From the NCBI GenBank assembly GCA_965261085.1, contig OZ253442.1:4000001-4064000 (forward strand): a stretch of DNA of 64,000 nt, in the 5' to 3' direction. The translations under genes were made by a program, and so were the position numbers. The notes beneath the pieces were generated by a model. That model worked only from the letters and a program-made list of their open reading frames with translations. It did no database searches and had not been told where the DNA came from. Numbering within the stretch: the stretch's first letter is position 1; each line of letters opens with the position of its first letter. Of this stretch, positions 1 to 64,000 are shown piece by piece. The stretch is from a bacterium (GTDB lineage: Bacteria; UBA8248).

Positions 1-847
1 TAGCACCGTTAGACGAAAATCGAGTCCGAGACTGAAACTCTTCTAGCCACTCATGCTGCTCATCTCGGCTCATCGAATCAAAGAAATCCGCCGTCTCTTT
101 CGGCCGCCTTAACTCAGCAATGCTGTTAAGCACAAGCATCGAACTCTGCATCTGCTCGAAGGAAGCGCGGACCATCAGTACTGTTCGCTCCGGAAAGGTT
201 AAGTGCTCTTGCGCGACCTCCATTCCCTGGGCTTTAGCTAGCTCACAAAAAGCCGCAAGTACAGCTTGACGGTCCCGCCGAACCGGTAGCCACACTTCCC
301 ACCACAACGGACCTTCATCCACGGCTGGAAAAACTTCCGAAGTATCAGTCCATAGTGCTCGAAGGCTCGCTACCCGAATCTGTTGGATTGCATCTAAGAG
401 CCGTCTATTATCACGGGGACGTCCAATTCTATCCTGTTTCTTTGCCAAATAGTCGCGAATTAAGTTTTCAAAATGTTCGAGCTTTCCGTCAGGCACGAAC
501 ACAGTGGCTTGGATTCGATTATTCTCATGACGAACATTAAGAAGTTCAATGCCCCAATGTTCTCGGGCGAGACTCTCGAAAGCCAGTTCAATACCGGGGA
601 AACTCTCGAACTCGATCTGAAGCCCTAGCCCTTCCTCCAAGCCTGCGGCCTGCTGGGCATCTCGAGCGGAGTCCGCCTCCGCTCGAAGGTTTTCGAGTTG
701 CCGTCGCAACGCCCCACCGTGTTGCTCTCTGTTTCGTTCCCGCACATGCGACCGCCCACCGCTTTGTTGCGGAGAACGATAAATCTCCGTCTCAGTGACT
801 CCACTAAGGATGAAGTGTCGATTTTTCCCTTCGGTTCCGTTCGTCAT
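1..847 (-). CDS. S8 family serine protease, IetS-like (N-terminal part; runs off the window edge)
   Basis: Not in the ORF track. ATG at 847, 3 nt after the ATPase stop; frame open to the edge (MTNGTEGKNRHFIL...GIELLNVR...WWEVWLP...FPERTV...IAELRRPKETADFF), resembling N-termini of ATPase-associated S8 proteases. The catalytic triad lies outside the window. Confidence 0.75.
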   Translation of the reverse strand, partial: MTNGTEGKNRHFILSGVTETEIYRSPQQSGGRSHVRERNREQHGGALRRQLENLRAEADSARDAQQAAGLEEGLGLQIEFESFPGIELAFESLAREHWGIELLNVRHENNRIQATVFVPDGKLEHFENLIRDYLAKKQDRIGRPRDNRRLLDAIQQIRVASLRALWTDTSEVFPAVDEGPLWWEVWLPVRRDRQAVLAAFCELAKAQGMEVAQEHLTFPERTVLMVRASFEQMQSSMLVLNSIAELRRPKETADFFDSMSRDEQHEWLEEFQSRTRFSSNGA

Positions 848-850
848 TGA

Positions 851-1840
851 TTACGCTTTCTTCTTGCTTAACTTGTCGGCGATGCTCTTGCGCTCGGCGA
901 GCATGGCTTGGATGTCTTCTTCATAAACTCGTGCACGTTTACGGATTAATACATCTTTGAGAACCTCATTCGTAGCGCGCGTGATTTCTGCATAGTTCAA
1001 CCCAACGGCCGAGGTCGCGAGAGTTAGCCAGCGGGTCTTCTTGAGAGCGGTCCCCACGAGGCGCGTCTTCAGCAGTTCTGCAATTTGCAATTTGTCCGGC
1101 AGGTCATAATGCAGAACATCGTCGAAGCGGCGGAAAAGCGCCGAGTCGAGGATATCGGGGTGGTTGGTCGCCGCCATGACAAGGCTGTGAGAGTGGTCTT
1201 GCTCGATCATCTGCAGAAAGCTGTTCAGCACCCGGCGGATCTCACCCACATCGTTGGCGAGTCCACGCTGCGATCCGATTGCGTCGAATTCATCGAAGAA
1301 ATAGACGCCCCGGGTCTGGTTGGTAGCATCGAAGACCTGCCTCAGCTTGGCCGCGGTCTCTCCCATATATTTTGTGATGAGCCCATCTAGCCGGACTTGC
1401 AGAAGAGGAAGGCCTAACTCCCCGGCGAGGACTGAGGCTGTCAATGTCTTGCCTGTACCAGGCGGACCTACTAACAGTAGTTTGCGCCTTGGGGAGAGTC
1501 CATGTTCGAGTATTTCACTGGCGTGACGTTGCTCGCGGATGACACGCTTGATTTGATCCGCTAGATCCTTTTCGAGGATCATTTCTCCCAGTCGGGTCTT
1601 CGGATAGGAAACTTCCAAGAGATTCGTCAACTCGCCGCGCGGGCGACTAATCGGTACCGGCGGTCTCGCGCCTTGCTGGCTTTTCGCAGCATCGATCATG
1701 GCGCGCAATTCCTTGGCAAGATTGCCATGGCCTAGCCTCGCTTCATGAGCGGCAACTTGCATGGCGACCGAGAAAAACCGGTCGTCGTCCCCTTCAAGAT
1801 GCGATCTCAGCAATGCCTTGAGATGCTCAGCACTAGCCAT
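851..1840 (-). CDS. AAA+ ATPase, IetA-like
   Basis: Walker A GPPGTGKT, Walker B FFDEFD, AATNHP sensor and LFRRFD arginine finger; directly upstream of the S8-like ORF. Confidence 0.9.
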   Translation of the reverse strand: MASAEHLKALLRSHLEGDDDRFFSVAMQVAAHEARLGHGNLAKELRAMIDAAKSQQGARPPVPISRPRGELTNLLEVSYPKTRLGEMILEKDLADQIKRVIREQRHASEILEHGLSPRRKLLLVGPPGTGKTLTASVLAGELGLPLLQVRLDGLITKYMGETAAKLRQVFDATNQTRGVYFFDEFDAIGSQRGLANDVGEIRRVLNSFLQMIEQDHSHSLVMAATNHPDILDSALFRRFDDVLHYDLPDKLQIAELLKTRLVGTALKKTRWLTLATSAVGLNYAEITRATNEVLKDVLIRKRARVYEEDIQAMLAERKSIADKLSKKKA

Positions 1841-2139
1841 GAGATAACTCCCGCCAGTATGTGAAACACTTCATACGCGGAACATGTCCATCACTTTTTC
1901 CCCAAGCGGCGGTGTCAGTCTCTACCCAACCATGAGACAACGGATTATTATTTCCTTTCTCCTCATAGGGGCCAAAATAGGGAGGCGTTAAAAGTAAGTC
2001 AAGGCGGAATTAGTCTTCTATCCTACACGATGACCCAAAAAGCAAGCAAAAACCTCGAAACGATGTATAATCCCTCCACCGCACCGGCCGCCTGGTGCCC
2101 TTCATCTTTTTTCATTATCTCAAACCAGGAGGAATACCG

Positions 2140-3027
2140 ATGGAACGCATACAGGTGAGTGATTTCGACCAGGAATTGTTGAATCTGTTCGATGAGTACG
2201 TGCACGGGATCATCGAGCGCAGGGAGTTTCTCGACAAAGCGGCCAAGTTCGCCGTGGGGGGACTCACCGCCGCCGCTCTTCTCGACTTGCTCTCGCCCGA
2301 TTACGCCCTGGCGAAACAAGTCGAGGAAAACGACTCGCGCATCAAGGGGGAGACGATTGAGTACGCCTCACCCAAGGGGCACGGAAAAATCAAGGGCTAT
2401 CTCGTTCGCCCCGCGGGCGGGGGCAAGCGCGGCGGCGTGGTCGTCGTGCACGAGAACAGGGGATTCAATCCCTATATCGCGGACGTGGCCCGCCGCGTGG
2501 CCGTGGCCGGCTTCACCGCTCTTGCGCCAGACGGCCTCACCCCACTGGGCGGATACCCCGGAAACGACCCCGACGGAAAGGTCATGCAGCGTAAACTCGA
2601 CAAGGCGAAACTGCTGCAGGATTTCTTCGCCGCCTTCGATCACTTAAAAGCCGACGCGAACGCGAACGGCAAAATTGGCGTGGTGGGCTTTTGCTACGGA
2701 GGCGGCGTCTCGAACGCCATGGCCGTCCACAAGGCGGACTTGGCCGCGTCTGTTCCCTTCTACGGCCGCCAGCCCAAGACCGAAGCGGAGGTCGCAAAAA
2801 TCAAGGCGCCCTTACTGATCCACTTGGGCGAGTTGGATAAGCGAGTCAACAAGGGCTGGCCCGCCTATGAGGCCGCGCTCAAGAAACACGGCAAGGAATA
2901 CACCGCGCATTTTTATCCCAAGGCCAACCACGGCTTTCACAACGACACCACGCCGCGCTACGACAAAGCCGCCGCCGAACTCGCCTGGAAGCGCACGATT
3001 AGCTTTTTCCGGGCGAAGCTTGGGTAG
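2140..3027 (+). CDS. Dienelactone hydrolase family protein (YghX-like)
   Basis: GFCYGG nucleophile motif, HENRG, HGFHND; AGGAGG RBS before ATG 2140. Confidence 0.9.
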
Positions 3028-3064
3028 ACCGATTCCAATTGAGGAAGACGGCCTTCCCCGAGAG

Positions 3065-3128
3065 GGGGAGGTTGTTCTTCGTCTTAAGGGAGTGTGCGCG
3101 AACCCCAAGACGAAGACGCAACTTCCCC
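3065..3128. repeat. Long imperfect inverted repeat (hairpin)
   Basis: GGGGAGGTTG-TTCTTCGTCTT ... AAGACGAAGA-CG-CAACTTCCCC can pair over about 20 bp. Confidence 0.6.
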
Positions 3129-3230
3129 GCACCCCCCTTCTCTGCCATAATGTGTGCGCCATGAGGACCCCTGTTCGGTCGAGCAGTTTCTCGACCCCTC
3201 GTATTCACAGAGACAGGGACTCCCGACCTC

Positions 3231-3986
3231 ATGCTCGCCCTGCCGGGAAAATTCATCGACTTCAATAAATACCTCTCCAAGCGTTTCGATGCGGTGCTGC
3301 CCGAGAAATTCCGGGTGGATGGGCACACCCATTTCCGAAAAGAATTCGCGCCGCCCCACATCCCCGAAGGCGCACTGGTCTACGAAGTGGGCGGGGGGAA
3401 ACATCCCCTCCACTCCAGGGAGGAGAAGACGCGGCGGGGCCTTCGCATCATCGGCCTCGACATCGACCACGGAGAACTAATCTGCGCGTCATGCGGGGCG
3501 TATGATGAGACCATCCGCGCCGACATCACCGAATACCGGGGACGCGCAGACGCCGACGCGGTGATTTGCCGGGCAATGCTCGAGCACGTCATCGACACCC
3601 CGGCTGCCTTCGCGGGTCTGGCGAGCATACTGAAGAAAGGAGGCGTCGCCCTCCTCTTCACGCCATCGAGAAACGCCCTCTACGCACGGGTGAACCTCCT
3701 CATCCCCGAGAGACTCAAGCGGAATCTACTGAGGTTCTTCTATCCCGAACTCGCGGAGAAGTCCGGTTTTCCGGGACGTTACTATCGCTGCACATTGCCC
3801 GAATTCGAAGAAATGGCGCACGGGCAAGGCTTATCCGTCATTCAGAAAAAGGCCTATTATTACAGTAAGTATTTCAGCTTCTTTGCGCCTCTGCACGTTC
3901 TCTGGCGGGCGTGGCTTTGGATCTTCTTTCTCCTGGCGCGCGAGCGGGCGGCGGAGACCTTCAGCCTCGCACTGCGCAAAAAATAA
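3231..3986 (+). CDS. Class I SAM-dependent methyltransferase (glycan-locus associated)
   Basis: YEVGGG motif I, GLDID, MLEHV, LKKGG motifs. Confidence 0.85.
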   Translation: MLALPGKFIDFNKYLSKRFDAVLPEKFRVDGHTHFRKEFAPPHIPEGALVYEVGGGKHPLHSREEKTRRGLRIIGLDIDHGELICASCGAYDETIRADITEYRGRADADAVICRAMLEHVIDTPAAFAGLASILKKGGVALLFTPSRNALYARVNLLIPERLKRNLLRFFYPELAEKSGFPGRYYRCTLPEFEEMAHGQGLSVIQKKAYYYSKYFSFFAPLHVLWRAWLWIFFLLARERAAETFSLALRKK

Positions 3987-4039
3987 GGCTGGGAACCAGG
4001 GCGCGCTTCGATTCATCGGCTTTCGGTTGAGTAGACATC

Positions 4040-5986
4040 ATGTGCGGCGTTGCGGGTTTTCTCTTCACGCATCAGGAGACGGACGACCCCCGAGACATCG
4101 TTTTGAGGATGGCGGAGAGCCTGCGCCACCGGGGGCCCGACGATGGAGGTAGCTGGGTAGACGAGACGGCGGGCGTTGCTCTGGGGCACCGTAGGCTCTC
4201 CGTCATCGACCTGAGCGCGGATGGCCGACAACCGATGATTTCGCACGGGGGGCGATACGTCCTCTCCTACAACGGTGAAATCTATAATTTTCTGGAACTG
4301 CGCGATGAATTGACGCGCGAGGGGGTGCGCTTCAAGGGAGGTTCGGACACCGAGGTCCTCCTCGCCGCAGTGGAAACGTGGGGGCTGGAGACGGTGATAG
4401 AGCGATTCGTCGGCATGTTCGCCTTCGCACTGTGGGATCGCGCAGAAAAAACGCTGCACCTCGCGCGCGACCGGATGGGCGAAAAACCTCTGTATTACGG
4501 CTGGTGCGGAAAATCTTTTCTTTTCGGCTCGGAACTCAAATCCCTCCGCGCGCACCCCGATTGGAAAGGCGAGATTTCCACCGACGCGCTGGCCCTTTAC
4601 ATGAAACTCGGCTGCGTGCCCGGCCCGTACTCCATCTACCGGGGAATCCATAAGCTGCCGCCCGCCTCCATCTTGAGCCTCAGCACTTCGGCTCCGCCCG
4701 GGCATCTACCCGAACCGCGCACGTATTGGCGCGCGGAAGACACCGTGAAGCGCGCATCCGTAGACAGACGGGCGCTCTCCGATGATGAGGCGCTCGACCA
4801 ACTAGAAGAGGTGCTCAAGCGCTCCGTGCGCCAGATGCTGCGCTCGGATGCGCCGCTCGGCGCGTTTCTCTCGGGCGGGGTCGATTCCTCGACCGTGGCT
4901 GCCCTGATGAAGGCGGAGAGCGGCGCTCCCATCCGGACGTTTTCCATCGGATTTCATGAGAAAGGCTACGATGAAGCCCACCATGCGCGCGAGATGGCCC
5001 GCCACCTCCAAACGGATCACACCGAACTCTACGCAGGCCCGAGAGAAGCGCTCGAAGTCATCCCGCGCCTGCCCCGGCTCTATGACGAACCGTTTGCGGA
5101 TCCTTCCCAGATTCCCACATTCTTGCTATGCGCCCTGACGCGCGAATTCGTGACGGTCGCCCTCTCGGGCGATGGGGGCGATGAGCTTTTCGGCGGCTAT
5201 AACCGCTATTTCTGGGCGCCCAGGGTCTGGAAGTGGAACAATCGGCTGCCGGAGGGAGTGAAAGCGCGAATCGCGAACGGATTGGTGACGCGGCATCCCG
5301 CACTGGCGCGATATTATAAAAAAATATCTCCTCTGCTGCCGAGGCGCTGTCGAGTCGAGATGGCCGGAGAGAAGCTCCTTAAACTGGCGAATCTCTTTGG
5401 CGCAGCGAATCTGGATGAGATGTATGAGCGCCTGAGAGCGCACGGGAACACTTCGGTTTGCCTGAGTGGGCATCGGGATAAGGAGGGTGCATTCACCTCA
5501 GAAACCGTCCCGCGCGGTCTTCATCCCGCCGAGAGGATGATGTACCGTGACATGGTGGAATATCTGCCCGATGATATTCTGGTGAAAGCGGACAGGGCGA
5601 GCATGGGAGCGAGCCTCGAATTGAGAGCGCCCTACCTGGATCACCGGGTCGTAGAGTTCGTCTGGAGTCTCCCGCTGCGGCTGAAGCTGCGGGGAGGCGA
5701 AGGAAAATGGATTTTAAGGCGCTTGTTGTCCCGCTACGCTCCCGCCTCGCTGATTCAAAGGCCTAAAATGGGGTTCGCCGTCCCTATCGGCGAATGGCTG
5801 AGAGGCCCTCTTGAGAACTGGGCGGAAGATTTGTTAAGAGAATCGCGCCTTAAGGGAGAGGACTTTTTTCACGCAAAAACCATTCGCAAAATGTGGGAGC
5901 AGCACGCATCCGGTGACAAGGATTGGCAATTCCGCCTTTGGAACGTGTTGATGTTTCAGGCCTGGCTGGAAGAGCAAGGGCGATGA
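4040..5986 (+). CDS. asnB: Asparagine synthase (glutamine-hydrolysing) family amidotransferase
   Basis: N-terminal MCGVAG Ntn cysteine, HRGPD, LSGGVDSS, SGDGGDELFGGY. Confidence 0.92.
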   Translation: MCGVAGFLFTHQETDDPRDIVLRMAESLRHRGPDDGGSWVDETAGVALGHRRLSVIDLSADGRQPMISHGGRYVLSYNGEIYNFLELRDELTREGVRFKGGSDTEVLLAAVETWGLETVIERFVGMFAFALWDRAEKTLHLARDRMGEKPLYYGWCGKSFLFGSELKSLRAHPDWKGEISTDALALYMKLGCVPGPYSIYRGIHKLPPASILSLSTSAPPGHLPEPRTYWRAEDTVKRASVDRRALSDDEALDQLEEVLKRSVRQMLRSDAPLGAFLSGGVDSSTVAALMKAESGAPIRTFSIGFHEKGYDEAHHAREMARHLQTDHTELYAGPREALEVIPRLPRLYDEPFADPSQIPTFLLCALTREFVTVALSGDGGDELFGGYNRYFWAPRVWKWNNRLPEGVKARIANGLVTRHPALARYYKKISPLLPRRCRVEMAGEKLLKLANLFGAANLDEMYERLRAHGNTSVCLSGHRDKEGAFTSETVPRGLHPAERMMYRDMVEYLPDDILVKADRASMGASLELRAPYLDHRVVEFVWSLPLRLKLRGGEGKWILRRLLSRYAPASLIQRPKMGFAVPIGEWLRGPLENWAEDLLRESRLKGEDFFHAKTIRKMWEQHASGDKDWQFRLWNVLMFQAWLEEQGR

Positions 5987-5987
5987 G

Positions 5988-7160
5988 ATGAGCAAGACGC
6001 TGTTTTTGCTGGATCTGGAAGACAGATACTTCTTGAGCCACAGGCGCGCGCTCGCGCTGGCGGCCAAGGATGCGGGATATCGCGTCGTCATATGCGTGAG
6101 AATAGGCGGGAAATACATGGAGCGGATTCGCGAAGAGGGATTCGAGTGTTTCGCTTTGGGGAGTGAAAACAAAGAGGGCCTCTCTTTACGGAGGGAATTT
6201 GTCGCCCTATTCAAGCTTGTTCGCGCCTACCGGAAGTATCGGCCCCGAATCGCCCACCATTTCGGAGTCAGGAATCTTCTTCACGGTTCGCTCGCCGCGC
6301 GCCTCACCAAAACGCCCTTCGTCGTTAACTCATTTCTGGGACTGGGTTCGTTGTTTTCCGAAGATTCTCTGAAACTGCATGTATTGAGAAGAATCGTTTT
6401 GGTTCTGCTCAAGTATTTTCACCGGGCGAAAAACACCCGCGTGATCGTGCAGAACGACGACGATAAAGAGATGATTCTGAAAAACGTGCTTCCCGATGAA
6501 TCCCGCCTGAGCGTCATCCGAGGCTCCGGCGTCGACGTTCACTCATTTCATCCCGCACCGGAGCCTGCGGGCGCGCCCCTGGCGGTACTCGCCTCCCGGA
6601 TGCTGGCGGAAAAAGGGGTGCATGAATTCGTGGAAGCGGCGGCCCTGCTGAAAAAAGAGGGCATGAAAATTCGCATGGCGCTGGTGGGAAGCCCGGACCC
6701 AAAGAACCTATCTTCCATTCCCGAATCGACGCTTTCTGAATGGAACCGCAGGGCCCAAATCGAATGGTGGGGCTACAGAGAGGAGATGGCTGAGGTTTGG
6801 AGAGGCTGCCACATCGCCGTTTTGCCGACGTATTACAAAGAGGGACTTCCGAGAAGCCTGCTGGAGGCGGCGGCTTGCGCCCGCCCGCTGGTGGCCACCG
6901 ACGTTCCGGGATGCCGGGATATCGTGAAAGACGGCGTGAACGGACTCCACGTCGCACCCCGTGACGCCAAGAACTTGGCCGACGCCATCGGCAAGCTGGC
7001 CCGGGACGCTGCACTCCGGCAAAGAATGGGCGAGGCGGGACGGAGAATCGTGGAAAAAGAGTTTTCCGATGAAATCGTGTCAGAAGCAATTCTGAAACTC
7101 TATGAGCGCATTAGCGCGGCTGAAAAAGAATCGGGAAGAAGTAAAGAGAGTTTCGGGTAG
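5988..7160 (+). CDS. GT4 family glycosyltransferase
   Basis: GSGVD, RMLAEKG, EGLPRSLLEAAA, TDVPGCR motifs. Confidence 0.92.
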   Translation: MSKTLFLLDLEDRYFLSHRRALALAAKDAGYRVVICVRIGGKYMERIREEGFECFALGSENKEGLSLRREFVALFKLVRAYRKYRPRIAHHFGVRNLLHGSLAARLTKTPFVVNSFLGLGSLFSEDSLKLHVLRRIVLVLLKYFHRAKNTRVIVQNDDDKEMILKNVLPDESRLSVIRGSGVDVHSFHPAPEPAGAPLAVLASRMLAEKGVHEFVEAAALLKKEGMKIRMALVGSPDPKNLSSIPESTLSEWNRRAQIEWWGYREEMAEVWRGCHIAVLPTYYKEGLPRSLLEAAACARPLVATDVPGCRDIVKDGVNGLHVAPRDAKNLADAIGKLARDAALRQRMGEAGRRIVEKEFSDEIVSEAILKLYERISAAEKESGRSKESFG

Positions 7161-7205
7161 CCTGACGGATGGAGGAGGAAGCCTCTCGCCAGGTGAGATG
7201 ACGGC

Positions 7206-7889
7206 CTAGGCGCCAGTGCCCCGCAGGCGCAAAAAAGCGAGCGCCGTCAGGAAAATCACCCGCAGGTCCAACCAGAGCGAGTAATTCAGAATGTAGTATA
7301 AATCGTGCTCCAGTTTGATTCTGTAATCTTCAATCTGATCGACGTGGCCCTGCCGAATCTGCGCCCACCCCGTGATTCCCGCCAGAACGAGTTCGCGATA
7401 TTCGAATTCAGGATAATGTTCTTTGGCTATTTCCAGCGTCTTGATGTATTCCGCCCTCGGACCGACGATGCTCATATCCCCCTTGATGACGTTCCAGAGT
7501 TGGGGAAATTCATCGAAATGATACCGGCGCAGGAAACGCCCGAATGGATAGATTCTCGGGTCGTTTTCTTTCGTCGACATGGTTCCCTGCGGCTGATCGG
7601 CATTCACGCGCATGGTCCGGAATTTATAGAGCGTGAAGAATCTCCCGCCCTGAGTGACTCGGAGTTGAGAAAAAAATATCGGTCCCTCGCTCACGAGCTT
7701 GATCAGGATGGCGATGAGGAGTCCGAAAGGAGCGAACAAGATCAAAACAGTGATGCTGAACCCCAAATCAAACACGCGCTTGCATAGATACTGGCGCCGG
7801 CTCAAGACCCGCTTGCTCTTCAGGGCGGATAATATCCCGGTACCGGAGATGGACTCCAAAGGAACGCGGTCCTCCATGAGAGAACTCAA
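7206..7889 (-). CDS. Bacterial sugar transferase (polyprenyl-phosphate phosphoglycosyltransferase, small form)
   Basis: KRVFD, YKFRTM, DEFPQLWNV, GDMSIVGPR, GITGWAQ. Confidence 0.92.
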   Translation of the reverse strand: MSSLMEDRVPLESISGTGILSALKSKRVLSRRQYLCKRVFDLGFSITVLILFAPFGLLIAILIKLVSEGPIFFSQLRVTQGGRFFTLYKFRTMRVNADQPQGTMSTKENDPRIYPFGRFLRRYHFDEFPQLWNVIKGDMSIVGPRAEYIKTLEIAKEHYPEFEYRELVLAGITGWAQIRQGHVDQIEDYRIKLEHDLYYILNYSLWLDLRVIFLTALAFLRLRGTGA

Positions 7890-8347
7890 GCCATTTCATG
7901 AGCGCAGGGAGCTTGATGCGCCGAATGTGCGCCCAAACCAGAAGCGATTGCGCATTCGCGCTTTACACTCAGACAGATTTCCCTTATATTCGTGCATAAA
8001 GCGAAAGTAATACGAAATTCCTGTTGATCCACTAAAGCAGACACCATTTTCCACCATAAGGTCAGAAAATACGACATGACTTTACGCAAAGCAAAACTGA
8101 TGAGAATGAGGAAAGAATCTTGGTGCAAAACGAATAGCCTGTTGTTTTTAGCGGGCTGCAGGGAAGGTGATGAGACGTGTATTTTCCTTCTATCAGAGAA
8201 GGCATTAGTCCGCAGACTTGGTTTTCAGATGAGAGCAGTGATGACAAAAACCCATGAAACGTCGAACTCCTCCCGAATAGTGGCGCAAAAAAGTGAGTTT
8301 GAGTCCTCGAGCCTTACACGGGCTGGTCGGCACACAATCCACTTCCG

Positions 8348-8602
8348 GTGAAAGTGGTTTCACGCCTATTCCGACTTTTTGGAGCCGTCTTTGTATTCAG
8401 CGAGCAGCCCGTGAATCTACGCGCATGAATTGTATGCCAGTCAATATATTCTAATGAAAAATTGGAGTTGTCAACCCATAAACGAAGCAAAAATAATTTG
8501 GGGAGCATACGCGCTTTTCTCAATAATGGAGTTGTCAAGTTTTCGGTCCTTTTCGGGGAGGTTTCTGCTCACGCGCAGCTTCTTTTTGTGAAACCACCTC
8601 AC
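8348..8602. promoter_or_regulatory. Divergent promoter region with repeated candidate operator motifs
   Basis: TGGAGTTGTCAA direct repeat at 8463-8474 and 8527-8538 (each contains TTGACA on the minus strand); palindrome GTGAAAGTGGTTTCAC at 8348-8363 and a related inverted copy at 8588-8602. Confidence 0.45.
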
Positions 8603-8638
8603 TATGGGGACGCATGACACGCCAATTCACGCCGCCGG

Positions 8639-10162
8639 TTGACACCTCATTTTCCGGACCCTCGTTTGCTTGGAGGCCATTTTTCCGTGATGGATCCTTC
8701 CTTCCTGGCTTATGGCGCCATGGCTATCGGCGCTGCCGCGATCATCTTCACGAGCCTATACAACCTCGGAGCCGCAGGCGCGCTGTTCTTGTTCCTGAAC
8801 CCACTCGTGAACATCGAGGTCGCTTTCGGCAATACGGGAAGAAGCATCTCATACGACAAAATAGCAATCTTTGCCCTTGCCTCGGGGTTCGCGTGGCATA
8901 TTCTGAGAAACAGAAAACACGTCCGTATCACGAGGAAACCGATTTTCTGCTACATCTGGATCGTCTATATCGCCTGGAGTCTCGTTGCGGCATGGCTGAG
9001 CGGCGCTCCTGGAAAACAACAATTCTGGGGTCTCGCCGAAACGATCGCCTATTTCATCATCTTCCTGGTTTTTCTTTATATTTGCGCGGACGAAACCTCG
9101 CGCAACCGGATACTGAAAGCCATCCTCTACGGCGGCATCATCATGCTTGCGACGGTCTTGTGCCAAAATCTGGCCTATCAAATCACCTGGAAAATCTGGG
9201 GGCCGCACAACAGCTTCCGCACCGATTTGTTGTACTCGCCATTTCCCCGGATGTTCTTTCACTCGCGGCCCGGCCCGATCGGACATCCGAATTTTCTCGC
9301 CGCCTATCTGGTTCTATGGGGCACGCTTTACCCTTTGCTTTTCCGCACATTCTCCCGTCTAGCGGGGTTCACCATCTTCGCCGCACACCTCATCGTATTG
9401 GCGTCGATGCGCAGCTATGGAGGAGCTTTGGGCTTCGCCATCTGCTGTTCGGTGGTTTTGTATTTCACAAAGCCATGCCCCACGAACATGGTTTCCAGCC
9501 GCGTTTCCCATTCCAGAGCCCGGCTCCTTCGGCATGTCCTGGCCGCTATTCTCATTCTGTCAGTAGGGACCATTGCCGCCAATGACGGAGATTTCATGGA
9601 CCTGTCGCTGCTCCCTAGAATTTATATTCATCGCGTCGGTGGAAAAATGCTCGCAGAGCGACCTCTGGCGGGCTATGGAAATGGCCTTTTCCCCCAGGCA
9701 TTTCAAAAAAAGGAGAGCGTGTATATAAAAAGCGAAGGACTGAAAGCGCCACCATGGCGAATTAAGGGTTCCGATTCCGCGAGAGCCGACAAGGGCCGGG
9801 GAAAGGCGCATTCCAGCGAAAGACATGAAAATCTCCCGACGCTTTCGGCCCATTCCTCTTATCTCAAAGCCTTCGTCGAATCAGGCTTTCCGGGAGGTTT
9901 TCTTTTTCTTTGCCTGGTTGCGGGAGCACTCATAGAGGTATTTCTTCATTTGAGGAAAACAGGGCGACTTTCGATACGCTCGCCGGAAGCCTGGGGGTGG
10001 GCCGCCTGCATCGGTGTATGTTTTCAGGCCGGAGCCGAGAATATCTTTTCGTCCCCTAAAATTTTCGTTCTCTACTGGGCCATCACGGCGTATTGCCTGA
10101 CGGCAAAATCCACACGAACGAAAAGCCCCTTAGACGACCTTCGCCAGAACTTCACGATATAG
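8639..10162 (+). CDS. O-antigen ligase/Wzy-like polytopic membrane protein
   Basis: Many TM segments, GHPNFLA, RPLAGYGNG, AHSSYLK..ESG motifs; the start may be ATG 8690. Confidence 0.8.
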   Translation: MTPHFPDPRLLGGHFSVMDPSFLAYGAMAIGAAAIIFTSLYNLGAAGALFLFLNPLVNIEVAFGNTGRSISYDKIAIFALASGFAWHILRNRKHVRITRKPIFCYIWIVYIAWSLVAAWLSGAPGKQQFWGLAETIAYFIIFLVFLYICADETSRNRILKAILYGGIIMLATVLCQNLAYQITWKIWGPHNSFRTDLLYSPFPRMFFHSRPGPIGHPNFLAAYLVLWGTLYPLLFRTFSRLAGFTIFAAHLIVLASMRSYGGALGFAICCSVVLYFTKPCPTNMVSSRVSHSRARLLRHVLAAILILSVGTIAANDGDFMDLSLLPRIYIHRVGGKMLAERPLAGYGNGLFPQAFQKKESVYIKSEGLKAPPWRIKGSDSARADKGRGKAHSSERHENLPTLSAHSSYLKAFVESGFPGGFLFLCLVAGALIEVFLHLRKTGRLSIRSPEAWGWAACIGVCFQAGAENIFSSPKIFVLYWAITAYCLTAKSTRTKSPLDDLRQNFTI

Positions 10163-11560
10163 GCTGCGCACGAAACAGAGCAAGATGGCGAACAGCCAGT
10201 AGGGATAAAAGTGGGCCGTGGTGGAAACACCGACGAACAAGGCAGCTACGGTAGAGAAAATGACGGCGAAAGGCATCACGATTTCGAGTGAACCTTCATG
10301 GGGTGGCAAGCGCATGATTCTGAAAAAATACATCAAACCCGTGGCGAGCAAGGCCATCAGCAAAACGAGACCCAGCAATCCCAAGTCCACGATGAAATTC
10401 ACCGGCAGGCTGTGCAGGGAAACCGGTGCGCTCTTTCTCGGATTTTCCTGAAACAAATCTGCAGTCGACCATCCCCGAATACCCGATTCATACCGGGTGA
10501 TGTCGCCGTAAAAATACGCAGAGAACGTGGCCGGCGTATCTTTGGAATATCCATAGAAAAACCCCTGGCGCGGCCCGCCTCCCAAGAAAGGCCGCTCGAA
10601 AAACACATCCGATGCCCGCGCGTACTGAAAGAGCCGCTCCTTGACGCTCGTAGAAATGTTCGACACTTCGATGAACTCCTCTCGCACCGTCGTCCCCACC
10701 ATCACCGAAACGCAAATACACACCAGGAAAACCGAGGTCGTGAAACAACAAACGCGAAAAGACTTTATCTTCTTGCTTGCGCCTGAGGACCCTCTGAACT
10801 TCACGAAAAAGACGAGAAGGAAGAACGCGCCCAGGAACAACGCGAAAATCGGAACCCGGCGCCATGTGGATAAAAGCATGAGTGTTCCGGTGAGCGACGC
10901 GAGCAAGTAAAACCAGCCGCCTCTTCTACAGAAAAAATAAAAGGCGACGCCCGCCAGTATCAGCCCGAGCCTGCTGGCAACGATGTGGTGCCGCGCGAAC
11001 ATGCCGAGAAAAAACCGTCCCTCATGATTGAGCGAATACGGGTTGGGGATGCTCAGATAATAGAACAGGATGCTCTCGATACCCATTGCGAAGGCGACCC
11101 AGAATACACTCCCGAGCGCGCCTTCAAACTCCTCACTCCCCCACCGGTTGTTTTGAATCAAATACCATACGAGCATACCGTCGGCGTAGGGTACGGCATC
11201 GGCCAGAATCCGGTAGAGGGGCACGGACGTCTTGATGGGGTCATCCTGCATGTAGCCATGGATAATCCCTCCCCAGAATATCACCCAAAACCAAAGGGCG
11301 GCGACGGTAAACCCCGGCGTCGGTTTTCTTGCCCCGAACCGAATAACCTCTACCACCCATGCGGAGCACAACAAAACGAAAAGGATCATGTAGACCTTAT
11401 AGGGACCCAGGGCTTGACCCGGGAAGTAAGGAACACGCTCCCATGGGATAAGAAAATAAACCGCGTGCAGACGAATGACTGAATTGGTGAGTTGAAAAGA
11501 AAAGGGGTTCTTTTCACTTGAAACAGGGTGGACATTTGAAGCCGCGCGGTCCACGTTCAA
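10130..11560 (-). CDS. O-antigen ligase/Wzy-like polytopic membrane protein
   Basis: Many TM segments, ER..Y, RPFLGGG, LHSLPVNFIVDLGLLG; 3' end overlaps the convergent paralog by 33 bp. Confidence 0.75.
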   Translation of the reverse strand: MNVDRAASNVHPVSSEKNPFSFQLTNSVIRLHAVYFLIPWERVPYFPGQALGPYKVYMILFVLLCSAWVVEVIRFGARKPTPGFTVAALWFWVIFWGGIIHGYMQDDPIKTSVPLYRILADAVPYADGMLVWYLIQNNRWGSEEFEGALGSVFWVAFAMGIESILFYYLSIPNPYSLNHEGRFFLGMFARHHIVASRLGLILAGVAFYFFCRRGGWFYLLASLTGTLMLLSTWRRVPIFALFLGAFFLLVFFVKFRGSSGASKKIKSFRVCCFTTSVFLVCICVSVMVGTTVREEFIEVSNISTSVKERLFQYARASDVFFERPFLGGGPRQGFFYGYSKDTPATFSAYFYGDITRYESGIRGWSTADLFQENPRKSAPVSLHSLPVNFIVDLGLLGLVLLMALLATGLMYFFRIMRLPPHEGSLEIVMPFAVIFSTVAALFVGVSTTAHFYPYWLFAILLCFVRSLYREVLAKVV

Positions 11561-11566
11561 GGAAAA

Positions 11567-12388
11567 CTACTCCGGCGCGCCTGGGCGTCTGGAAAAATAG
11601 CCTCTCTTCACCCACATGCGCACCTTGTGCGGCAACATGCGATATGAAAACCAAAGCGGCAACAATGCGCGATGCGGGAACCCTCCCCCCAAGGCGCGAA
11701 TCGCCCTGTTTTGCAGCACAACCCCATCGAGCACATAGCGAAGCCTGGCGCCCCGCTCGAAGAACTGTCTCGCGTGGATTCTTTTCGCCGCCACGGGAAC
11801 CTCCAACGCCCCGAGCTTCATTCCGTTTTCATACAATCGCACATAGAGGTCCCAGTCGAGTTGGCCGGCGCGACTCTCGTCGTAGCCTCGGATTTTCTGC
11901 ATAGCCTCGCCTCTCACGAACAATGACGTGTGAACCACAGGATTAAAAAGCATGAGTTTCCTTCGAACATCCCTCAACGAGGGCTTTTTTTCCTCCGAAC
12001 CGAATGCGGGCCAATGTGGAACGTCTTCCGCATGAAAGGCGAACAGGGGGGAAACGACAGCAGAATAATCAGGAAAACGCTGCATCACTGCTTTTTGAAT
12101 TTCAAATCTTCTGGGGTGGGACAAATCGTCGGCGTCATGCCGGGCAATGAATTCACCCCTGCTCTCGCGCATCCCGAGGTTGAGTGCTCTCGCGAGTCCG
12201 ATTCTTCCCGCTTCTATCAGGCGAATTCTAGAATCGCTAAATTTTTCGACGATTCGAATCGTATCGTCCGTGGAGCCGTCGTCGATGACGACGCATTCAA
12301 AATCGGATTCCGTCTGCGCGAGTATACTCTTCACGGCGTCGGCGATGTATTCCTCGGCGTTGTAAGACGTCATCAATACGCTTATCAC
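11567..12388 (-). CDS. GT2 family glycosyltransferase
   Basis: ISVLMTSYN, DDGSTD, HDADD; GTG 12388 with GAGG RBS preferred over the ORF-track start that overlaps asnB. Confidence 0.88.
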   Translation of the reverse strand: MISVLMTSYNAEEYIADAVKSILAQTESDFECVVIDDGSTDDTIRIVEKFSDSRIRLIEAGRIGLARALNLGMRESRGEFIARHDADDLSHPRRFEIQKAVMQRFPDYSAVVSPLFAFHAEDVPHWPAFGSEEKKPSLRDVRRKLMLFNPVVHTSLFVRGEAMQKIRGYDESRAGQLDWDLYVRLYENGMKLGALEVPVAAKRIHARQFFERGARLRYVLDGVVLQNRAIRALGGGFPHRALLPLWFSYRMLPHKVRMWVKRGYFSRRPGAPE

Positions 12389-12425
12389 GTCTGATTCCTC
12401 TTCTTGGGGCCTATTTTGCGAAAAA

Positions 12426-14351
12426 TCAATCGCCCGCCGAACGATGAGCGTCCAGCATCTCCCGAAACCATAGCTCCAAAACCACCAAAAACCATATAAG
12501 GGGATAGGAGGCTCTCCCCGCTCTGAAACGGGCATACAACCTGCGGACCTCCTTGGGTGAGAAAATACCTCTTCTGCGAAGCGACTCCTCACTGAGCGCA
12601 TCCTCGAGGATTTCTCGCAAATCTTCTTTCATCCACTTCGCCATCGGAAGGGCGAAGCCCTGTTTTCTCCTGGCGGAAATCTCAGGGGGAATGACGTCGT
12701 GAAGCGACGCCTCAAGCAATCTCTTCGGATGTCCCCATTTTTGCTCCCACCCGGGAGGCAGGCCACAGACGAATTCCACTACATGATGATCGACGAACGG
12801 CACCCGCACTTCCAGGGAATGGGCCATGCTCATCACGTCGACATCGCGCAAACATCGCCACCCCATATACACTTGCATTTCGAGTTCGCTCAGAATGCTC
12901 CAGGGCCTCTCACCAACGTGGACTAACGAGTCGAGTATCGCGAAAATATCCTCATCCGCCTTACACTCGCGAAAGTAGGTCTGCATTTGCGGGGAATACA
13001 AAGCTCTCTTCTCCTCGGGCCACAACAAAAGACGCGCCAGGGCGTACAATCCCAGCGGCGATTCCACCCATTGCAGCCGACGAAGCTTTTCAGTGCGCTC
13101 CGTAGACATGTTCGAGCCGAAGCGGAGTATCAGCGAGATGAGCGACACGAGGATTTTTCTCGTCGCCAAAGGCAATTTTCCCCATTTGGCCGATAATCGC
13201 CACAAAGGCGGTATCAGGCGAAACGAGCCGTATCCGCCGAAAAGCTCATCCGCCCCAAGGCCGGACAAGGCGACGGTTACGCCATCTTGCTTCACCGCAT
13301 GGGATAGGAGATAGGTATTGATTCCATCGAAACTTGGCTGGTCCAGATGCCGCACGATGCGGGGAAGCTCCCCTGCCACCTTCGAGCCTTTGATCACGAA
13401 CTCCAAGTGGCGCGTTGAAAAGGATTGCGCCGCAGTTCTCGCATATTTTCTCTCATCGTATCCTTCAGGAGCATCATCGAAACCGATGGAATAGGTCCTT
13501 ACGGGTTTATCCGCCCGGCGGGACATCAACCCCACAATCGCCGAAGAATCCAGACCACCACTCAAAAATGCCCCTATGGGAACATCGCTTATTTGATGGA
13601 GTTCGACGCTTTCCTCCAATAAACCACGTAGACGGGGAACGATTTCCTCATCGGCGCATCGCGTCGTTCCGGGTGCCGGTATCTCCCACCACTGCTCGAT
13701 GGATGCACCCTTTTCGGTGATGCGCATTCGGTGCCCCGGAGGCAAAGCCTTCACGCCTCTCAATAGCGTGCGTGCACCGGGAACGAAGCCCAGAGAAAGG
13801 CTGAGGTCAAGAGAATTCAGGTCGAGTTCGGGGCGAATCGCGCCGCTTCTCACCAGCGCTCCCAATTCCGAGGCGAACGCCCATCCACCCGCGATCGGCG
13901 CGTAGTACAAAGGTTTCACGCCGAGCCGGTCACGCGTCAAGAGCAAGATTCTTCGGCCGGCGTCCACGATCGCGAATGAAAACATCCCCCTTAAAAAACG
14001 GGCGCACCCCTCCCCTTCCTCCTCGTAAAGGCGCAGAAGAACCTCCGTATCGGAGTTCGATCTGAAGGCGTGGCCTCGACTCGCCAGATGCTCCCTCAAT
14101 CGTCTGAAATTATAGATTTCCCCGTTCAACGCAACGCAGGTTCTCCCATCTTCGCTGGTCATGGGTTGTTTCGCCGCCGAACTCGGGTCGATGACGCTCA
14201 GACGCCTCACCCCAATGCAGGTTCCTCCAAAACGCCAAAGCCCCACATCGTCTGGGCCGCGATGCGTCATCGCATCGCACATCCGCGCAACATTCTCCTC
14301 CATCAAGGACGGTGAGAGTTCGGTCGAGGTGATTCCGCAAATTCCGCACAT
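12426..14351 (-). CDS. asnB: Second asparagine synthase family amidotransferase
   Basis: MCGICG start at 14351, HRGPD, LSGGLDSS, SGLGADELFGGY. Confidence 0.92.
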   Translation of the reverse strand: MCGICGITSTELSPSLMEENVARMCDAMTHRGPDDVGLWRFGGTCIGVRRLSVIDPSSAAKQPMTSEDGRTCVALNGEIYNFRRLREHLASRGHAFRSNSDTEVLLRLYEEEGEGCARFLRGMFSFAIVDAGRRILLLTRDRLGVKPLYYAPIAGGWAFASELGALVRSGAIRPELDLNSLDLSLSLGFVPGARTLLRGVKALPPGHRMRITEKGASIEQWWEIPAPGTTRCADEEIVPRLRGLLEESVELHQISDVPIGAFLSGGLDSSAIVGLMSRRADKPVRTYSIGFDDAPEGYDERKYARTAAQSFSTRHLEFVIKGSKVAGELPRIVRHLDQPSFDGINTYLLSHAVKQDGVTVALSGLGADELFGGYGSFRLIPPLWRLSAKWGKLPLATRKILVSLISLILRFGSNMSTERTEKLRRLQWVESPLGLYALARLLLWPEEKRALYSPQMQTYFRECKADEDIFAILDSLVHVGERPWSILSELEMQVYMGWRCLRDVDVMSMAHSLEVRVPFVDHHVVEFVCGLPPGWEQKWGHPKRLLEASLHDVIPPEISARRKQGFALPMAKWMKEDLREILEDALSEESLRRRGIFSPKEVRRLYARFRAGRASYPLIWFLVVLELWFREMLDAHRSAGD

Positions 14352-14464
14352 ATGATCACCGAGCCATCTTTTTACCCGCAAAAGAAACCCATATCGCCTA
14401 TCTGATGGCGATGGGTCTCGAAGTCGGGGAGAACCGAAACGTCCGGGGAATTTCCCGGATCACC

Positions 14465-16261
14465 TTACGACTGCAATTCCACGAATTTTCGATATCGGCC
14501 TTCCATCCGCATGAGAGAGGGGTGGTCTCCTTCCTCGACGATTCTCCCGCTCTCGAGAACCAGAATTTTGTCCGCATTTCTTATTGTAGAGAGACGATGC
14601 GCGACGATCAGGATGGTCATCCGCCCGCTGAGATTCCGCACAGCCTCCTGGATGAGACGCTCGAACCCGCTGTCGAGCGAACTCGTCGCTTCGTCCAGGA
14701 CCAATATCCGGGGGGAGCGAACCAAAGCTCTCGCAAGGGCCAGACGCTGTTTTTGCCCGCCGGATAACTTGAACCCCCGATTCCCGATGATCGTTCGGTA
14801 CCCCTCGGGCAATTCCGTGATGTATTCATGGGCATAGGCGATTTCCGCGGCCTTTCGCACCTCCCCTTCATCCGCGCTCAAGTTTCCATAGCGGATGTTG
14901 TTGTAAACCATGTCGTTGAAGAGATAGGGATCCTGCTCCACCACCCCGATTCGGCTTCGCCATTCACTCGCGGACACGTCTTTCAAATCTACGTCATCGA
15001 CATAGATGACGCCCTGCGTCGGATCATGAAGACGCAAGAAAAGATCGACGAAAGTCGTCTTCCCGCTTCCTGAAGAACCCACGAGCGCCGTCGTCGTATC
15101 CTTTTCGATCGATACGTTTATTCCGCTCAGCGCATCACCCCGCGCTTCCGGATATGTGAACGACACGTTTTCAAACCTGACTCCTTTTTGCAGAGAACCG
15201 ATAGAAGCGATTCCTTCCGGCAAGCATTCCAGGCTTTTGCCTTCAGCGTATTCGCGAACCCTCGCCATGTGGGGAGCGAATTCGTTCACGATGAGCCAGT
15301 AATTGCCTATCAGCTTGAGCTTGGGGAGAACTTGCAAAAAGATCGCCAAAAACACCGTGAGGGTGAAAAAGGGAATCTCCAGAAATTTGACCGAAACAAT
15401 CAAGCAGAAAACCATCATCAAGAAAATCAACGGCTCGTAGAAGAACGACGCAATGATTCTGTTGTGCATGATCTGGACACAGACCCGGTGATACCCATTT
15501 GCGCGCATCGTATAATTTTCGATGTGATGCGCGAGGTTTCCAAACACTTTCACCGTCTTGATTCCCGAGAAAACATCGTGGAGATAGGAACTGATGTTCT
15601 CCACGCCCTCCGATTCTTTCGCGCCCTCCGCATAGGCCTTGCGAAACCACGGAAGTAGAAAAAACCAGGAAATCGACGAGAGGCCGAGGACCAGAACACT
15701 CAGCGAAAAAGAAACCATCAAATTCAGGATCAGATACAAAATACAGAAAAAAATGGCGTTCATGATGAGCATCACGTGTTCGAAAACAAAACCGCAATTG
15801 TTCGCAGAAGTGAATTGAACAGAGACGAGATCGCCGATTTTTCTTCGGTAAAAAAACGAGAGGGGAAGATCCATGAAGTTTCGAAATATTTTTTCTCTCA
15901 TGTCGCATGCGATTCTCGAACTCAGCACCCTCGCGAAGCGCATGGAGCTCGCAACCAGAGCATATTTGACCAGCATGGCGAACGAGAACAAGGCGATGAG
16001 ATTGAGGAGTGAAAACTCCAAGCCGACGACGCCGAATCCCCATTCGGCGTACGCCGTGAGGATGTGGTTCGTTGCGATGCCCTGAATTGTCTGAAATATG
16101 GGCATCAGCAGTCCCAAGCCGACGCTCTCGAACATCGTCGCCAGAATTAGGATGAACAAATACAAGAACAGGAAATCCTTGTAATCCCGTGCGACGGCGA
16201 GAATATATCTTTGTTTATCGTTCCACATGGGGCTTTTTTGCTTAAGCCGGAAATTGCCCAA
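14465..16261 (-). CDS. ABC transporter, fused permease/ATPase (MsbA/PglK-like glycan flippase)
   Basis: N-terminal TM domain, GSSGSGKT, LSGGQKQR, LDEATSSLD, AHRLST; glycan-locus context. Confidence 0.88.
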   Translation of the reverse strand: MGNFRLKQKSPMWNDKQRYILAVARDYKDFLFLYLFILILATMFESVGLGLLMPIFQTIQGIATNHILTAYAEWGFGVVGLEFSLLNLIALFSFAMLVKYALVASSMRFARVLSSRIACDMREKIFRNFMDLPLSFFYRRKIGDLVSVQFTSANNCGFVFEHVMLIMNAIFFCILYLILNLMVSFSLSVLVLGLSSISWFFLLPWFRKAYAEGAKESEGVENISSYLHDVFSGIKTVKVFGNLAHHIENYTMRANGYHRVCVQIMHNRIIASFFYEPLIFLMMVFCLIVSVKFLEIPFFTLTVFLAIFLQVLPKLKLIGNYWLIVNEFAPHMARVREYAEGKSLECLPEGIASIGSLQKGVRFENVSFTYPEARGDALSGINVSIEKDTTTALVGSSGSGKTTFVDLFLRLHDPTQGVIYVDDVDLKDVSASEWRSRIGVVEQDPYLFNDMVYNNIRYGNLSADEGEVRKAAEIAYAHEYITELPEGYRTIIGNRGFKLSGGQKQRLALARALVRSPRILVLDEATSSLDSGFERLIQEAVRNLSGRMTILIVAHRLSTIRNADKILVLESGRIVEEGDHPSLMRMEGRYRKFVELQS

Positions 16262-16424
16262 AACATGAACGATTTCAGCAGGCCGAAAGCCCCGGGCGCA
16301 TCAGAATCACTCATGCTCCTCGGAGGTCACGCCATGCGTTTCATCGTCGCTCATCCTTGGGTCGGGGTCGATATTTCCGGACCTTTGCCTCGTGGTGGGT
16401 CGTCTTTATCTCGTGGAGTGGCGT

Positions 16425-17831
16425 TTATGGATTTTGAATTTCAGGTAGTTTCTCAGACGAAGCCGTTTCCATCCACTCAGCCGCAATTTTCTCCGCTAGC
16501 CAAAACTCATACGCCGAATTGATTCTCACGCTTTCCTCTGGAAGCATCGTGATATGCCCTATTTTTTCTCCTAAAAATTTTCCGGATAGAATCGAATCCA
16601 CCCGGTTCAGGTAAATCGCGCCGTTTTCCTTGAACAACGCTTCTCTCTCAAGACGGAACGTTCTTTGGAAAGATCCGTTGACGGGGGTGAGGCCATGTTT
16701 ACCGTGATGATAGAAGAATGAAATATCCTCGGTGATGGATATCACGGAATCGACACCGAAAATCGTCATGGTGTCCACGGCTTTATCGATGTGCCTGCCC
16801 CGGCGAAAAGGGGTGTTGATATAGCATATGCAAACAGCATCGGGGACATATCCATGCTCCTCCAGCGTCCTCAAAACATGAAGCGTCGTATCCGCTATCT
16901 TGGCAGTCCGTTCCGCCAGCGCTTCGGGCCTAAGGAGGCCATCCACTCCCTCGAAACGCTCTAAATAAGCCAACACGCCTTCATCGTTGGAGGACACGAC
17001 TATCTTGTCGATGGAGCGCGCTTCCTTGATTTGCTCCAGGGTTCCTTTCAACAGCGGCTTTCCCATGAATTGCGTAAGAGGATTCGCGAGCTCGCATCCC
17101 CCATCCACGACTACGGGAACGAGCGCCAATACTTTTGGTTGGCGGGAAAGATTCATTTCCTCCACCACCCGCCTTTTGATTTTGCGGCGCGTCTCCAGGA
17201 GCAGGCCCCGGGATTTCGACAAACTCTCGCCGTGACGACGATAATAAAACAGGGGCAGATTCACGTTATAGGGATAATGCCGCTGAATGAATTTCAGCCA
17301 CAGCCCGTAACCGTCCTGACGATCGAACTCCTCGAAATAACCGCCTATTTCCGCGAGAATTTCCTTGCGGATCATGGTGCATGCGCCATGCGCCGGAAGA
17401 TCGAGCAAATCGATCTCTTCTCCTATTTTCTGGCGACGAACGATTTCGATGATCTCTCCATCCTCGTCCACGTGATAATAATCCGGGTACACCAGACCTA
17501 CGCCGGGTTTCGTGTCCAGGATGTTGGAGAGAACCAGCAGAATGTTCTCATCCAGAAAATCATCCGCATCCAGCCGCATCAGGTATTCGCCCTCGGCGGC
17601 GCGCAAGGCGATGTTGTTCGTGAAATTCAAACCCTTGTTCTCTTGCTCAAGAATGCGAATCTTGGGATACGCTCTGTAGGGTTCGAGTATTTCCGCCGTG
17701 TTGTCCGTCGAGCCGTCATTGATGACGATCAACTCCCAATCATCCATGGTCTGCTTCAAAACGCTTTGTATCGCGGCGTCGAGAAAACGGGCGTAGTTGT
17801 AGGTAGGAATGTAAACCGTAATTTTAGGCAT
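16425..17831 (-). CDS. GT2 glycosyltransferase fused to a C-terminal cytidylyltransferase-like (NeuA/KdsB fold) domain
   Basis: N-term YIPTYN, DGSTD, LDADD; C-term GKPLL, IVVSSND, RPEALA, TPFR, ENGAIY. Confidence 0.82.
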   Translation of the reverse strand: MPKITVYIPTYNYARFLDAAIQSVLKQTMDDWELIVINDGSTDNTAEILEPYRAYPKIRILEQENKGLNFTNNIALRAAEGEYLMRLDADDFLDENILLVLSNILDTKPGVGLVYPDYYHVDEDGEIIEIVRRQKIGEEIDLLDLPAHGACTMIRKEILAEIGGYFEEFDRQDGYGLWLKFIQRHYPYNVNLPLFYYRRHGESLSKSRGLLLETRRKIKRRVVEEMNLSRQPKVLALVPVVVDGGCELANPLTQFMGKPLLKGTLEQIKEARSIDKIVVSSNDEGVLAYLERFEGVDGLLRPEALAERTAKIADTTLHVLRTLEEHGYVPDAVCICYINTPFRRGRHIDKAVDTMTIFGVDSVISITEDISFFYHHGKHGLTPVNGSFQRTFRLEREALFKENGAIYLNRVDSILSGKFLGEKIGHITMLPEESVRINSAYEFWLAEKIAAEWMETASSEKLPEIQNP

Positions 17832-17870
17832 GATGAATCAACCCAAATGGAATGAATCCGGCCGCCATGA

Positions 17871-19463
17871 TTATTCCACCATGTCTATGAAGAGGGACTG
17901 ATCCGCCTGGATGTCCGTTTGTGCTCGTCTGCCGATCAATTCATCCATCATCCAGCCCGGAAGGCCGTCGGCGGGCCTTTTCATGCCCAGCATGGAAGAT
18001 TCTATGGTCTCTCCACTCCCAATATCCCGCTCGGCTACGATGCTGCGCCGGGCACTGTCGCGGGCGGCGTGTTCTCCCTCGGCGACTCCGAGCGCACCGT
18101 CTCCCAAAACGCTCTCAGCAAGGCGAACGTTTTGCACTATCTTCTTCAAATCTTTCGGGTTCATCGAGAAGAAATGGCCTGAATCACTCAACTCTCGATC
18201 CAGAGTGTAGTGTTTTTCAATGACCTTCGCTCCCAGAGCCACGCCCAGGGAAGGTATGACCATGTTCGCATCCGGTTCAGTATGATCGGAAAGACCAACG
18301 ATGAGACCGGGGTATCTTTCTTTCAAAGAGCGGATACGCAGAAGATTCGCATCTTTGTTCGGCGCCGGATAACTCAACATACAGGCCATGAGGATGAGTT
18401 GATGGTTGCCCGTAGCGAAAATGGTGGTGATGGCCCGCTCGATCTCCTCGACCATAGAACCCCCGCTTGAAAGAATAACGGGCTTGCCGAAACCGGCCAC
18501 GCACCTGAGCAACCGGCTGTCGGGAAGATCACATGAGGCGATTTTGAAAAGCGGTGCGTCCAAATCGTTCAGCATCTCGGCGCTTTCAACGTCGAACGGC
18601 GTGGAGAACGTGATGATGCCCTTCTCGAAACCGTATGCGAAAAGCGCTTCATATTCAGGCGCGCCGAAGCGATCGAGTTTCCGATAATACTCAATTTGCG
18701 GAATCTGTTTCCCGCGCCAGTAAGTCATCGCTCCTTTGCGCGTCAGGCGTTCGGCCTTATAGGTCTGGAACTTGATAGCATCCGCCCCGGCTTCGGCGGC
18801 GAGGTCGATCATCTCCTTGCCCATGCCTAAGTCACACATGTGATTGCAGGCGGCTTCGGCAATCACGAAGGCGGGATGGCCCTCCCCTATCATCCTGTCA
18901 CCGACGGCGATTTCCTTCGAATACGGACTCATCTCATGCGCGGCCATGGCGAGGTCGAATGAAGAGTGGATGTTGACGCAATCATCTTGAACTGCGGATG
19001 AATACAGGGGCGGGTCCGCCATCAACGCCCTCATGCTCATGATGCGAAGCGCCCCGTTTCGCTTTCCATGGCGATCCACCGTACACAAATCGTCGATCCG
19101 GTTGTCTTTGACGTATTGCAACAGGGCGTCCAAGTCGCTTTTTCTGTTCGGATGATCGGGTTGAACCCCGACAAGGAAAGACACGTTCACACGGCCCAAT
19201 TCCCTGGCGACGTCCCGGTACACCTCGACCAAGGGCGTTTCGCCGCTCAGCCCATCGCCCCTGAAATGAACCATCACCCTGTTGCGCCTGCCGATCTCGG
19301 CAATTTCTTCGGAATCGGTGGATACGACGATTTTGTCCACACTCCGAAATTTCCTGGCGTAGTGAATGGCATGCACCACCAGAGAAAGGCCGTTGATTTC
19401 CAACAAATTCTTGTCCGCCAGACGATCCGAATGCCGCTTGGCCGGTATGACGGCGACGATCAA
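17871..19463 (-). CDS. Cytidylyltransferase (NeuA-like) fused to a nonulosonate synthase (NeuB-like with SAF domain)
   Basis: N-term IPAKRHSDRLADKN, VVSTDSEEI; C-term IAE..CNH, DAIKFQTY, FSTPFD, KIASCD, GLSDHT, IEKHYTLD, KRPADG. Confidence 0.88.
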   Translation of the reverse strand: MIVAVIPAKRHSDRLADKNLLEINGLSLVVHAIHYARKFRSVDKIVVSTDSEEIAEIGRRNRVMVHFRGDGLSGETPLVEVYRDVARELGRVNVSFLVGVQPDHPNRKSDLDALLQYVKDNRIDDLCTVDRHGKRNGALRIMSMRALMADPPLYSSAVQDDCVNIHSSFDLAMAAHEMSPYSKEIAVGDRMIGEGHPAFVIAEAACNHMCDLGMGKEMIDLAAEAGADAIKFQTYKAERLTRKGAMTYWRGKQIPQIEYYRKLDRFGAPEYEALFAYGFEKGIITFSTPFDVESAEMLNDLDAPLFKIASCDLPDSRLLRCVAGFGKPVILSSGGSMVEEIERAITTIFATGNHQLILMACMLSYPAPNKDANLLRIRSLKERYPGLIVGLSDHTEPDANMVIPSLGVALGAKVIEKHYTLDRELSDSGHFFSMNPKDLKKIVQNVRLAESVLGDGALGVAEGEHAARDSARRSIVAERDIGSGETIESSMLGMKRPADGLPGWMMDELIGRRAQTDIQADQSLFIDMVE

Positions 19464-20755
19464 CTCTCCTCTCCTCTCGTTTTCATGCGCGAAATTACCG
19501 GCATGATTTGTCCCGCCTGCCGAAGCACAATGAGCTTCGAATTTGGTCCCGTCGAATCCAAGGCTCTCTCGACCGCCGCCTCTATCGACTCGGCCCAGCC
19601 GAATCCCATCCCGTTCGCCTCCTCACGGTCGATATGGGGGGAAACCAATACCCCCTTCACGCGCTTGGAAATGATTCTGCCGATGGCGACCAGCGTATAG
19701 GCCAGGAGTTTTTCACGAAATTCACCCATTTTAACCTTTCGGTAAAGCGCGTCGGGGTCTTTGAAACCATACCGCTCAAAATTGGGGAATTGCGGCGAAA
19801 CGCCTTCCCGGCAATCCGCGGCTAGGATGATCACCCCGTTGTCCCGGCAGACGAGGTCCGCCGCGCACACGGCTTTAATGGACTGGCGCAGATCGATGTC
19901 AGCCGGGTAGGCTTCCGCAACGACGACTTCCGCCTTTGCGGCGACCGGCACACCATATAGATCCAGACATCGCTCACAGCCCACTTCGTGGGCCGATTCC
20001 AAGTCTCCGGCAACGGCGTCATAAATTCTTTCCTCATCCATCATGATTGTGTTGACGATGAAACGCAGCCTGACCCGACGCGCGATGCGAACAAACGCTT
20101 CTCTCACCTTGTTGTCGAAGTGGCCGAGAATTTCTCTCATCTCATAGTCCAGAGCGGCCCAATGGGTCTCTTCTATCGTGGCCTCTCCGCAAATGCCGGG
20201 CATCACGCTCTTCGCCCCGCCGGAGAAGCCCGCCGTCGCATGAGGTATGATGCTGCCGACGGATATAGTGAGATCCGTTTTCAGGATTTCCTTGTTCATC
20301 AGCACGTCAAAACCCAACCCGCTCTTCCCCAATGAAATAAGCTTTAAGGGGTTTTTCCATTCATGGTTGAGAATCTCGAATCGCGCGACCAGATCGTCTC
20401 CAAACTTGCGCCGTATCTCCTCATCCGTCATGGCGCGGTGCGTACCCAAGCCGATCAGAATACGGATGGAAGAATCGGAGACGCCCGCCTCGGCAAGTTC
20501 CTCCAGAATGAGGGGAAGTACGCGATGAAGCGGGGTATGGCGCGTATTGTCGTCGGTGACGATCAACACCCTCCCGGCGCCTTTGGAAATCTCCCGGAGA
20601 GGGGGAGCGCCGATCGGGTTTCGAATCCGCTCCCGCAGGGCTTCGTCATCAAGCCCCCCGCCTCTTGATAGTGAGGGACCATAGACCCCTATCAGCCGCC
20701 CATCTTCGACTTCAAAATCGCCGAACAGATCATTCGTCAGAGATATCCTCGCCAT
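19460..20755 (-). CDS. LarA-family nickel-pincer-dependent racemase/epimerase
   Basis: DDNTRHTP, GLGTHR, IPHATAGFSGGAKSVMPG, QSIKA match LarA catalytic motifs. Confidence 0.88.
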   Translation of the reverse strand: MARISLTNDLFGDFEVEDGRLIGVYGPSLSRGGGLDDEALRERIRNPIGAPPLREISKGAGRVLIVTDDNTRHTPLHRVLPLILEELAEAGVSDSSIRILIGLGTHRAMTDEEIRRKFGDDLVARFEILNHEWKNPLKLISLGKSGLGFDVLMNKEILKTDLTISVGSIIPHATAGFSGGAKSVMPGICGEATIEETHWAALDYEMREILGHFDNKVREAFVRIARRVRLRFIVNTIMMDEERIYDAVAGDLESAHEVGCERCLDLYGVPVAAKAEVVVAEAYPADIDLRQSIKAVCAADLVCRDNGVIILAADCREGVSPQFPNFERYGFKDPDALYRKVKMGEFREKLLAYTLVAIGRIISKRVKGVLVSPHIDREEANGMGFGWAESIEAAVERALDSTGPNSKLIVLRQAGQIMPVISRMKTRGEES

Positions 20756-22641
20756 CAGCGCGCCTCCGCCTCATCGGTTCGCCATAATTTCGAATCAGGC
20801 GAAGAGAAAATATCCACCCATTCTGAGCGCCAGTTCTTGTTGTTGCGATAATAACGAATCGCAAATTCATCGACGGCTTCCCGCGTGCTGCGATCCTCCC
20901 ACCACGAATCGACATCAGGCCAGATGGCGTTCAGATGCCTCGCCGCACTCTCGCCGGATGAATGATGAACGTGCACACTGATAAGTTTCTTGATGCCCGG
21001 TTTCGCAAAACGGGAAACGCGCCAGGCGTTAGCCCCCCCGAAGAAAAGGGTCGGAATGCCCGCCGCCATCGTGAATGCCGCCGTCGTTCCCGGGCGATCG
21101 AGAACACAAACGCCGCATCCCGCTAACGCACGCGAGAGCTTGGTCGGCATGTATCTCACCAATTTTCCGCGAAGGATTTTCACGTCAGGGTATTTCTTTT
21201 CGATATAGGCCTGATCGTATTGATTGTTCCTCCTGCGCGTATACGGCCTGTACCACAAGGCGGAGCGAGGCGCGTCGCCCAAGTGTTCGATGAAACTCGT
21301 CTTCCCCATCATGTATTGCGCGATGTCTTCGGGAAGGGAGTCCGCCGCCAGCCATTTCATATGGGGGGTGAGTTCGGAGCTGACCAGAATGATGAATGAG
21401 TTCCGCTTCTTGCTCCTCCTCATTTTTGAGAGAAAAGGAGAAACCGCCGGCACGGCGTTTATTCGATAATCGGATTGACGCCTCCACCCCCACGATATGA
21501 ACCGATCGGCCGTCTTATACTCCGCAAGGTGATGCCAAGGCGCCGACTCGATGACGCCGTAGTTCCCCCCATGCTGATTGATAACCAGCCTTGCCGGGCG
21601 TTTTTCTAGGAGAGCGGCCACGTAAAAATTCGACTGATCGTCATTTCCCAGATGGCCATAGGCGATGGTATCCGTCCAGGGCGCCGTCGCCTTTACCTTC
21701 AACCGGGCTTTTTTCTCGTTTTCCAGATAATGATGTGTGAAAATCTTTGGCATCATCTCCACAACGAGCCCATCCAAAACACTCAGGAAAATCACGGCTT
21801 CCGTAGCGGTGATGTCCCGGAACGATTGGAGTTCATCAACCACGTCGTTCCTGGTGAGGTTCCCCTTTTCCGCTTCGGACGTTTCATCAAACGATTTAGC
21901 GGCCTCTTTCCAGCCTCTTCTGTTTCGAAACAGCATGCGCAAGGAAATGTAAAAAGCATCCAGCGGACTCAATCCATGCACTTTATGGAATTGTACGCAC
22001 CCCATGTTGGAAGAGAGGATGCTCGCCCAGCGATACACCTCCATTTTTCTTTGCACTTTTTTGAAAACGGCATAGTTTTCCGTTGAAGTCGCGCCGGATG
22101 AGTGGTCCGAGGAGAAATACGCATCTCCCGGGGCGGGAGCACCGTCTCGCACCACCCAATCTCGGGGCTGGAATGCGCGGATGAATTTACTGAATATCAG
22201 CCGGTTCAAAGGATCGTCGATAAGCATCTGATTAAAATGGGGCGTCGTGATGGATGAAAGGCTTTCATCCTCAGGGGAGAGATATACGAGATACGGCACA
22301 CGGCTTCTGACCCGATTTCTGACGCGCAAAAACCGTTCGAATGCGCACATGACCAGATTGATGAGCCACGGCATCAACAAGATGCGCCAGTAGCGATTCG
22401 AATAAGAACGCCCGTGTCTTTCGTTTTGCCGGATATTCAACCTAGAGAGATAGAATTCACAAACCTTCTCAAGCCTTCTGGAGACGAAGTGAACCTCCTC
22501 GCTTTTGAGCGCCGGCTCGATTTCGTATTTTTTCCATTCCCACTCAAAAAGCTGAGACTCCGAAAGTGACCAGGGGCCTAAATGCTCGGCCTGTCGCTCG
22601 TTCGGGATGGAATCGATTTTCGTCAGCACGAGTTGTTTCAT
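20755..22641 (-). CDS. Putative transferase, LIC12162 family (surface-carbohydrate locus)
   Basis: HLGPW, LN..HG..YS.RYWRILLMPWL, NQHGGNYG, FISWGW, YRPY, GIPT; start set at ATG 22641 (or 22668) because the longer ORF overlaps a tRNA. Confidence 0.7.
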   Translation of the reverse strand: MKQLVLTKIDSIPNERQAEHLGPWSLSESQLFEWEWKKYEIEPALKSEEVHFVSRRLEKVCEFYLSRLNIRQNERHGRSYSNRYWRILLMPWLINLVMCAFERFLRVRNRVRSRVPYLVYLSPEDESLSSITTPHFNQMLIDDPLNRLIFSKFIRAFQPRDWVVRDGAPAPGDAYFSSDHSSGATSTENYAVFKKVQRKMEVYRWASILSSNMGCVQFHKVHGLSPLDAFYISLRMLFRNRRGWKEAAKSFDETSEAEKGNLTRNDVVDELQSFRDITATEAVIFLSVLDGLVVEMMPKIFTHHYLENEKKARLKVKATAPWTDTIAYGHLGNDDQSNFYVAALLEKRPARLVINQHGGNYGVIESAPWHHLAEYKTADRFISWGWRRQSDYRINAVPAVSPFLSKMRRSKKRNSFIILVSSELTPHMKWLAADSLPEDIAQYMMGKTSFIEHLGDAPRSALWYRPYTRRRNNQYDQAYIEKKYPDVKILRGKLVRYMPTKLSRALAGCGVCVLDRPGTTAAFTMAAGIPTLFFGGANAWRVSRFAKPGIKKLISVHVHHSSGESAARHLNAIWPDVDSWWEDRSTREAVDEFAIRYYRNNKNWRSEWVDIFSSPDSKLWRTDEAEAR

Positions 22642-22784
22642 GCGTCGAGCACTTTTCCCACACCTCATCGCATACGCATAAGGCGTGAACGGAGTAACGG
22701 CGCAAATGGCCGTCCCCCCAAGGCGCGCGTTAAACACCCTCGCGCCGCTCGACTTGACGGGAAAGGAATTTCTACAGCAACGGT

Positions 22785-22862
22785 TGGCGTCCCCAAGGGG
22801 ATTCGAACCCCTGTTGCCGGCGTGAAAGGCCAGTGTCCTGGGCCAGGCTAGACGATGGGGAC
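22785..22862 (-). tRNA. tRNA-Glu (TTC)
   Basis: Reverse complement GTCCCCATCGTCTAGCCTGGCCCAGGACACTGGCCTTTCACGCCGGCAACAGGGGTTCGAATCCCCTTGGGGACGCCA: cloverleaf, TTC anticodon, GTTCGAA T-loop, encoded CCA. Confidence 0.97.
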
Positions 22863-22960
22863 AAGTAAAAATCCAGGAAGGCCAAGGAATGAATTCCCGG
22901 ACCTTCAAGGGGTCGATTTATACTGGTTTTCGGGCTGGAAGTCCATCCCGCTCCACCACT

Positions 22961-23830
22961 TCAAACGCGCAAGACGACGAGGATGACTCCACTCACGGTG
23001 AGGGCCGCTCCTGCAGGCTCGCGCCAGGTGATGGATTCGACCCGCCTGAGAAAAATCACGCTGAAAAGCACGGTGAACAAAGGGCTAGTCTGCACCATCG
23101 GCACCACCCTGAAAACCTGGCTTTCCTGTAATGCGGACATGAAAAGAAAAATCCCCATCCCTGCCGCTACGCCACCCAGTAGATACGGCCAAAACGCTCG
23201 CTTCACGTCGCCCGCGTCCTCTTTGCGCAAAGCATAGCAGGTATAGGCGCCCACTACGACGAGAGCGGCGGCGGCGCCTATCAGCGAAGCGGCAAGTGCG
23301 CTTTGGAAAGCGACCACGCCTTTTTTCCAGGACATAGCTCCAAACCCCGATATCATCGCCGCGAACACGGGCCAACGGGCGTCCCAGCGGCTCCATCGCC
23401 CTTCCGTCTTTCCCGATACGAGCAACACGATGCCGCCCACCACGAACACAACGCCCATTAGATGGTACCAGGCCGGCTCCTCTCCCAGAAAAATGACCGC
23501 CAAAAGGGCGGCGAATATGGGGGACATCCCCTTTATCGGCGCCGCGCGCGCCACACCGATCCGGTGAATGCCGATCAGAAAAAAGATGAGGAAAAGCCCT
23601 GGGTTGCACAGGCCGCCAATCATCACCCACAGATAATGCGGGCCCATTTCCGGGAAGGGAGAACCTAAAAGGAAGACCAACGGAATTAAGAGAACCAACT
23701 CTCCCACCAGCGTGATGGTGGCGCCCACGAAATGGTTGGCGTACTGCAAGCCCTTGCGCGCGAAGAAATCAGCGCATGTAAAAGAGAGCGCCGCGCCCAG
23801 AGCGAAAAGAACAAATGGCTCAATCAACAA
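22961..23830 (-). CDS. EamA/DMT family transporter
   Basis: About 10 TM segments in two repeats, SPIFAALLAVIFLGE. Confidence 0.85.
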   Translation of the reverse strand: MLIEPFVLFALGAALSFTCADFFARKGLQYANHFVGATITLVGELVLLIPLVFLLGSPFPEMGPHYLWVMIGGLCNPGLFLIFFLIGIHRIGVARAAPIKGMSPIFAALLAVIFLGEEPAWYHLMGVVFVVGGIVLLVSGKTEGRWSRWDARWPVFAAMISGFGAMSWKKGVVAFQSALAASLIGAAAALVVVGAYTCYALRKEDAGDVKRAFWPYLLGGVAAGMGIFLFMSALQESQVFRVVPMVQTSPLFTVLFSVIFLRRVESITWREPAGAALTVSGVILVVLRV

Positions 23831-23893
23831 AATGCAATTCTCCGCTCGTAGACGGCGACCGAAATATCTCTCCCCAAAGACCCCCTGAAAAAT

Positions 23894-25114
23894 CTAGGCG
23901 AGGTATTTTTCTGAATTTTTCAGGAACTCGACCACGGCCTGAGCGAAAACGCTCACGCCTACCGGCAGCGCCTCCTCATCCAGGTCGAACAGATCGGAAT
24001 GCAGCCCGTGCACAAAGCCTTTTGCTTCGTTCGATATGCCCACGCGGTACAAGGCGCCGGGCCGTTTCTCCGCCATGTAGGAGAAATCCTCGGCCCCCAT
24101 CGAAAGTGGCATCTCTTTTACGTTCTCTGCGCCGAGAACCTGAACGCCGGCATTTTCGATGAGCTCAGTAGCCGCCTTGTGGTTCACAAGAGCGGGATAT
24201 CCCGGCGTGATATCGAGGTCGATTCGCACGTCGAAGGCTTCGGCCACCCCACGCGCTACCGCCCGCGCGCGCTCGGCTATCTTCACCCTGACCTTCGGAT
24301 CATGCGTGCGGATAGTTCCCTGAATCTTGACGTCGCGCGGCACGATGTTGACAGCGACGCCGGCTTCGAACGTCGTAATGGAAAGAACACCGGACTCGAA
24401 GGGGCCGAGGTTTCTGCTCACGATGCTTTGCAGTGCGGTCACCAGATGGCAGGCCGCCAGCAGGGCGTCCTTGGATTGGTGGGGATACGCCGCGTGCGAA
24501 CTTTCGCCCCTGACGTGAATGAGAAGTTTATCCCCCGCCGCCAGGACGGGACCCGAGCGTGTGCCGATATGGCCCGCCGGCATGTCGGGCCACACGTGCG
24601 CGGCGATGAGGAGATCCACCCGCGGCTCCTCGAGAACGCCTTCTTCCACCATCCTCTTTCCACCGGCCTTTCCCTCCTCCGCCGGTTGAAAGATGAATTT
24701 GACATTGCCGCCCAGGCCCTCAAGCCAACTCTTGTTCTCGGAAAGCAGGCGCGCCGCGCCCAGCAACATGCTCACATGGGCGTCATGACCACAGGCGTGC
24801 ATTTTCCCCGGACGGCGGCTCTTGTAGGGCACGTCGTTCGACTCGTCGATGGAGAGCGCATCCATATCAGCGCGAATGCCGATGGTGGGGCCGGGACGTC
24901 CCGTCTCGAGCAGACCGATCACCCCTGTTTCCGCGATACCGGCATGTGCATCAAGACCGAAACTCTCGAGATTCTCTACGATGAGGCGGGAAGTATCATG
25001 CTCCTCGTAGCCGAGTTCGGGATTCATATGAATGGTGCGCCTGGTTTCTGAAAGCCATGGCAGCAGGGCCAAAGAGGCATCCCGTATCGATTCAGACATA
25101 TCGTCAGACCTCAT
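23894..25114 (-). CDS. M20 family amidohydrolase
   Basis: HMNPELGYEE, RADMDAL, MHACGHDAH, FQPAEEG, GAEDF. Confidence 0.92.
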   Translation of the reverse strand: MRSDDMSESIRDASLALLPWLSETRRTIHMNPELGYEEHDTSRLIVENLESFGLDAHAGIAETGVIGLLETGRPGPTIGIRADMDALSIDESNDVPYKSRRPGKMHACGHDAHVSMLLGAARLLSENKSWLEGLGGNVKFIFQPAEEGKAGGKRMVEEGVLEEPRVDLLIAAHVWPDMPAGHIGTRSGPVLAAGDKLLIHVRGESSHAAYPHQSKDALLAACHLVTALQSIVSRNLGPFESGVLSITTFEAGVAVNIVPRDVKIQGTIRTHDPKVRVKIAERARAVARGVAEAFDVRIDLDITPGYPALVNHKAATELIENAGVQVLGAENVKEMPLSMGAEDFSYMAEKRPGALYRVGISNEAKGFVHGLHSDLFDLDEEALPVGVSVFAQAVVEFLKNSEKYLA

Positions 25115-25292
25115 GAATTCGCTTCACCCATCATGCCCTGTCAGTACGCTGAACCCGCATCAAGGGAGAACGGAAAACTTTTTTTTGAAATTCTTCAATG
25201 AAGGCTAGATATCACAAACAAAGGAGATAAACCATTTGGTTAACCGGTTCTCGGCTTCTCACTGTGTCGATATGCCACCCCATCCCCAACAA

Positions 25293-26969
25293 TCAAAAAT
25301 CATTCGGCGAGAATCCGGGCCGCCCCCTCAATATCGCCTTGATGTCCTCACGCTTGTGTTTGCGCGTGGTGGTTCTGGGTAATTCCTCCTCGGGCCAGAG
25401 GAAAAACCCGGCCACCCTCTTGTAATCCGCAAGGTGCGTGCTCAAGCGCTTGAGTTCGGAATCGGCCAGGGCCGCGCGCTTCTGCTCTTCTTGTGGAAGA
25501 TCAGCTTCGGGGTCTAGCACCACGACGGCGAACACCTCCTCACCGCCGCGAGACGTCTTCCTGCCGATGACGCATACGTCCTGAAACCACTCACTCTCGA
25601 GAAGCTGCTCCTCCACCTCTTCGGGATATATGTTTTTTCCCGCCTCGGAGATAATAACGTTTTTGGATCGGCCGCATATCGTGAGGTAGCCGTCCGCATC
25701 CAGACGACCAATATCCCCGGTATGAAACCACCCATCGCGCAAAACCTCCACCGTCAACTCCGGGTTTTCAAAATAGCCCTGCATCACGTTCGGCCCGCGT
25801 ATCAGGATTTCGCCCTCTCCTTCGCCCGCTCCCTCCACGGGTTCGATCCGAGCCTCGACCCCCGGAATCGGCGGGCCGACTGTTCCGATTCTGTTCGGAG
25901 TTCCCGACGGATTTGCGTGGGTGACGGGAGAGGTTTCCGTCAACCCATATCCCTGAAGCACCTCGATCCCCAAAACGAGCAAATCACGAGCGATTTTCGG
26001 GTCGAGTGCGGCTCCCCCGCTCGCGAAATAGCGTAAATTCTCGCCGAGATTCTTCTTCACCTGAGATAACAACAAACCCCCGACGCGAAAACCCATGGAC
26101 AGGCAAATCCCGGAAATACCGAAAAGGAACTTAAAAACGATTTTCTTCGCCCCGCTCAGCGATTCCACGTTCGACATGATCCGCTTATGGATGAGCCGCG
26201 CAAGTGCCGGCACCATCAGGCAGATGGTGATGCCCTCTTTTTTCATGGTCTCCGCGAGGAGGCGCGGGTTCAGAGAAGATAGGTAGTGCACGCGGGCGCC
26301 GGCCGCTAACGGAACCAGAAAACCTCCCGTGCTCTCGAACATGTGGTGAAGCGGCAGAATCGAGAGAAAACCATCGCCCTCCCCGGCGTCGAACGGCTCG
26401 AGCACGGCGCGCACATTGGAGGTGATGTTCCCGTGAGAGAGCATCACTCCTTTGGGCGTTCCCGTCGTTCCCGATGAGAACGACACCAGCGCCAAATCGT
26501 CCGGGCTTCGCTCCGCGCCCGGCAGCGCGTCCAGCGAAGCAGAGGGAGTGGGCTCTCTCACCTCATCAATGCGCAACACCGCGCAGACCGACGCGAGATC
26601 GCCCGCAAGCGTTCCGGCGCGCTCCTCTTCCCGAGCGTCCGTCATCAGGCAAACGGGCCTGGCTTTTTCCAGAATGTTCGCGATCTCCCCTTCTTTCAGG
26701 TTCACGTCCAACGGCACGAGAACGCCACCGGCGAGAAGCGCCCCGAAATAACCCACCCCCCATTCGGGTTGATTCGGAGCCAGCAACGCGACGAAATCTC
26801 CCGGCTTCACGCCTGAATCCATCAGTTCACGGGCCAAGGCGGCCGCTTTGCCGCATAGTTCTATTCTCGTGAGCACCACCCGTCCACGTCCTTCCACATC
26901 GCCTTCTAGGGCGATCGAGTCTGGAAATTTCGCGGTTGCTTCTTTCAGGATATTAATCAGCGTATCCAT
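25293..26969 (-). CDS. Long-chain acyl-CoA synthetase (AMP-binding)
   Basis: SSGTTGTPKG, QGYGLTE, FHTGDIG, GKNIYPEE. Confidence 0.9.
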   Translation of the reverse strand: MDTLINILKEATAKFPDSIALEGDVEGRGRVVLTRIELCGKAAALARELMDSGVKPGDFVALLAPNQPEWGVGYFGALLAGGVLVPLDVNLKEGEIANILEKARPVCLMTDAREEERAGTLAGDLASVCAVLRIDEVREPTPSASLDALPGAERSPDDLALVSFSSGTTGTPKGVMLSHGNITSNVRAVLEPFDAGEGDGFLSILPLHHMFESTGGFLVPLAAGARVHYLSSLNPRLLAETMKKEGITICLMVPALARLIHKRIMSNVESLSGAKKIVFKFLFGISGICLSMGFRVGGLLLSQVKKNLGENLRYFASGGAALDPKIARDLLVLGIEVLQGYGLTETSPVTHANPSGTPNRIGTVGPPIPGVEARIEPVEGAGEGEGEILIRGPNVMQGYFENPELTVEVLRDGWFHTGDIGRLDADGYLTICGRSKNVIISEAGKNIYPEEVEEQLLESEWFQDVCVIGRKTSRGGEEVFAVVVLDPEADLPQEEQKRAALADSELKRLSTHLADYKRVAGFFLWPEEELPRTTTRKHKREDIKAILRGRPGFSPNDF

Positions 26970-27055
26970 GCGCGTCTCCTCCCACCTCGGCCCGCACGAA
27001 GGATTCTACGGGTCGGACAAGGACTACCAACACTCAATTCCAACGAGCGTTTCGG

Positions 27056-27847
27056 CTATATCAAGCGTTTCCTGACTTGCCATGCGGCGAACTCTCCCGC
27101 GAAAACCAGGGCGATGATGGCCAGCACCAGCACACCTGATTTTTGCCACTGAAACTGCTTCACATACAAAAACACGTAAAACCCCAGGCCTCCCGCACCG
27201 ACAAGGCCCAAAATCGTGGAATCACGCAGATTCATCTCGAAACGTATGGCCAGATGCGCGACCATCTGAGGCAGAACCTGTGGAATTAGGCCGTGTTGGA
27301 TAACCTGAACGGACGAGGCGCCAGTACCCTGCAATGCGAGCAGGGGTTTCGGATCGGTCGCCTCGATTTCCTCAGCCACGAACCGGCCGAGGACCCCGAC
27401 GGAGTGCACCGCCAGCGCCAACACGCCGGGAAAGGGGCCGAGTCCCACGGCAGAGACGAACAACAATGCGAGAAGTAGCAAAGGGATGGAGCGGACGAAC
27501 GCCATCAGCGCCTTGATGGGCAAATGCACCCAAACCGGCGTCCAGTTCGACGCTGCCAGCACGCCCAGTGGATAGGCGAACAGGGCGCCCAGAAAAGTGC
27601 CCGCGATGGTGGTTTGCAGCGTTTCGATCGCCGAGGTCAGCAAAACATCCCAGACCGACCAGTCCGGCGGCGTCATCCGGCCAAAGAAATGAATCAACTG
27701 GGGAATACCGCGCCAGAATTGCTTGAGTGAAAACTCAGAACCTTGAAAGGACCAGAATAAGAGTGCGCTAACCGCCAGGAAGAGGCTGGCCCTGGTAGCC
27801 ATACGCCCAGGTGGAAGCGCTTCTGCTTGCTCTCGCTCCGTTCTCAT
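27056..27847 (-). CDS. phnE: Phosphonate/phosphite-type ABC transporter permease
   Basis: RMTPPDW, RSIP, GLGPFPG, RFEMNLRDSTILGLVGAGGLG; the start may be 27802. Confidence 0.88.
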   Translation of the reverse strand: MRTEREQAEALPPGRMATRASLFLAVSALLFWSFQGSEFSLKQFWRGIPQLIHFFGRMTPPDWSVWDVLLTSAIETLQTTIAGTFLGALFAYPLGVLAASNWTPVWVHLPIKALMAFVRSIPLLLLALLFVSAVGLGPFPGVLALAVHSVGVLGRFVAEEIEATDPKPLLALQGTGASSVQVIQHGLIPQVLPQMVAHLAIRFEMNLRDSTILGLVGAGGLGFYVFLYVKQFQWQKSGVLVLAIIALVFAGEFAAWQVRKRLI

Positions 27848-28613
27848 TCACGACTCCGTTCGTTCCCATGAATTCGTAGATTTCATATATCTTATCATTC
27901 GAGAGAGAATCCGAAGAACCATCCCACATGATTTTTCCGTCTTTCATCGCGAGAATCCTATCCGCATACTTTCGTGCAAGTTCAGAAATATGTAGGCTCA
28001 TCATGAGCGTCAGTTGATAGGCGTCGCAAACCGATACGAGAAGATCCATGATATCTTCGGCCAACGCGGGGTCCAGGCTCGATACGGGTTCATCGGCCAG
28101 GAAAATCGCCGGCTCCTGCGCCAATGCCCGGGCAATGGCCACGCGCTGTTGCTCCCCGCCGGAGAGCGTGCGGGCAAAGCGGCGTTGCTTGTCGTCGAGA
28201 TGCACTTCGTGAATGGCCTGTGCGCAGATTTGCAAATCACGCTCCGAGCAGATCCCCAACATGCTTTTCAGCAAAGACACATAACCAAGCCTTCCGTGAT
28301 AGACGTTTTGCCAAACGGTCTCCCGGCCTATCAGGTCGAAATGCTGATGAATCATGCCGATATGCCGGTGATGGGATTTCATCTTTTGCGTCTCCTTGAT
28401 GGGAAAAATATCCCCCATCACGACCACTTGACCCTCATTGCAAGACACATAGCCCTTGAGCATCCGCATCAGGGTCGTCTTGCCGGAACCACTGTTGCCG
28501 ATGATGGCCACTCTCTCTCCACGAAAGATGTCGAGATGATCGATGGAAAGAATCGTCCGTCCCCCCATCTCCACGCGTGCATCTTCGATTTGGATGACCA
28601 CTTCTTTCGACAT
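27768..28613 (-). CDS. phnC: Phosphonate/phosphite-type ABC transporter ATPase
   Basis: [41 protein letters not shown]. Confidence 0.88.
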
Positions 28614-28617
28614 TTCC

Positions 28618-29541
28618 CTACTCCTTCAAAAAGCCATACTTTCGAGCCATATCGGCCACCGATCGATAACTGCTGTGGTCGACCCTGATGTAACCTTCCG
28701 TTCCGTAAAGAGCCCGCAGCAACCCGCGATTCTCGGGCCGGTTCATCTTCATCATCGCCGAAATGAACTTTTGCTTAATGTCAGGCTCCAGACCTCTGCG
28801 AACCACCACGTTGTGGCTGGGAATTCTGGCCGACTGCGCAATGGCGATAATTTTGCCCCGCTGCTCGGGGCGGAGAAGATTGAGAGCGTATTGGCTGACG
28901 CCGGCGGCATCGACGAAGCCGCCGAACATCGAGTTGATCGCCTGTTGATCTCCACCGGCGAAATATACTCTTCGGAAAAACCCGCCCTCTGGTTTTCCCA
29001 CTCCCCCATTCACGAGGCCGGAACGAACAAAAATATCGTGGGGATACATGAAGCCAGAACTCGAAATGGGGTCGACATAAGCGATGGTTTTGCCCTTCAG
29101 ATCGGAGAGCTTTTTGATGCCGCTGTCCTTACGAACGAAAATCCTCGAATAATAATAGGATTTTCCGTCGTATATCTCTCCGAGAACCGCCTCGACCCCC
29201 GAATACTTGTTCGCCAGTACATAGGGCAGCGGAGACATGAAGCTCACATCCGTATTTTTCGAGATCATGGCCTCCACTGCGGCCAAGTAGTTCAAGGTAA
29301 TGAAATAGCGAACCTTGCGCCCCATTTCTTTTTCCAGGAAGTTCATCGCCGGCTTCACGTTGCTGATGAGTTTCTCGGGATTCTCGAGCGGAATGAACGC
29401 GACCCGAAGTTCTCCATCGACCGCCCGGGCAGGAGCCGAAGCAAACAAAAACATGGAGAAGGCGAGGAGAACCGCTCCCGGGAAACCGACACCCGGCGCT
29501 TTCGACAATAATTTGCGTATGAAATGCATGGCGTTGTTCAT
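28618..29541 (-). CDS. phnD: PhnD-family substrate-binding protein
   Basis: Signal peptide, NYLAAVEAM, YYSRIFVRKDS, DPISSSGFMYP. Confidence 0.85.
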   Translation of the reverse strand: MNNAMHFIRKLLSKAPGVGFPGAVLLAFSMFLFASAPARAVDGELRVAFIPLENPEKLISNVKPAMNFLEKEMGRKVRYFITLNYLAAVEAMISKNTDVSFMSPLPYVLANKYSGVEAVLGEIYDGKSYYYSRIFVRKDSGIKKLSDLKGKTIAYVDPISSSGFMYPHDIFVRSGLVNGGVGKPEGGFFRRVYFAGGDQQAINSMFGGFVDAAGVSQYALNLLRPEQRGKIIAIAQSARIPSHNVVVRRGLEPDIKQKFISAMMKMNRPENRGLLRALYGTEGYIRVDHSSYRSVADMARKYGFLKE

Positions 29542-31499
29542 TTGAGTTTATCCACATTTTTCTCATAAAGCGCGTGATAATCCGCTATTTTGCTGTCAGT
29601 CATCTCCACGTCGCCGGCAAGGTGAGCGCTCAAGGCTTCGCTTAATTTTTTCTCCATATCATGGAGAATCGGCAGATTTCCCTTGTCTTGAACATCCCAC
29701 TTATGGGCCTGCACTTCGCGCACTACTGTTTTCAACAAGACGGTGATCAGTTCTTTCTTCTTTCTCTGCTTCAAACGCTCATATGTGGAGAGGAAAAACT
29801 TGAATTCCTCCAGTTCCGAATCCAATGTGTAAACCGTATCTTCAATGCCCTGGACGCCATCGCCCACGGCCTCCACATAATTAGTGAGGTCGTCGATACT
29901 CTTTCGGCTGAGCCCAAGCCCGAACTGCCTGTTGAACCATTCGCTCACCGCCCGCAGGGTAGGCAGGCTGCCATTATGAAAATAAGGGGCCGAGAATTTC
30001 GATGAGAGCAGAGTGGGCGTGTCCAGGCCGCCCACGTGGAAGGGCTGGTTCCCTGCTCCCGTGGAGCCGATGTTATGGCGTTTGTGGTCCACGAAGTTCG
30101 CGTTTGGTATGTGGCAACTCGCACAACTCATGCCGCCCATCATCTGCGGAAATTTCCGGTGAAATATCTTCTCGCCCCGAAGCGCCGCTTTGGAAACCTT
30201 CTCGGGGTCGAGTCTTCCGCTTTTTTTCAGTTTCGGGTTCGGCAAGAACTCGAACTCGTTCATATAGGCGATCATCCCGTCCATAATCATCGGGTCGGGT
30301 TCTGGCCCATTGAACTCATTCACGATGACGTTGCGAACGAATTCCCTGAGCGAGGCGAAACGCCCGTTCCGGCCGTAGGGGGCCGTGAAGCGAATCCCCC
30401 GCAAGTCGGGTGTGTCCAGCGGATCGTGCAAGCCGTTGTTGGCGTGGCCGGCGAAGAAACTGTTCGACACGTCCATTCCGCCTTTTTCCCTGGAAAGTCC
30501 CGGGATGAAGAGCTTGGGATTCGTCACCCCCTTGTTGTGGCAAGTGTTGCAACTGACCCCCAAGCTGCGCGCGGGCTCCCCGAATATCTCCGGGCTGTCG
30601 AAAGCCATATCCCCCAAAGCGATGAGAAAGGTTTCCGCCTCGTTCGCTCCACGCACCGCCATTCCGAGAATCTGGCGGGGACGGGGGAGTTGCTTGTTGA
30701 TGTTGGCGCCGGGCGGCAGGCGCCACGGCACTCTAGCCGTTTTGAGGTATGTTTCGCTCGTCTTCGGGCGCGGCAGAAGCCTGTACCACTTCCCGGCCCG
30801 GAACCCGGAAAAATTCGAGTAGAAATAACGGCGGATGAAAGCGGTATTCTCACGAATTTTCTCCAGATTCATCGGCCTTGCGCCGATACCCATCACGCCG
30901 GCCGCCCCGAGGTGGGAATTCGCTTCCAGCCAATGGATTTGCATCTTTTTCCACCCTTTCGGGTCCAGATGCGGCAAGGTCTCGGCAAAGGCCAGAAAAA
31001 CTCTTCGCGCTTCATTTAGATGGTTTTTCACCTCAGATCTCTTTGATCCCGGCTTGATCCGATCTATGCGAGAAATCAGCAACAAAGTGACTCCCCGTGT
31101 CGCCAGGGAAAAGACCAAACGCCTCCCGTTTCGCCGCGCGGCGACCATGTCCGGCTCTTCATCGCCTCTCGCCAAGGGGTGGGCCACACGTCTTCCGGTA
31201 ACCAACTCCTCCGAGAACTTCCTCGCGCCAAGAGGGTCCACAACTTTTAGCGCTTCCTCGATACGCTTCAAATCGAGCCAGACCTGTGGCCAGAACACGG
31301 GATTCAGATTCAAGATGAAACTGGCGCGACGATAACTTTCGGCAACGGGGTGTAATTCTTCGGGGGGGACGATGTGCGCCGAAGCCGGACTGAAATTCAT
31401 CATCAGCAACCCGGCGGCAAGAAGCCACGTCGACATCGCTAAGGAATTTTTCACACGCAGAGCAAGCCTCGCCCCGGGCGTTTTGAGGCCGCATATCAT
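29538..31499 (-). CDS. Exported di-heme cytochrome c peroxidase/MauG-superfamily protein with an N-terminal extension
   Basis: Two CXXCH motifs (CNTCH, CASCH), DTP.L...APY..NG repeated after each heme, Sec-type signal ending ASA-H. Confidence 0.8.
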   Translation of the reverse strand: MICGLKTPGARLALRVKNSLAMSTWLLAAGLLMMNFSPASAHIVPPEELHPVAESYRRASFILNLNPVFWPQVWLDLKRIEEALKVVDPLGARKFSEELVTGRRVAHPLARGDEEPDMVAARRNGRRLVFSLATRGVTLLLISRIDRIKPGSKRSEVKNHLNEARRVFLAFAETLPHLDPKGWKKMQIHWLEANSHLGAAGVMGIGARPMNLEKIRENTAFIRRYFYSNFSGFRAGKWYRLLPRPKTSETYLKTARVPWRLPPGANINKQLPRPRQILGMAVRGANEAETFLIALGDMAFDSPEIFGEPARSLGVSCNTCHNKGVTNPKLFIPGLSREKGGMDVSNSFFAGHANNGLHDPLDTPDLRGIRFTAPYGRNGRFASLREFVRNVIVNEFNGPEPDPMIMDGMIAYMNEFEFLPNPKLKKSGRLDPEKVSKAALRGEKIFHRKFPQMMGGMSCASCHIPNANFVDHKRHNIGSTGAGNQPFHVGGLDTPTLLSSKFSAPYFHNGSLPTLRAVSEWFNRQFGLGLSRKSIDDLTNYVEAVGDGVQGIEDTVYTLDSELEEFKFFLSTYERLKQRKKKELITVLLKTVVREVQAHKWDVQDKGNLPILHDMEKKLSEALSAHLAGDVEMTDSKIADYHALYEKNVDKLK

Positions 31500-31540
31500 C
31501 TTTTCTGTCTCTCCGCAGCAGAAACCATATCAGACAAGAA

Positions 31541-31570
31541 ATTGTATTTCTATCTAAGAAATAAAGTCAA
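31541..31570 (-). promoter_or_regulatory. Sigma70-type promoter with an inverted repeat in the spacer
   Basis: Minus strand TTGACT-N18-TACAAT; TATTTCT-N5-AGAAATA palindrome at 31545-31563. Confidence 0.6.
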
Positions 31571-31698
31571 CCCGTATTGAATAAATTTTCAGGCATATCT
31601 AAATTTAAAAAGAACACCAATATCAATATAAACAAACGCTTCAGGCAGTTTATTGAAAATAACGCATCAAAATTGGGATATTTTAGAGATTCGAGCAC

Positions 31699-31727
31699 AA
31701 AAAACCGGCCCTGAAACAGGACCGGTT
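31699..31727 (-). terminator. Intrinsic terminator after amtB-glnK
   Basis: Minus strand ACCGGTCCTG-TTT-CAGGGCCGGT followed by a T-run. Confidence 0.75.
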
Positions 31728-31852
31728 CTTTGAAAGTGTGAGGTTTCGTTTTTCTAGGAATCGAACTGAAGCCGGGTTCGGAATACTATAAAGTCTCCAA
31801 ACCTATCGTCCCCGCTCCACCATTCAAACGATTCCGCTACGAAACAGATTGC

Positions 31853-32191
31853 CTAGATGGCGCCATCGCCTCTATCTCCAGTGCGTATGCGCACACAATC
31901 TTCCACCGCCTGGACGAATATTTTTCCGTCCCCTATCTGCCCTGAATTCGCCGCATCACAAATCGCCGTGACGATGGCGTCAGCGTTCTCGTCTTGCGTC
32001 AAGATTTCCACCTTGATCTTCGGCAGGAAATCGACCACGTACTCGCTGCCGCGATAAAGTTCGGTGTGGCCCTTTTGACGGCCGAACCCCTTCACTTCGC
32101 TCACCGTCATGCCCGTCACACCGGCATCTCCCAGTGCTTCCTTCACACTTTCCAGCTTAAATGGCTTGATAATCGCCGTGACTAAACGCAT
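31853..32191 (-). CDS. glnK: P-II nitrogen regulatory protein
   Basis: IIKPFKL, GFGRQKGHTELYRGSEY, GDGKIFV; adjacent to amtB. Confidence 0.95.
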   Translation of the reverse strand: MRLVTAIIKPFKLESVKEALGDAGVTGMTVSEVKGFGRQKGHTELYRGSEYVVDFLPKIKVEILTQDENADAIVTAICDAANSGQIGDGKIFVQAVEDCVRIRTGDRGDGAI

Positions 32192-32251
32192 TGTTCATTC
32201 CTCTCAAGATAACAGATGGATTCATTCGGTATAAATCCCTTCACGTCTGAA

Positions 32252-33643
32252 TCAACCCAACCTCTCGCCCGCGTAGGCCTCCATACCGTGCTCTGAGATG
32301 TCGAGACCAGCCGATTCATCCTCGGCGGAAACGCGCACACCCATCACGGCTTTCACCGCTTGCCAAAGGATGAAGGATAAGACGAAAGTGAAGACACCGA
32401 CCGCGATAACACCCGTAAGTTGTTTGATGAAGAGCCCAGCACCTCCGCCATAGAACAAACCGACGACTCCCTTGTCAATGGAAGGTGCGGCGAATAAACC
32501 GAGCGCCAGCGTGCCGAAGATGCCGCATACCAAGTGAACCGAAACGGCACCGACCGGATCGTCTATCTTGATCTTGTCGAGGAACGGAACCGCAACACAG
32601 ACGATGACGCCCGCGGCCAGACCAATAATCACCGCCCCCAGCGGAGTAACATTGGCGCATGGCGCCGTGATGGCGACCAGACCCGCGAGCGCGCCGTTCA
32701 CGCTCATGGAAAGATCGGCCTTGCCGAACATGACCCGCGACGTAAGGCTCGAAGCCACGACGCCCGCCGAAGCGGCGAGGTTCGTCGTTACGGCGATGCG
32801 CGCGATGGCGCCTGCGTCGGCGGCCATGGTGCTGCCCGGGTTAAACCCGAACCATCCGAGCCATAAGATGAATCCGCCCAATGTGACGAGCGGCATGTTG
32901 TGGCCGGGAATCGGTTGCATGCGGCCATCGGACGTATACTTCCCGAGCCGGGGACCGAGAACGATGATTCCGGCGAGCCCCGCCCAGCCTCCAACAGAGT
33001 GGACCACGGTCGAACCGGCGAAATCGAGAAAACCCATTCCTCCCAACCAGCCGCCACCCCAAATCCAGTGGCCCTGGATGGGATAAATAATGGCGACGAG
33101 GAGGAAGCTGAAGATCATGAACGAGGAGAACTTGATGCGCTCGGCCACACAGCCAGAAACGATGGTCGCTGCCGTCGCCGCAAAAACGAGCTGGAAGAAA
33201 AATTTTGCATATAACGGCACGCCCGTCCAATTAAGGGATGAGAAAACGCCCTTGTACGCATCACCCGTGGCCGGGCTGTTGTCCACCCCAGACAGGAGAA
33301 ACCCATTCGTTCCGAATATCGAACTGCCGTCACCGAACATGAGGGCGAAGCCCAATATCCAAAACGCCAGGGACGAGACCGCTACGACACCGAAATTCTT
33401 ATAGAGAATGGCGACGGTGTTCTTCGCGCGACAAAGCCCCGATTCGAGCATCGCGAAACCCGCGTGCATAAAAAACACCAGAAAACCAGCCACCATTACC
33501 CAAACAGTGTCCGCCGCGACTTGTAAATTCGCGAGGCTCTTGGCCATGGCCTTGACATCCTGCGCCCAGCCGCTGCCGGCGAAAGATAAAACCCCCATGG
33601 CGAAGACCAACGTTGCCGTAATGTAGAGATTCCTTCTTCTCAT
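32252..33643 (-). CDS. amtB: Ammonium transporter
   Basis: FMHAGFAMLE, DFAGSTVVH, GWFGFN, IDDPVGAVSVH. Confidence 0.96.
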   Translation of the reverse strand: MRRRNLYITATLVFAMGVLSFAGSGWAQDVKAMAKSLANLQVAADTVWVMVAGFLVFFMHAGFAMLESGLCRAKNTVAILYKNFGVVAVSSLAFWILGFALMFGDGSSIFGTNGFLLSGVDNSPATGDAYKGVFSSLNWTGVPLYAKFFFQLVFAATAATIVSGCVAERIKFSSFMIFSFLLVAIIYPIQGHWIWGGGWLGGMGFLDFAGSTVVHSVGGWAGLAGIIVLGPRLGKYTSDGRMQPIPGHNMPLVTLGGFILWLGWFGFNPGSTMAADAGAIARIAVTTNLAASAGVVASSLTSRVMFGKADLSMSVNGALAGLVAITAPCANVTPLGAVIIGLAAGVIVCVAVPFLDKIKIDDPVGAVSVHLVCGIFGTLALGLFAAPSIDKGVVGLFYGGGAGLFIKQLTGVIAVGVFTFVLSFILWQAVKAVMGVRVSAEDESAGLDISEHGMEAYAGERLG

Positions 33644-33889
33644 ACCCCCTCCTCCGATAAGTTATGGCTATTTTCGAGAATTTACATTCCTAAAGCATCA
33701 TCCTATTTTGTAGGCGAGAAGTATTTCGAGATCGTTTCGACCGTATTACCCGAAAGTTAATAATGCCCACCCCATACCACACCACCTCTGTTTGACAGGC
33801 AGTGTCGAGCGTGTTAGTAATTCCGAAAATTCAACAAAATCTATTCAGAACCAACCCTTTCCAAGAATGCATCCATTCAAGGAGAAACA

Positions 33890-34333
33890 ATGCCTTCAAA
33901 ACAAAAACCCAAGATTCCCGCGAGAGCCCTCAAACGCGGCACGGAACTGTGGACCAAGGAATTTACAGAGCGAATCGGTCATGACATGGCCGAATGGGCG
34001 GATGAGGAATTCATGGAGCTGTTCATGAATTTCTGCTATGGCGGGCTTTATGACCGGGACGTCCTGCCTCAAAAAACCAGGGAGCTTTGCGCCGTGGCCG
34101 CATGCGTCATGGCCAACGCGCATCCACAACTGCGCACCCATATTCAAGCAGCGTGGAACTGCGGGGCGACGAAACGACAGATCATGGAAGTCATTATCCA
34201 GATGGCCATCTACTGCGGGATGCCCTATATGCTTCAGGCGGCTCGAATCGCCGCGAACGAGGTTTTCCCCTTGCTCAAACGCGGAGAAAAAGCCGCTGCC
34301 CCGCCACCGGGTCTGAAACTGAAAGAGGAGTAA
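33890..34333 (+). CDS. Carboxymuconolactone decarboxylase family protein
   Basis: YGGLYDR..L..KTREL, QLRTHI.AA.N.G, YCGMP. Confidence 0.85.
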   Translation: MPSKQKPKIPARALKRGTELWTKEFTERIGHDMAEWADEEFMELFMNFCYGGLYDRDVLPQKTRELCAVAACVMANAHPQLRTHIQAAWNCGATKRQIMEVIIQMAIYCGMPYMLQAARIAANEVFPLLKRGEKAAAPPPGLKLKEE

Positions 34334-34396
34334 CCCGAAACCACGGGCGCCGGACGGCGCCAAACCCAAAATCAAATTCGTGAGGAGTAATTTCTA

Positions 34397-35173
34397 ATGG
34401 CCCGTAGAATTGTAGATTTGAGCGTTCCCCTGCAAAACGCGCCCATGGAGAACAACCCGGCCGCCATCCAGTACGTGAACCACACAGAACTCGGGCGCAT
34501 GCGAGCCAAATCATACGGATTTCCAGACACCAGCTATTTTCCGGACCACATGCACTGCGCAACTGAAAACATCACGGCCATCAGCACGCACAGCGGCACA
34601 CATCTTGATTCCCCTTACCACTACGGCCCCGAATGTGAAGGGAACCTCTCGAAAACAATCGACCTTGTTCCCCTCGAATGGTGCGTAAGCGATGGAGTCG
34701 TCCTCGATTTTCATGACGCCGAGCGCGGCCACAACATCACGCTGGAGGAGACACAGCAGAAAGTGGCGGGCCTCGAAGAGAAAGGCTATTCACTCAAGCC
34801 GATGGACATCGTCCTCATCCGCACCGATCACACCACGAAATATCTCTACACCCCCGATTTTGAACAAACCCATCCCGGCATGAGCGTCGACGCTACAGAA
34901 TGGCTAGTGGATCAGGGAATCAAAGTGATGGGAATAGACGCATGGGGTTTTGACATTCCCGTCTCCAAGATGACGGAACTTAGACGTCAGGGAAACACGA
35001 AAGATTTCTTCGGCAGTCATTTCCTGGGCCGCAAAAAAGAATACATCCATGCGGAAAAACTCATGAATCTCGACAAAATCCCCGAATTCGGATTCACCGT
35101 CTCGATGCTCCCCATCAAGATAGAGCGAGCGAGCGGAGCCTGGTGCCGGGCGGTGGCCATCATTGACGATTAG
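34397..35173 (+). CDS. Cyclase family (kynurenine formamidase-like) metal hydrolase
   Basis: HSGTHLDSPYH, DIVLIRT, GIDAWGFD, EKLMNL. Confidence 0.88.
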   Translation: MARRIVDLSVPLQNAPMENNPAAIQYVNHTELGRMRAKSYGFPDTSYFPDHMHCATENITAISTHSGTHLDSPYHYGPECEGNLSKTIDLVPLEWCVSDGVVLDFHDAERGHNITLEETQQKVAGLEEKGYSLKPMDIVLIRTDHTTKYLYTPDFEQTHPGMSVDATEWLVDQGIKVMGIDAWGFDIPVSKMTELRRQGNTKDFFGSHFLGRKKEYIHAEKLMNLDKIPEFGFTVSMLPIKIERASGAWCRAVAIIDD

Positions 35174-35287
35174 CACGTATCTCTATGAGGTCGAGCCCGG
35201 CGCAGTAGAGTGACTTCTCAAGAAAATATGGTAATATCTCTCGCATAAAACAGTAGTGCGGAAGCCAAAACCTAGAGGAGTTGTTCG

Positions 35288-35485
35288 ATGGCTTTACATG
35301 AGAGCGCAGTGAATCAAGAAATCGTATCAAGTGGTCTCATCCGGCGCATGGAGGCCGTCAAGCCGGCCGTATTGGCGATCGTTTTCGGCATCTTTATCCT
35401 CTACGGCGTGGGCTTCGCCCAACCGCAGCTTTTACATGACGCCGCCCACGACACCCGGCATGCATTCGCCTTCCCCTGCCACTAA
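35288..35485 (+). CDS. cbtB: Cobalt transporter subunit CbtB-like
   Basis: One TM helix, then GFAQ..LLHDAAHDTRHAFAFPCH C-terminus. Confidence 0.85.
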   Translation: MALHESAVNQEIVSSGLIRRMEAVKPAVLAIVFGIFILYGVGFAQPQLLHDAAHDTRHAFAFPCH

Positions 35486-35515
35486 CAAGCCGGGGTAACA
35501 CTTCGCCAGACGATA

Positions 35516-35547
35516 GACGGCGCCTTTTCCCGAGGCGCCGTTTTTTT
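35516..35547 (+). terminator. Intrinsic terminator after cbtB
   Basis: ACGGCGCCT-loop-AGGCGCCGT followed by a T-run. Confidence 0.8.
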
Positions 35548-35557
35548 GAGGAACCGG

Positions 35558-35908
35558 ATGTCCCAGGATAATACGGACCATAGGCCTTGGGGATATTTCT
35601 CTGTATTGGCTGATGAGGTGGACCACAAGGTCAAGCGGATAGTGGTTCAGTCGGGACATCGCCTCAGCCTGCAGCGTCACATGCACAGATCGGAGCACTG
35701 GTACGCCATATCCGGAGAGGCCATCGTCATCCGCGAAGAAGAAGAAATCGCATTTTCCGCCGGGCAATGTATGGATATCCCCCGAAGGGCATGGCATCGG
35801 GTTCAAAACAAAACAGACGCACCCTTCATTTTCATCGAAGTGCAAACCGGCGCCTACTTCGGTGAAGACGACATCGAACGACGTGAAGATGATTACGGAA
35901 GAGTTTGA
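35558..35908 (+). CDS. Mannose-6-phosphate isomerase type II C-terminal cupin domain protein
   Basis: RPWG, LSLQRH.HRSEHW, EVQTGAYFGEDDIER..DDYGR. Confidence 0.9.
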   Translation: MSQDNTDHRPWGYFSVLADEVDHKVKRIVVQSGHRLSLQRHMHRSEHWYAISGEAIVIREEEEIAFSAGQCMDIPRRAWHRVQNKTDAPFIFIEVQTGAYFGEDDIERREDDYGRV

Positions 35909-35930
35909 GAAAATCTCCTCAAAGAACAGA

Positions 35931-35959
35931 AAACACCCCCACCGCATGTGGGGGTGTTT
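35931..35959. terminator. Hairpin between convergent genes (probable bidirectional terminator)
   Basis: AAACACCCCCAC-CGCAT-GTGGGGGTGTTT, perfect 12-bp stem. Confidence 0.7.
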
Positions 35960-35990
35960 GTGCTCACGTCGAGACAAATTCGCCTGAAGG

Positions 35991-37190
35991 CTAGCCTTTG
36001 CGAAGCTGCTCCAGCGCAACGGCCAAACGCTCGACGCCGCGTTCGCATTCTTCCGTCGAGCAAGAATAGGCGATTCTGAGGTATCCTTCGCCACCAAAAA
36101 CAGCACCGTTCACCGTGGCGATGGCGTGCTCATTCAGAAGATAGTCCGCCACCTCGCCCGAGGTTTCCCCAAAGACCTTCACGTTCGGGAACGCATAGAA
36201 CGCGCCCGTGGGTTCAGCCAGAGTGACGCCTTCTATCGCGCGCAGACCATCGGATATCACACGTCGCCGTTTGTCGAATTCGAGCGTCATCGCCTCCATG
36301 GGCGCCTGATCCTCAAGCACGCCACGCACCGCGCCATGTTGAATGAACGTGTTGACGCACACGGTGGTGTATTGACGGATCTTTAACAGGTGGCGGGTGA
36401 GCTCTGGGCTCGCCACCGTCCAACCGAGACGCCAGCCGTCCATGCTGTAGAATTTGGAAAACCCGTTGATGATCACCGTGCGCTCCGCCATGCCGGGTTG
36501 CGAGAAAATACTTGGGGCGCATGGTGCACCGTCGTAGTATATGCGTGCATATATCTCATCACTCATCACCATGAAATTGCGTCGCACCGCCAGTTCCGCG
36601 ATTTTCGCGAGTTCAGATTCAGGAATCGTGCAGCCCGTGGGGTTGCCGGGCGAAGTGAGGCACACGAGTTTCGTCTTGGGCGTCAAAACCGCCTCGATGT
36701 CCTCGGCGCGCAATGCGAAATCGTTCTCTTCTTTCGTCATCACCTCGACGGGAACGCCGCCCGCCAACGCCGTGCAGGATTTATAATGATGCCAATTCGG
36801 CTGCGCGATGATCACCTCATCGCCGGGGTTGACCAGAGCCAACATGGAAACCATGATGCCCTCGTTCGCCCCCGCCATGACAATCACCTGCGTATCGGGG
36901 TTCACCTCTACGCCGGTGTCGATTTCCATTCTGTATGCAATGCCCTTCCGCAGAGCGGGAACCCCCGTACTGGGAGCGTAGTGTACGTCGCCGCGAGAGA
37001 GAGAATCGGCGGCTCCATGTTTGATGTGCTCGGGCGTATCGAAATCCGTGCGGCCGATCTGCCAGTGGATGACGTCGCGCCCCTCGGCTTCGAGCTTCGC
37101 CACGGCGTCGAATACCTTGCGAATGCCCGAAAAGGGAATTTCTTCCAAGCGATCCGCGCCCACGGCCTGGGCGTCAAAAGCAGCAACCAT
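35991..37190 (-). CDS. PLP-dependent aminotransferase class I/II
   Basis: PGNPTG, SDEIY, GFSKFYSMDGWRLG, YLRIAY. Confidence 0.92.
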   Translation of the reverse strand: MVAAFDAQAVGADRLEEIPFSGIRKVFDAVAKLEAEGRDVIHWQIGRTDFDTPEHIKHGAADSLSRGDVHYAPSTGVPALRKGIAYRMEIDTGVEVNPDTQVIVMAGANEGIMVSMLALVNPGDEVIIAQPNWHHYKSCTALAGGVPVEVMTKEENDFALRAEDIEAVLTPKTKLVCLTSPGNPTGCTIPESELAKIAELAVRRNFMVMSDEIYARIYYDGAPCAPSIFSQPGMAERTVIINGFSKFYSMDGWRLGWTVASPELTRHLLKIRQYTTVCVNTFIQHGAVRGVLEDQAPMEAMTLEFDKRRRVISDGLRAIEGVTLAEPTGAFYAFPNVKVFGETSGEVADYLLNEHAIATVNGAVFGGEGYLRIAYSCSTEECERGVERLAVALEQLRKG

Positions 37191-37507
37191 CTAGAATCTC
37201 CTTACGAATGAAAATGACAATAAAAACAATAATTCCAAAGCACTGAAAACCGCAATTGAGGTCGCCCGTTATAGCTTTTGAGGCTTGAAGGCGCAATAGA
37301 GTTCTCGCCCTAGATTCCCCACGATATCAACCAGCTACTTTCTGTTTTTTCGAGTTTGATATGGAGTCAGCAATTCATGGCGAGCAGGGGTGAGATCTAA
37401 GGCTACTGGTCTCATGATTGACCAACTCGCGTGTTATACTTTTGTGTCCTGGCAGCATCTTGCCACCAGCGGGTAGAGTGTTGCCGTCTATCCGACTGTC
37501 CGGAAAC

Positions 37508-38296
37508 CTAGAGCAAATCCCCTTGCAGGACGGTCACGGCCTTACCCCCCAAGACGATGCGATCTCCCAGAATTCTAATGCGCACCACTCCACCTCTCGC
37601 GGAGGCCTGACAGGCCGTGAGTTCTTCTTTTTTGAAGCGCCTCGCCCAGAATGGTCCCAGGCAACAATGAGCAGAACCCGTCACCGGGTCCTCGTTTACG
37701 CCAACTCCGGGTGCGAAAAAACGAGAGACGAAATCGTACTCAGGATCATCCGCTTGCGCCGTGACAATGCAGCCGCGCATGGAAACTGTCTGAAGAAGCT
37801 GAAAATCTGGCTCCAGTGCCCTGATCGCCGCCTCCGACTCGGCTTCCACCAAGTAATCGAATTCGCTTTTCCCCACATAGCGAGGCATAAGACCGAGACC
37901 TTCCACCAAGGCCTCAGGAGGCGTGGCGGGTGATTCCCGGGTAATGGGAAAATTCATTTCTATCCATTCATCTTTCTGCTCACAGGTCAAAACCCCGCTT
38001 TTCGTGTGAAAGATGACCGTCTCATCGGAACCGAGATGCCCCCCCTCCCAAAGAACATGGGCGCTCGCAAGCGTTGCATGGCCGCAAAGGTCCACTTCAC
38101 TCACGGGTGTGAACCAGCGCAGGCCGTAGCCATCTTCTTGTTCCACCACAAAAGCGGTTTCAGAGAGATTCATCTCTCCCGCCACGCGCTGCATCCATTG
38201 CGCATCCACTTGCGCCGGGAGGATGCAGACAGCGGCCGGATTGCCCGAGAAGGGCGTATCGGTAAAAGCATCCACCTGGACGATGGGAAATGACAT
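37508..38296 (-). CDS. PhzF family isomerase/epimerase
   Basis: VDAFT, GNPAAV, NLSETAF, EVDLCGHATLA, EDPVTGSAH. Confidence 0.93.
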   Translation of the reverse strand: MSFPIVQVDAFTDTPFSGNPAAVCILPAQVDAQWMQRVAGEMNLSETAFVVEQEDGYGLRWFTPVSEVDLCGHATLASAHVLWEGGHLGSDETVIFHTKSGVLTCEQKDEWIEMNFPITRESPATPPEALVEGLGLMPRYVGKSEFDYLVEAESEAAIRALEPDFQLLQTVSMRGCIVTAQADDPEYDFVSRFFAPGVGVNEDPVTGSAHCCLGPFWARRFKKEELTACQASARGGVVRIRILGDRIVLGGKAVTVLQGDLL

Positions 38297-38322
38297 GGGG
38301 TCTTCTCGCGGAAAATAACGGG

Positions 38323-38793
38323 TCAGAATCGTTTGATGACGTCGCCCGCGCGAATGGCGCCTTCGCTTAAAACCTGCGCGTTCAGCCCCGAGCGGTTTAT
38401 CAGGGCATCATGTAATCCATCTATACCCAACAGATTTTCGAAATACTTGCATGGCTCGTTCAGGCGAACGCCGCGCATCCGCACGTCACCCACCTGAAAT
38501 TCCACGCCCACCAGGTGATTGAGCGGAACGCCTCGCGTCACGATGTTTCTCCTGCTCTGGCCCGCGTCGAGTTGGATGTCGTGATCGCGCGCAAGCGCTT
38601 CGATGGCTTCTATTTCGATGAGCGTCACTTCCCGATCCGGCCCCTGTTTTTTGGAATACGTGCCCACACCCTCGGCATAGCGGTCTCCCGCCAGGCCGGA
38701 CCCTATGCACGCCTGCGCCTGGGCGATCTCCATCATGGGTTCACCGCCCACCGAGGCGATGTGAACCGAGACAACCTCTCCCTTAAAAGTCAT
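38323..38793 (-). CDS. MOSC domain protein
   Basis: GLAGDRY, REVTLIE, RRNIVTRG, EPC, SGLNAQVL..GAI..GD; ATG 38793 overlaps the upstream stop. Confidence 0.88.
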   Translation of the reverse strand: MTFKGEVVSVHIASVGGEPMMEIAQAQACIGSGLAGDRYAEGVGTYSKKQGPDREVTLIEIEAIEALARDHDIQLDAGQSRRNIVTRGVPLNHLVGVEFQVGDVRMRGVRLNEPCKYFENLLGIDGLHDALINRSGLNAQVLSEGAIRAGDVIKRF

Positions 38794-39032
38794 GCTTTCA
38801 CATGCTCCCCGATGAGATTGACCGCTTCTTCTTCCGTGGGAAAAGCGCCCGAGTCGAGTTTCGACCACAAAAGCTCGCCATCAAGCACCAACTCGAAGGA
38901 GCCGACGCGAAAATTTCCGTCCTCGTTTCCGGCAATTTCCATGTCCGGGAAATGTTTTTTCAAATCCTGAGCCAACTGCTCATAGCGAGGCCCGTAGTTT
39001 CACTTCTGGCAATACTCAACGTGAAGTTTCAT
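38790..39032 (-). CDS. Rdx/SelW-family selenoprotein (CxxU)
   Basis: MKLHVEYCQK-TGA(39002-39000)-NYGPRY...GSFEL.LDGELLWSK...FP; GGAGAGAGG RBS; candidate SECIS hairpin 38968-38982. Confidence 0.85.
38968..38982 (-). other. Candidate bacterial SECIS hairpin
   Basis: TGAGC-AGTTG-GCTCA; the loop starts 22 nt 3' of the in-frame TGA, with G at loop position 2. Confidence 0.55.
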
Positions 39033-39240
39033 TCATCCTCTCTCCCGTAGGAAAACAAAAGTTGGCAAGCACTCTTATCATAGAAGAATTGGGGCGCGAG
39101 GAGAAGGGAGGAAAGAGACAAAACCCTCAAAACAGATTTCCCGCACACCCATCAGCCCACGAAACTCCACGCGGCTTGACTAATTCACCGACACAAGAGA
39201 AAAAACTCCCCAATTTCCAAAGAGAATTCAAGGAGAAGAA

Positions 39241-40644
39241 ATGGCTGGAATCACCCGAGTAGGAGCATATATACCCTTTCATCGCCTGGCCGGAGAAACC
39301 GTACGGGCCGTATGGGGAACCGGCAGTCCAAAGGCGTCGCGCCCGTTGGCCGGTTTTGACGAAGACCCCATCACCATGGGGGTGGAGGCGTTAATCAACG
39401 CCACGGGCTGGGGCGATTCCCAGGTCGATTCGCTCTATTTCGCCTCTACGTCACACCCTTACGCCGAAAAATCAAACGCTTCCGTTCTCGCCGCAGCGGC
39501 GGATTTACCCGAAAAACTCTTCACCCTGGATGCCGGTGGCTCTGTGCGCGCAGGCACATCCGCGCTCAAAGCCGCTTGTGACGCCATAGAAGCAGGCTCC
39601 TCCAGAGCGGCGGCCGTGGTGGCGGCGGAAAAAAGGCCCTCGCTGCCTGGAAGCCCCGATGAACTCAGCCTTTGCGACGGCGCGGCGGCGGTGTTGCTGG
39701 GTAAAGGAGACGACGGCGCGGCGGAGATCGAGGCGATTTATTCATGGTCTGAGGATTTCATCGACAGGTGGCGGCTGCCCGGCGAGGGAGCCGTCTCCGC
39801 CGGCGACGCCAAATTCATCCAGGACTACGGTTATGTGCGCCAGAGCGTCGCCACCGTCGAGGGATTGCTCAAACAAACAGGCGCCACGATAGAAGACATC
39901 GCGCGCGTGCTGGTCTACGCCCCGGACCCCCGCACGCATGCGGCAATAACCAGAAAACTGGGTTTTCCCGACTCGGCTTATCCCGAACAACCGCTCATCG
40001 CGCGCCTCGGGGATTCCGGAGCGGCGGCGCCTCTGCTCTCTCTCGTCGATGCGCTCCAAAGCGCGGAACCTGGTGAGCACATCATCGTCGCGGGTCACGG
40101 AAGCGGGGGGGAAGCCATCCTGCTCCGGGCGACGGATAAGGTCCATTCCCTGAGAACGCAGCGGGGAGTCGGCTGGTCTGTCGAGCGCGCACGCGACATC
40201 CCGAATTACGGCCAATGGCTCAAATTCAGAGGCTTATCCCCCGAGGAGGAAATCAAACCCTTCTCCTCGCCCAGTATCCTTTGGAAAGAAAACAGGGCGA
40301 CCATGCGCTTGATGGCCGGGGTTTGCCGCTCATGCGGAGAGCTTCAGTATCCCCGCCAGCAAGTCTGCAACGCTTGCGGCGCGCGGGGCGAGTGGGATGA
40401 GCGAAAACTGAGCCGCAAGGGCAAAATCTTCACCTTCGTACACGATTATCTGCCCCCATCACCTGAGGGCTTCATCACGATGGCCACGGTGGAACTCGAG
40501 GGCGGCGGGCGCTTTTACGGCCAGATGACGAATCAGGTGAAAGACGATGTCCATATCGGCATGGAGTGTGAACTCGCTTTCAGGCTTCTCCATCAGGGCA
40601 ATGGGTATTATAATTACTTCTGGAAACTGCGCCCTGCCGAATAG
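39241..40644 (+). CDS. HMG-CoA-synthase-like domain fused to DUF35 (Zn-ribbon + OB-fold)
   Basis: GAYIP..RL, DEDPITMG, DGAAAVL; C-term CRSCG..YP...CNAC and OB-fold ending YFWK. Confidence 0.82.
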   Translation: MAGITRVGAYIPFHRLAGETVRAVWGTGSPKASRPLAGFDEDPITMGVEALINATGWGDSQVDSLYFASTSHPYAEKSNASVLAAAADLPEKLFTLDAGGSVRAGTSALKAACDAIEAGSSRAAAVVAAEKRPSLPGSPDELSLCDGAAAVLLGKGDDGAAEIEAIYSWSEDFIDRWRLPGEGAVSAGDAKFIQDYGYVRQSVATVEGLLKQTGATIEDIARVLVYAPDPRTHAAITRKLGFPDSAYPEQPLIARLGDSGAAAPLLSLVDALQSAEPGEHIIVAGHGSGGEAILLRATDKVHSLRTQRGVGWSVERARDIPNYGQWLKFRGLSPEEEIKPFSSPSILWKENRATMRLMAGVCRSCGELQYPRQQVCNACGARGEWDERKLSRKGKIFTFVHDYLPPSPEGFITMATVELEGGGRFYGQMTNQVKDDVHIGMECELAFRLLHQGNGYYNYFWKLRPAE

Positions 40645-40691
40645 GGCTTCGTCTTTCCCGAGGAAAGACATCTTTTTTCAAGGAGTTGGAC

Positions 40692-41888
40692 ATGAGCGGA
40701 AGTATCGCCGGAAAAGTCGCCATCATCGGCGTGGGCATCACGAAATTCGGGGAACTCTTCGAGCAAAGCTATAACGATCTCGTCGTGGAAGCCGCCTACG
40801 AGGCCTATCAGGATGCGGGCGTGAGCGGCGACGACATCGAGGCCGCCTGGCTGGGCACGTATCTGCCGCTCGGCTGGGGCTTCGACGGCACCGGCGGACC
40901 CTCGCTTGCAGAAGCCTTGAACCTCTACCCGAAACCCGTCTCTCGGGTGTCGAACTATTGCACGACGGGCATGGAAGCCGTCCGCATGGCGGCGATGGCC
41001 GTGGCCTCGGGCATGCACGACATCGTCCTGGCCGTCGGCGCCGAGAAGATGCGCGAAGTCCCCCCCCGGGGCAGCCTGGTCGCGCAACACGTTGAAAAAC
41101 TTCACCCTATGTACTCGAAAGGCCGCACGGCACCGGGCAGTTTCGCCGTTCTGGCGAGGAGATACTTTGAGGAATTCGGCGCGGACAAAGAAGACCTGGC
41201 AGAGGTGGCGGTGAAGAATCACTATCACGGGAGTCTGAACCCGCGCGCGCACTTCAGGAAGGAGATTACCAAGGAGCAGGTCCTCAAAGCCCCGCCGGTC
41301 ACCGAACCCTTAGGGCTATACGATTGCTGCCCCACGACGGACGGCGCCGCGGCTATCGTGCTCTGCCGGGCGGACCTGGCCGAGAAGCGCTTCGCCAAGA
41401 AAGACTACGTCTTGATCGACGGCATGGGACTTTCCTGCGCGACGGGCTACATCACCACGGCGTTCAACCCCAGGTTCAGCTTCATCGGCTTCGAGGCCAC
41501 CCAGGAGGCCGCGCGCCAGGCCTACGAACAGTCCGGCGTGACGAACCCGCGCGAGGAGATAGACGTCGCGGAAGTGCATGATTGTTTTACGATTACGGAG
41601 ATTCTGAACTACGAGGACTTGGGCTTCGTCAAGAAGGGCGAGGGGCCTGATTTCGTGAAAAGCGGCGCGAGCAGGCTCGGCGGCGAGCTGCCCGTAAACA
41701 CCTCGGGCGGCCTCAAAAGCTGCGGCCATCCCATCGGCGCCACGGGCGCGCGCGTGGTGGCCGACCTCACGCACCAGCTCTTAGGACGCTGCGGCGAGCG
41801 CCAGGTGAAGGGCGCCAAACGAGCGCTCGGCCACACCCTCGGCGGCCCGGGAGCGGTCTCCAGCGTGTTCGTTTTGAGCAAGAATTAA
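40692..41888 (+). CDS. Thiolase family protein (SCP-x/archaeal type)
   Basis: NYCTTG, VGAEKM, AEVHDCF, NTSGGLKSCGHPIGATG. Confidence 0.9.
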   Translation: MSGSIAGKVAIIGVGITKFGELFEQSYNDLVVEAAYEAYQDAGVSGDDIEAAWLGTYLPLGWGFDGTGGPSLAEALNLYPKPVSRVSNYCTTGMEAVRMAAMAVASGMHDIVLAVGAEKMREVPPRGSLVAQHVEKLHPMYSKGRTAPGSFAVLARRYFEEFGADKEDLAEVAVKNHYHGSLNPRAHFRKEITKEQVLKAPPVTEPLGLYDCCPTTDGAAAIVLCRADLAEKRFAKKDYVLIDGMGLSCATGYITTAFNPRFSFIGFEATQEAARQAYEQSGVTNPREEIDVAEVHDCFTITEILNYEDLGFVKKGEGPDFVKSGASRLGGELPVNTSGGLKSCGHPIGATGARVVADLTHQLLGRCGERQVKGAKRALGHTLGGPGAVSSVFVLSKN

Positions 41889-41901
41889 CCAGATAATGAA
41901 A

Positions 41902-41923
41902 CCCCCGGGCGATCGCCCGGGGG
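41902..41923. repeat. Perfect 22-bp palindrome after the thiolase (terminator-like)
   Basis: CCCCCGGGCGATCGCCCGGGGG. Confidence 0.7.
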
Positions 41924-42323
41924 AATTTTACCCCGGCGACTCCCCGCATTTCCGCGCATTTCCCCTCGAAAATTTTCAGAAAAAGGTCGTCAATTTATCG
42001 AAAAACCCCGTGAATTTATCGATATTTTCAGAAATTCCTTATTCTCGAACGAGCCGATCGGCTCCGCCATCATACCGAAATCCCCCGAATGCCCACGGAC
42101 GGCAAATGCGGGCGAATGCGCCTTCGCCCCGGTGCGGGCGATCTCAAGAAATCGCTCTCGTCCGGGGGTGGAGTCGGGACTACTCAGGATAAGATTCGAG
42201 AAGACGCCGGGCGCCGAAATCACCCCGGAGGAAATCCGCCGAGGAGCGACCCGGCTCCGGGCGCGGAATGCACCCATCCAAAAATCGGGGGTCAAGCTTT
42301 TTTCGAGGGACGCGTGGACGACT

Positions 42324-42354
42324 CCGTAAGGGCGGTTCATCAACCGCCCCACGG
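42324..42354. repeat. REP-like palindrome (GTAG family), copy 1
   Basis: CCGTAAGGGCGGTTCATCAACCGCCCCACGG. Confidence 0.6.
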
Positions 42355-42500
42355 TGAGTCACCCTTTCGTTGTTATCCTCATCTCATCCTAAGTTCACCA
42401 ATCCCCCACTTGCTCTATACTCTCTTTCTTGCAGGTGGAGTTTCACTCACAACACGAGGAGACCCGGAAACACCACACGAGGCGCACGAGGAGACCCGAC

Positions 42501-42938
42501 ATGCCTTACAAGATAGGACCCATAATAAGCGGGATGCTCATCCTCGCCCTTGCGTTCGCGGCGCAGGCGGCGGCGTTCGAGCAACGCGTTCCGGCGCGGG
42601 TAAAGAAAGTCATCGACGGCGACACCGTGAAGGTCGAAGCCAGGCTGTGGCCGGGCATCATCGCGCAGATCAACGTGCGGGTGCGCGGCGTCGACACGCC
42701 CGAGATAAGGCGCGCGCAGTGCGGCGAGTATGAACGCCAAAGGGGCCGTGCGGCGCGCGATTTCGTCCGCGGGATAATCGGCAAGAACGTCTGGCTCATC
42801 AACGTGACGCACGGCAAGTTCGGCCGCCGCGTCGTGGCGAGCGTGTGGCTGGCGGACGGGCGCGACCTCGCCACGCTGCTGATCGCCACCGGCCATGGCC
42901 GTCCCTACCGGGGCGGACGACGCAGCAAATGGTGTTGA
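42501..42938 (+). CDS. Exported thermonuclease (SNase-like) family protein
   Basis: Signal peptide, VIDGDTV, VRVRGVDTPE, GKFGRRV; GAGGAG RBS. Confidence 0.88.
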   Translation: MPYKIGPIISGMLILALAFAAQAAAFEQRVPARVKKVIDGDTVKVEARLWPGIIAQINVRVRGVDTPEIRRAQCGEYERQRGRAARDFVRGIIGKNVWLINVTHGKFGRRVVASVWLADGRDLATLLIATGHGRPYRGGRRSKWC

Positions 42939-43016
42939 GGGGAATGGGATGCGCGGCTCCAGATTTTATCCCGTTCTAAATGGCCAAGGGATCCTTAATC
43001 CGCTTTTAACGAATTT

Positions 43017-43040
43017 GTAGGGGCGGCTCGCGAGCCGCCC
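43017..43040. repeat. REP-like palindrome (GTAG family), copy 2
   Basis: GTAGGGGCGGCTCGCGAGCCGCCC; a half copy GCGAACCGCCCCTAC lies at 44092-44106. Confidence 0.65.
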
Positions 43041-43105
43041 TTTTGTAGCGGCTATATTTTCACATGTGAATTAGTAGGTAGGGTATCACATTCGAGTTAA
43101 GAGAA

Positions 43106-43984
43106 TTATTCCTTGAGGGGCTTTCCGCACCATTCCAGTTGCTTGCCAGTCTTAGCGTCGAGAGCGTTGTCCAATTTCGGCGGTTTGCCTTCAACTGTTC
43201 TCGCTTGATTAAGTCGTCCCTGAGTAAGGCCTTTACAAGATCCCAATTTCGCATTGGTCAGATTTGCGTTGAGTAGATTCGCCCCATCTAGCTTCACATG
43301 GCCCAGATTTGCACTGGTCAGATTAGCACCGGGTAAGTCAACGCGAACCAGATTCGCAAACCGCAAAAACACGCTACCCAGTTCTGCTTTGCGTAAATCC
43401 AGCCTATAAGTAGGTCTCTCTTGTTTTTCCATCTCAATTTGCGTATCACTGCGTTTGCCAATTGCCGTCATGATCTCTTGAATATCCGGGCGCAATTTCT
43501 CAGGGCCTTGATGGATATGGCGATTCGTTGATCCGGCATCCTCACCATCTTCAATCGTCGGGTTGTGAACAAAAGCGCAGAAGAGCTTCATAATCTGAAC
43601 ATGGTATTCCCGTGGATGCACATGGGCGAGATGAGTAAGGTCATAGATGCCGCCGAGACGAACCGCAAGAACGTGGCTGCCGAGCATCTCCGCGCCTTTC
43701 TGATAACGTTCATTCAGCAAACTACGCTGCGCCGTTTTGGATTGACGATCCGCCACTCTGGCGCGCCATACAGCAAGCCCCAAGCCAGTAACTGCGGCGA
43801 GAGCCAGGAAAACACTACGAGCCGTCGTTATGTGCGACTCAGAACCATCCGGTGTCTTTCGAAGCCAAACCCATAAGCACGACAGCCCATCATGGAAATA
43901 CCAGATCGAAACACCAAGCAGCACGACTAGACCAGCCGCATACCATCCTTTCTTCTTCTTGTGTTCAACCATGTCCGGCTTCAT
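43106..43984 (-). CDS. Membrane-anchored pentapeptide-repeat protein
   Basis: Two N-terminal TM helices, ERYQKGAEMLG...VRLGGIY.L, C-terminal ANLxx repeats. Confidence 0.85.
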   Translation of the reverse strand: MKPDMVEHKKKKGWYAAGLVVLLGVSIWYFHDGLSCLWVWLRKTPDGSESHITTARSVFLALAAVTGLGLAVWRARVADRQSKTAQRSLLNERYQKGAEMLGSHVLAVRLGGIYDLTHLAHVHPREYHVQIMKLFCAFVHNPTIEDGEDAGSTNRHIHQGPEKLRPDIQEIMTAIGKRSDTQIEMEKQERPTYRLDLRKAELGSVFLRFANLVRVDLPGANLTSANLGHVKLDGANLLNANLTNAKLGSCKGLTQGRLNQARTVEGKPPKLDNALDAKTGKQLEWCGKPLKE

Positions 43985-44294
43985 ATCTGTTTGTCATTCA
44001 TTATGAACTATTCCTGTCCATTCTTTGTCTTCAATATCGCAACGATTCACCTTACGGAAAAGAGCGAGCTATGGCAAAGAAACGAGCAGTGGCGAACCGC
44101 CCCTACAAGGAGTTGTTGAAAAAGTCCTTGCGGGTCGCCCCCCCCTTTGCAGAGCGTCCAACAGCCATTCCCCCCTTGAGGGGACTGTTGAAAAAGCCCT
44201 GATAAACAGAGAATGGATTTCTTAATCGACATAGGCTTATAAATTGATTCCCCCCCGTTAGGGGGATATCACCTCCTGCCGAAGTGAAAGAATT

Positions 44295-44447
44295 CACTCC
44301 CCCCTTGAGGGGGAGTCGAAGAGGCCGAGCCCTTGGGCGAAGGCCGATTCGATGGGGGGACACTCTCCAAAATACAAAAGCTCCCCCCACCAGTTCGCTT
44401 GCGGGCTTACGCCCTTAGCTCACTGACTCCCCCTCAAGGGGGGAGTG
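44295..44447. mobile_element. 153-bp MITE/REP-like element with perfect 23-bp terminal inverted repeats
   Basis: CACTCCCCCCTTGAGGGGGAGTC (44295-44317) and its exact reverse complement (44425-44447); internal GGGGGG/CCCCCC stem. Confidence 0.6.
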
Positions 44448-44592
44448 GTTCTCTTCTCTCTCGTCGGTTGACAATGTGTTCAGGGGAGGAGTCCCCAGGC
44501 GTGTAGGCGGCGGTGACTTGCACCTCATTGATGAGGACGTTCTTTCGCTCGTCGTAATATGTCGTGAAGGCGAAACTGGACGGTTCGAGCAT
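44434..44592 (-). pseudogene. Truncated 52-aa ORF, possible remnant of a retropepsin-like protease partner gene
   Basis: ATG immediately follows the upstream TAG; MLEPSSFAFTTYYDERKNVLINEVQVTAAY... ends at a TGA inside the inverted repeat. Confidence 0.4.
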
Positions 44593-44838
44593 CTACGAAA
44601 ACCAGACCCTCGAATGAAAGGTCTCTATCGTGCTGTCCGGATCGGAGCTGCATTCCTGCACGAGAAACGTGCCCAACTCATGCTTTTTGGCCGTCGTCTC
44701 GACGGCCTCCATCTCGTCGTCGTAGGTCCCGATCACTCGCCGGTTCTTGATTACGATGTACTTTCCCTTGTACTTCTCGGCGAGTTCGGACTGGTGATCG
44801 AGATAGAATTGAAAATCATCTTTCAATAGCGGTTCCAT
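44593..44838 (-). CDS. Small DUF5678-like protein
   Basis: F.FYL.HQ.EL..KY.GKYIVIK...VIG.YD pattern; GAGAGA RBS. Confidence 0.65.
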   Translation of the reverse strand: MEPLLKDDFQFYLDHQSELAEKYKGKYIVIKNRRVIGTYDDEMEAVETTAKKHELGTFLVQECSSDPDSTIETFHSRVWFS

Positions 44839-44994
44839 GGCTTTCTCTCATGCTCACACAACTTCACTGCGGGTCAAGGCATGGGCCTCACCTCGTACTC
44901 ATAATCTATCCATCGTGTTCATGAAGTCAAATTCCAAATGTCGAAGACCTATCGCAGGGTCGCCATGCGTCAAAACGCGCGCTCCCAACACCCC

Positions 44995-47373
44995 TCACCC
45001 CACCACCTCCCGGCACGCATCCTCGATGTGCGTCTGGCCGATCTGGAGGGCGTCGTAGACTTCATGCGGGAGGCCGCTCTGGCCGAACTGGTCCGTGCCC
45101 AGGCATCTCTGGTCAGCACCCAGCGCGCCACCAAGGAAAGAGAGCGCGAGCGAGTGGCCGTCCAGCACGGAGACGACCGGGTTGTCGCGGTGCTCATCGC
45201 CCACCATCATCTCGAGGCGCGAGGGGCGGCCCTCTTTTTTGGCTTTTTTGTGATCGGCGTAGATTCTGTCCGCACTCGTGAGGACGAAGACGTTCACGTA
45301 TACGCCCTCAGCCTCCATCGAACGTGCGGCGGCGATGGCTTCGGGCGTCATCACCCCGCTCACGAACAGGTTCACCGCGTTCACGCCCGCGCGGTAGCCG
45401 GGCGCCTCTTTCGCCGAGTGAAGCAGGTAGCCGCCGCCTAAGGCGTTTCGCCGCAACACCTCGCGCTTTAAGGGATCCGAGAGCCAGTCTCCGGGCAGGA
45501 GATTCTGATCCACGGGCTTGGTGCTCAGGCGCAGGTAGAAGGCCGGGCAATCGCCCTTGCCCAGAACGCGGCCGATGGCCGAGAGGAGCAGCCATTCGAC
45601 CTCGACGGCGAAGGTCGGCTCATAGGCTTCGAGCCCCGGCATTTCGAGAACCACCGCGGGCGTGAGGATGCTCTGGTGCGCGCCTCCCTCTGGGGATAGG
45701 CTCGTGCCGCTCGGCGTCGCCACCACGATGAAGCGCCCGCCGTTATAGACCGCGTAGCGAAGCGCATCGAGACAGCGGCTGATGAAGGTGTCATAGAGCG
45801 TGCCGATGGGGCAGACGCGCACCCCGCAAAGCTCCTTGGAGACCCCAAAGGCGGCGAGCAGCAGCATGAGATTGTTCTCGGAAATCCCCAGTTCGATGTG
45901 CTGGCCCGCAGGGGATTCCTCCCATTTGAGGAGCCGCTGCACCTGCTGGAGGGCAAAGAAATCCGCCTTGCCCTCGGGGTGATACACGCCGCGCCGGTTA
46001 ATCCAGCCGCCCAGGTTGGTGCTCACGGCCACGTCGGGCGAGGTGGTGACGATGTGGCGCGCGAGGGCATCCTCGCGGGCCAGGCGCGTCATGATGGCGC
46101 CGAACGCCTCCTGCGTGGAACTCATTGCGGAAAAATTCGCACCCACCTCTTGGGGCACGGGGCCGGGGGCAATCTCTTCTCTGGCGAGGGCGGCTCTGGC
46201 GTCATAGCGCGCCACCGCCGCCTCGACCGCTCGGGCTTCGGGGCTATCCCCCGGGAGGGGCGCAAGCTCTTCTCCCTCGCCCAGGCCTGCGGAATCACGG
46301 AGTACCGCGATTTGCGCCTCGGTCAGGAGTTGTGAGTGATTCATCGGGTCGCCCGCGATGGGCAGCCCCCAGCCCTTGACGGTGTAGGCCAGGATCATCA
46401 CGGGCTTATCACTTACGCCGTCCGCCTCATCGAGTCCCTCCAGGATGCACTCGATGTCGTGCCCCCCCAGGTCGGACAGAAGGGCGGGCAACTCCTCATC
46501 CGCGAAGCGATCCAGCAACCCCGCGAGTCCTTTGTATTCGCCCGCCTCATTGCGCGTGAGGCCTTCTCTTATCTCGCTGCCGCTCCTTCCGATGAGGCTT
46601 TGGTACTCGCTGTTCGACATGTCGTCGATGCGTCTTCTCAGCGACTCGCCACCTCTAAGCGCGAACGCGGCTTGCAGGCGCTTTCCGTACTTGAGTTCCA
46701 CCACGTGCCAGCCGTGCAGGCGAAACTGATCGCGAATCTGCTGCGCCTTGCCGTCGGGCACGACGCGGTCGAGACTCTGGCGGTTCAGGTCCACCACCCA
46801 GATGACGTTGCCCAGGTGGGCGACGTATTCCTCCGCGAGCGCCTCCCAGATGTTTCCCTCATCGAGTTCCGCGTCCCCCACCAGGGAGATGAAGCGCTGG
46901 GTGGGGCCTGCGCCGAAATGATCGTCGATGTAGGACTGCATGAGCGCGGCGAACGAAGCGGCGACAGAGGGCAGCCCGAGCGAGCCTGTGGAGAAATCGA
47001 CGGGGTATTCGTCTTTGGAGCGGCTCGGGTAGGCCTGGAGGCCGCCGAAGGCGCGCAAGTCTCTCAAGCGCTCCATCGGCAAATCGCCCCTGAGCGCGTG
47101 GGCCGCGTGCAGCACGGGCGAGGCGTGGGGCTTGATGGCCAGCCTGTCTCCCGTCTTGAGCCAGCGGAAGAACATGGCCGTCATCAGGCTCACGACGGAG
47201 GATGAACTCGCCTGGTGGCCGCCTATCTTGATGCCCCCGGTGCCTTCGCGCAGGTTGTTCGCGTAATGAACGCTGTAGGTGGAGAGCCACAGGAGCCGTT
47301 TTTCCAGGCGGCGCAGAATATCGGCCTCGCCCGGTTCAATGGCGTTCGTCTCTGGCGGAGGGTTCACGCCCAT
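44995..47373 (-). CDS. ThDP-dependent 2-oxoacid dehydrogenase E1 (AceE/transketolase-like)
   Basis: GGHQAS, GLQAYPS, STGSLG, GDAELDEG, NRQSLD, ELGISENN, EGGAHQS. Confidence 0.88.
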   Translation of the reverse strand: MGVNPPPETNAIEPGEADILRRLEKRLLWLSTYSVHYANNLREGTGGIKIGGHQASSSSVVSLMTAMFFRWLKTGDRLAIKPHASPVLHAAHALRGDLPMERLRDLRAFGGLQAYPSRSKDEYPVDFSTGSLGLPSVAASFAALMQSYIDDHFGAGPTQRFISLVGDAELDEGNIWEALAEEYVAHLGNVIWVVDLNRQSLDRVVPDGKAQQIRDQFRLHGWHVVELKYGKRLQAAFALRGGESLRRRIDDMSNSEYQSLIGRSGSEIREGLTRNEAGEYKGLAGLLDRFADEELPALLSDLGGHDIECILEGLDEADGVSDKPVMILAYTVKGWGLPIAGDPMNHSQLLTEAQIAVLRDSAGLGEGEELAPLPGDSPEARAVEAAVARYDARAALAREEIAPGPVPQEVGANFSAMSSTQEAFGAIMTRLAREDALARHIVTTSPDVAVSTNLGGWINRRGVYHPEGKADFFALQQVQRLLKWEESPAGQHIELGISENNLMLLLAAFGVSKELCGVRVCPIGTLYDTFISRCLDALRYAVYNGGRFIVVATPSGTSLSPEGGAHQSILTPAVVLEMPGLEAYEPTFAVEVEWLLLSAIGRVLGKGDCPAFYLRLSTKPVDQNLLPGDWLSDPLKREVLRRNALGGGYLLHSAKEAPGYRAGVNAVNLFVSGVMTPEAIAAARSMEAEGVYVNVFVLTSADRIYADHKKAKKEGRPSRLEMMVGDEHRDNPVVSVLDGHSLALSFLGGALGADQRCLGTDQFGQSGLPHEVYDALQIGQTHIEDACREVVG

Positions 47374-47404
47374 CCCTCCCTAGGGAGCGCGGGTGGGTTC
47401 GAGA

Positions 47405-48115
47405 TTACTCACGCACCCCGGTGTGAAGCTCGGCGATGCCGCCCGTCATCGGGCGATGGCTCACCTCGCGAAAGCCCGCATCGCGCATCATCGCCGAGAG
47501 CCTCTCGGCGTCCGGAAATTCATACACCGTGTTTGGAAGGTAACTATACGCGCTTCGGTGCGCGGAGACGAGCCGCCCCACGACCGGGAGAAGGACTCTG
47601 AAGTAAAAGGCGTACAAAAGCCCGAACAAACCCCGAGGGTGCCCGAATTCCAGAACAACGAGCCTGCCTCCAGCCCGCAGCACGCGCCCCATCTCGGCGA
47701 GACCCGCCTCTCTATCCTCGAAATTACGCAGGCCGAACGCGATGATCACCCCGTCGAACGCGGCATCCTTAATGGGGAGTTTCAAGCCGTCTGCCTGTAT
47801 GAGGGAAAGGGGCGCGCCGCGCGCCGCCGCTTTTTTCTTTCCGCGCGCGAGCATGGGATACGCGAAATCAACGCCTAAAACCCGCGCGCAGCTATCGGCC
47901 TGGCGGTGTACCTCCAGGGCGACGTCCGCCGTGCCTGTCGCCAGATCGAGAAAGCAGGCCTCCTTTCCACCCGAATCGCGCAGAAGGCTCGCCACGGCGC
48001 GCTTTCGCCAGAGACGATCCACGCCGAAGCTCAAAGTCCGGTTCAGGAGGTCGTAGGTGGGCGCGATGTCCGAGAACATCGCCTGGACTTGCTTTTTCTC
48101 GATGCGGGTCGGCAC
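47405..48115 (-). CDS. menG: Demethylmenaquinone methyltransferase (UbiE/MenG)
   Basis: MFSDIAPTYDLLN, LDLATGTAD, IAFGLRN, AYSYLP; GTG 48115 chosen to avoid overlap with the upstream gene. Confidence 0.9.
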   Translation of the reverse strand: MPTRIEKKQVQAMFSDIAPTYDLLNRTLSFGVDRLWRKRAVASLLRDSGGKEACFLDLATGTADVALEVHRQADSCARVLGVDFAYPMLARGKKKAAARGAPLSLIQADGLKLPIKDAAFDGVIIAFGLRNFEDREAGLAEMGRVLRAGGRLVVLEFGHPRGLFGLLYAFYFRVLLPVVGRLVSAHRSAYSYLPNTVYEFPDAERLSAMMRDAGFREVSHRPMTGGIAELHTGVRE

Positions 48116-48123
48116 GAGAGCGC

Positions 48124-49002
48124 TCAGCCCGCGCCGATGAGCACGTCGGCGATGGCGCCCGATGCGATGACGACGGACACCCAGGCGTTCAGGTTGAAGA
48201 ACGATATGTCCACTCGGCTCAAGTCGTCTGGCCGCACGATCCAGTGCTCCCAGAACAGAAGGCACCCCGCCGCCGCAAGCGCTATCCAGTAAAGCGCTCC
48301 CAAGCCGAACGCCCGGCCCGCCGCGTAGAAACAGGCCATCGTCCCGAGATGAGCTACGCCTGAGATGATGAGCGCGCCCTTGACGCCCAAAAGGCGCGGC
48401 AGGGAATAGATGTTCTTCTCACTGTCGAAATCAACGTCCAGACAGGCGTAGATGAGGTCGAATCCGCCCACCCAGAGCGTGACGCCTAAAAAAAGCAAAA
48501 CGGCCACGGCGTCCAGATCGCCGCGCACCGCCACCCAGGCGCCCGCAGGCGCACAGCCCAGGACTACGCCCAGAAACAGGTGCGTCCAGGAGGTGAAGCG
48601 CTTGGAATACGAGTAGAAGACGATGCAGGCCGCCACGGCGAAGGAAAGCGCGAAGGCGAGTGGGTTCAGCATCCAGGCGGAGAGGAGGAAGAGCGCCAGG
48701 AAGCCCGCCAGCATCATGAGGATGGATTTGGAATGGAGCAGCGCCTGAAACTCGTCGCGGTCTTTCGTCCTCGGGTTTTTGGGGTCGATGTCCCTGTCGG
48801 CTAAGCGGTTGAGAGACATGGCGAAATTACGCGCGCCCACCGCCGCCATCACCATCCAGAACAAGACCCAGGCGGAGGGAACGCCGCCTGCGGCCATCAC
48901 GCCGCCCATCAGCACGAAGGGAAGCCCGAAGATGGTGTGCTCGAATTTCACCATGCGCAGGAACTGCCTGAAACTTCTCGCCACCGACGCCTCAGCCGCC
49001 AA
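48124..49002 (-). CDS. UbiA-family prenyltransferase (MqnP-like)
   Basis: KFEHTIFGLPF, NRLADRDID..NPRT, YSYSKRFT, GFDLIYACLD. Confidence 0.88.
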   Translation of the reverse strand: MAAEASVARSFRQFLRMVKFEHTIFGLPFVLMGGVMAAGGVPSAWVLFWMVMAAVGARNFAMSLNRLADRDIDPKNPRTKDRDEFQALLHSKSILMMLAGFLALFLLSAWMLNPLAFALSFAVAACIVFYSYSKRFTSWTHLFLGVVLGCAPAGAWVAVRGDLDAVAVLLFLGVTLWVGGFDLIYACLDVDFDSEKNIYSLPRLLGVKGALIISGVAHLGTMACFYAAGRAFGLGALYWIALAAAGCLLFWEHWIVRPDDLSRVDISFFNLNAWVSVVIASGAIADVLIGAG

Positions 49003-50455
49003 GGCCGTACTCCTCCCATCGCCTCGTGACGCGCTCTTTTATCTCGTCCGTCATCACGATCTCGGGCGGCCATTCGCGCTCGAAACCCTCGGACGCCCAC
49101 TTTCGGGTGCCGTCCACGCCCACCTTGCTGCCCACGTGGAGACGCGGCGCCGCGTGTTCGAGCGCATCCACGGGGCCGTCGACGAACACCAGGTCGCGCC
49201 TCGGGTCGATGCTGCCCAGCACCTTCCAGGACACCTCGCTGATGTCGTGCACGTTCACGTCCTCATCCACGATGACGATGACCTTCGCGAGCGCCATCTG
49301 CCCCATCCCCCACAGGGCGTACATCACCTTTCGCGCGTGGTAGGGATAGGCCTTGCGGATCGAGACGATCACCATGTTGTGGAACACGCCCTCGGCAGGC
49401 ATGTGCACGTCCACGATTTCGGGGAGCTGCATCTTCATCAGGGGCAGGAAGATGCGCCCCGTCGCCCCGCCGAGCCAGTAGTCCTCCATCGGCGGCCTGC
49501 CCACGATGGTGGTGGGGTAGATGGCCTCTCTCTTTCTGGTGATGGCCGTGACGTGAAAGACGGGGTAATCGTCCGCCAGGGAATACCAGCCCGTGTGATC
49601 GCCGAAGGGCCCCTCTTCCCTCAACTCGCCGGGGTTCAGGTAGCCCTCCACCACGATGTCCGAATCCGCGGGAACCTCCACGTCCACGGTCTTGCACTTC
49701 ACCAGTTCGGCGCTCTTTCTCCTCAAAAAACCGGCGAGGTTCAACTCGTCAATCGCAGGCGGAAGCGGCGCGCTCGCCGCGTAGACGTAGACGGGGTCTC
49801 CGCCCAGGGCTATCGCCATCTCCATGCGCGCGCCCATTTTGGAGCTTTCCTGAAAATTCTGCGCCCCGTCGTGATGAAGGTGCATGTGCATGCCCGCGGT
49901 CGTCTCGTCGAAAAACTGCACGCGGTAAAGCCCTACGTTTCTTCGGCCAGTCCTCGGGTTTCGCGAGTAGATGTGCCCGAAGGTGATGTAGCGCCCCGCG
50001 TCCTCGGGCCAGCACTTGATGGCGGGAATCGAAAAGAGGTTCGGGTTTTCGGTCTCCACGATCTCCTGGCACTGGGCCGAGCCCACCATTTTCGGGGAAA
50101 AAGATGCGAGGCGCGCGAGCTTGGGCAGCATCTTCACCTTCGCGATGATGCCCTCGGGCGGCTTGATTTCGAGCAGTTCCGCCACCTCGTCGGCCACCGC
50201 ATCCATGCTGTCGACGCCTAAAGCCAGCTTCATGCGCTCATCGGAGGCGTAGGCGTTGATGAGGACGGGAACGTCGAACTCCTCGCCACCTGGGCCAATG
50301 GGTTTTTCGAACAAAAGGGCGGGGCCGCCGCTCTTCACCGAGCGATCGGCGATCTCGGTGATCTCGAGTTCCACGTCCACCGGAACCTTGACGCGGCGCA
50401 ACTCGCCCGCACGCTCTAAGGCATCGACGAATTCTTTAAGGGAGGCGTACGCCAT
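48992..50455 (-). CDS. UbiD-family menaquinone biosynthesis decarboxylase (MqnL-like)
   Basis: LEITEI, GPALLF, RNVGLYR, EGPFGDHTG.Y, VGRPPMED. Confidence 0.9.
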   Translation of the reverse strand: MAYASLKEFVDALERAGELRRVKVPVDVELEITEIADRSVKSGGPALLFEKPIGPGGEEFDVPVLINAYASDERMKLALGVDSMDAVADEVAELLEIKPPEGIIAKVKMLPKLARLASFSPKMVGSAQCQEIVETENPNLFSIPAIKCWPEDAGRYITFGHIYSRNPRTGRRNVGLYRVQFFDETTAGMHMHLHHDGAQNFQESSKMGARMEMAIALGGDPVYVYAASAPLPPAIDELNLAGFLRRKSAELVKCKTVDVEVPADSDIVVEGYLNPGELREEGPFGDHTGWYSLADDYPVFHVTAITRKREAIYPTTIVGRPPMEDYWLGGATGRIFLPLMKMQLPEIVDVHMPAEGVFHNMVIVSIRKAYPYHARKVMYALWGMGQMALAKVIVIVDEDVNVHDISEVSWKVLGSIDPRRDLVFVDGPVDALEHAAPRLHVGSKVGVDGTRKWASEGFEREWPPEIVMTDEIKERVTRRWEEYGLGG

Positions 50456-50467
50456 GTTTTGGGGAAA

Positions 50468-50752
50468 CTACTCGATGACCTTGGGGACGCGGAAATGGCC
50501 TTTTTCGAAATCGGGCGCCATTTTTTCGATATCTTCGATGGGGGATTCGGTGACCGCATCCTCGCGGAACACGTTCACGAGGTCGAGTACGTGTGAGGTA
50601 GGCTCCACGCCCTCGGTGTCCACCTCGTTCAGCTTGGCGATGTGTTCGAGAATGGCGCTGAGCTGTTCGGTGAATTTCTCGACCTCATCTTCACGCAGGT
50701 TCAGCCGCGCCAGGTTGGACACGTGAATCACATCTTCTCGCGAAATCGACAT
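50468..50752 (-). CDS. gatC: Asp/Glu-tRNA amidotransferase subunit C
   Basis: HVSNLARL, LNEVDTEGVEPT, FRED, FRVPKVIE; GGAGGGAG RBS. Confidence 0.93.
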   Translation of the reverse strand: MSISREDVIHVSNLARLNLREDEVEKFTEQLSAILEHIAKLNEVDTEGVEPTSHVLDLVNVFREDAVTESPIEDIEKMAPDFEKGHFRVPKVIE

Positions 50753-50771
50753 CACTCCCTCCTCTGCGCCC

Positions 50772-53081
50772 TTATACCGCTGGCCTTTCACCCGAGTCAA
50801 CGCCCTCATCCAAAGGCGCGAGCGGCGCGTACTTCAAAACCAGCTTTTTGGGCCCCACCTTCTCGAACTCCACGCTCACAATCGTGCGGTCTCCGGTTCC
50901 TTCACGCTTGCGGATGACGCCGAGGCCGAATTTCTTGTGCCGCACTCGCGCGCCGGGGGCAAAAGGGCCGAGCGCGGCGGGGGGTACGGCGGGCGCATCC
51001 TTCGTTTTTAGGCGATGGGCGGTCTTGGCTTCAGATAAAATCTCCCCGTAGCGCGAGTCGGCGTAGTCACGCGGCGCCCTGAAATCGCGCGGGGCGCGCC
51101 TTTGCGTCGGCGCATGATCGCCCACCCGCCTGATGAGTTCAGGCTCAAGCCCCTCCATGAAGCGGCTCGGGCGCGCCGCCCAGCTTTTCTCCGCCCCATC
51201 GGGCCGACGCTCCTTCGCCCAGGAGAGACACAAAACCTCCTTCGCCCGCGTCACTCCCACGTACAGGAGCCTTCTTTCCTCATCAAGAGAAGCCGGCTCA
51301 TCACGGGATCGGCTATGCGGAATCAACCCCTCCTGCACGCCCACTACCCCCACGGCGGCGAACTCGAGGCCCTTCGCCGTATGAAGCGTCATCAAAGAGA
51401 GAGCGCCGCTTTCTTCCGACAGCTCATCCGCCTCGCCCATCAGCGCCAATTCCTCCAGAAACAAGGTCATGGCCTCATCCGATTCGGGCGATACGCCTTC
51501 TTCTTCGAGAATCCGATCCTCAAACGCACGGGCGGCGGCGGCGAACTCGCCCGCACCCTCGATTGCGCGTGCTGCGGCGCGGCGGCGCTCCACCGATGCG
51601 CTCCCCCGCGCTGCGCCCTCAAGCCAGGCCCGGTAACCCGTCCGATCGAGCGCTTCTTCAATCAGACGCGCAGGTCCTGTCTTCTGAGAGGCGAGCGCAT
51701 CAAGCGTCTTAAGCAAGTCCCCGAGACTTTGCGCGGCATTCCCCCTAATGCGGCCTGCGGCCAGAGCGGCCCGCGCATCGGCGATTGTGACGCCCGGCGC
51801 GTCTTCGCCCGCTATCGCCTTCAAGCGCTCCGGCCCCAGCCCTCGGGGCGGGCGGTTGACGATGCGCGAGAATGCCGCACCATCCTCGGGCCGGATGAGC
51901 ACCCGTAAATAGGCGGCCATATCCTGGACTTCGGGGCGATCGAAAAACCGCTGGCCCTTCACCACTTGGTAGGGGATCCCCCGCCTGCGGGCCGCTTCTT
52001 CCAGGGCGCGCGATTGCGAGTTGACCCGGTAGAAGACGGCGACGTCTTTCCAGGGAACCCGGACGCCCGCTCCCGCTTCGATGAGGTGTTTGATAACGGC
52101 TTCCGCTTCCTCTTCAGGGTTCGCCGCCGCCAGATAGCATACGGCCTCCCCCGCAGGATTCTGGGTGAAAAGGCGCTTTTCGTGACGCGCCCCGGCCCCG
52201 CCCATGATGCGCGAGGCAACGCCGAGTATCGCCCCGCTCGAGCGATAGTTTTCCTCGAGACGAAATACCTTAGCACCAGGAAATCTGCGCTCAAAGTGCA
52301 GTATGTTCTCCACCCGCGCGCCCCGCCAGCCGTAGATGCCCTGATCGTCATCCCCCACGGCGAACACGCGCCCATGAGCGCGAGAGAGCAGGGCCACGAG
52401 TTCATCCTGCGCGGGGTTGGTGTCCTGATATTCATCGACGAGAATTTCCTGGAAACGGGTTTGATATTTCTCAAGAACGTCGGGATGTCGCCGGAACATG
52501 CTTAAAGGACGCGCCAGCAAATCATCGAAATCCACCGCGCCCGCCTCGCTGAGGGCGCGCTCATAGGCCGGCGCTATTTTCCGGGCCATCTCCTCCATGC
52601 TGAACGGGGGCGGATTCGAATCACCCACCTCCGCTAGCGAGGTTTTGCGGCGTCCTATCTGCTCCAGAACCGACCTGGGCGCGTAGCGCTCCTCGTTGAT
52701 TTTCGCCCCCCCCATGCACCGCTTGATGAGCGTTACGCACTCACTGCGAGAAAATATGGTGAAGTCGGGAGACAAGCCCGCCGCTTCGGCTTCGGCTCTC
52801 AGGATTCTGGCGCATACCGCGTGAAAGGTTCCCACCCAGATGCCCCGGGCTCCTTCCTCTAATGAGGCGAACAGGCGCGCCCTCATCTCGCCCGCCGCCT
52901 TGTTCGTGAACGTGATGGCCAGAATCCGGGACGGGGCGAGACCCTCGGCGAGCAGGCGCAGGATGCGGTGGACGATCACCCGCGTCTTGCCCGAACCCGC
53001 CCCCGCCAGCACCAGATTCGCACCTGCGGGCGCGAGTACCGCTTCTTTTTGTTGGGGATTCAAGTCTTTCAGATAGTCCAC
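50772..53081 (-). CDS. UvrD/PcrA superfamily I DNA helicase
   Basis: AGAGSGKT, TFTNKAA, VDEYQDTN, NYRS, TLHTAKGLEF, EERRLLYVGVTRA; start uncertain (GTG 53081). Confidence 0.93.
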   Translation of the reverse strand: MDYLKDLNPQQKEAVLAPAGANLVLAGAGSGKTRVIVHRILRLLAEGLAPSRILAITFTNKAAGEMRARLFASLEEGARGIWVGTFHAVCARILRAEAEAAGLSPDFTIFSRSECVTLIKRCMGGAKINEERYAPRSVLEQIGRRKTSLAEVGDSNPPPFSMEEMARKIAPAYERALSEAGAVDFDDLLARPLSMFRRHPDVLEKYQTRFQEILVDEYQDTNPAQDELVALLSRAHGRVFAVGDDDQGIYGWRGARVENILHFERRFPGAKVFRLEENYRSSGAILGVASRIMGGAGARHEKRLFTQNPAGEAVCYLAAANPEEEAEAVIKHLIEAGAGVRVPWKDVAVFYRVNSQSRALEEAARRRGIPYQVVKGQRFFDRPEVQDMAAYLRVLIRPEDGAAFSRIVNRPPRGLGPERLKAIAGEDAPGVTIADARAALAAGRIRGNAAQSLGDLLKTLDALASQKTGPARLIEEALDRTGYRAWLEGAARGSASVERRRAAARAIEGAGEFAAAARAFEDRILEEEGVSPESDEAMTLFLEELALMGEADELSEESGALSLMTLHTAKGLEFAAVGVVGVQEGLIPHSRSRDEPASLDEERRLLYVGVTRAKEVLCLSWAKERRPDGAEKSWAARPSRFMEGLEPELIRRVGDHAPTQRRAPRDFRAPRDYADSRYGEILSEAKTAHRLKTKDAPAVPPAALGPFAPGARVRHKKFGLGVIRKREGTGDRTIVSVEFEKVGPKKLVLKYAPLAPLDEGVDSGERPAV

Positions 53082-53097
53082 GGATATATTTTTCGGA

Positions 53098-53874
53098 TTA
53101 AAACCGGCGGCGGCCCACGCTCGGCTTAGGAGCACGGATGAGCGTTCCCTCGGGATACGCTCCCTTGGAGACGGTCACGTTCGGCGCGACCCAGGAGCCG
53201 GGGCCCAGCAGCACGCCCGGAGAAGTCACGGCGTTACAGCCGATCTCGACGTCATCGCCCACCACGGCGCCGAATTTCGTGAGGCCGGTGTCGATTCGCT
53301 CTCCATCCACTCTAATGACGATGTTTTTCACCTCACCCCTTCTTTTTTCCTCTTCGGTCCTGAGCTCGAGATTCGCCAGCTTCACGCCCGCGCCCAGGTT
53401 CGCCTCCACACCCAGAATGCTGTCTCCCGCGTAGGCGAAATGCCCCGCCTGCGCGCCGTTCAAAAAGACGCTGTTCTTGACTTCCGTCGCATGGCCCACG
53501 ACGGCGCCCGGCCCGATGAGGCAGCCTCCCCGCAAATACGCCCCGTGCCTTACTTCTGCGCCCTCGCAAAGAACCGTCGGCCCCTTGATGACCACACCCG
53601 GCTCCACCCGCGCGCCCGCTTCCACGAGCAGGCCGATAGAGGCGATTTTCAGGCTTTCTCCCGGGACGAGCAGCCCCTCGCTCACCACCAGGCCCTCTTC
53701 CGCGCGCAGCGCGGGTGCCTCGCTCAATGGCGCGTCGGCTTCATCCACCAGTTTCTGGACGAAATCCATAAGACGAGCGACGATCTCCCAGGCGTGCGTC
53801 ACACCTTCGAACAAGGCGGCGTGGGGAAATTCACCGAGCCTCCGCAAATAGGTTCGAGACGCAGTCGCGCTCAT
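53098..53874 (-). CDS. Stand-alone hexapeptide-repeat (LbH) acetyltransferase, GlmU C-terminal-like
   Basis: RHGAYLRG, EVKNS, HFAYAGDSILG, NLGAG, KFGAVVGD; no nucleotidyltransferase domain. Confidence 0.82.
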   Translation of the reverse strand: MSATASRTYLRRLGEFPHAALFEGVTHAWEIVARLMDFVQKLVDEADAPLSEAPALRAEEGLVVSEGLLVPGESLKIASIGLLVEAGARVEPGVVIKGPTVLCEGAEVRHGAYLRGGCLIGPGAVVGHATEVKNSVFLNGAQAGHFAYAGDSILGVEANLGAGVKLANLELRTEEEKRRGEVKNIVIRVDGERIDTGLTKFGAVVGDDVEIGCNAVTSPGVLLGPGSWVAPNVTVSKGAYPEGTLIRAPKPSVGRRRF

Positions 53875-55799
53875 TTTTTCATCTCCAGATACCACTCGCC
53901 CAGCGGCGTGATGCTTAAAGTTCCGGCCTCCTCCCGCGCCAGTCCGCCGCGCAGCATCTCTTTTCGTATGCCGGCCGCTTGAACCGGCGCGCCAAAACGA
54001 GCCTCGGCGTCTGAGTCCAGATGCGCATCGGCAGCCTCCAAACCCATCTCACGCATTTCCAAGGCCTTAAGCAAGCAGGTCTCAGCCCGCGCGCCGGGAG
54101 CGTCATCATCCTTCATGCGCCTTAAAATCTCGCGCAACACCTCTTCGCCCGCGGCGCAGAGTCGCCTCTCCCAATCCAGAGGCCCCCTGAGCACCACGCC
54201 CGCCCTGCTCTCGGTCCCTGAGTTCCTCACATAAACCGCGCCCAGCGGCCCGCCCGCCTCATCTTCCAAAGCGAGATACATGACGCCCGCGTCATCCTCG
54301 AGCGCCGCCCGGCGCGGGGTGGCTACGCCTGAGAAGGCGCTCTTTGCGCAGGATGTCAGTTTCGCGCTTATGGCCTCCCACGCCTCGGTGCCCGGCGCGA
54401 AGCGGCTCCGCTCCACATGGTAGGCATAATAGGATTTCTTGAACCCGCGGGGAAACGGCGCGCCGATGGCCGCATACGCTTCTTCCGGGTTCGCCTCCTC
54501 GAAAAGGCTCCGCACCGCCGCGCAGGTGTTGAGGAAACTCTTGAGACCGTCTCCCACCGCGATTCTGCTTCCCTCGCCCACAGCGTTCACCAGCAGGCCC
54601 GGCGCGACCGTATGGCCGGATTCCTCACCGCCTAAGGCGAAGCGATCCCCCCATCTGCGCGCCTCGTTCAAAATCCACTTATCTCCCACGGGGGTGAAGA
54701 CGACCCGAAGCCCCACCTCATTCAGAGCCGCCGCCGCGCCCGAATCGCTCTCTATCGTGATGGCGGCCACACCTCCCTCGGGCAACTCACCTTCTCCTTT
54801 CAGGAAACGCGACTGCAAGACGAGCGCGTCGTCCCCATCCAGGACGTGAAGCGCGTCTCGAAACGGATTGTAGACGAGGGTGTAGCCCCTGTCGCCGTCG
54901 GCGTCCAGGACGCAGGCCGCCGCGAGGCCATCGCCTCGTAGAAGTTCTTCCCGCCGCGAGCGCCCCGCCTCAAAAAGCGCGCGCGCACCTGAATGGCCGG
55001 CGATGAATTCGGCGTCCGCCCCCTCGACGGCGCGCCTGCCTTCGAGTGTGACCACGCCGCCGTTCTCGTTCACGCGGCCACCACCCAAAGCATTCACCTC
55101 CCGCACGCTTAAAGGCGACAATTCCTCCAGAACCTGTGCGGCCACCCCGCTCCACGCCCCCGCCGCCGGATCCACGACCAGGTCCCACCGGGCGAGATCG
55201 CCCTCGCGCAGCCAGGAGTTGGGGAGCCGGGTGACGTAGTCCACGTAAAAGGCGCGCGCCTCGGCTGCGGATTCCACCCCGTGGCCGCTCGGAGGCGTTT
55301 GCTCAACCGTACTCCAGTTGCTCGCCCAGATGCGCGCGCTTAGCGCCGCATCCTCATCCGGGAGGGGCTTCATCGAGTCGGGGGATAAAAGGATTTTCAC
55401 GCCGTTTTGTTCCGCAGGGTTGTGAGAGGCGGTGAGCATCACCGCGCCCGCCCCGCCCACGCCCGCCAGATAGGCCGCAGCCACCGGGGTGGGCATCACG
55501 CCGAGCGAGAGCACGTGCGCGCCCGCGCGCAGAAGACCGCTCACGCACGCGGTGGATAATTCCTCCGCATCACGGGGGTCCCAGGCCAGCACCACCGCAG
55601 CGGGAGAGATGAGCCCTTCTGAGGCTCTTTCCAGAAGCCAGGCGCCTGCTTCGAAGACGTAGTGCTCGATGAACCTCGTCGTCAAGACTCCGTTTTTCAG
55701 AAAAGCCGCCCGCGACTCGACTCCCGCCGCTTGGGGGTGATCCTCATCCACCACGAGACCGCGAACCCCGTCCGTTCCCTGAAACTTCGCTTTTGACAT
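53871..55799 (-). CDS. Phosphohexomutase, GlmM-like (enlarged)
   Basis: GTDGVRG, TASHNP, DADGDR, GGEESGH, RNSGTE. Confidence 0.82.
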   Translation of the reverse strand: MSKAKFQGTDGVRGLVVDEDHPQAAGVESRAAFLKNGVLTTRFIEHYVFEAGAWLLERASEGLISPAAVVLAWDPRDAEELSTACVSGLLRAGAHVLSLGVMPTPVAAAYLAGVGGAGAVMLTASHNPAEQNGVKILLSPDSMKPLPDEDAALSARIWASNWSTVEQTPPSGHGVESAAEARAFYVDYVTRLPNSWLREGDLARWDLVVDPAAGAWSGVAAQVLEELSPLSVREVNALGGGRVNENGGVVTLEGRRAVEGADAEFIAGHSGARALFEAGRSRREELLRGDGLAAACVLDADGDRGYTLVYNPFRDALHVLDGDDALVLQSRFLKGEGELPEGGVAAITIESDSGAAAALNEVGLRVVFTPVGDKWILNEARRWGDRFALGGEESGHTVAPGLLVNAVGEGSRIAVGDGLKSFLNTCAAVRSLFEEANPEEAYAAIGAPFPRGFKKSYYAYHVERSRFAPGTEAWEAISAKLTSCAKSAFSGVATPRRAALEDDAGVMYLALEDEAGGPLGAVYVRNSGTESRAGVVLRGPLDWERRLCAAGEEVLREILRRMKDDDAPGARAETCLLKALEMREMGLEAADAHLDSDAEARFGAPVQAAGIRKEMLRGGLAREEAGTLSITPLGEWYLEMKK

Positions 55800-55816
55800 T
55801 TACGGAGAGAGAGCCC

Positions 55817-57640
55817 TTAGGCGACGGTGACGGACTTCGCCAGGGCGCGCGGCCTGTCGACGTCGCGCTTCAAGGCCACCGCGAGGAAGTAGGCCAGCAA
55901 CTGACCCGAGACCAGATGCAGGAAGGGCGCGAGCAGGGCGGAGACCCTGGGCAGCACGATCTCCTCGCTGAACAGCCCCTCCACCATCTCGTCCCCCTCG
56001 AAGCGGTAGCCCAGGACGAAGCCGCCGCGCGCGCGAACCTCCTCCGCGCTGCTTCGCGTGAGCGCGTGAAGCTCGGCCTCCTCAGGCGTGGGCATCAGGA
56101 CGATGGTGTACATGTTCTCATCTATCAGGGAGATGGTGCCATGCTTGAGAAAGCCCGCGCTCATCCCCTCCGCGTGGAGATAGGTGACTTCTTTCATCTT
56201 GAGCGCGCACTCGAGCGCCGCAGGGTAATAGATGCCCCTGCCTAGATACAGCCAGTTCTTCATGTGCTGATGCGCCTGCGCCGCCCCGTGAAAAAAGCCT
56301 GCGCGTTCATTGAGCGTCTCGAGCACGAGGTCGGACAAAGAGGAGACCTCCTCCCGGAGCGCTGCGACCTGCGCTTCGCTCAAGCGACCTGCGAGCAGAC
56401 CCAGTTCCATCGAGGCGAGCAGCAATATGACCGCCTGACTCAGGGCCGTCTTGGTGCTGAGGACGGATTTTTCGGGTCCTGCGCCCTGGAGAATCGGAAC
56501 GTCCACCGAGCGAACGAGGGTGGAGCCCATCATGTTCACGATGCCCGCCGTCTTCGCGCCTTTGGATTTCGCATGGCGCAGGGCGCTCAGGGTGTCATAA
56601 GTCTCCCCCGACTGACTGATGGCGCAAAAACCATCCTCAGGCCCGACTTTTGCTACGTGGAGGAATTCGTCCGTACTGATGACGGGCAGATATTTCCCGC
56701 CCAAGCGGCTGAAGAAATACTGGCCCATCGAAGCGATGTAATAGGTCGTCCCCACGCCGCCCAGGAAACATAGCCGCGATTCGTGAATCATCCTGGCCAG
56801 GGCCTGGATATCTTCTCTGGGTATCTGGAGGGCGGCCTGGACGGTGGTGGGCTGATCGTAAATTTCCTTCAGCATGAAATGCGGATAGCCGCCCCGGCGC
56901 GCCTTTCCCGCATCCCATTCAATCTCGGTGACCTCCTTGTCGACGCGCTCTCTGGTGAGGAGACTCTTGACCGCATAGCTCTCCGGCGTGATGACCGCAT
57001 ATTCGCCGTCTTCCATGATGATCGCCCGGCGGGTGAACTCGAAGAACGCGCTGAAATCGGAACCCACGTAGTTGGCGTCGTCCCCCAGGCCGATGATGAG
57101 GGGCGATTCGCGCTTCACGCAGAAAATCCTGCCCGGCGCGTCGGCCGAGATGACCGCCAGGGCGAAGGTGCCTTCGAGTTCGTCGATCGCCTCGACGAAA
57201 CCCTCCTCCACGTCCTGGCCGTTTCGCGCTATTTTCTGCGCCACCAGATGCGCGATGACCTCGGAATCCGTCTCGGAGCGAAACGCAGCGCCCGCGCTCT
57301 CCAATCGATTTCTGAGCTCTTTGTAGTTCGAGATGATGCCGTTGTGGACCACGGCCAGACGGCTCTCGTTGTCCGCGTGGGGGTGCGCGTTCGCCTGCGT
57401 CACCCCGCCGTGCGTCGCCCAGCGCGTATGCGCGATGCCCACGAGGCCCTTCATGTCCGTGAAGCGCTCGAGGGAATTCACCGCCTCCACGGTGCCCACG
57501 TTCTTGCGGATGTCTATCGTCCCGTTTCTTTGAACGGCCATGCCGCAGGAGTCGTACCCCCGGTATTCCAGGGCCGCGATGGAACGCAGGAGTTTTTGCG
57601 AGACGTTCGCGCTCGCCGCCATGCCCGCGATGCCGCACAT
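55817..57640 (-). CDS. glmS: Glutamine-fructose-6-phosphate transaminase
   Basis: MCGIAG start, EYRGYDS, HTRWATHG, SQSGET, PRALAKSVT. Confidence 0.95.
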   Translation of the reverse strand: MCGIAGMAASANVSQKLLRSIAALEYRGYDSCGMAVQRNGTIDIRKNVGTVEAVNSLERFTDMKGLVGIAHTRWATHGGVTQANAHPHADNESRLAVVHNGIISNYKELRNRLESAGAAFRSETDSEVIAHLVAQKIARNGQDVEEGFVEAIDELEGTFALAVISADAPGRIFCVKRESPLIIGLGDDANYVGSDFSAFFEFTRRAIIMEDGEYAVITPESYAVKSLLTRERVDKEVTEIEWDAGKARRGGYPHFMLKEIYDQPTTVQAALQIPREDIQALARMIHESRLCFLGGVGTTYYIASMGQYFFSRLGGKYLPVISTDEFLHVAKVGPEDGFCAISQSGETYDTLSALRHAKSKGAKTAGIVNMMGSTLVRSVDVPILQGAGPEKSVLSTKTALSQAVILLLASMELGLLAGRLSEAQVAALREEVSSLSDLVLETLNERAGFFHGAAQAHQHMKNWLYLGRGIYYPAALECALKMKEVTYLHAEGMSAGFLKHGTISLIDENMYTIVLMPTPEEAELHALTRSSAEEVRARGGFVLGYRFEGDEMVEGLFSEEIVLPRVSALLAPFLHLVSGQLLAYFLAVALKRDVDRPRALAKSVTVA

Positions 57641-57641
57641 G

Positions 57642-58847
57642 CTAGTTCTCTCCCCGCGGGTAGGTGTAATGGTGCGGTACGACTTCACCGGGCGGAACGA
57701 CGGCGCCCGAGGCCAGCGTATTCGAGGCGCCCACCTTGGCGCCATCGCCCAGGAACGCGCCTACCTTGTCGAGGCCCGAATCGACCTTTCCCTCCGGCAT
57801 GCGCACCACGATTGCGGACTGGTCGAGATTCTGAATCAGCGTCATCGTACCCGAACCCACCACGGCGTCCTCGCCGATGACGCTGTCGCCCACGAAGGAC
57901 AGCCGCCCCACGCGAACGCCGTCGAACAGGATGCAGTTCTTGAGCTCCACGCCGAAGCCGATGGTCGCGTTCGCGCCGATGGCCGTATAGGGGCGCACTA
58001 GAACCCCGTTTCCCAAAAATGTATTCTCCCCGATGAAGCACGGGCCGAAGATGGAAGCGCCCGATTCGATCACCACGTTTTTCTCGATCACCACGGGTCC
58101 GCGAAACTGCACCGCGCCCCTGAGCCGCACGCTGCCGTCCACGCGGGCCTCGGTCCAGGTGTCCATGACCATGCGGTTGCCCTTGAGCAGATCCCAGGGG
58201 TGTTGGGCGTCCAGCCAGGGTTCCTCCCAAATCGAGGAGCGAAGCCCCTCCCCTGCGCATAATTCGTTGAGCGCCTCGTCCATCTCGAAGTTCTCCAGCA
58301 AATCGAACAGCCGGTGGGGCATGACGAACACGCCGGCGAGGACGTAATTGCCCACCTCGCGCTCGACGGGCTTTTCCACCAGGCGCTCTATCTGCATGTC
58401 CTTGCCGAGATAGACCGTGCCGTAGTTCTGGGCATGGGGCGTATGGCAAATCGCCGCCACGGGCTGATGAAAGGAGCCGAACGCCTGAACGACCTGGCGG
58501 TACATGTTCTCAGACGCCAGCACGTCCGCATAGACCAGCAAAAACGATTCATCCTCCTGAAAATGCCCTTTCGCGAGCCGGATGGCGTCGCGAATTCCGG
58601 TGGGCTCGTCCTGGCGGATGTACTGAATCGTCATCCCGTAGCGCGAACCCTGCCCGAATTCGTTGATGATCCTGTCGGCGCGGTGACCGACGACGACGAC
58701 CAGGTCGCTCACACCGGCGGCCCGTATCTTCTTGAACGCCGAATGCAGGAGCATCTCGCCCGCCATCGGCAGCATCGCCTTCGGCCGGGTATTCGTAAAC
58801 GGATACAAACCGGCCCCGCGGCCGGCCGCCAGAATCAATGCTCTCAC
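57642..58847 (-). CDS. Sugar-1-phosphate nucleotidyltransferase/acetyltransferase (archaeal-type GlmU-like)
   Basis: ILAAGRG..L.PFT..RPKAM, WLD...PWDLL, ELKNC, LSFVGDSVIG, C-terminal LbH. Confidence 0.82.
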   Translation of the reverse strand: MRALILAAGRGAGLYPFTNTRPKAMLPMAGEMLLHSAFKKIRAAGVSDLVVVVGHRADRIINEFGQGSRYGMTIQYIRQDEPTGIRDAIRLAKGHFQEDESFLLVYADVLASENMYRQVVQAFGSFHQPVAAICHTPHAQNYGTVYLGKDMQIERLVEKPVEREVGNYVLAGVFVMPHRLFDLLENFEMDEALNELCAGEGLRSSIWEEPWLDAQHPWDLLKGNRMVMDTWTEARVDGSVRLRGAVQFRGPVVIEKNVVIESGASIFGPCFIGENTFLGNGVLVRPYTAIGANATIGFGVELKNCILFDGVRVGRLSFVGDSVIGEDAVVGSGTMTLIQNLDQSAIVVRMPEGKVDSGLDKVGAFLGDGAKVGASNTLASGAVVPPGEVVPHHYTYPRGEN

Positions 58848-58954
58848 GAGACACCTTCCTGAAATTCGCTCAAAATGGCCCCGAAGCGGGGGGTTTCTCT
58901 CGTTTTTTCTATCTTGCGCAGGAAATTATAGCAAATCGGACGACTCCATGCGCA

Positions 58955-59716
58955 TCAGCCCTTGAAATTCCGCTCCTCATGGATTTTCTGCGCCCGGCGC
59001 AAATCCGCCTTCGTGTTCACGCCCAAAGCCTCTTCGGGCGATGCCAGACAGATGCCGAGAATCACGCGGCCCTCGGCGCGCGCGATGGGAAAAACATCGG
59101 GCAGGTAAAACTCCCCCTGGTTGTTTTCGGCCCTGACTCTCGGCAGGGCGTTTTGCAGGAAAGCGACCTCGAAGGCATAGACGCCCGTGTTGATCTCGAG
59201 AATCCTTTTCTGCGCATCCGTAGCGTCCGCCTCCTCCACCACGCCGATGAGTTCCTCGCCCTCGCGCACCACGCGGCCATATCCGTGCGGATCCCCGGCG
59301 GTGGCCGTGAGCATGGTGGCCGCCGCGCCCGCCTCTTCATGGAGGCGGGCCAACTGCCTCAAGGTGGCGGTTCGTATCAGGGGCGCATCACCACACAACA
59401 GAAAAAGATGTTTCGCCTTGGTGGACAGGGCGGACAAGCCCACCTCGGCGGCGTGTCCCGTGCCGAGTTGTTCTTCCTGAACGGCGAAGACGATATCCGC
59501 ATCATCGCCTGAAAACGCCTCTTGAACGTCATGGGCCTGGTGGCCCACGACGGTGACGATGGGCTGGGCGCCTGCTTCTCGCGCAGTGGTCACGACGTGG
59601 CGGATCAGGGGCTCCCCGCCCACGGGATGCAGCACTTTCGCCAGCGGGGATCGCATGCGCCTGCCCTGGCCGGCCGCAAGGATGACGGCGGCGAACCCAT
59701 CGCCTCGATGCGACAA
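58955..59716 (-). CDS. Bacterial GlmU N-terminal uridyltransferase domain only
   Basis: LAAGQGRRMRS..KVLH, EQLGTGHA, GDAPL, GYGRV, EINTG, NNQGEFYLPD; stops at 253 aa. Confidence 0.85.
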   Translation of the reverse strand: MSHRGDGFAAVILAAGQGRRMRSPLAKVLHPVGGEPLIRHVVTTAREAGAQPIVTVVGHQAHDVQEAFSGDDADIVFAVQEEQLGTGHAAEVGLSALSTKAKHLFLLCGDAPLIRTATLRQLARLHEEAGAAATMLTATAGDPHGYGRVVREGEELIGVVEEADATDAQKRILEINTGVYAFEVAFLQNALPRVRAENNQGEFYLPDVFPIARAEGRVILGICLASPEEALGVNTKADLRRAQKIHEERNFKG

Positions 59717-59721
59717 AAAAT

Positions 59722-61110
59722 TTATCTCCGGCGGGTGGGGGAAGACTTGGTGAGTCCGAATTCCTGGAGTTTTCTTCTCAGCGTGTTGCGGTTGATCCCC
59801 AACAGACGCGACGCCTGCACCTGGTTTCCGCCCGCTTCGCGGAGCACCAGTTCAAGTAAGGGTTTTTCGACGCTGCGGATGGTGTGATCGTAGAAATCGC
59901 TGCTCCCTCCATCGCCCAAGGCGGTGACTACCGAGGAGAGCCTTTCGCGGAAAAAGCCTTCGATGTCGCTGCTTCTCTTCCTCTGGGGCGAGGGGCTCAA
60001 ATCATCGAGTGAAATCGAGTTGCCCTCGCTCACCAGGAAGGCGCGGCACACGGCCATCTCGAGTTCGGATTCATTTCCCCACCACTTCTGCCCGCAGAAC
60101 CATTCCATCGCCGCCGGCGTAATCCGCCTTCTCGGCTGTCCGACGCGGCTCGAAAATTCATCCAGAACCCCCTGGGCCACGAGCGAAATGTCCTTTTTCC
60201 TATCGCGCAGCGGGGGAATCTTGATGAAACAAGCCGTCTCCTTGCGGTACAGACGATTGAGAATCTTGTCCTGTATCAGCCTTTCGGGATCGTGCGTGCA
60301 TCCGAATATCACGCGAAACTCCTGTGAGAGGCTTTTTTCCCTCAAAACCTTGGACAACGCCTTCTGGTGGTCCAAGGAGATGAGCTGGGCGTCTTCGATG
60401 AAGAGCGTACCCCCTTTTTCGAGTATATCTCCCTCTTCACCACGCTTCTCTGCCATACGTTTGATGGCTTTCTCAAGCGTCGAGGCGCGCCTCATTTTCG
60501 GCCCCCAGTGCAAAAAAGGGTGCCGAGCCCCTGGATATTGGGAATGCAGCGCGCGGGCGACGAGCTGAAAATTCAACCCCTTCTCCCCCTCGAGGAGAAT
60601 AGAGCGGTATTTCTGCCCCGCAAGTTGAATCGAGCGCCTGAGCCTCTCGGCCGCCGCGCTCGTTCCCACGAATCGCCATCCACTATGCTCTTCCCTCGCC
60701 TCGGTGCGAAGCCACCTGAGTTCCCTGCGAAGATAGCCCTCCTCACTCAACGACCGGGAGAACTGAAACACTTCTTCGGGATGCACCTCGTCGACGAAAA
60801 CGCTCCGCGCGCCCGATTGGATGCTCAAGGGCGTGAGTCCTTTATCCTCGGGGCGCAACACCGCCGCGAACGGCTTGCCCGTCTCCGCGATTCTCCGCAT
60901 CGGAGCCGTCTCGGCGGGATCGGCCGCCCCGTAAAGAATAAAATCGCACCAATTCACGCTCGATCGCGCTTTATGGGGAGTTTCGAAATAAAGCGCCTCC
61001 ATGCCGATGTTCCGCAAGCCGCCGAGCATACCCTCTCTGCCCGGCGTGAGGTGGCCTACGAAGAGCGCCTTCGCGTGAGTCGCTTCCTTATTGATTGCAT
61101 TCACCAACAC
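59722..61110 (-). CDS. Degenerate NtrC-like regulator (pseudo-receiver, degenerate AAA, Fis HTH)
   Basis: GGTLFI, IPPLRDR..DI, WWGNESEL, GGNQVQASRLLGINRNTLRRKL. Confidence 0.8.
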   Translation of the reverse strand: MLVNAINKEATHAKALFVGHLTPGREGMLGGLRNIGMEALYFETPHKARSSVNWCDFILYGAADPAETAPMRRIAETGKPFAAVLRPEDKGLTPLSIQSGARSVFVDEVHPEEVFQFSRSLSEEGYLRRELRWLRTEAREEHSGWRFVGTSAAAERLRRSIQLAGQKYRSILLEGEKGLNFQLVARALHSQYPGARHPFLHWGPKMRRASTLEKAIKRMAEKRGEEGDILEKGGTLFIEDAQLISLDHQKALSKVLREKSLSQEFRVIFGCTHDPERLIQDKILNRLYRKETACFIKIPPLRDRKKDISLVAQGVLDEFSSRVGQPRRRITPAAMEWFCGQKWWGNESELEMAVCRAFLVSEGNSISLDDLSPSPQRKRSSDIEGFFRERLSSVVTALGDGGSSDFYDHTIRSVEKPLLELVLREAGGNQVQASRLLGINRNTLRRKLQEFGLTKSSPTRRR

Positions 61111-61116
61111 ATACCC

Positions 61117-61422
61117 TCAACGCATCCGAAAAACCGGTCCGGTATCCGAAAGACCGGAAAAAACCACTTCATCGCCGATGGAGGGCTCGCCTTCATCATC
61201 ATCCGCGAGGCGGGCGAGAATTCGCCCCCCCTCTTCCAATTCCACCAAAGCGAGCAGATAGGGCGTCGGCATCCCCCTGGCTCCCATGTGAACCAATGAG
61301 AAGCTGTAGACGACTCCCCGCCCGGAGGCTCGTCTCTCTTCCGTCCCTGCGCCGCAATGACTGCAACGCTCCGACTTCTCTAAATAAATTCGCCCGCATC
61401 CGGCGCAAACGAACATCTCCAT
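61117..61422 (-). CDS. DUF35 Zn-ribbon/OB-fold protein
   Basis: CAGCG, CSHCG, G.VYSFS.VH, PYLLALVELEEG. Confidence 0.88.
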   Translation of the reverse strand: MEMFVCAGCGRIYLEKSERCSHCGAGTEERRASGRGVVYSFSLVHMGARGMPTPYLLALVELEEGGRILARLADDDEGEPSIGDEVVFSGLSDTGPVFRMR

Positions 61423-61448
61423 CCGCGATCATCCATCCTTCTCCGCGC

Positions 61449-62609
61449 TCAGGCGGTCGCCCCCAGAATATGCACGGCGCATGTGGCGCCCGAGCCTCCC
61501 AGATTGTGGGCCAGACCCACTCCGGCGCCCGGAACCTGGCGTGGGCCCGCCTCTCCGCGTAACTGAAGCGTGAGCTCATGAATCTGCGCCACGCCCGTCG
61601 CCCCTACCGGGTGGCCTTTCGATTTCAGGCCGCCGCTGGTGTTCACCGGCATCGCGCCGCCGAGCTTCGTCATCCCCTCCAGCGCGCCGCGGCCTCCCTC
61701 GCCTTTGGCGAAAAACCCCAAATCCTCGAGCGCAATGATCTCGGCGACCGTGAAACAATCGTGAATCTCGGCCAGGTCGATGTCCTCACGACTGAGCTCC
61801 GCCTGGGAGAAGGCCTCCTCCCCCGCCTTTTGCGTGGCGTAAAAAGAAGTAATGTCGCGCTTGTCGGAGAGCGCGGGTGAATCCGACGCCTGCGCCGACG
61901 CGAGAACCTCGATGGGCTTTCCGTGATACGCAGAGGCCATTTCGGCGGGGCACAACACGACGGCCGCCGCCCCGTCGCTGATGAGCGAGCAATCAAAAAG
62001 CCCGAGCGGCTCGGCTACGGGCTTGGCGTCCAGCACCTGGGGGAGCGTTACGTCTTTTTGCATGTGCGCGTTCGGGTTGAGCCTGCCGTGGGCGTGATTT
62101 TTCACCGCCACGTGGGCGATCTGCTCACGCGTCGTTCCGTGCTCGTGCATGTGGCGTCGGGCGATGAGACCGAAAAGAGCGGGAAACGTGGAGCCGACGC
62201 TCGCCTCCACCGCCACGTCCCCGGCGGCGGCGAGGATGGATGCCGTCTCGTCCGTCTCCGCCGACGTCATCTTCTCCACCCCTGCGATAAGGGCGAAATC
62301 CACCTGTCCCGAAGCCACGGCCAGCACCCCCTGGCGCATGGCGAGTCCTCCCGAGGCGCAAGCGCCCTCGAGCCGGGTGCAGGGTATCGCGCCCAGTCCC
62401 GCCGCGTGCGCCACCATGGGCGCGAGGTGGTTTTGCCCGACGAAGGCGTGGCCGGCGAAATTTCCCAGAAAAAACGCCTCGATTCGCTCAGGTTCGAGAC
62501 CGGCGTCCTCGAGCGCGTTCCTGCAAGCGATCGCGCCCAGGGCGATGAGGCTTTCCGAGCGCACCCCAAAAGGCGTGATGCCAACCCCGATGATCGATAC
62601 GTCACGCAC
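61449..62609 (-). CDS. Thiolase family protein
   Basis: EGACASG, GVEKM, AEIHDCF, NTSGGLKSKGHPVGATG, HNLGG. Confidence 0.92.
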   Translation of the reverse strand: MRDVSIIGVGITPFGVRSESLIALGAIACRNALEDAGLEPERIEAFFLGNFAGHAFVGQNHLAPMVAHAAGLGAIPCTRLEGACASGGLAMRQGVLAVASGQVDFALIAGVEKMTSAETDETASILAAAGDVAVEASVGSTFPALFGLIARRHMHEHGTTREQIAHVAVKNHAHGRLNPNAHMQKDVTLPQVLDAKPVAEPLGLFDCSLISDGAAAVVLCPAEMASAYHGKPIEVLASAQASDSPALSDKRDITSFYATQKAGEEAFSQAELSREDIDLAEIHDCFTVAEIIALEDLGFFAKGEGGRGALEGMTKLGGAMPVNTSGGLKSKGHPVGATGVAQIHELTLQLRGEAGPRQVPGAGVGLAHNLGGSGATCAVHILGATA

Positions 62610-62629
62610 TTCTCACCCCCTCGCTGTAT

Positions 62630-63958
62630 TCATACGCGCGATTCGCGCAAATCTACGAACCTTTTCGCCTTGAACGTCGTTCTCTCGAAAGAACCCGCAG
62701 GCAAAACCTCCACGTCGGGCGTCACCAGGAGTTCCTTTCGGAGCCTGTCGCGCAATTTGTCGCCCAAGGTCGAGTTCGCCTCTCCCTCGGTGGCTTCGGC
62801 CACGACGACGCAACGATCCCGCCCCGTCGATTCATCCGGGTGCAATTCCACGCGGAACTCGTTGCTGAGGCCCGAGAAACTCCGCACCACTTCTTCCACC
62901 TGAATGGGGTAGAACTTCGCTCCCTTGTAGATGACGAGATCGTCATGGCGTCCGAGAATGCCCCCCGGCGAGCGCAGGTGCGTTCTGCCGCAAGGGCTGG
63001 GAGAGCTGTCCACGCGCGCGAAATCATTCGTCCAGTAGCGCAGCATGGGCGTGGCCTCGCGCGTGAGATGCGTGATGACGAGAATGCCCACTTCGCCTTC
63101 GGGCGTCGGCTTTTTCGTCTCGGGGTCGACCACTTCGATGATGTGGTGATCCTCCGCCCAGATGAGGCCGGATTTCGCCACCGATTCACTCGCGAAGGTC
63201 GGCCCGATCTCGCCCAGCCCGTAATAATCATAAGCGTCGATTCCGAGGGCGGCTTCGATTCGAGAGCGCGTAGAGGGGTTCTGCGCGCCCGCCTCCCCGC
63301 CAAAGGAGCCGATTTTCAAGGGAATCTCACCGGGCTCCACACCGCTTTCGGTGAGTTTCTCGCCGATGTACAAGCCATAGCTGGGCGTGCTCAAGAGCAC
63401 CGTCGAGCCGATGGTGGTGAGATAGAGTATCTGGCGCTCCGTCATGGCGGCGCCGATGGGTATCACGAAACAACCGATCTTCTGGGTGGCGTAGTGCACG
63501 CTCATTCCGGCGACCCACAGGCCGTAGCTGAATGCGTTCTGGACGATGTCGCCCGGCCGTACCCCGAAGCTCCACATCGTGCGCGCCGTGAAATCCGCGA
63601 TGTTCTCGACGTCTTGCTTGCTCCAGATTGTGCTCACGGGCACCCCGGTCGTACCCGTGGAGGGGTGCAGCTCTCCCCACTCCTGGGGCGGAGCGACGGT
63701 GTATCGCCCAAAGGGCGGATGCGCTTGCTGCTCATTCCTGAGTTCTTGCTTGGTGACGAAAGGAATTTTCCGCAGGTCATCGAGCGTGCGCACCGAATCG
63801 GGTCCCACGCCCGCCGCATCGAGGCGTTCACGATAGAATTCGGATTTCTGATAGCAGCGGCGGACCTGCCACTTGAGGCGTTCGAGTTGCAGGGAGGCGA
63901 GTTCATCGCGCGCCATGCGTTCGATGCGCCGATCCCAAAAATCACCGTTTCCCACCAT
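62630..63958 (-). CDS. Phenylacetate-CoA ligase family protein (PaaK-like)
   Basis: STGTTG, AFSYGL, YYGLGE, PMLRY.T.D, GRHDD. Confidence 0.88.
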   Translation of the reverse strand: MVGNGDFWDRRIERMARDELASLQLERLKWQVRRCYQKSEFYRERLDAAGVGPDSVRTLDDLRKIPFVTKQELRNEQQAHPPFGRYTVAPPQEWGELHPSTGTTGVPVSTIWSKQDVENIADFTARTMWSFGVRPGDIVQNAFSYGLWVAGMSVHYATQKIGCFVIPIGAAMTERQILYLTTIGSTVLLSTPSYGLYIGEKLTESGVEPGEIPLKIGSFGGEAGAQNPSTRSRIEAALGIDAYDYYGLGEIGPTFASESVAKSGLIWAEDHHIIEVVDPETKKPTPEGEVGILVITHLTREATPMLRYWTNDFARVDSSPSPCGRTHLRSPGGILGRHDDLVIYKGAKFYPIQVEEVVRSFSGLSNEFRVELHPDESTGRDRCVVVAEATEGEANSTLGDKLRDRLRKELLVTPDVEVLPAGSFERTTFKAKRFVDLRESRV

Positions 63959-64000
63959 GGCCGCGGAACCTTATGTAAGGAGATAAAAGCGAGCAAAACC

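Follow-up and report, generated by a model that had tools for sequence, protein, structure and literature searches.

Introduction

The known functions of nickel-pincer enzymes are the racemisation and epimerisation of free hydroxy acids, in catabolic or balancing roles. The first-pass annotation of the DNA analysed here placed a relative of one of them, LarA, in the synthesis of a glycan with an unusual ulosonic acid, and knew of no described role of this kind; likewise, we found no paper linking LarA to ulosonic-acid synthesis, in a literature search whose coverage stopped short of supplements.

Gluconate and arabinarate are epimerised by LarA homologues (PMC11770544), and uronic or aldaric acids are suspected as substrates for one group of them (PMC7583248). 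Residues R75, K184 and H200 are named as those binding the cofactor in LarA (PMC11770544). In LarA_Ip, Tyr294 bonds the 2-OH and is reported to be required for cofactor stability, and Gln295 and Lys298 are the ligands of the substrate carboxylate; the same source has the C-alpha substituent contacted by the two residues after the second catalytic His (bioRxiv 10.1101/2024.11.28.625916). At LarA1 positions 175, 176, 358 and 359, the specificity pattern is F, F, W and E/Q for the lactate type, LarA1 itself having T359, and E, V, A and H for GntE; the malate racemase type has H/Q and K at 358/359 (PMC11770544).

With the pathways of Neu5Ac (NeuB/NeuA), PseI/PseF, LegI/LegF and KdsB, our locus has in common a NeuB-family synthase with a SAF domain, a CTP_transf_3 domain and a nonulosonate-type transferase. 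It differs from the Neu5Ac, Leg, Pse and Kdo pathways in that a compact KdsB-like cytidylyltransferase is fused ahead of the synthase, and in the additional presence of a fusion between a GT2 glycosyltransferase and a degenerate cytidylyltransferase, as well as of a nickel-pincer enzyme. To our knowledge, these two fusions and the nickel-pincer enzyme occur in none of the described nonulosonic-acid pathways.

Organization of the locus

The window, that is, the whole stretch of DNA that was analysed, comprises 64,000 nt (GCA_965261085.1 OZ253442.1:4000001-4064000). ORFs and domains were called and profile searches run for the locus at positions 16,425-22,641, which, together with its downstream genes, contains the following features.

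20755..22641, minus strand: LIC12162-family transferase (TIGR04331), candidate transferase for the CMP-ulosonic acid; 628 aa from the ATG at 22641
20755..20755, minus strand: one-base overlap, TGATG, of the transferase stop and the LarA-homologue start; read directly, 'cgcTGATGgcg'
19460..20755, minus strand: LarA homologue of a distinct subfamily, putative NPN-dependent 2-hydroxy-acid epimerase; 431 aa, Lar_N and LarA_C
19460..19463, minus strand: four-base overlap, TTGA, of the LarA-homologue stop and the NeuB-fusion TTG start; read directly, 'gagagTTGAtc'
17871-19463, minus strand: cytidylyltransferase-NeuB-SAF fusion gene; 530 aa, CTP_transf_3 (3-124), NeuB (218-456), SAF (472-530)
18873..19463, minus strand: compact KdsB-like cytidylyltransferase domain, residues 1-197 of the NeuB fusion
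17871..18872, minus strand: NeuB-family PEP-condensing ulosonic acid synthase domain (NeuB, 3.2e-70) with C-terminal SAF (2.8e-06)
16425..17831, minus strand: GT2 and cytidylyltransferase-like fusion; 468 aa, GT2 in residues 5-162 (Glycos_transf_2, 1.4e-28)
14465..16261, minus strand: downstream ABC exporter with membrane and ATPase domains (ABC_membrane, ABC_tran)
12426..14381, minus strand: AsnB-type glutamine amidotransferase (Asn_synthase, 2.8e-87; GATase_7)
11567..12601, minus strand: second GT2 glycosyltransferase (Glycos_transf_2, 3.3e-29)
10130..11560, minus strand: Wzy/O-antigen-ligase-like membrane protein (Wzy_C, 1.3e-08)

The overlaps noted at both ends of the LarA homologue by the first-pass annotation are therefore real, and this gene is translationally coupled at both junctions. 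The TTG start of the NeuB fusion lies just downstream of a purine-rich, Shine-Dalgarno-like run (gagaggagaggagag) and aligns with ATG or GTG starts in orthologues. A longer, TTG-started form of the transferase ORF extends to 22908; relatives do not keep it as a single frame. A promoter and terminator scan retrieved three promoter-like sites against 8.0 expected.

The gene described earlier as a NeuA-NeuB fusion is indeed a fusion of a cytidylyltransferase with NeuB, although its N-terminal domain resembles KdsB more than NeuA. This domain scores 52.5 bits with CTP_transf_3 (cut-off 22.6), its best PDB matches are KdsB enzymes, and from the 'P.R' motif to the 'NGA' motif it has some 35 residues fewer than NmCNS. 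It contains the cytidylyltransferase Arg/Lys nucleotide motif and the Gln-x-Asp metal site, which in L-CKS is formed by Gln98/Asp100 (PMC2901514); K9, S12, R14, K18, Q101 and D103 show little or no variation across 17 orthologues, and D160 or N164 is a candidate for the second metal Asp. The NeuB domain (236.8 bits) is followed by SAF (28.2 bits), in the architecture of PF03102 with SAF, and falls below the cut-offs for both N-acetylneuraminate synthase (TIGR03569, 281.3 versus 399.65) and pseudaminic acid synthase (TIGR03586, PseI, 259.7 versus 340.25).

The C-terminal half of the GT2 fusion is PseF-like over residues 253-436, scoring with CTP_transf_3 just below the cut-off (22.0 versus 22.6 bits). 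Here, R436 and N438 occupy the positions of the NmCNS metal ligands Asp209 and Asp211, an invariant R396 stands at the position of Arg165, and the N-terminal strand-loop contains no conserved Arg/Lys of the NmCNS Arg12/Lys21 type. Judging from these residues, the domain is degenerate and lacks those that bind nucleotide and metal. A complex prediction for the KdsB-like domain (1-197) and the cytidylyltransferase-like domain (230-455) returned no answer (score zero) and has no bearing either way.

Conservation of the module across phyla

Two sets of loci were compared, 36 with a LarA homologue of at least 43% identity and 27 with more distant homologues. The NeuB fusion was present in 35 of the 36 loci of the close clade and the GT2-cytidylyltransferase-like fusion in 32, whereas neither was found in any of the 27 others; the four misses of the first set are contig or locus ends, and in two loci (L025 and L026) the NeuB orthologue does not carry the fused cytidylyltransferase domain. 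With L, N and G standing for the LarA homologue, the NeuB fusion and the GT2 fusion, the gene orders were LNG (17 loci), GLN (10) and NLG (5). Record titles and tree labels assign the loci to at least seven phyla: Nitrospinota, Bacteroidota, Planctomycetota, Verrucomicrobiota, Myxococcota, Thermodesulfobacteriota and Omnitrophota. In a quick tree, 32 linked LarA homologues fall on one side of a branch with an SH-aLRT support of 91. Linkage with neuB in other genomes and placement in the LarA phylogeny, both put forward for checking by the first-pass annotation, thus came out in favour of its proposal, and the LarA homologue, the NeuB fusion and the GT2 fusion form a tightly and specifically linked three-gene module.

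These linkage data already nearly refute the view of the LarA homologue as a hydroxy-acid racemase of ordinary catabolism, located by chance among glycan genes and without a part in making the glycan. In favour of this view, surface-glycan clusters are mosaic, and the neighbours of the module differ greatly between phyla. Against it, the LarA homologue keeps the same two partners in three different gene orders, overlaps its neighbours on both sides and possesses a distinct and invariant subfamily signature, and our survey of neighbour families showed no conserved hydroxy-acid transporter or dehydrogenase adjoining it. We consider this explanation most improbable.

Residues of the LarA homologue

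The window protein has the Lar_N and LarA_C architecture of the LarA superfamily (Lar_N, 8.2e-55, 185.6 bits, cut-off 23.3; LarA_C, 1.2e-12, 48.4 bits, cut-off 25), which it shares with LarA (5HUQ/6C1W; E 9.5e-54 to 5HUQ), and it also matches Mar2 (6D6Z; E 3.4e-51). Aligned to LarA of Lactiplantibacillus plantarum (5HUQ/6C1W), its D69/R72, H106, H172, K182, H198 and Q291/K294 correspond to D72/R75, H108, H174, K184, H200 and Q295/K298. All of these, including the catalytic pair H106/H172 and the NPN-cofactor residues R72, K182 and H198, are invariant in 25 family members; the LarA catalytic motifs are retained, as first reported. LarA, Mar2, LarA_Ip (9EIA) and GntE have the same two catalytic His, Lys that tethers the cofactor, His that binds Ni and Arg/Gln/Lys ligands of the carboxylate, although overall identity with these proteins is only about 30-40%.

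The reported differences at specificity positions (HAT for HFF and RQ for YQ) were likewise seen, and are invariant in the same 25 sequences. The carboxylate ligands Q291 and K294 are present, R290 occupies the position of Tyr294, and A173, T174, Y353, T354 and R290 are specific to the subfamily. At the four specificity positions the window protein has A, T, Y and T where LarA has F, F, W and T, a combination that matches none of the LAR, GntE, HGR and MAR patterns described in PMC11770544. It remains under every NCBIfam cut-off for LarA homologues (297/500, 281/460 and 272/540), including those for lactate racemase (NF033504, 280.8 bits versus 460) and for the malate racemase LarAH6 (NF052593, 297.2 versus 500; Y353/T354 at the 358/359 positions), and scores only 74.3 bits versus 500 with the hexonate-epimerase model (NF052594), the GntE pattern being unmatched. 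The score with the lactate racemase model and the A/T/Y/T pattern show that the protein is no ordinary lactate racemase; on our best reading, it belongs to a new LarA subfamily. A large, polar substituent with an extra anionic group would suit the small, polar A173/T174 and Arg 290.

Tyr294, cofactor-stabilising in LarA_Ip, is replaced by Arg in the window protein, an observation that speaks against the role proposed below. It could also be taken to indicate that the cofactor serves another hydride reaction on the ulosonic acid, such as an internal redox isomerisation or a reduction of the 2-keto group paired with an oxidation at another site, and hydride chemistry of other kinds does occur with NPN-type cofactors in a different enzyme family (PMC13524815). 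Nevertheless, both histidines of the two-base mechanism and all the carboxylate ligands are invariant, which is the signature of a racemase or epimerase, whereas one histidine is absent in subfamilies suspected of other chemistry (PMC12393405); we thus regard a different hydride reaction as quite improbable.

Cofactor genes

Genes larE, larB and larC, whose presence in the genome the first-pass annotation had left to be checked, form one operon elsewhere on the chromosome (C1:2,262,030-2,264,868), and all score above the NCBIfam cut-offs (LarE 344.8/150, LarB 291/175, LarC 199.2/90 and 133.3/50). The LarA homologue is the sole Lar_N match in this genome, and 10 of 22 other module genomes also have a single match. 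LarC was found in 19 of the 22 module-bearing genomes from other loci; the three in which it was not found are all MAGs, two of them from Bacteroidota. In a sample of 51 genomes of the phylum, LarC occurs in all 22 with a LarA orthologue and also in 21 of the 29 without it; the idea that the cofactor pathway is kept solely for the LarA homologue was therefore rejected.

Neighbouring genes and the product of the module

As noted from the sequence at first, the locus contains no NeuC-type epimerase, dehydratase or aminotransferase: the genes between 10130 and 23830 gave no match to Epimerase_2, to a dehydratase or to a DegT aminotransferase. Neither did the whole genome (completeness 96.27%) yield a match to Epimerase_2 (NeuC/LegG-type) or a PseB-type dehydratase, the best Polysacc_synt_2 match scoring 42.8 bits. 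The locus departs in this from the Neu5Ac, Leg and Pse pathways, as it does in the scores of its synthase. With both of these enzyme types absent from the genome, the product of the module is not Neu5Ac, Leg or Pse.

Nonulosonate-type transferases are present in the module clusters (see PMC5420450 for comparison). That of the window matches TIGR04331 with 275.3 bits (cut-off 225; residues 4-610, profile 1-583 of 585) and no Pfam family, and a LIC12162-family member lies beside neuABC in Herbaspirillum (PMC6679464). This family accompanies the window LarA homologue only in Nitrospinota-type loci, while a BFO_1060-like transferase is found at loci of other phyla; BLASTP between the LIC12162-family protein and the BFO_1060-like protein of one such locus (L032) produced no more than a weak local alignment (E 0.054). 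The ABC exporter occurs in most, not all, Nitrospinota-type loci, and the AsnB-type amidotransferase, which could amidate a sugar carboxylate, is conserved in these loci only.

Among 131 ORFs neighbouring the module in 12 non-Nitrospinota loci, the commonest families were methyltransferases, radical SAM enzymes and glycosyltransferases, and individual variable neighbours included a sulfotransferase, B12-radical-SAM enzymes, a carbamoyltransferase, an aldolase-like protein and methyltransferases. No universal precursor-supply gene was found among these ORFs, nor any UDP-sugar dehydrogenase or other uronate-supplying gene among their 25 most frequent families; the two UDPG/GDP-mannose dehydrogenase genes of the genome lie far from the locus.

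The neighbours also bear on the second option of the first-pass annotation, in which a small free 2-hydroxy acid (lactate, glycerate, malate or the like) would be racemised by the LarA homologue and the enantiomer so supplied would decorate the ulosonic acid or glycan through an acyl, ether or phosphodiester link. Such acids, glycerate included, are the substrates of most characterised LarA homologues (PMC11770544), a glyceroyl-substituted pseudaminic acid exists in Tannerella (PMC5420450), and an AMP-binding enzyme and an M20 peptidase are encoded a few kb upstream in Nitrospinota loci. However, the AMP-binding gene accompanies the window LarA homologue only in Nitrospinota-type loci, and our survey of neighbour families detected no acyl-activating, acyl-carrier or acyltransferase family kept with the module across phyla; in addition, the pocket residues are unlike the lactate, malate, hydroxyglutarate and gluconate types of PMC11770544, and the protein is under all the NCBIfam cut-offs. 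We therefore find a small-acid decoration rather unlikely and, as no conserved acyl-activating or acyl-transfer gene accompanies the module, lean towards precursor or backbone chemistry.

Proposed role of the nickel-pincer enzyme

A LarA relative adjoining genes for the synthesis and activation of a sugar acid in at least seven phyla points to an undescribed nickel-cofactor step in surface-sugar synthesis. The presence of larBCE and the contrast in linkage support the nickel-pincer step in unusual ulosonic-acid glycan synthesis initially proposed, and the genomic context, glycan biosynthesis, sets the enzyme apart from characterised LarA homologues, found in that of catabolism. With somewhat better than even confidence, we propose that this distinct subfamily, using NPN from the larE-larB-larC products of the genome, performs one step of a three-gene module for the synthesis of an unusual 3-deoxy-2-ulosonic acid and its activation with CMP, on the way to a surface glycan. 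Our best reading is that it would epimerise an alpha-hydroxy-carboxylate centre of this acid or of its precursor.

The enzyme would abstract a hydride from the C-H of an H-C(OH)-COO- group onto the cofactor and return it to the other face, which would invert one stereocentre of the sugar acid. Because C2 of a 2-keto-3-deoxy acid bears no hydrogen, the inverted centre must lie elsewhere, and the simplest fit would be the distal alpha-hydroxy-carboxylate of an aldehydo (uronic-type) sugar acid. The NeuB domain would then condense the inverted acid with PEP; alternatively, the LarA homologue might act on the resulting dicarboxylic 'ulosaric' acid. The KdsB-like domain would make the CMP-sugar, to be installed by the LIC12162-family transferase or, in other phyla, by the BFO_1060-like one.

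The uronic or ulosaric substrate is put forward by chemical deduction only. Tentatively, and as an unlikely extension of the proposal, the module might be a route to a CMP-activated dicarboxylic 3-deoxy-2-ulosaric acid, in which the nickel-pincer enzyme inverts the alpha-hydroxy-carboxylate carbon of a uronic-type aldehydo acid and NeuB joins this acid to PEP, with AsnB amidating the second carboxylate in the Nitrospinota cluster. For Dha, a plant and algal ulosaric acid, neither an activated form nor a pathway was known at the time of a 2012 review (PMC3355719). If true, this route would provide the first nickel-pincer enzyme in nucleotide-sugar biosynthesis and the first known pathway to the ulosaric acid class.

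More generally, a dedicated and widespread subfamily in CMP-sugar-acid synthesis would give the nickel-pincer cofactor a biosynthetic role in cell surfaces, and would link nickel supply to glycan structure in environmentally abundant groups such as Nitrospinota, planctomycetes, Omnitrophota and sulfate reducers. It also suggests a sugar acid that would be mislabelled, as Neu5Ac or Pse, in standard genome screens for sialic acids. With only three genes, the module is small enough for direct reconstitution.

Fused forms of the LarA homologue

Among longer proteins containing the LarA homologue, we found only one, unrelated, PAS/histidine-kinase fusion, and there were no fused forms among the best 150 representatives of a scan of 1.84 billion proteins. 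The LarA clusters retrieved by an Atlas look-up were all of the ordinary kind. An apparent 713-aa ORF from Desulfobacterales, suggestive of a GT2-LarA fusion, corresponds to two genes in different frames and was discarded. A Lar_N search in 301 genomes of the phylum of another locus (L061, Thermoplasmatota in the tree) did retrieve long frames, and the one examined is a LarA-ferredoxin-CCG fusion.

Organization of the gene cluster

The window is part (C1:4,000,001-4,064,000) of the single 4.27-Mb contig of genome G000, whose close relatives carry the labels Nitrospinota or Nitrospinae. It contains a surface-glycan gene cluster with the following features:

22961-23830, minus strand: EamA transporter gene
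20755-22641, minus strand: LIC12162-family transferase, 628 aa (TIGR04331, 275.3 bits against a cut-off of 225)
19460-20755, minus strand: LarA homologue gene
17871-19463, minus strand: cytidylyltransferase-NeuB-SAF fusion gene (NeuB fusion)
16425-17831, minus strand: GT2 and cytidylyltransferase-like domain fusion gene (GT2 fusion)
16428-17144: C-terminal cytidylyltransferase-like domain of the GT2 fusion
below the GT2 fusion, to 10130, minus strand: ABC exporter, AsnB amidotransferase, second GT2 and Wzy-like protein
4040-7889: further AsnB, GT4 and Bac_transf priming transferase

The overlaps on which the first-pass annotation based translational coupling read exactly as described, with the transferase stop and the start of the LarA homologue sharing TGATG at 20755, and the stop of the latter overlapping the start of the NeuB fusion in TTGA (19460-19463), with a purine-rich run in front. 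Two Wzy_C-like membrane protein genes, at 8639-10162 (plus strand) and 10130-11560 (minus strand), are convergent and overlap by ca. 30 bases at their 3' ends. The strand that carries the cluster also has, upstream at 25293-31499, genes for an AMP-binding enzyme and an M20 peptidase, for the binding protein, ATPase and permease of a phosphonate-type ABC transporter, and for a di-haem cytochrome c peroxidase-like protein of 653 aa. In every full-length Nitrospinota-type locus, the AMP-binding, M20 and EamA genes are found in the same place. Elsewhere in the genome there is a weak second NeuB-family match (C1:2118218-2118802, 46.1 bits, in a 384-aa frame).

The LarA homologue is linked to NeuB across phyla

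With each species represented by one genome, a pattern scan yielded 63 loci with a LarA homologue, which were then compared by tblastn with the proteins from the window. Orthologues were accepted from 44% identity upwards for the NeuB fusion, and for the GT2 fusion from 39% upwards across more than 250 residues; NeuB paralogue matches of 26-35% (loci L021, L022, L023 and L026) were left out of the counts. Where the LarA homologue was 43.6-90% identical to that of the window, the NeuB fusion was present in 35 of 36 loci and the GT2 fusion in 32, whereas neither occurred in any of the 27 loci with LarA homologues of 28-41% identity, which include Moorella relatives, Caldatribacterium and Acidobacteriota, among others. 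The single locus without the NeuB fusion, L020, has only 2 further bases of contig; for the GT2 fusion, L020 and L064 end too early, and in L019 and L023 an 8.4-kb insertion moves the gene beyond the locus edge. The larA-neuB linkage that the first-pass annotation proposed to look for therefore recurs in other genomes, and the linked loci are labelled Nitrospinota, Bacteroidota, Planctomycetota, Verrucomicrobiota, Myxococcota, Thermodesulfobacteriota and Omnitrophota.

The order of the three genes (the module) varies by lineage, with LarA homologue-NeuB-GT2 in 17 loci, GT2-LarA homologue-NeuB in 10 and NeuB-LarA homologue-GT2 in five, and the genes overlap in some loci and lie up to 3.9 kb apart in others, with 8.4 kb between them in the special case of L019 and L023. 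In a 58-row tree from a quick search, the 32 linked LarA proteins made up one side of a branch with an SH-aLRT of 91, counting as linked the row of L020, where the contig end leaves linkage uncheckable. Six rows had been dropped, four for a stop inside the HSP (L014, L016, L034 and L036) and two for length (L064 and L066). The stop in L014 lies at the natural C-terminus, and that in L016 (at 10931, in a Nitrospinota-type genome) falls in frame at codon 311, reflecting a pseudogene or an assembly error; stops inside the LarA-orthologue match were also flagged in genomes G348, G350 and G351.

Cofactor genes and catalytic residues

The cofactor genes named in the first-pass annotation are present: larE, larB and larC lie together in one operon near C1:2,262,030-2,264,868, each scoring above cut-off, and the only Lar_N match of the genome is the gene in the window. 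LarC was found in 19 of the 22 other module-carrying genomes, the remaining three (G007, G018 and G022) being MAGs, compared with six of 14 named control genomes, and in 10 of those 22 the LarA homologue of the module is likewise the only Lar_N match. Within a sample of 51 genomes from the phylum, LarA orthologues (at least 66% identity) occurred in 22, and in 20 of the 23 genomes of the genus, window included. LarC was present in 43 of the 51, comprising all 22 with the orthologue and 21 of the 29 without it, which argues against a cofactor pathway devoted exclusively to the LarA homologue.

Alignment to Lactiplantibacillus plantarum LarA bore out both the retained catalytic motifs and the altered specificity positions noticed at first pass. 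The protein has kept the two catalytic histidines, the lysine that tethers the cofactor, the histidine ligand of nickel, and the Arg, Gln and Lys residues by which the substrate carboxylate is bound (roles as assigned in PMC11770544 and bioRxiv 10.1101/2024.11.28.625916). The positions used by the Desguin group for specificity prediction (F175, F176, W358 and T359 in LarA1; PMC11770544) are A173, T174, Y353 and T354, and Arg290 replaces Tyr294. None of these residues varies among 25 family members with 52-84% identity to the window protein, and that protein stays below the threshold of each named LarAH model in NCBIfam (best, the LarAH6 malate racemase, 297.2 against 500). The protein is intact and represents a new subfamily of this known enzyme class, in what is probably a new physiological setting.

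Neighbours of the module

Among 131 ORFs from 12 non-Nitrospinota loci, classified by Pfam family, the commonest neighbours were SAM methyltransferases (18), followed by radical SAM enzymes (10, eight with a B12 domain), GT1/GT4 glycosyltransferases (eight), Epimerase_2 (five) and Polysacc_synt_2 (five), with no general precursor-supply, acyl-activating or acyl-transfer gene. Given these varied neighbours and the lack of any such gene, the three genes behave as a self-contained cassette set into varied glycan clusters. In Planctomycetia and Omnitrophota, the loci also encode a protein of 600-620 aa that matches the BFO_1060 family below threshold (93.4 bits against 200); the Tannerella members of this family are described in PMC5420450 as genetically shown transferases of Pse/Leg derivatives.

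B12-binding radical SAM enzymes and SAM methyltransferases are grouped around the module in Planctomycetota and Omnitrophota (L025, L026, L032, L033, L035 and L038), and in L025 a sulfotransferase gene lies between NeuB and the LarA homologue; such neighbours may point to a heavily methylated or sulfated sugar. Antisense to the NeuB-fusion gene, two Desulfobacterales loci contain frames of 1728 and 1753 codons that have no stop (L030:11701-16887 and L058:5448-10709, minus strand), probably a composition artefact.

Two different cytidylyltransferase-like domains

KdsB gives the best alignment to the N-terminal domain of the NeuB fusion, which keeps K9, S12, R14, K18, Q101 and D103, the counterparts of the Arg/Lys that bind the nucleotide and of the Gln98/Asp100 metal site described for L-CKS (PMC2901514); the domain differs from NmCNS in being ca. 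35 residues shorter in the region of the dimerisation/sugar-binding sub-domain. The NeuB orthologue is unfused in L025, near a conventional cytidylyltransferase, and in L026, near a NeuB-cytidylyltransferase fusion of another type. The latter (L026:5663-7480, 605 aa) has the two domains in reverse order, NeuB first, and lies 1.4 kb upstream of the unfused NeuB.

The C-terminal domain of the GT2 fusion resembles NmCNS in keeping the dimerisation/sugar-binding sub-domain, with an invariant R396 at the position of Arg165, the ligand of the sugar carboxylate, but in place of the metal ligands Asp209 and Asp211 it has R436 and N438. The nucleotide-motif Arg/Lys and the first metal Asp are missing from all 16 orthologues, which keep R396. 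It appears to be a pseudo-enzyme or binding module that has been conserved, and we read it as a putative module for binding sugar acids, not as a working cytidylyltransferase. The GT2 domain keeps its DDGS and DAD-type motifs, and could be a genuine transferase or a hydrolase freeing the NeuB substrate, after the model of the nucleotide-sugar hydrolase PseG.

Possible product and chemistry

The genome has no Epimerase_2 match, and hence no NeuC, LegG or WecB; its best Polysacc_synt_2 match reaches only 42.8 bits, so that a PseB/LegB-type dehydratase is also lacking. Because, in addition, the only strong DegT gene lies at a distance of 1.8 Mb and the NeuB domain scores under both the NeuB and PseI equivalog cut-offs, Neu5Ac, legionaminic acid and pseudaminic acid appear unlikely as products.

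LarA-type enzymes require an H-C(OH)-COO- centre, and C2 of a 3-deoxy-2-ulosonic acid bears no hydrogen; the centre should therefore belong to the substrate of NeuB or else sit at the distal end of the product. In the simplest reading, the LarA homologue would invert the alpha-hydroxy carbon of an aldehydo (uronic-type) acid, which the NeuB domain would condense with PEP into a dicarboxylic ulosaric acid. The polar, enlarged pocket predicted for the LarA homologue, with its extra Arg, would fit such a substrate, as would AsnB, encoded in the Nitrospinota cluster, provided that it amidates a carboxylate. Gluconate and arabinarate are listed among the substrates epimerised by LarA homologues in PMC11770544, and PMC7583248 suspects one LarAH group of acting on uronic or aldaric acids. 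Against this, no uronate-supplying gene travels with the module, and we regard uronic/ulosaric chemistry as doubtful. That the LarA homologue is a working part of an ulosonic-acid pathway is, by comparison, quite likely: the nickel-pincer step in glycan synthesis proposed at first pass is supported, as far as computation goes, by the linkage, the cofactor genes and the intact catalytic residues.

Our literature search found no paper tying LarA, nickel-pincer or DUF2088 enzymes to NeuB or sialic acid. The one paper found to mention both lactate racemase and nonulosonic acids, PMC8397731, interprets an archaeal larA as serving lactate use and draws no connection between them, and the main texts of PMC7583248, PMC11770544 and PMC12393405 mention neither sialic acids, neuraminic acids and cytidylyltransferases nor polysaccharide together with glycan or glycosyltransferase. 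Table S1 of PMC7583248, with the gene contexts of 25 LarAH groups, may already show a NeuB association.

A LarA fusion was seen in genome G129 (L094:4881-7226, minus strand), where a 781-aa protein combines a complete LarA (Lar_N and LarA_C) with a 4Fe-4S dicluster domain and two cysteine-rich CCG domains, a composition that suggests coupling to an electron-transfer module. Similar frames of 784-792 aa occur in G124, G235 and G268, which like G129 belong to the phylum of locus L061, labelled Thermoplasmatota.

Follow-up and report, generated by a model that had tools for sequence, protein, structure and literature searches.

Peroxidase-dependent iron uptake through EfeUOB/FepABC and the yeast Fet3-Ftr1 system follow the same logic, in which a redox change comes first and import second. 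In Efe the gene for a periplasmic haem peroxidase accompanies those for a metal importer and a helical, metal-handling protein of the periplasm, and the peroxidase is believed to act with both; the part of the same source that deals with imelysin-like proteins describes their pairing with DUF1111 di-haem peroxidases in iron-regulated operons and reports rare imelysin-like/DUF1111 fusions (PMC3143127). A second group of relevant systems comprises the PtxABC, PhnCDE and HtxBCDE transporters, for which the section of the account concerned with ligand contacts indicates that a hinge Tyr and a Ser motif hold the phosphorus oxygens and that the capping Tyr of PtxB gives phosphite specificity (PMC5700983).

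The locus considered here, within a window of 64,000 nucleotides (the whole stretch of bacterial DNA that was analysed), resembles both groups and matches neither. It would have in common with EfeUOB/FepABC and Fet3-Ftr1 a haem peroxidase, an importer and a helical metal-handling part, a metal-regulated operon and redox-then-import logic, but its enzyme is a c-type di-haem protein rather than a DyP, its importer is a PhnCDE-type ABC transporter rather than an Ftr1-type permease, and fold searches with its helical domains, which are fused to the enzyme, returned no significant match to EfeO/imelysin (Foldseek E 1.0 - 1.9) or another metal-handling fold. The imelysin-like/DUF1111 pairs, as far as they are set out in the relevant part of their source (PMC3143127), are similar in combining a di-haem c-type peroxidase-like protein with an all-helical protein built from two four-helix bundles, in the setting of metal uptake, but as described there they lack the ABC importer that the cassette has, and the cassette enzyme has no DUF1111 or Peptidase_M75 match in Pfam at E <=0.01. 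With PtxABC, PhnCDE and HtxBCDE, as covered in the section cited above (PMC5700983), it shares the binding-protein fold family, hinge Tyr, Ser motif, permease and ATPase families and D-C-E gene order; it differs in its changed D16, H155 and capping-Tyr positions, in lacking a ptxD, htxA or phn catabolic partner beside it, and in having a di-haem gene in front of the importer and MntR-type regulators attached. Literature searches found no description of the four-gene cassette, which looks like an undescribed system.

Organisation and conservation of the cassette

The four ORFs of the cassette all lie on the minus strand in the order haem gene, PhnD-like gene, phnC and phnE. The haem gene (29538..31499) encodes an exported di-haem c-type enzyme of 653 aa and overlaps phnD (28618..29541; 307 aa, a PhnD/PtxB-family periplasmic binding protein) by an ATGA at 29538-29541. 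The tight spacing previously reported for the remaining genes was also found, with 4 nt separating phnD from phnC (27768..28613; 281 aa, an ABC ATPase) and the phnC and phnE ORFs overlapping by 80 nt when called from their first start codons; the PhnE-type permease (27056..27847; 263 aa as called) may truly start further in, since its profile match begins at residue 17. The binding protein matches Pfam Phosphonate-bd (E 2e-54), PhnE scores 266 bits on TIGR01097 (NCBIfam cut-off 217) and PhnC scores 237 bits on TIGR02315, below its cut-off of 266. Upstream lie glnK and amtB, downstream an AMP-binding enzyme and an M20 peptidase, and no phosphonate or phosphite catabolic gene adjoins the cassette among the ORFs of the window searched with Pfam, as the preliminary description had observed.

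Its view that the glnK terminator (31698..31732, minus strand) insulates the cassette from amtB-glnK is well founded, the hairpin having a folding energy of -24.7 kcal/mol (z -5.6, with none of 200 shuffles as good) and being followed by a U run. The case for a dedicated promoter is more qualified: a sigma-70-like TTGACT-18-TACAAT (31541..31570, minus strand) agrees with the consensus at 10 of 12 positions and related upstream regions preserve its TTGACT box, but the match by itself is weak evidence because a scan gave six such sites in the region against 3.3 expected. Near-identical contigs from four metatranscriptome runs in two studies span the phnD-phnC and phnC-phnE junctions and include parts of each of the four genes.

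Relatives of the haem protein with 44 - 96% identity are encoded at 54 loci (26 close and 28 more distant) in at least six named phyla. The preliminary description had raised the prospect that such homologues would prove to be unlinked to phnD-C-E elsewhere, and this is contradicted by 50 of the 51 loci with DNA downstream of the haem gene; L050 is the sole locus without the transporter, whilst contig ends cut L035 inside phnD and L053 and L054 inside the haem gene. Clustering of all flanking ORFs showed haem gene, phnD, phnC and phnE to be the only genes common to all clades. Of the 28 distant loci, 11 have an outer-membrane barrel gene (PF13557) next to the cassette, four of them recognised by Pfam and seven by tblastn (one of these seven matches being weak and another partial). 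In a sample of the phylum the cassette was present in 31 of 51 genomes.

Regulators, candidate operator and metal context

Twelve of the distant loci (L027, L028, L031, L032, L033, L034, L037, L038, L042, L043, L053 and L054) have a DtxR-family repressor gene directly next to the cassette, and their named hosts are Planctomycetota, Terriglobia, Hydrogenedentota, Oligoflexia, Acidobacteriota and Thermoanaerobaculia. The other 16 distant loci and all 26 close ones have no such neighbour. The best solved relatives of these regulators are DtxR/MntR-family proteins. According to the part of the source that treats metal-site residues, Asp or Asn with Glu is the pattern of MntR (Mn) and Met with Cys that of IdeR (Fe) (PMC10317159). 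The cassette regulators have Asp (n=8), Asn (n=2) or Gln (n=1) at the Met10 position and Glu (n=11) or Cys (n=1) at the Cys102 position, so that 10 of the 11 readable proteins carry the manganese-type signature; the regulator of L033 is Gln/Cys, and in that of L037 the second position alone is readable. Gene adjacency alone is not proof of regulation.

A candidate operator, an 18-nt palindrome of the TTTAG-N6-CTAAA type, occupies a constant position upstream of the cassette, both in the window (31587..31604, minus strand) and in all 26 close loci; a pattern search detected it in the window and in 23 of these, and a matrix in the other three. The window copy, just upstream of the -35 box, has one degenerate arm and is unique in the 4.27-Mb genome (26.4 bits against 16.3 for the next best site by matrix). 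In L027, L028, L042 and L054, loci in which the cassette begins with the regulator gene, the matrix also picks out promoter sites of 16.9 - 21.8 bits, no more than about 65 nt upstream of that gene. The genome has an MntR-type regulator of its own with the Asp/Glu signature (G000:C1:1595296-1595964), whose best match directly adjoins the haem gene in G002 and G004 and lies some 1 kb away from it in G003; the phylogenetic profile of this regulator is uninformative, since an orthologue is present in 48 of the 51 sampled genomes, with or without the cassette. In L034 a 16/19 match to the IdeR consensus lies between regulator and haem gene, with FeoB next door.

The genome (a single contig, 96% complete) contains neither Nramp nor ZIP, and FeoB_N gave weak GTPase-level matches only. 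A single ZnuA-type binding protein adjoins its single Fur-family gene, and an Fbp/Fut-type ferric ABC system is accompanied by a DtxR gene of its own, of the Cys type. An argument from a missing importer is weak, as few genomes of the phylum have Nramp at all (2 of 51, neither carrying the cassette).

The best explanation of these observations, and one that we regard as evenly poised, is a metal-repressed cassette for the acquisition of manganese or iron, in which the di-haem enzyme changes the redox state of the metal before its capture and import. The preliminary description had listed a metal complex last among its possible cargoes; that option fits the context best, whilst oxidation, the direction it gave to the chemistry, is putative. 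An MntR-type regulator of the DtxR family would probably repress the cassette when metal is plentiful. The exported enzyme would act on the metal in the periplasm, the most likely reaction, judging from its ancestry, being a one-electron oxidation of Mn(II) or Fe(II) driven by peroxide; the protein derived from PhnD would then capture the product and PhnC/PhnE import it. We infer that the cargo is a metal, that it is one of these two, that the redox change is an oxidation and that enzyme and binding protein come into contact. In many phyla the barrel and regulator genes are attached to the cassette. A manganese cargo leaves the role of the haem enzyme unexplained, since Mn(II) is taken up elsewhere without a redox step.

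A PtxB-family binding protein with an altered pocket

Among solved structures the binding protein is closest to PtxB (E 8e-27; profile E 6.5e-39), and its nearest solved relatives as a group bind phosphite, phosphonate, arsenate and arsenite; its profile gives a weak match to melanotransferrin (E 7e-7). Three of the five phosphite-contact positions of PtxB are changed, D16, H155 and the capping Tyr being replaced by Leu52, Gly197 and His243. Gly197 and His243 are invariant in the family and the Leu52 position is variable; Y94 and the Ser motif are retained, and Glu122 and Tyr124, absent from PtxB, are invariant. The phosphite-specific residues are gone from the pocket and an invariant Glu, Tyr and His have been gained, whilst the hinge Tyr survives together with part of the Ser motif that binds anions. 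FbpA/transferrin-type ferric binding proteins have the class II binding-protein fold, and the cassette protein may be likened to them in fold and in a predicted Tyr/His/carboxylate pocket with the anion site kept at a helix N-terminus; it differs in belonging to the PhnD rather than the FbpA family, in a ligand set deduced from conservation alone, and in that the genome has a separate Fbp/Fut-type system. We know of no PhnD-family binding protein that binds a metal cation. Fe(III) would be better suited to a Tyr/His/Glu pocket, but the regulators are Mn-type in appearance. The transporter parts still score as phosphonate-type, PhnE exceeding an equivalog cut-off.

The principal alternative is that the di-haem enzyme oxidises a reduced phosphorus compound or another oxyanion (phosphite, hypophosphite, phosphonate or arsenite) in the periplasm and that the PhnDCE-type transporter imports the product. 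The transporter does belong to the phosphate/phosphite/phosphonate family (TIGR01098 and TIGR01097 are both over their cut-offs), PtxB is the nearest structure, the hinge Tyr and Ser motif are kept, a fourth oxygen could be accommodated with the capping Tyr replaced by His243 and His by Gly197, and six invariant Arg adjoin haem 1 of the enzyme. A periplasmic step would moreover be needed in a genome that has no C-P lyase or phosphonatase in the cytoplasm (PhnJ is missing from the 4.27 Mb and PhnX has no match over cut-off). However, the replaced contacts include the Tyr responsible for phosphite specificity, the regulators attached in the distant loci are DtxR/MntR metal sensors, and Pfam detected no Pho regulator or phosphorus-catabolic gene among 131 flanking ORFs of 20 loci. 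An importer of product phosphate would be redundant given the two PstS-type binders elsewhere in the genome, and to our knowledge no haem enzyme oxidises phosphite. We therefore consider this alternative unlikely: the preliminary description of a self-contained, undescribed module of periplasmic redox enzyme and importer provides the best frame, but its reduced-phosphorus cargo is not supported, given the replaced PtxB contacts and regulators of DtxR/MntR rather than Pho type.

The di-haem enzyme

Profile matches, family alignment, structure models and fold searches divide the enzyme into a signal peptide of about residues 1 - 41 (AxA, then His42), an all-helical N-terminal domain (about 45 - 235), a di-haem core (about 280 - 550) and a C-terminal four-helix bundle (554 - 653). 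The first CXXCH haem-binding motif (C317-H321; 30537..30551, minus strand) falls in invariant columns of an alignment of 45 sequences, which also shows invariant R367, R370, R377, R380, R385 and R389 after it, a cluster that would suit an anionic substrate. The second (C459-H463; 30111..30125, minus strand) lies in the part matching CCP_MauG (45.6 bits, cut-off 25.6, limited to residues 442 - 517 in Pfam). The domain order appears swapped, since it is the C-terminal part of MauG that aligns with the first haem domain and the N-terminal part of bCcP that aligns with the second. Like MauG, MbnH and the bacterial di-haem cytochrome c peroxidases it has two c-type haems and a weak but real similarity of sequence and fold, but it is about twice the length of bCcP, with extra N- and C-terminal helical domains. 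We propose that it belongs to the bacterial cytochrome c peroxidase/MauG superfamily, as a highly divergent member carrying two additional helical domains; with three canonical CCP/MauG paralogues elsewhere in the genome it is not a housekeeping peroxidase.

Could it instead be a maturation factor outside the transport cycle, a MauG/MbnH-like enzyme that oxidises a side chain of the binding protein and so builds its ligand site, maybe a metal site? Among NCBIfam families MbnH matches best (E 1.6e-12), ahead of a MauG-like family and MauG itself. By sequence, the solved relatives include MauG (E about 3e-4) and 6e1c, a MauG-like protein involved in copper homeostasis (E 3.8e-6). The pairing with the binding-protein gene, strictly one to one and with a start-stop overlap, resembles that of enzyme-substrate gene pairs, of which mbnP-mbnH is an example, and the idea is compatible with the metal-sensor context. 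The scores, however, are far under the family cut-offs (MbnH 47 against 363 bits, MauG 32 against 444), and the binding-protein alignment has no invariant Trp, the residue on which MauG and MbnH act; nor would a catalyst need stoichiometric co-translation, and the two large helical domains would go unexplained, all of which makes this quite improbable. That the enzyme is a plain periplasmic peroxidase, co-regulated with the importer as a stress module and chemically uncoupled from it, accords with its superfamily, with the physiological link between Mn import and peroxide defence and with the thiol peroxidase gene of streptococcal Mn-ABC operons, but is very unlikely in view of the three canonical paralogues, a pairing kept across phyla in nearly every readable locus with genes overlapping or closely spaced, a size double that of bCcP with highly conserved extra domains, and canonical peroxidase profiles that match a 70-residue stretch only. 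RoxA-like cytochrome c is a further Pfam match of the enzyme, and the best fold match is the hydrazine synthase gamma subunit (Foldseek E 7e-3), followed by bCcP.

The cassette and its conservation

The haem protein, an exported polypeptide of 653 aa with two CXXCH motifs, is encoded on the minus strand of the window at 29538-31499, downstream of a sigma-70-like promoter on the same strand (31570-31541). It is followed on that strand by a phnD-like ORF of 307 aa (28618-29541), the ATG of which overlaps the haem-gene stop in an ATGA, by a phnC-like ORF of 281 aa lying four bases past it (27768-28613) and by phnE, 263 aa as called (27056-27847). Upstream of the promoter glnK ends in a hairpin and U run (-24.7 kcal/mol, z -5.6), and in the window this cassette lies between amtB-glnK and the genes for an AMP-binding enzyme and an M20 peptidase. 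The preliminary description of the locus was right in all the details that were checked (ORFs, ATGA overlap, promoter and glnK terminator). The phnC and phnE ORFs, read from their first start codons, share 80 nt (27768-27847), an overlap also present in close loci; since the PhnE profile match starts only at residue 17, the true start of phnE is probably internal. An inverted repeat, TATTTCT-N5-AGAAATA (31545-31563), occupies the spacer that separates the -35 from the -10 box and is only partly conserved in related promoters.

Contigs from four metatranscriptome runs in two studies match at 95-100% identity and cover parts of all four genes, spanning the phnD-phnC and phnC-phnE junctions; none of them lies over 31425-32300 (the intergenic region and glnK) or crosses the haem-phnD junction. 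Such contigs show neither absence, level, strand nor transcript ends, and DNA carry-over is possible, so that the haem-phnD gap says nothing on co-transcription of the haem gene with phnD.

A scan with one genome per species yielded 54 loci encoding relatives of the haem protein at 44-96% identity, 26 of them close (L001-L026) and 28 more distant, and one search gave at least 942 relatives. The hosts include Nitrospinota, Planctomycetota, Acidobacteriota (Terriglobia and Thermoanaerobaculia), Hydrogenedentota, Oligoflexia and Sumerlaeota. A gene-neighbourhood search for linkage of the haem gene to phnDCE had been proposed at the outset, and the linkage is indeed kept across phyla: tblastn with the window's four proteins placed phnD, phnC and phnE immediately 3' of the haem gene, with order and strand kept, at 50 of the 54 loci. 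At L035 the contig stops within phnD, at L053 and L054 it stops within the haem gene, and a Planctomycetota locus, L050, is the sole readable one without the transporter. The region L050:7881-9763 holds a shorter paralogue of 529 aa without phnD-C-E, followed by a 98-aa ORF and then, on the opposite strand, a 1521-aa gene.

When the ORFs of the 54 loci were clustered, only the haem gene and phnD-C-E were common to all clades, so that these four genes form a unit; the next real cluster, that of the AMP-binding enzyme, comprised 26 loci, all among L001-L028. In most close loci the cassette is bordered by amtB-glnK and the genes for the AMP-binding enzyme and the M20 peptidase (23894-26969 and 31853-33643 in the window), at 22-26 loci per gene (the AMP-binding cluster also takes in L028), but it is not bordered by them in the other phyla; the cassette thus seems to be inserted between unrelated conserved genes. 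The haem gene was present in 31 of the 51 genomes sampled from the phylum of the window, and the cassette is common in uncultured Nitrospinota, Acidobacteriota, Planctomycetota, Hydrogenedentota and others.

Candidate operator and metal-dependent regulators

Just 5' of the -35 box, at a fixed distance, the window (31587-31604) and 23 of the 26 close loci carry a palindrome, TTTAG-N6-CTAAA, and a weight matrix made from these sites also finds a site in L019, L023 and L025. Across the 4.27-Mb window genome the cassette site scored 26.4 bits against 16.3 bits for the next best, and sites of 16.9-21.8 bits were found no more than about 65 nt in front of the regulator gene at L027, L028, L042 and L054, with only two matches above 16 bits elsewhere in L019-L054 (about 0.5 Mb). 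The conserved palindrome is a candidate operator that would tie the window cassette to a regulator of the MntR type. The next-best sites in the genome score 16.3 and 15.5 bits; the first is in an Opp/Nik-type ABC locus and the second close to a gene whose product has a histidine-kinase-like ATPase domain. A metal gene is not evident at either, and the matrix revealed no regulon beyond the cassette in the window genome. The 16.3-bit site (G000:C1:2828543, in L058; G000 is the window genome and C1 its contig) has a divergent family-5 (Opp/Nik-type) binding-protein gene on one side and the permease genes belonging to it on the other.

Other palindromes occur at the promoters of other clades. In the 170 nt preceding the haem gene, the Thermoanaerobaculia-type loci L043-L047 and L052 have a different palindrome, 16 nt long and of the type TTTTGAGTAYTCAAAA, just 3' of the -10 box, and L033 and L040 have TTAAC-N4-GTTAA; both may be operators for other regulators. 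Downstream in L044, L047 and L052 there are an ArsR-type gene, a methyltransferase gene and a DUF6526 gene.

The context of the cassette was surveyed by tblastn at all 54 loci and by Pfam at 20 diverse ones, with 131 flanking ORFs scanned. Twelve of the 28 more distant loci, and none of the 26 close loci, have a DtxR-family repressor gene immediately next to the cassette. This gene stands first, in the same orientation as the cassette, in L027, L028, L032, L037, L038, L042 and L054; it is divergent from the cassette in L031, L034 and L053, and follows phnE in L033 and L043. At L034 a FeoB gene lies next to the repressor gene and a 16/19 match to the IdeR consensus stands in front of the haem gene, and an outer-membrane barrel (PF13557) adjoins the cassette in 11 of the 28 distant loci (four by Pfam and seven by tblastn, one of these weak and one partial). 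Two positions set the metal preference of this family; according to the review PMC10317159, the iron sensors IdeR and DtxR have Met10 and Cys102, the manganese sensor MntR has Asp/Asn and Glu, and the DtxR-family regulators of most Gram-negatives serve manganese only. The cassette-adjacent regulators have Asp (eight), Asn (two) or Gln (one) at the Met10 position and Glu (eleven) or Cys (one) at the Cys102 position; ten of the eleven that are readable at both have the MntR-type signature, L033 being Gln/Cys, and this favours manganese.

The window genome itself encodes a three-domain regulator with the Asp/Glu signature (G000:C1:1595296-1595964) that is not adjacent to the cassette. Its best match adjoins the haem gene in G002 and G004 and lies about 1 kb from it in G003, all three being genomes from another class of the same phylum. 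The region G000:C1:2659853-2664517 (L057:5853-10517) holds a second, two-domain DtxR-family gene with His/Cys at the Met10/Cys102 positions, directly 5' of an Fbp/Fut-type ferric ABC system made up of an SBP_bac_6 binding protein, an ATPase and a double permease of 564 aa. Iron and the cassette seem to be served by different DtxR-family sensors in this genome.

No Nramp and no ZIP were found in the window genome, and FeoB_N gave GTPase-level matches only. The MntR-type sensor, the lack of a recognisable manganese importer and the unique candidate operator fit a manganese role, and the cassette may be the missing manganese importer of this genome. The argument is a soft one, because Nramp is rare in the phylum (two of the 51 sampled genomes, both without the cassette) and the regulator is present regardless of the cassette (48 of the 51, with or without it), so that neither phylogenetic profile discriminates. 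There is also one ZnuA-type binding protein, the gene for which is divergent from the sole Fur-family gene of the genome (G000:C1:996322-997885); the pair is probably Zur-ZnuA or Mur-MntA, and the metal that it serves bears on the manganese argument.

The reading preferred here, with moderate confidence, is that the cassette is a metal-repressed acquisition system for manganese or iron. Within the periplasm the di-haem enzyme would alter the redox state of either metal, the PhnD-derived protein would bind the redox product, and PhnC and PhnE would bring the captured product in.

The binding protein and its likely cargo

The binding protein exceeds the cut-off of the phosphate/phosphite/phosphonate subfamily TIGR01098 (175.9 against 112 bits), matches PF12974 at E 2e-54 and falls below the PhnD equivalog cut-off TIGR03431 (173.6 against 261.1 bits). 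PhnE exceeds its equivalog cut-off (TIGR01097, 266 against 217 bits) and PhnC is just below its own (TIGR02315, 237 against 266 bits). The window genome has no strong PhnD-family locus besides the cassette; it encodes two PstS-like binding proteins, and no PhnJ, and no PhnX over the cut-off, was found in it. The nearest solved relatives of the binding protein are PtxB, two cyanobacterial phosphite binders, the arsenate sensor ArrX, HtxB, E. coli PhnD and AioX. For the phosphite binders PMC5700983 gives the contacts as D16, Y94, S124-T125-S126, H155 and a capping Tyr, and ascribes the specificity for phosphite to a P-H...pi contact of this Tyr. Among 25 members of the present family the equivalent of PtxB Y94, Tyr130, is invariant, and the S-T-S stretch corresponds to Ser160-162, of which Ser162 is invariant. 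D16 is replaced by Leu52, a variable position, and H155 and the capping Tyr by Gly197 and His243, both invariant, and the PtxB set of phosphite contacts is thus not kept as a whole in the binding protein. The pocket is thus not of the canonical phosphite/phosphonate type. Glu122 and Tyr124, absent from PtxB, are invariant in the family, and, as judged from conservation, a Glu, two Tyr and a His beside the kept anion site are reminiscent of the ferric-binding proteins and transferrin; melanotransferrin is a weak profile match (E 7e-7), the one computed hint of such a likeness.

The Tyr/His/Glu pocket points to a trivalent ion, Fe(III) or Mn(III), as does the need for a redox step, and the manganese signature of the regulators could be reconciled with a trivalent pocket if the enzyme acted like a manganese peroxidase. 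A more specific proposal can be made only tentatively, namely that the cassette forms a new class of ABC metal importer coupled to redox chemistry, spread over at least six phyla, in which a MauG-like di-haem enzyme with helical metal-handling domains of its own would oxidise Mn(II) or Fe(II) by peroxide and pass the metal on in trivalent form, along with a phosphate-type synergistic anion, to a former phosphite/phosphonate binder. If that were so, the evolution of the binder would parallel the route proposed for transferrin and FbpA, and the cassette would supply the first PhnD-family metal binder and the first haem c metallo-oxidase whose coupling to an ABC importer is obligate.

The preliminary description had taken the cassette to be a module for a reduced-phosphorus compound or another oxyanion, with an enzyme that oxidises it in the periplasm and an importer. 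The transporter family and the cluster of six Arg directly after the first haem motif, invariant in 45 sequences, are points in its favour that stand, the changed PtxB pocket residues tell against it, and we consider it unlikely. If true, it would constitute the first periplasmic haem-dependent step in reduced-phosphorus use.

As far as they are described in PMC3143127, EfeUOB/FepABC and the imelysin + DUF1111 pairs have their logic in common with the cassette but no parts, whereas PtxABC/PhnCDE have the same transporter family but differ in pocket, partners and regulators. No description of a haem enzyme paired with a PhnD-type transporter was found in the non-subscription literature searched, and relatives of the haem protein bear only the source names 'hypothetical protein', 'cytochrome C' and 'cytochrome c peroxidase'. 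The cassette would represent redox-assisted metal uptake with a new architecture, the third that is redox-dependent after Fet3-Ftr1 and EfeUOB, and a natural case of an anion binder re-tooled for a cation. The genes now carry the annotations 'cytochrome c peroxidase' and 'phosphonate ABC transporter', and if they do serve a metal they would be miscounted as phosphonate/phosphite uptake in marine and soil metagenome surveys. Whether metal or phosphorus is the cargo, four genes with a defined candidate regulator and operator are a clean testable target.

Family and structure of the haem protein

The two CXXCH sites of the haem protein, C317-H321 and C459-H463, are invariant in 45 sequences, and mean column identity in the alignment of the 45 relatives is 58%. 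Bacterial di-haem cytochrome c peroxidases have peroxidase activity, a His/Met-ligated electron-transfer haem, a Ca site and an inter-haem Trp. The match to CCP_MauG (PF03150; 45.6 bits, cut-off 25.6) is confined to residues 442-517 and, since it spans only profile positions 7-76 of 149, the protein is to be taken as a member of the superfamily only. It lies below the cut-offs for MauG (TIGR03791, 32 against 444 bits), MbnH (TIGR04039, 47 against 363 bits), CytoC_perox (NF040606, 21.5 against 150 bits) and RoxC (NF051462, 16 against 900 bits). Maturation of the binding protein by the haem enzyme, in the manner of MauG or MbnH, would be compatible with a metal role, and set beside these scores it appears a little less probable than a phosphorus or oxyanion module. 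That the enzyme is a peroxidase merely co-regulated with the importer is, next to a linkage kept across phyla, the least probable explanation of all.

The closest solved relatives by sequence are all weak (E 3e-8 to 1e-3) and comprise 9qdt (a probable cytochrome c peroxidase chain, YhjA in the Foldseek title), 6e1c (a MauG-like protein of copper homeostasis), bCcPs, MauG and hydrazine synthase gamma. Residues 335-417 align with the C-terminal part of MauG and residues 436-516 with the N-terminal haem domain of peroxidases, so that the domain order looks swapped. The AlphaFold model (pLDDT 76.7) consists of a confident all-helical N-terminal domain, a di-haem core in which the haem loops are poorly modelled (pLDDT under 50 at residues 353-380 and 462-510) and a C-terminal four-helix bundle. 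Fold searches with the whole model yielded nothing beyond weak rows for bCcP, hydrazine synthase gamma and SoxA (best Foldseek E 7e-3); with the C-terminal bundle they yielded generic four-helix-bundle matches at Z 12-13, no better than helical bundles would be expected to give. Modelled alone, the N-terminal domain forms two helical bundles (pLDDT 91.9), and its fold search returned nothing significant, the best VIA match being to catenin/vinculin at Z 7.4, with EfeO and Algp7 only at Foldseek E 1.0-1.9. EfeO/imelysin proteins (Peptidase_M75) are recognised by two four-helix bundles, an imelysin fold and an HxxE motif; Pfam found no Peptidase_M75 match in the haem protein. ESM Atlas matches were confined to 'cytochrome c peroxidase' clusters of similar length.

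Export of the haem protein is indicated by a signal peptide that ends in AxA, which makes His42 the likely mature N-terminus, and this N-terminal region may, from its sequence, be a metal site. After His42 (window 31374-31376) comes IVPPE-x-LH; at least 90% of the 45 relatives share His42 and His50, and Glu47 is invariant in them. A 'histidine brace' at His42 was set aside, the position being Asp in some members. Three ordinary CCP/MauG genes are found elsewhere in the window genome.
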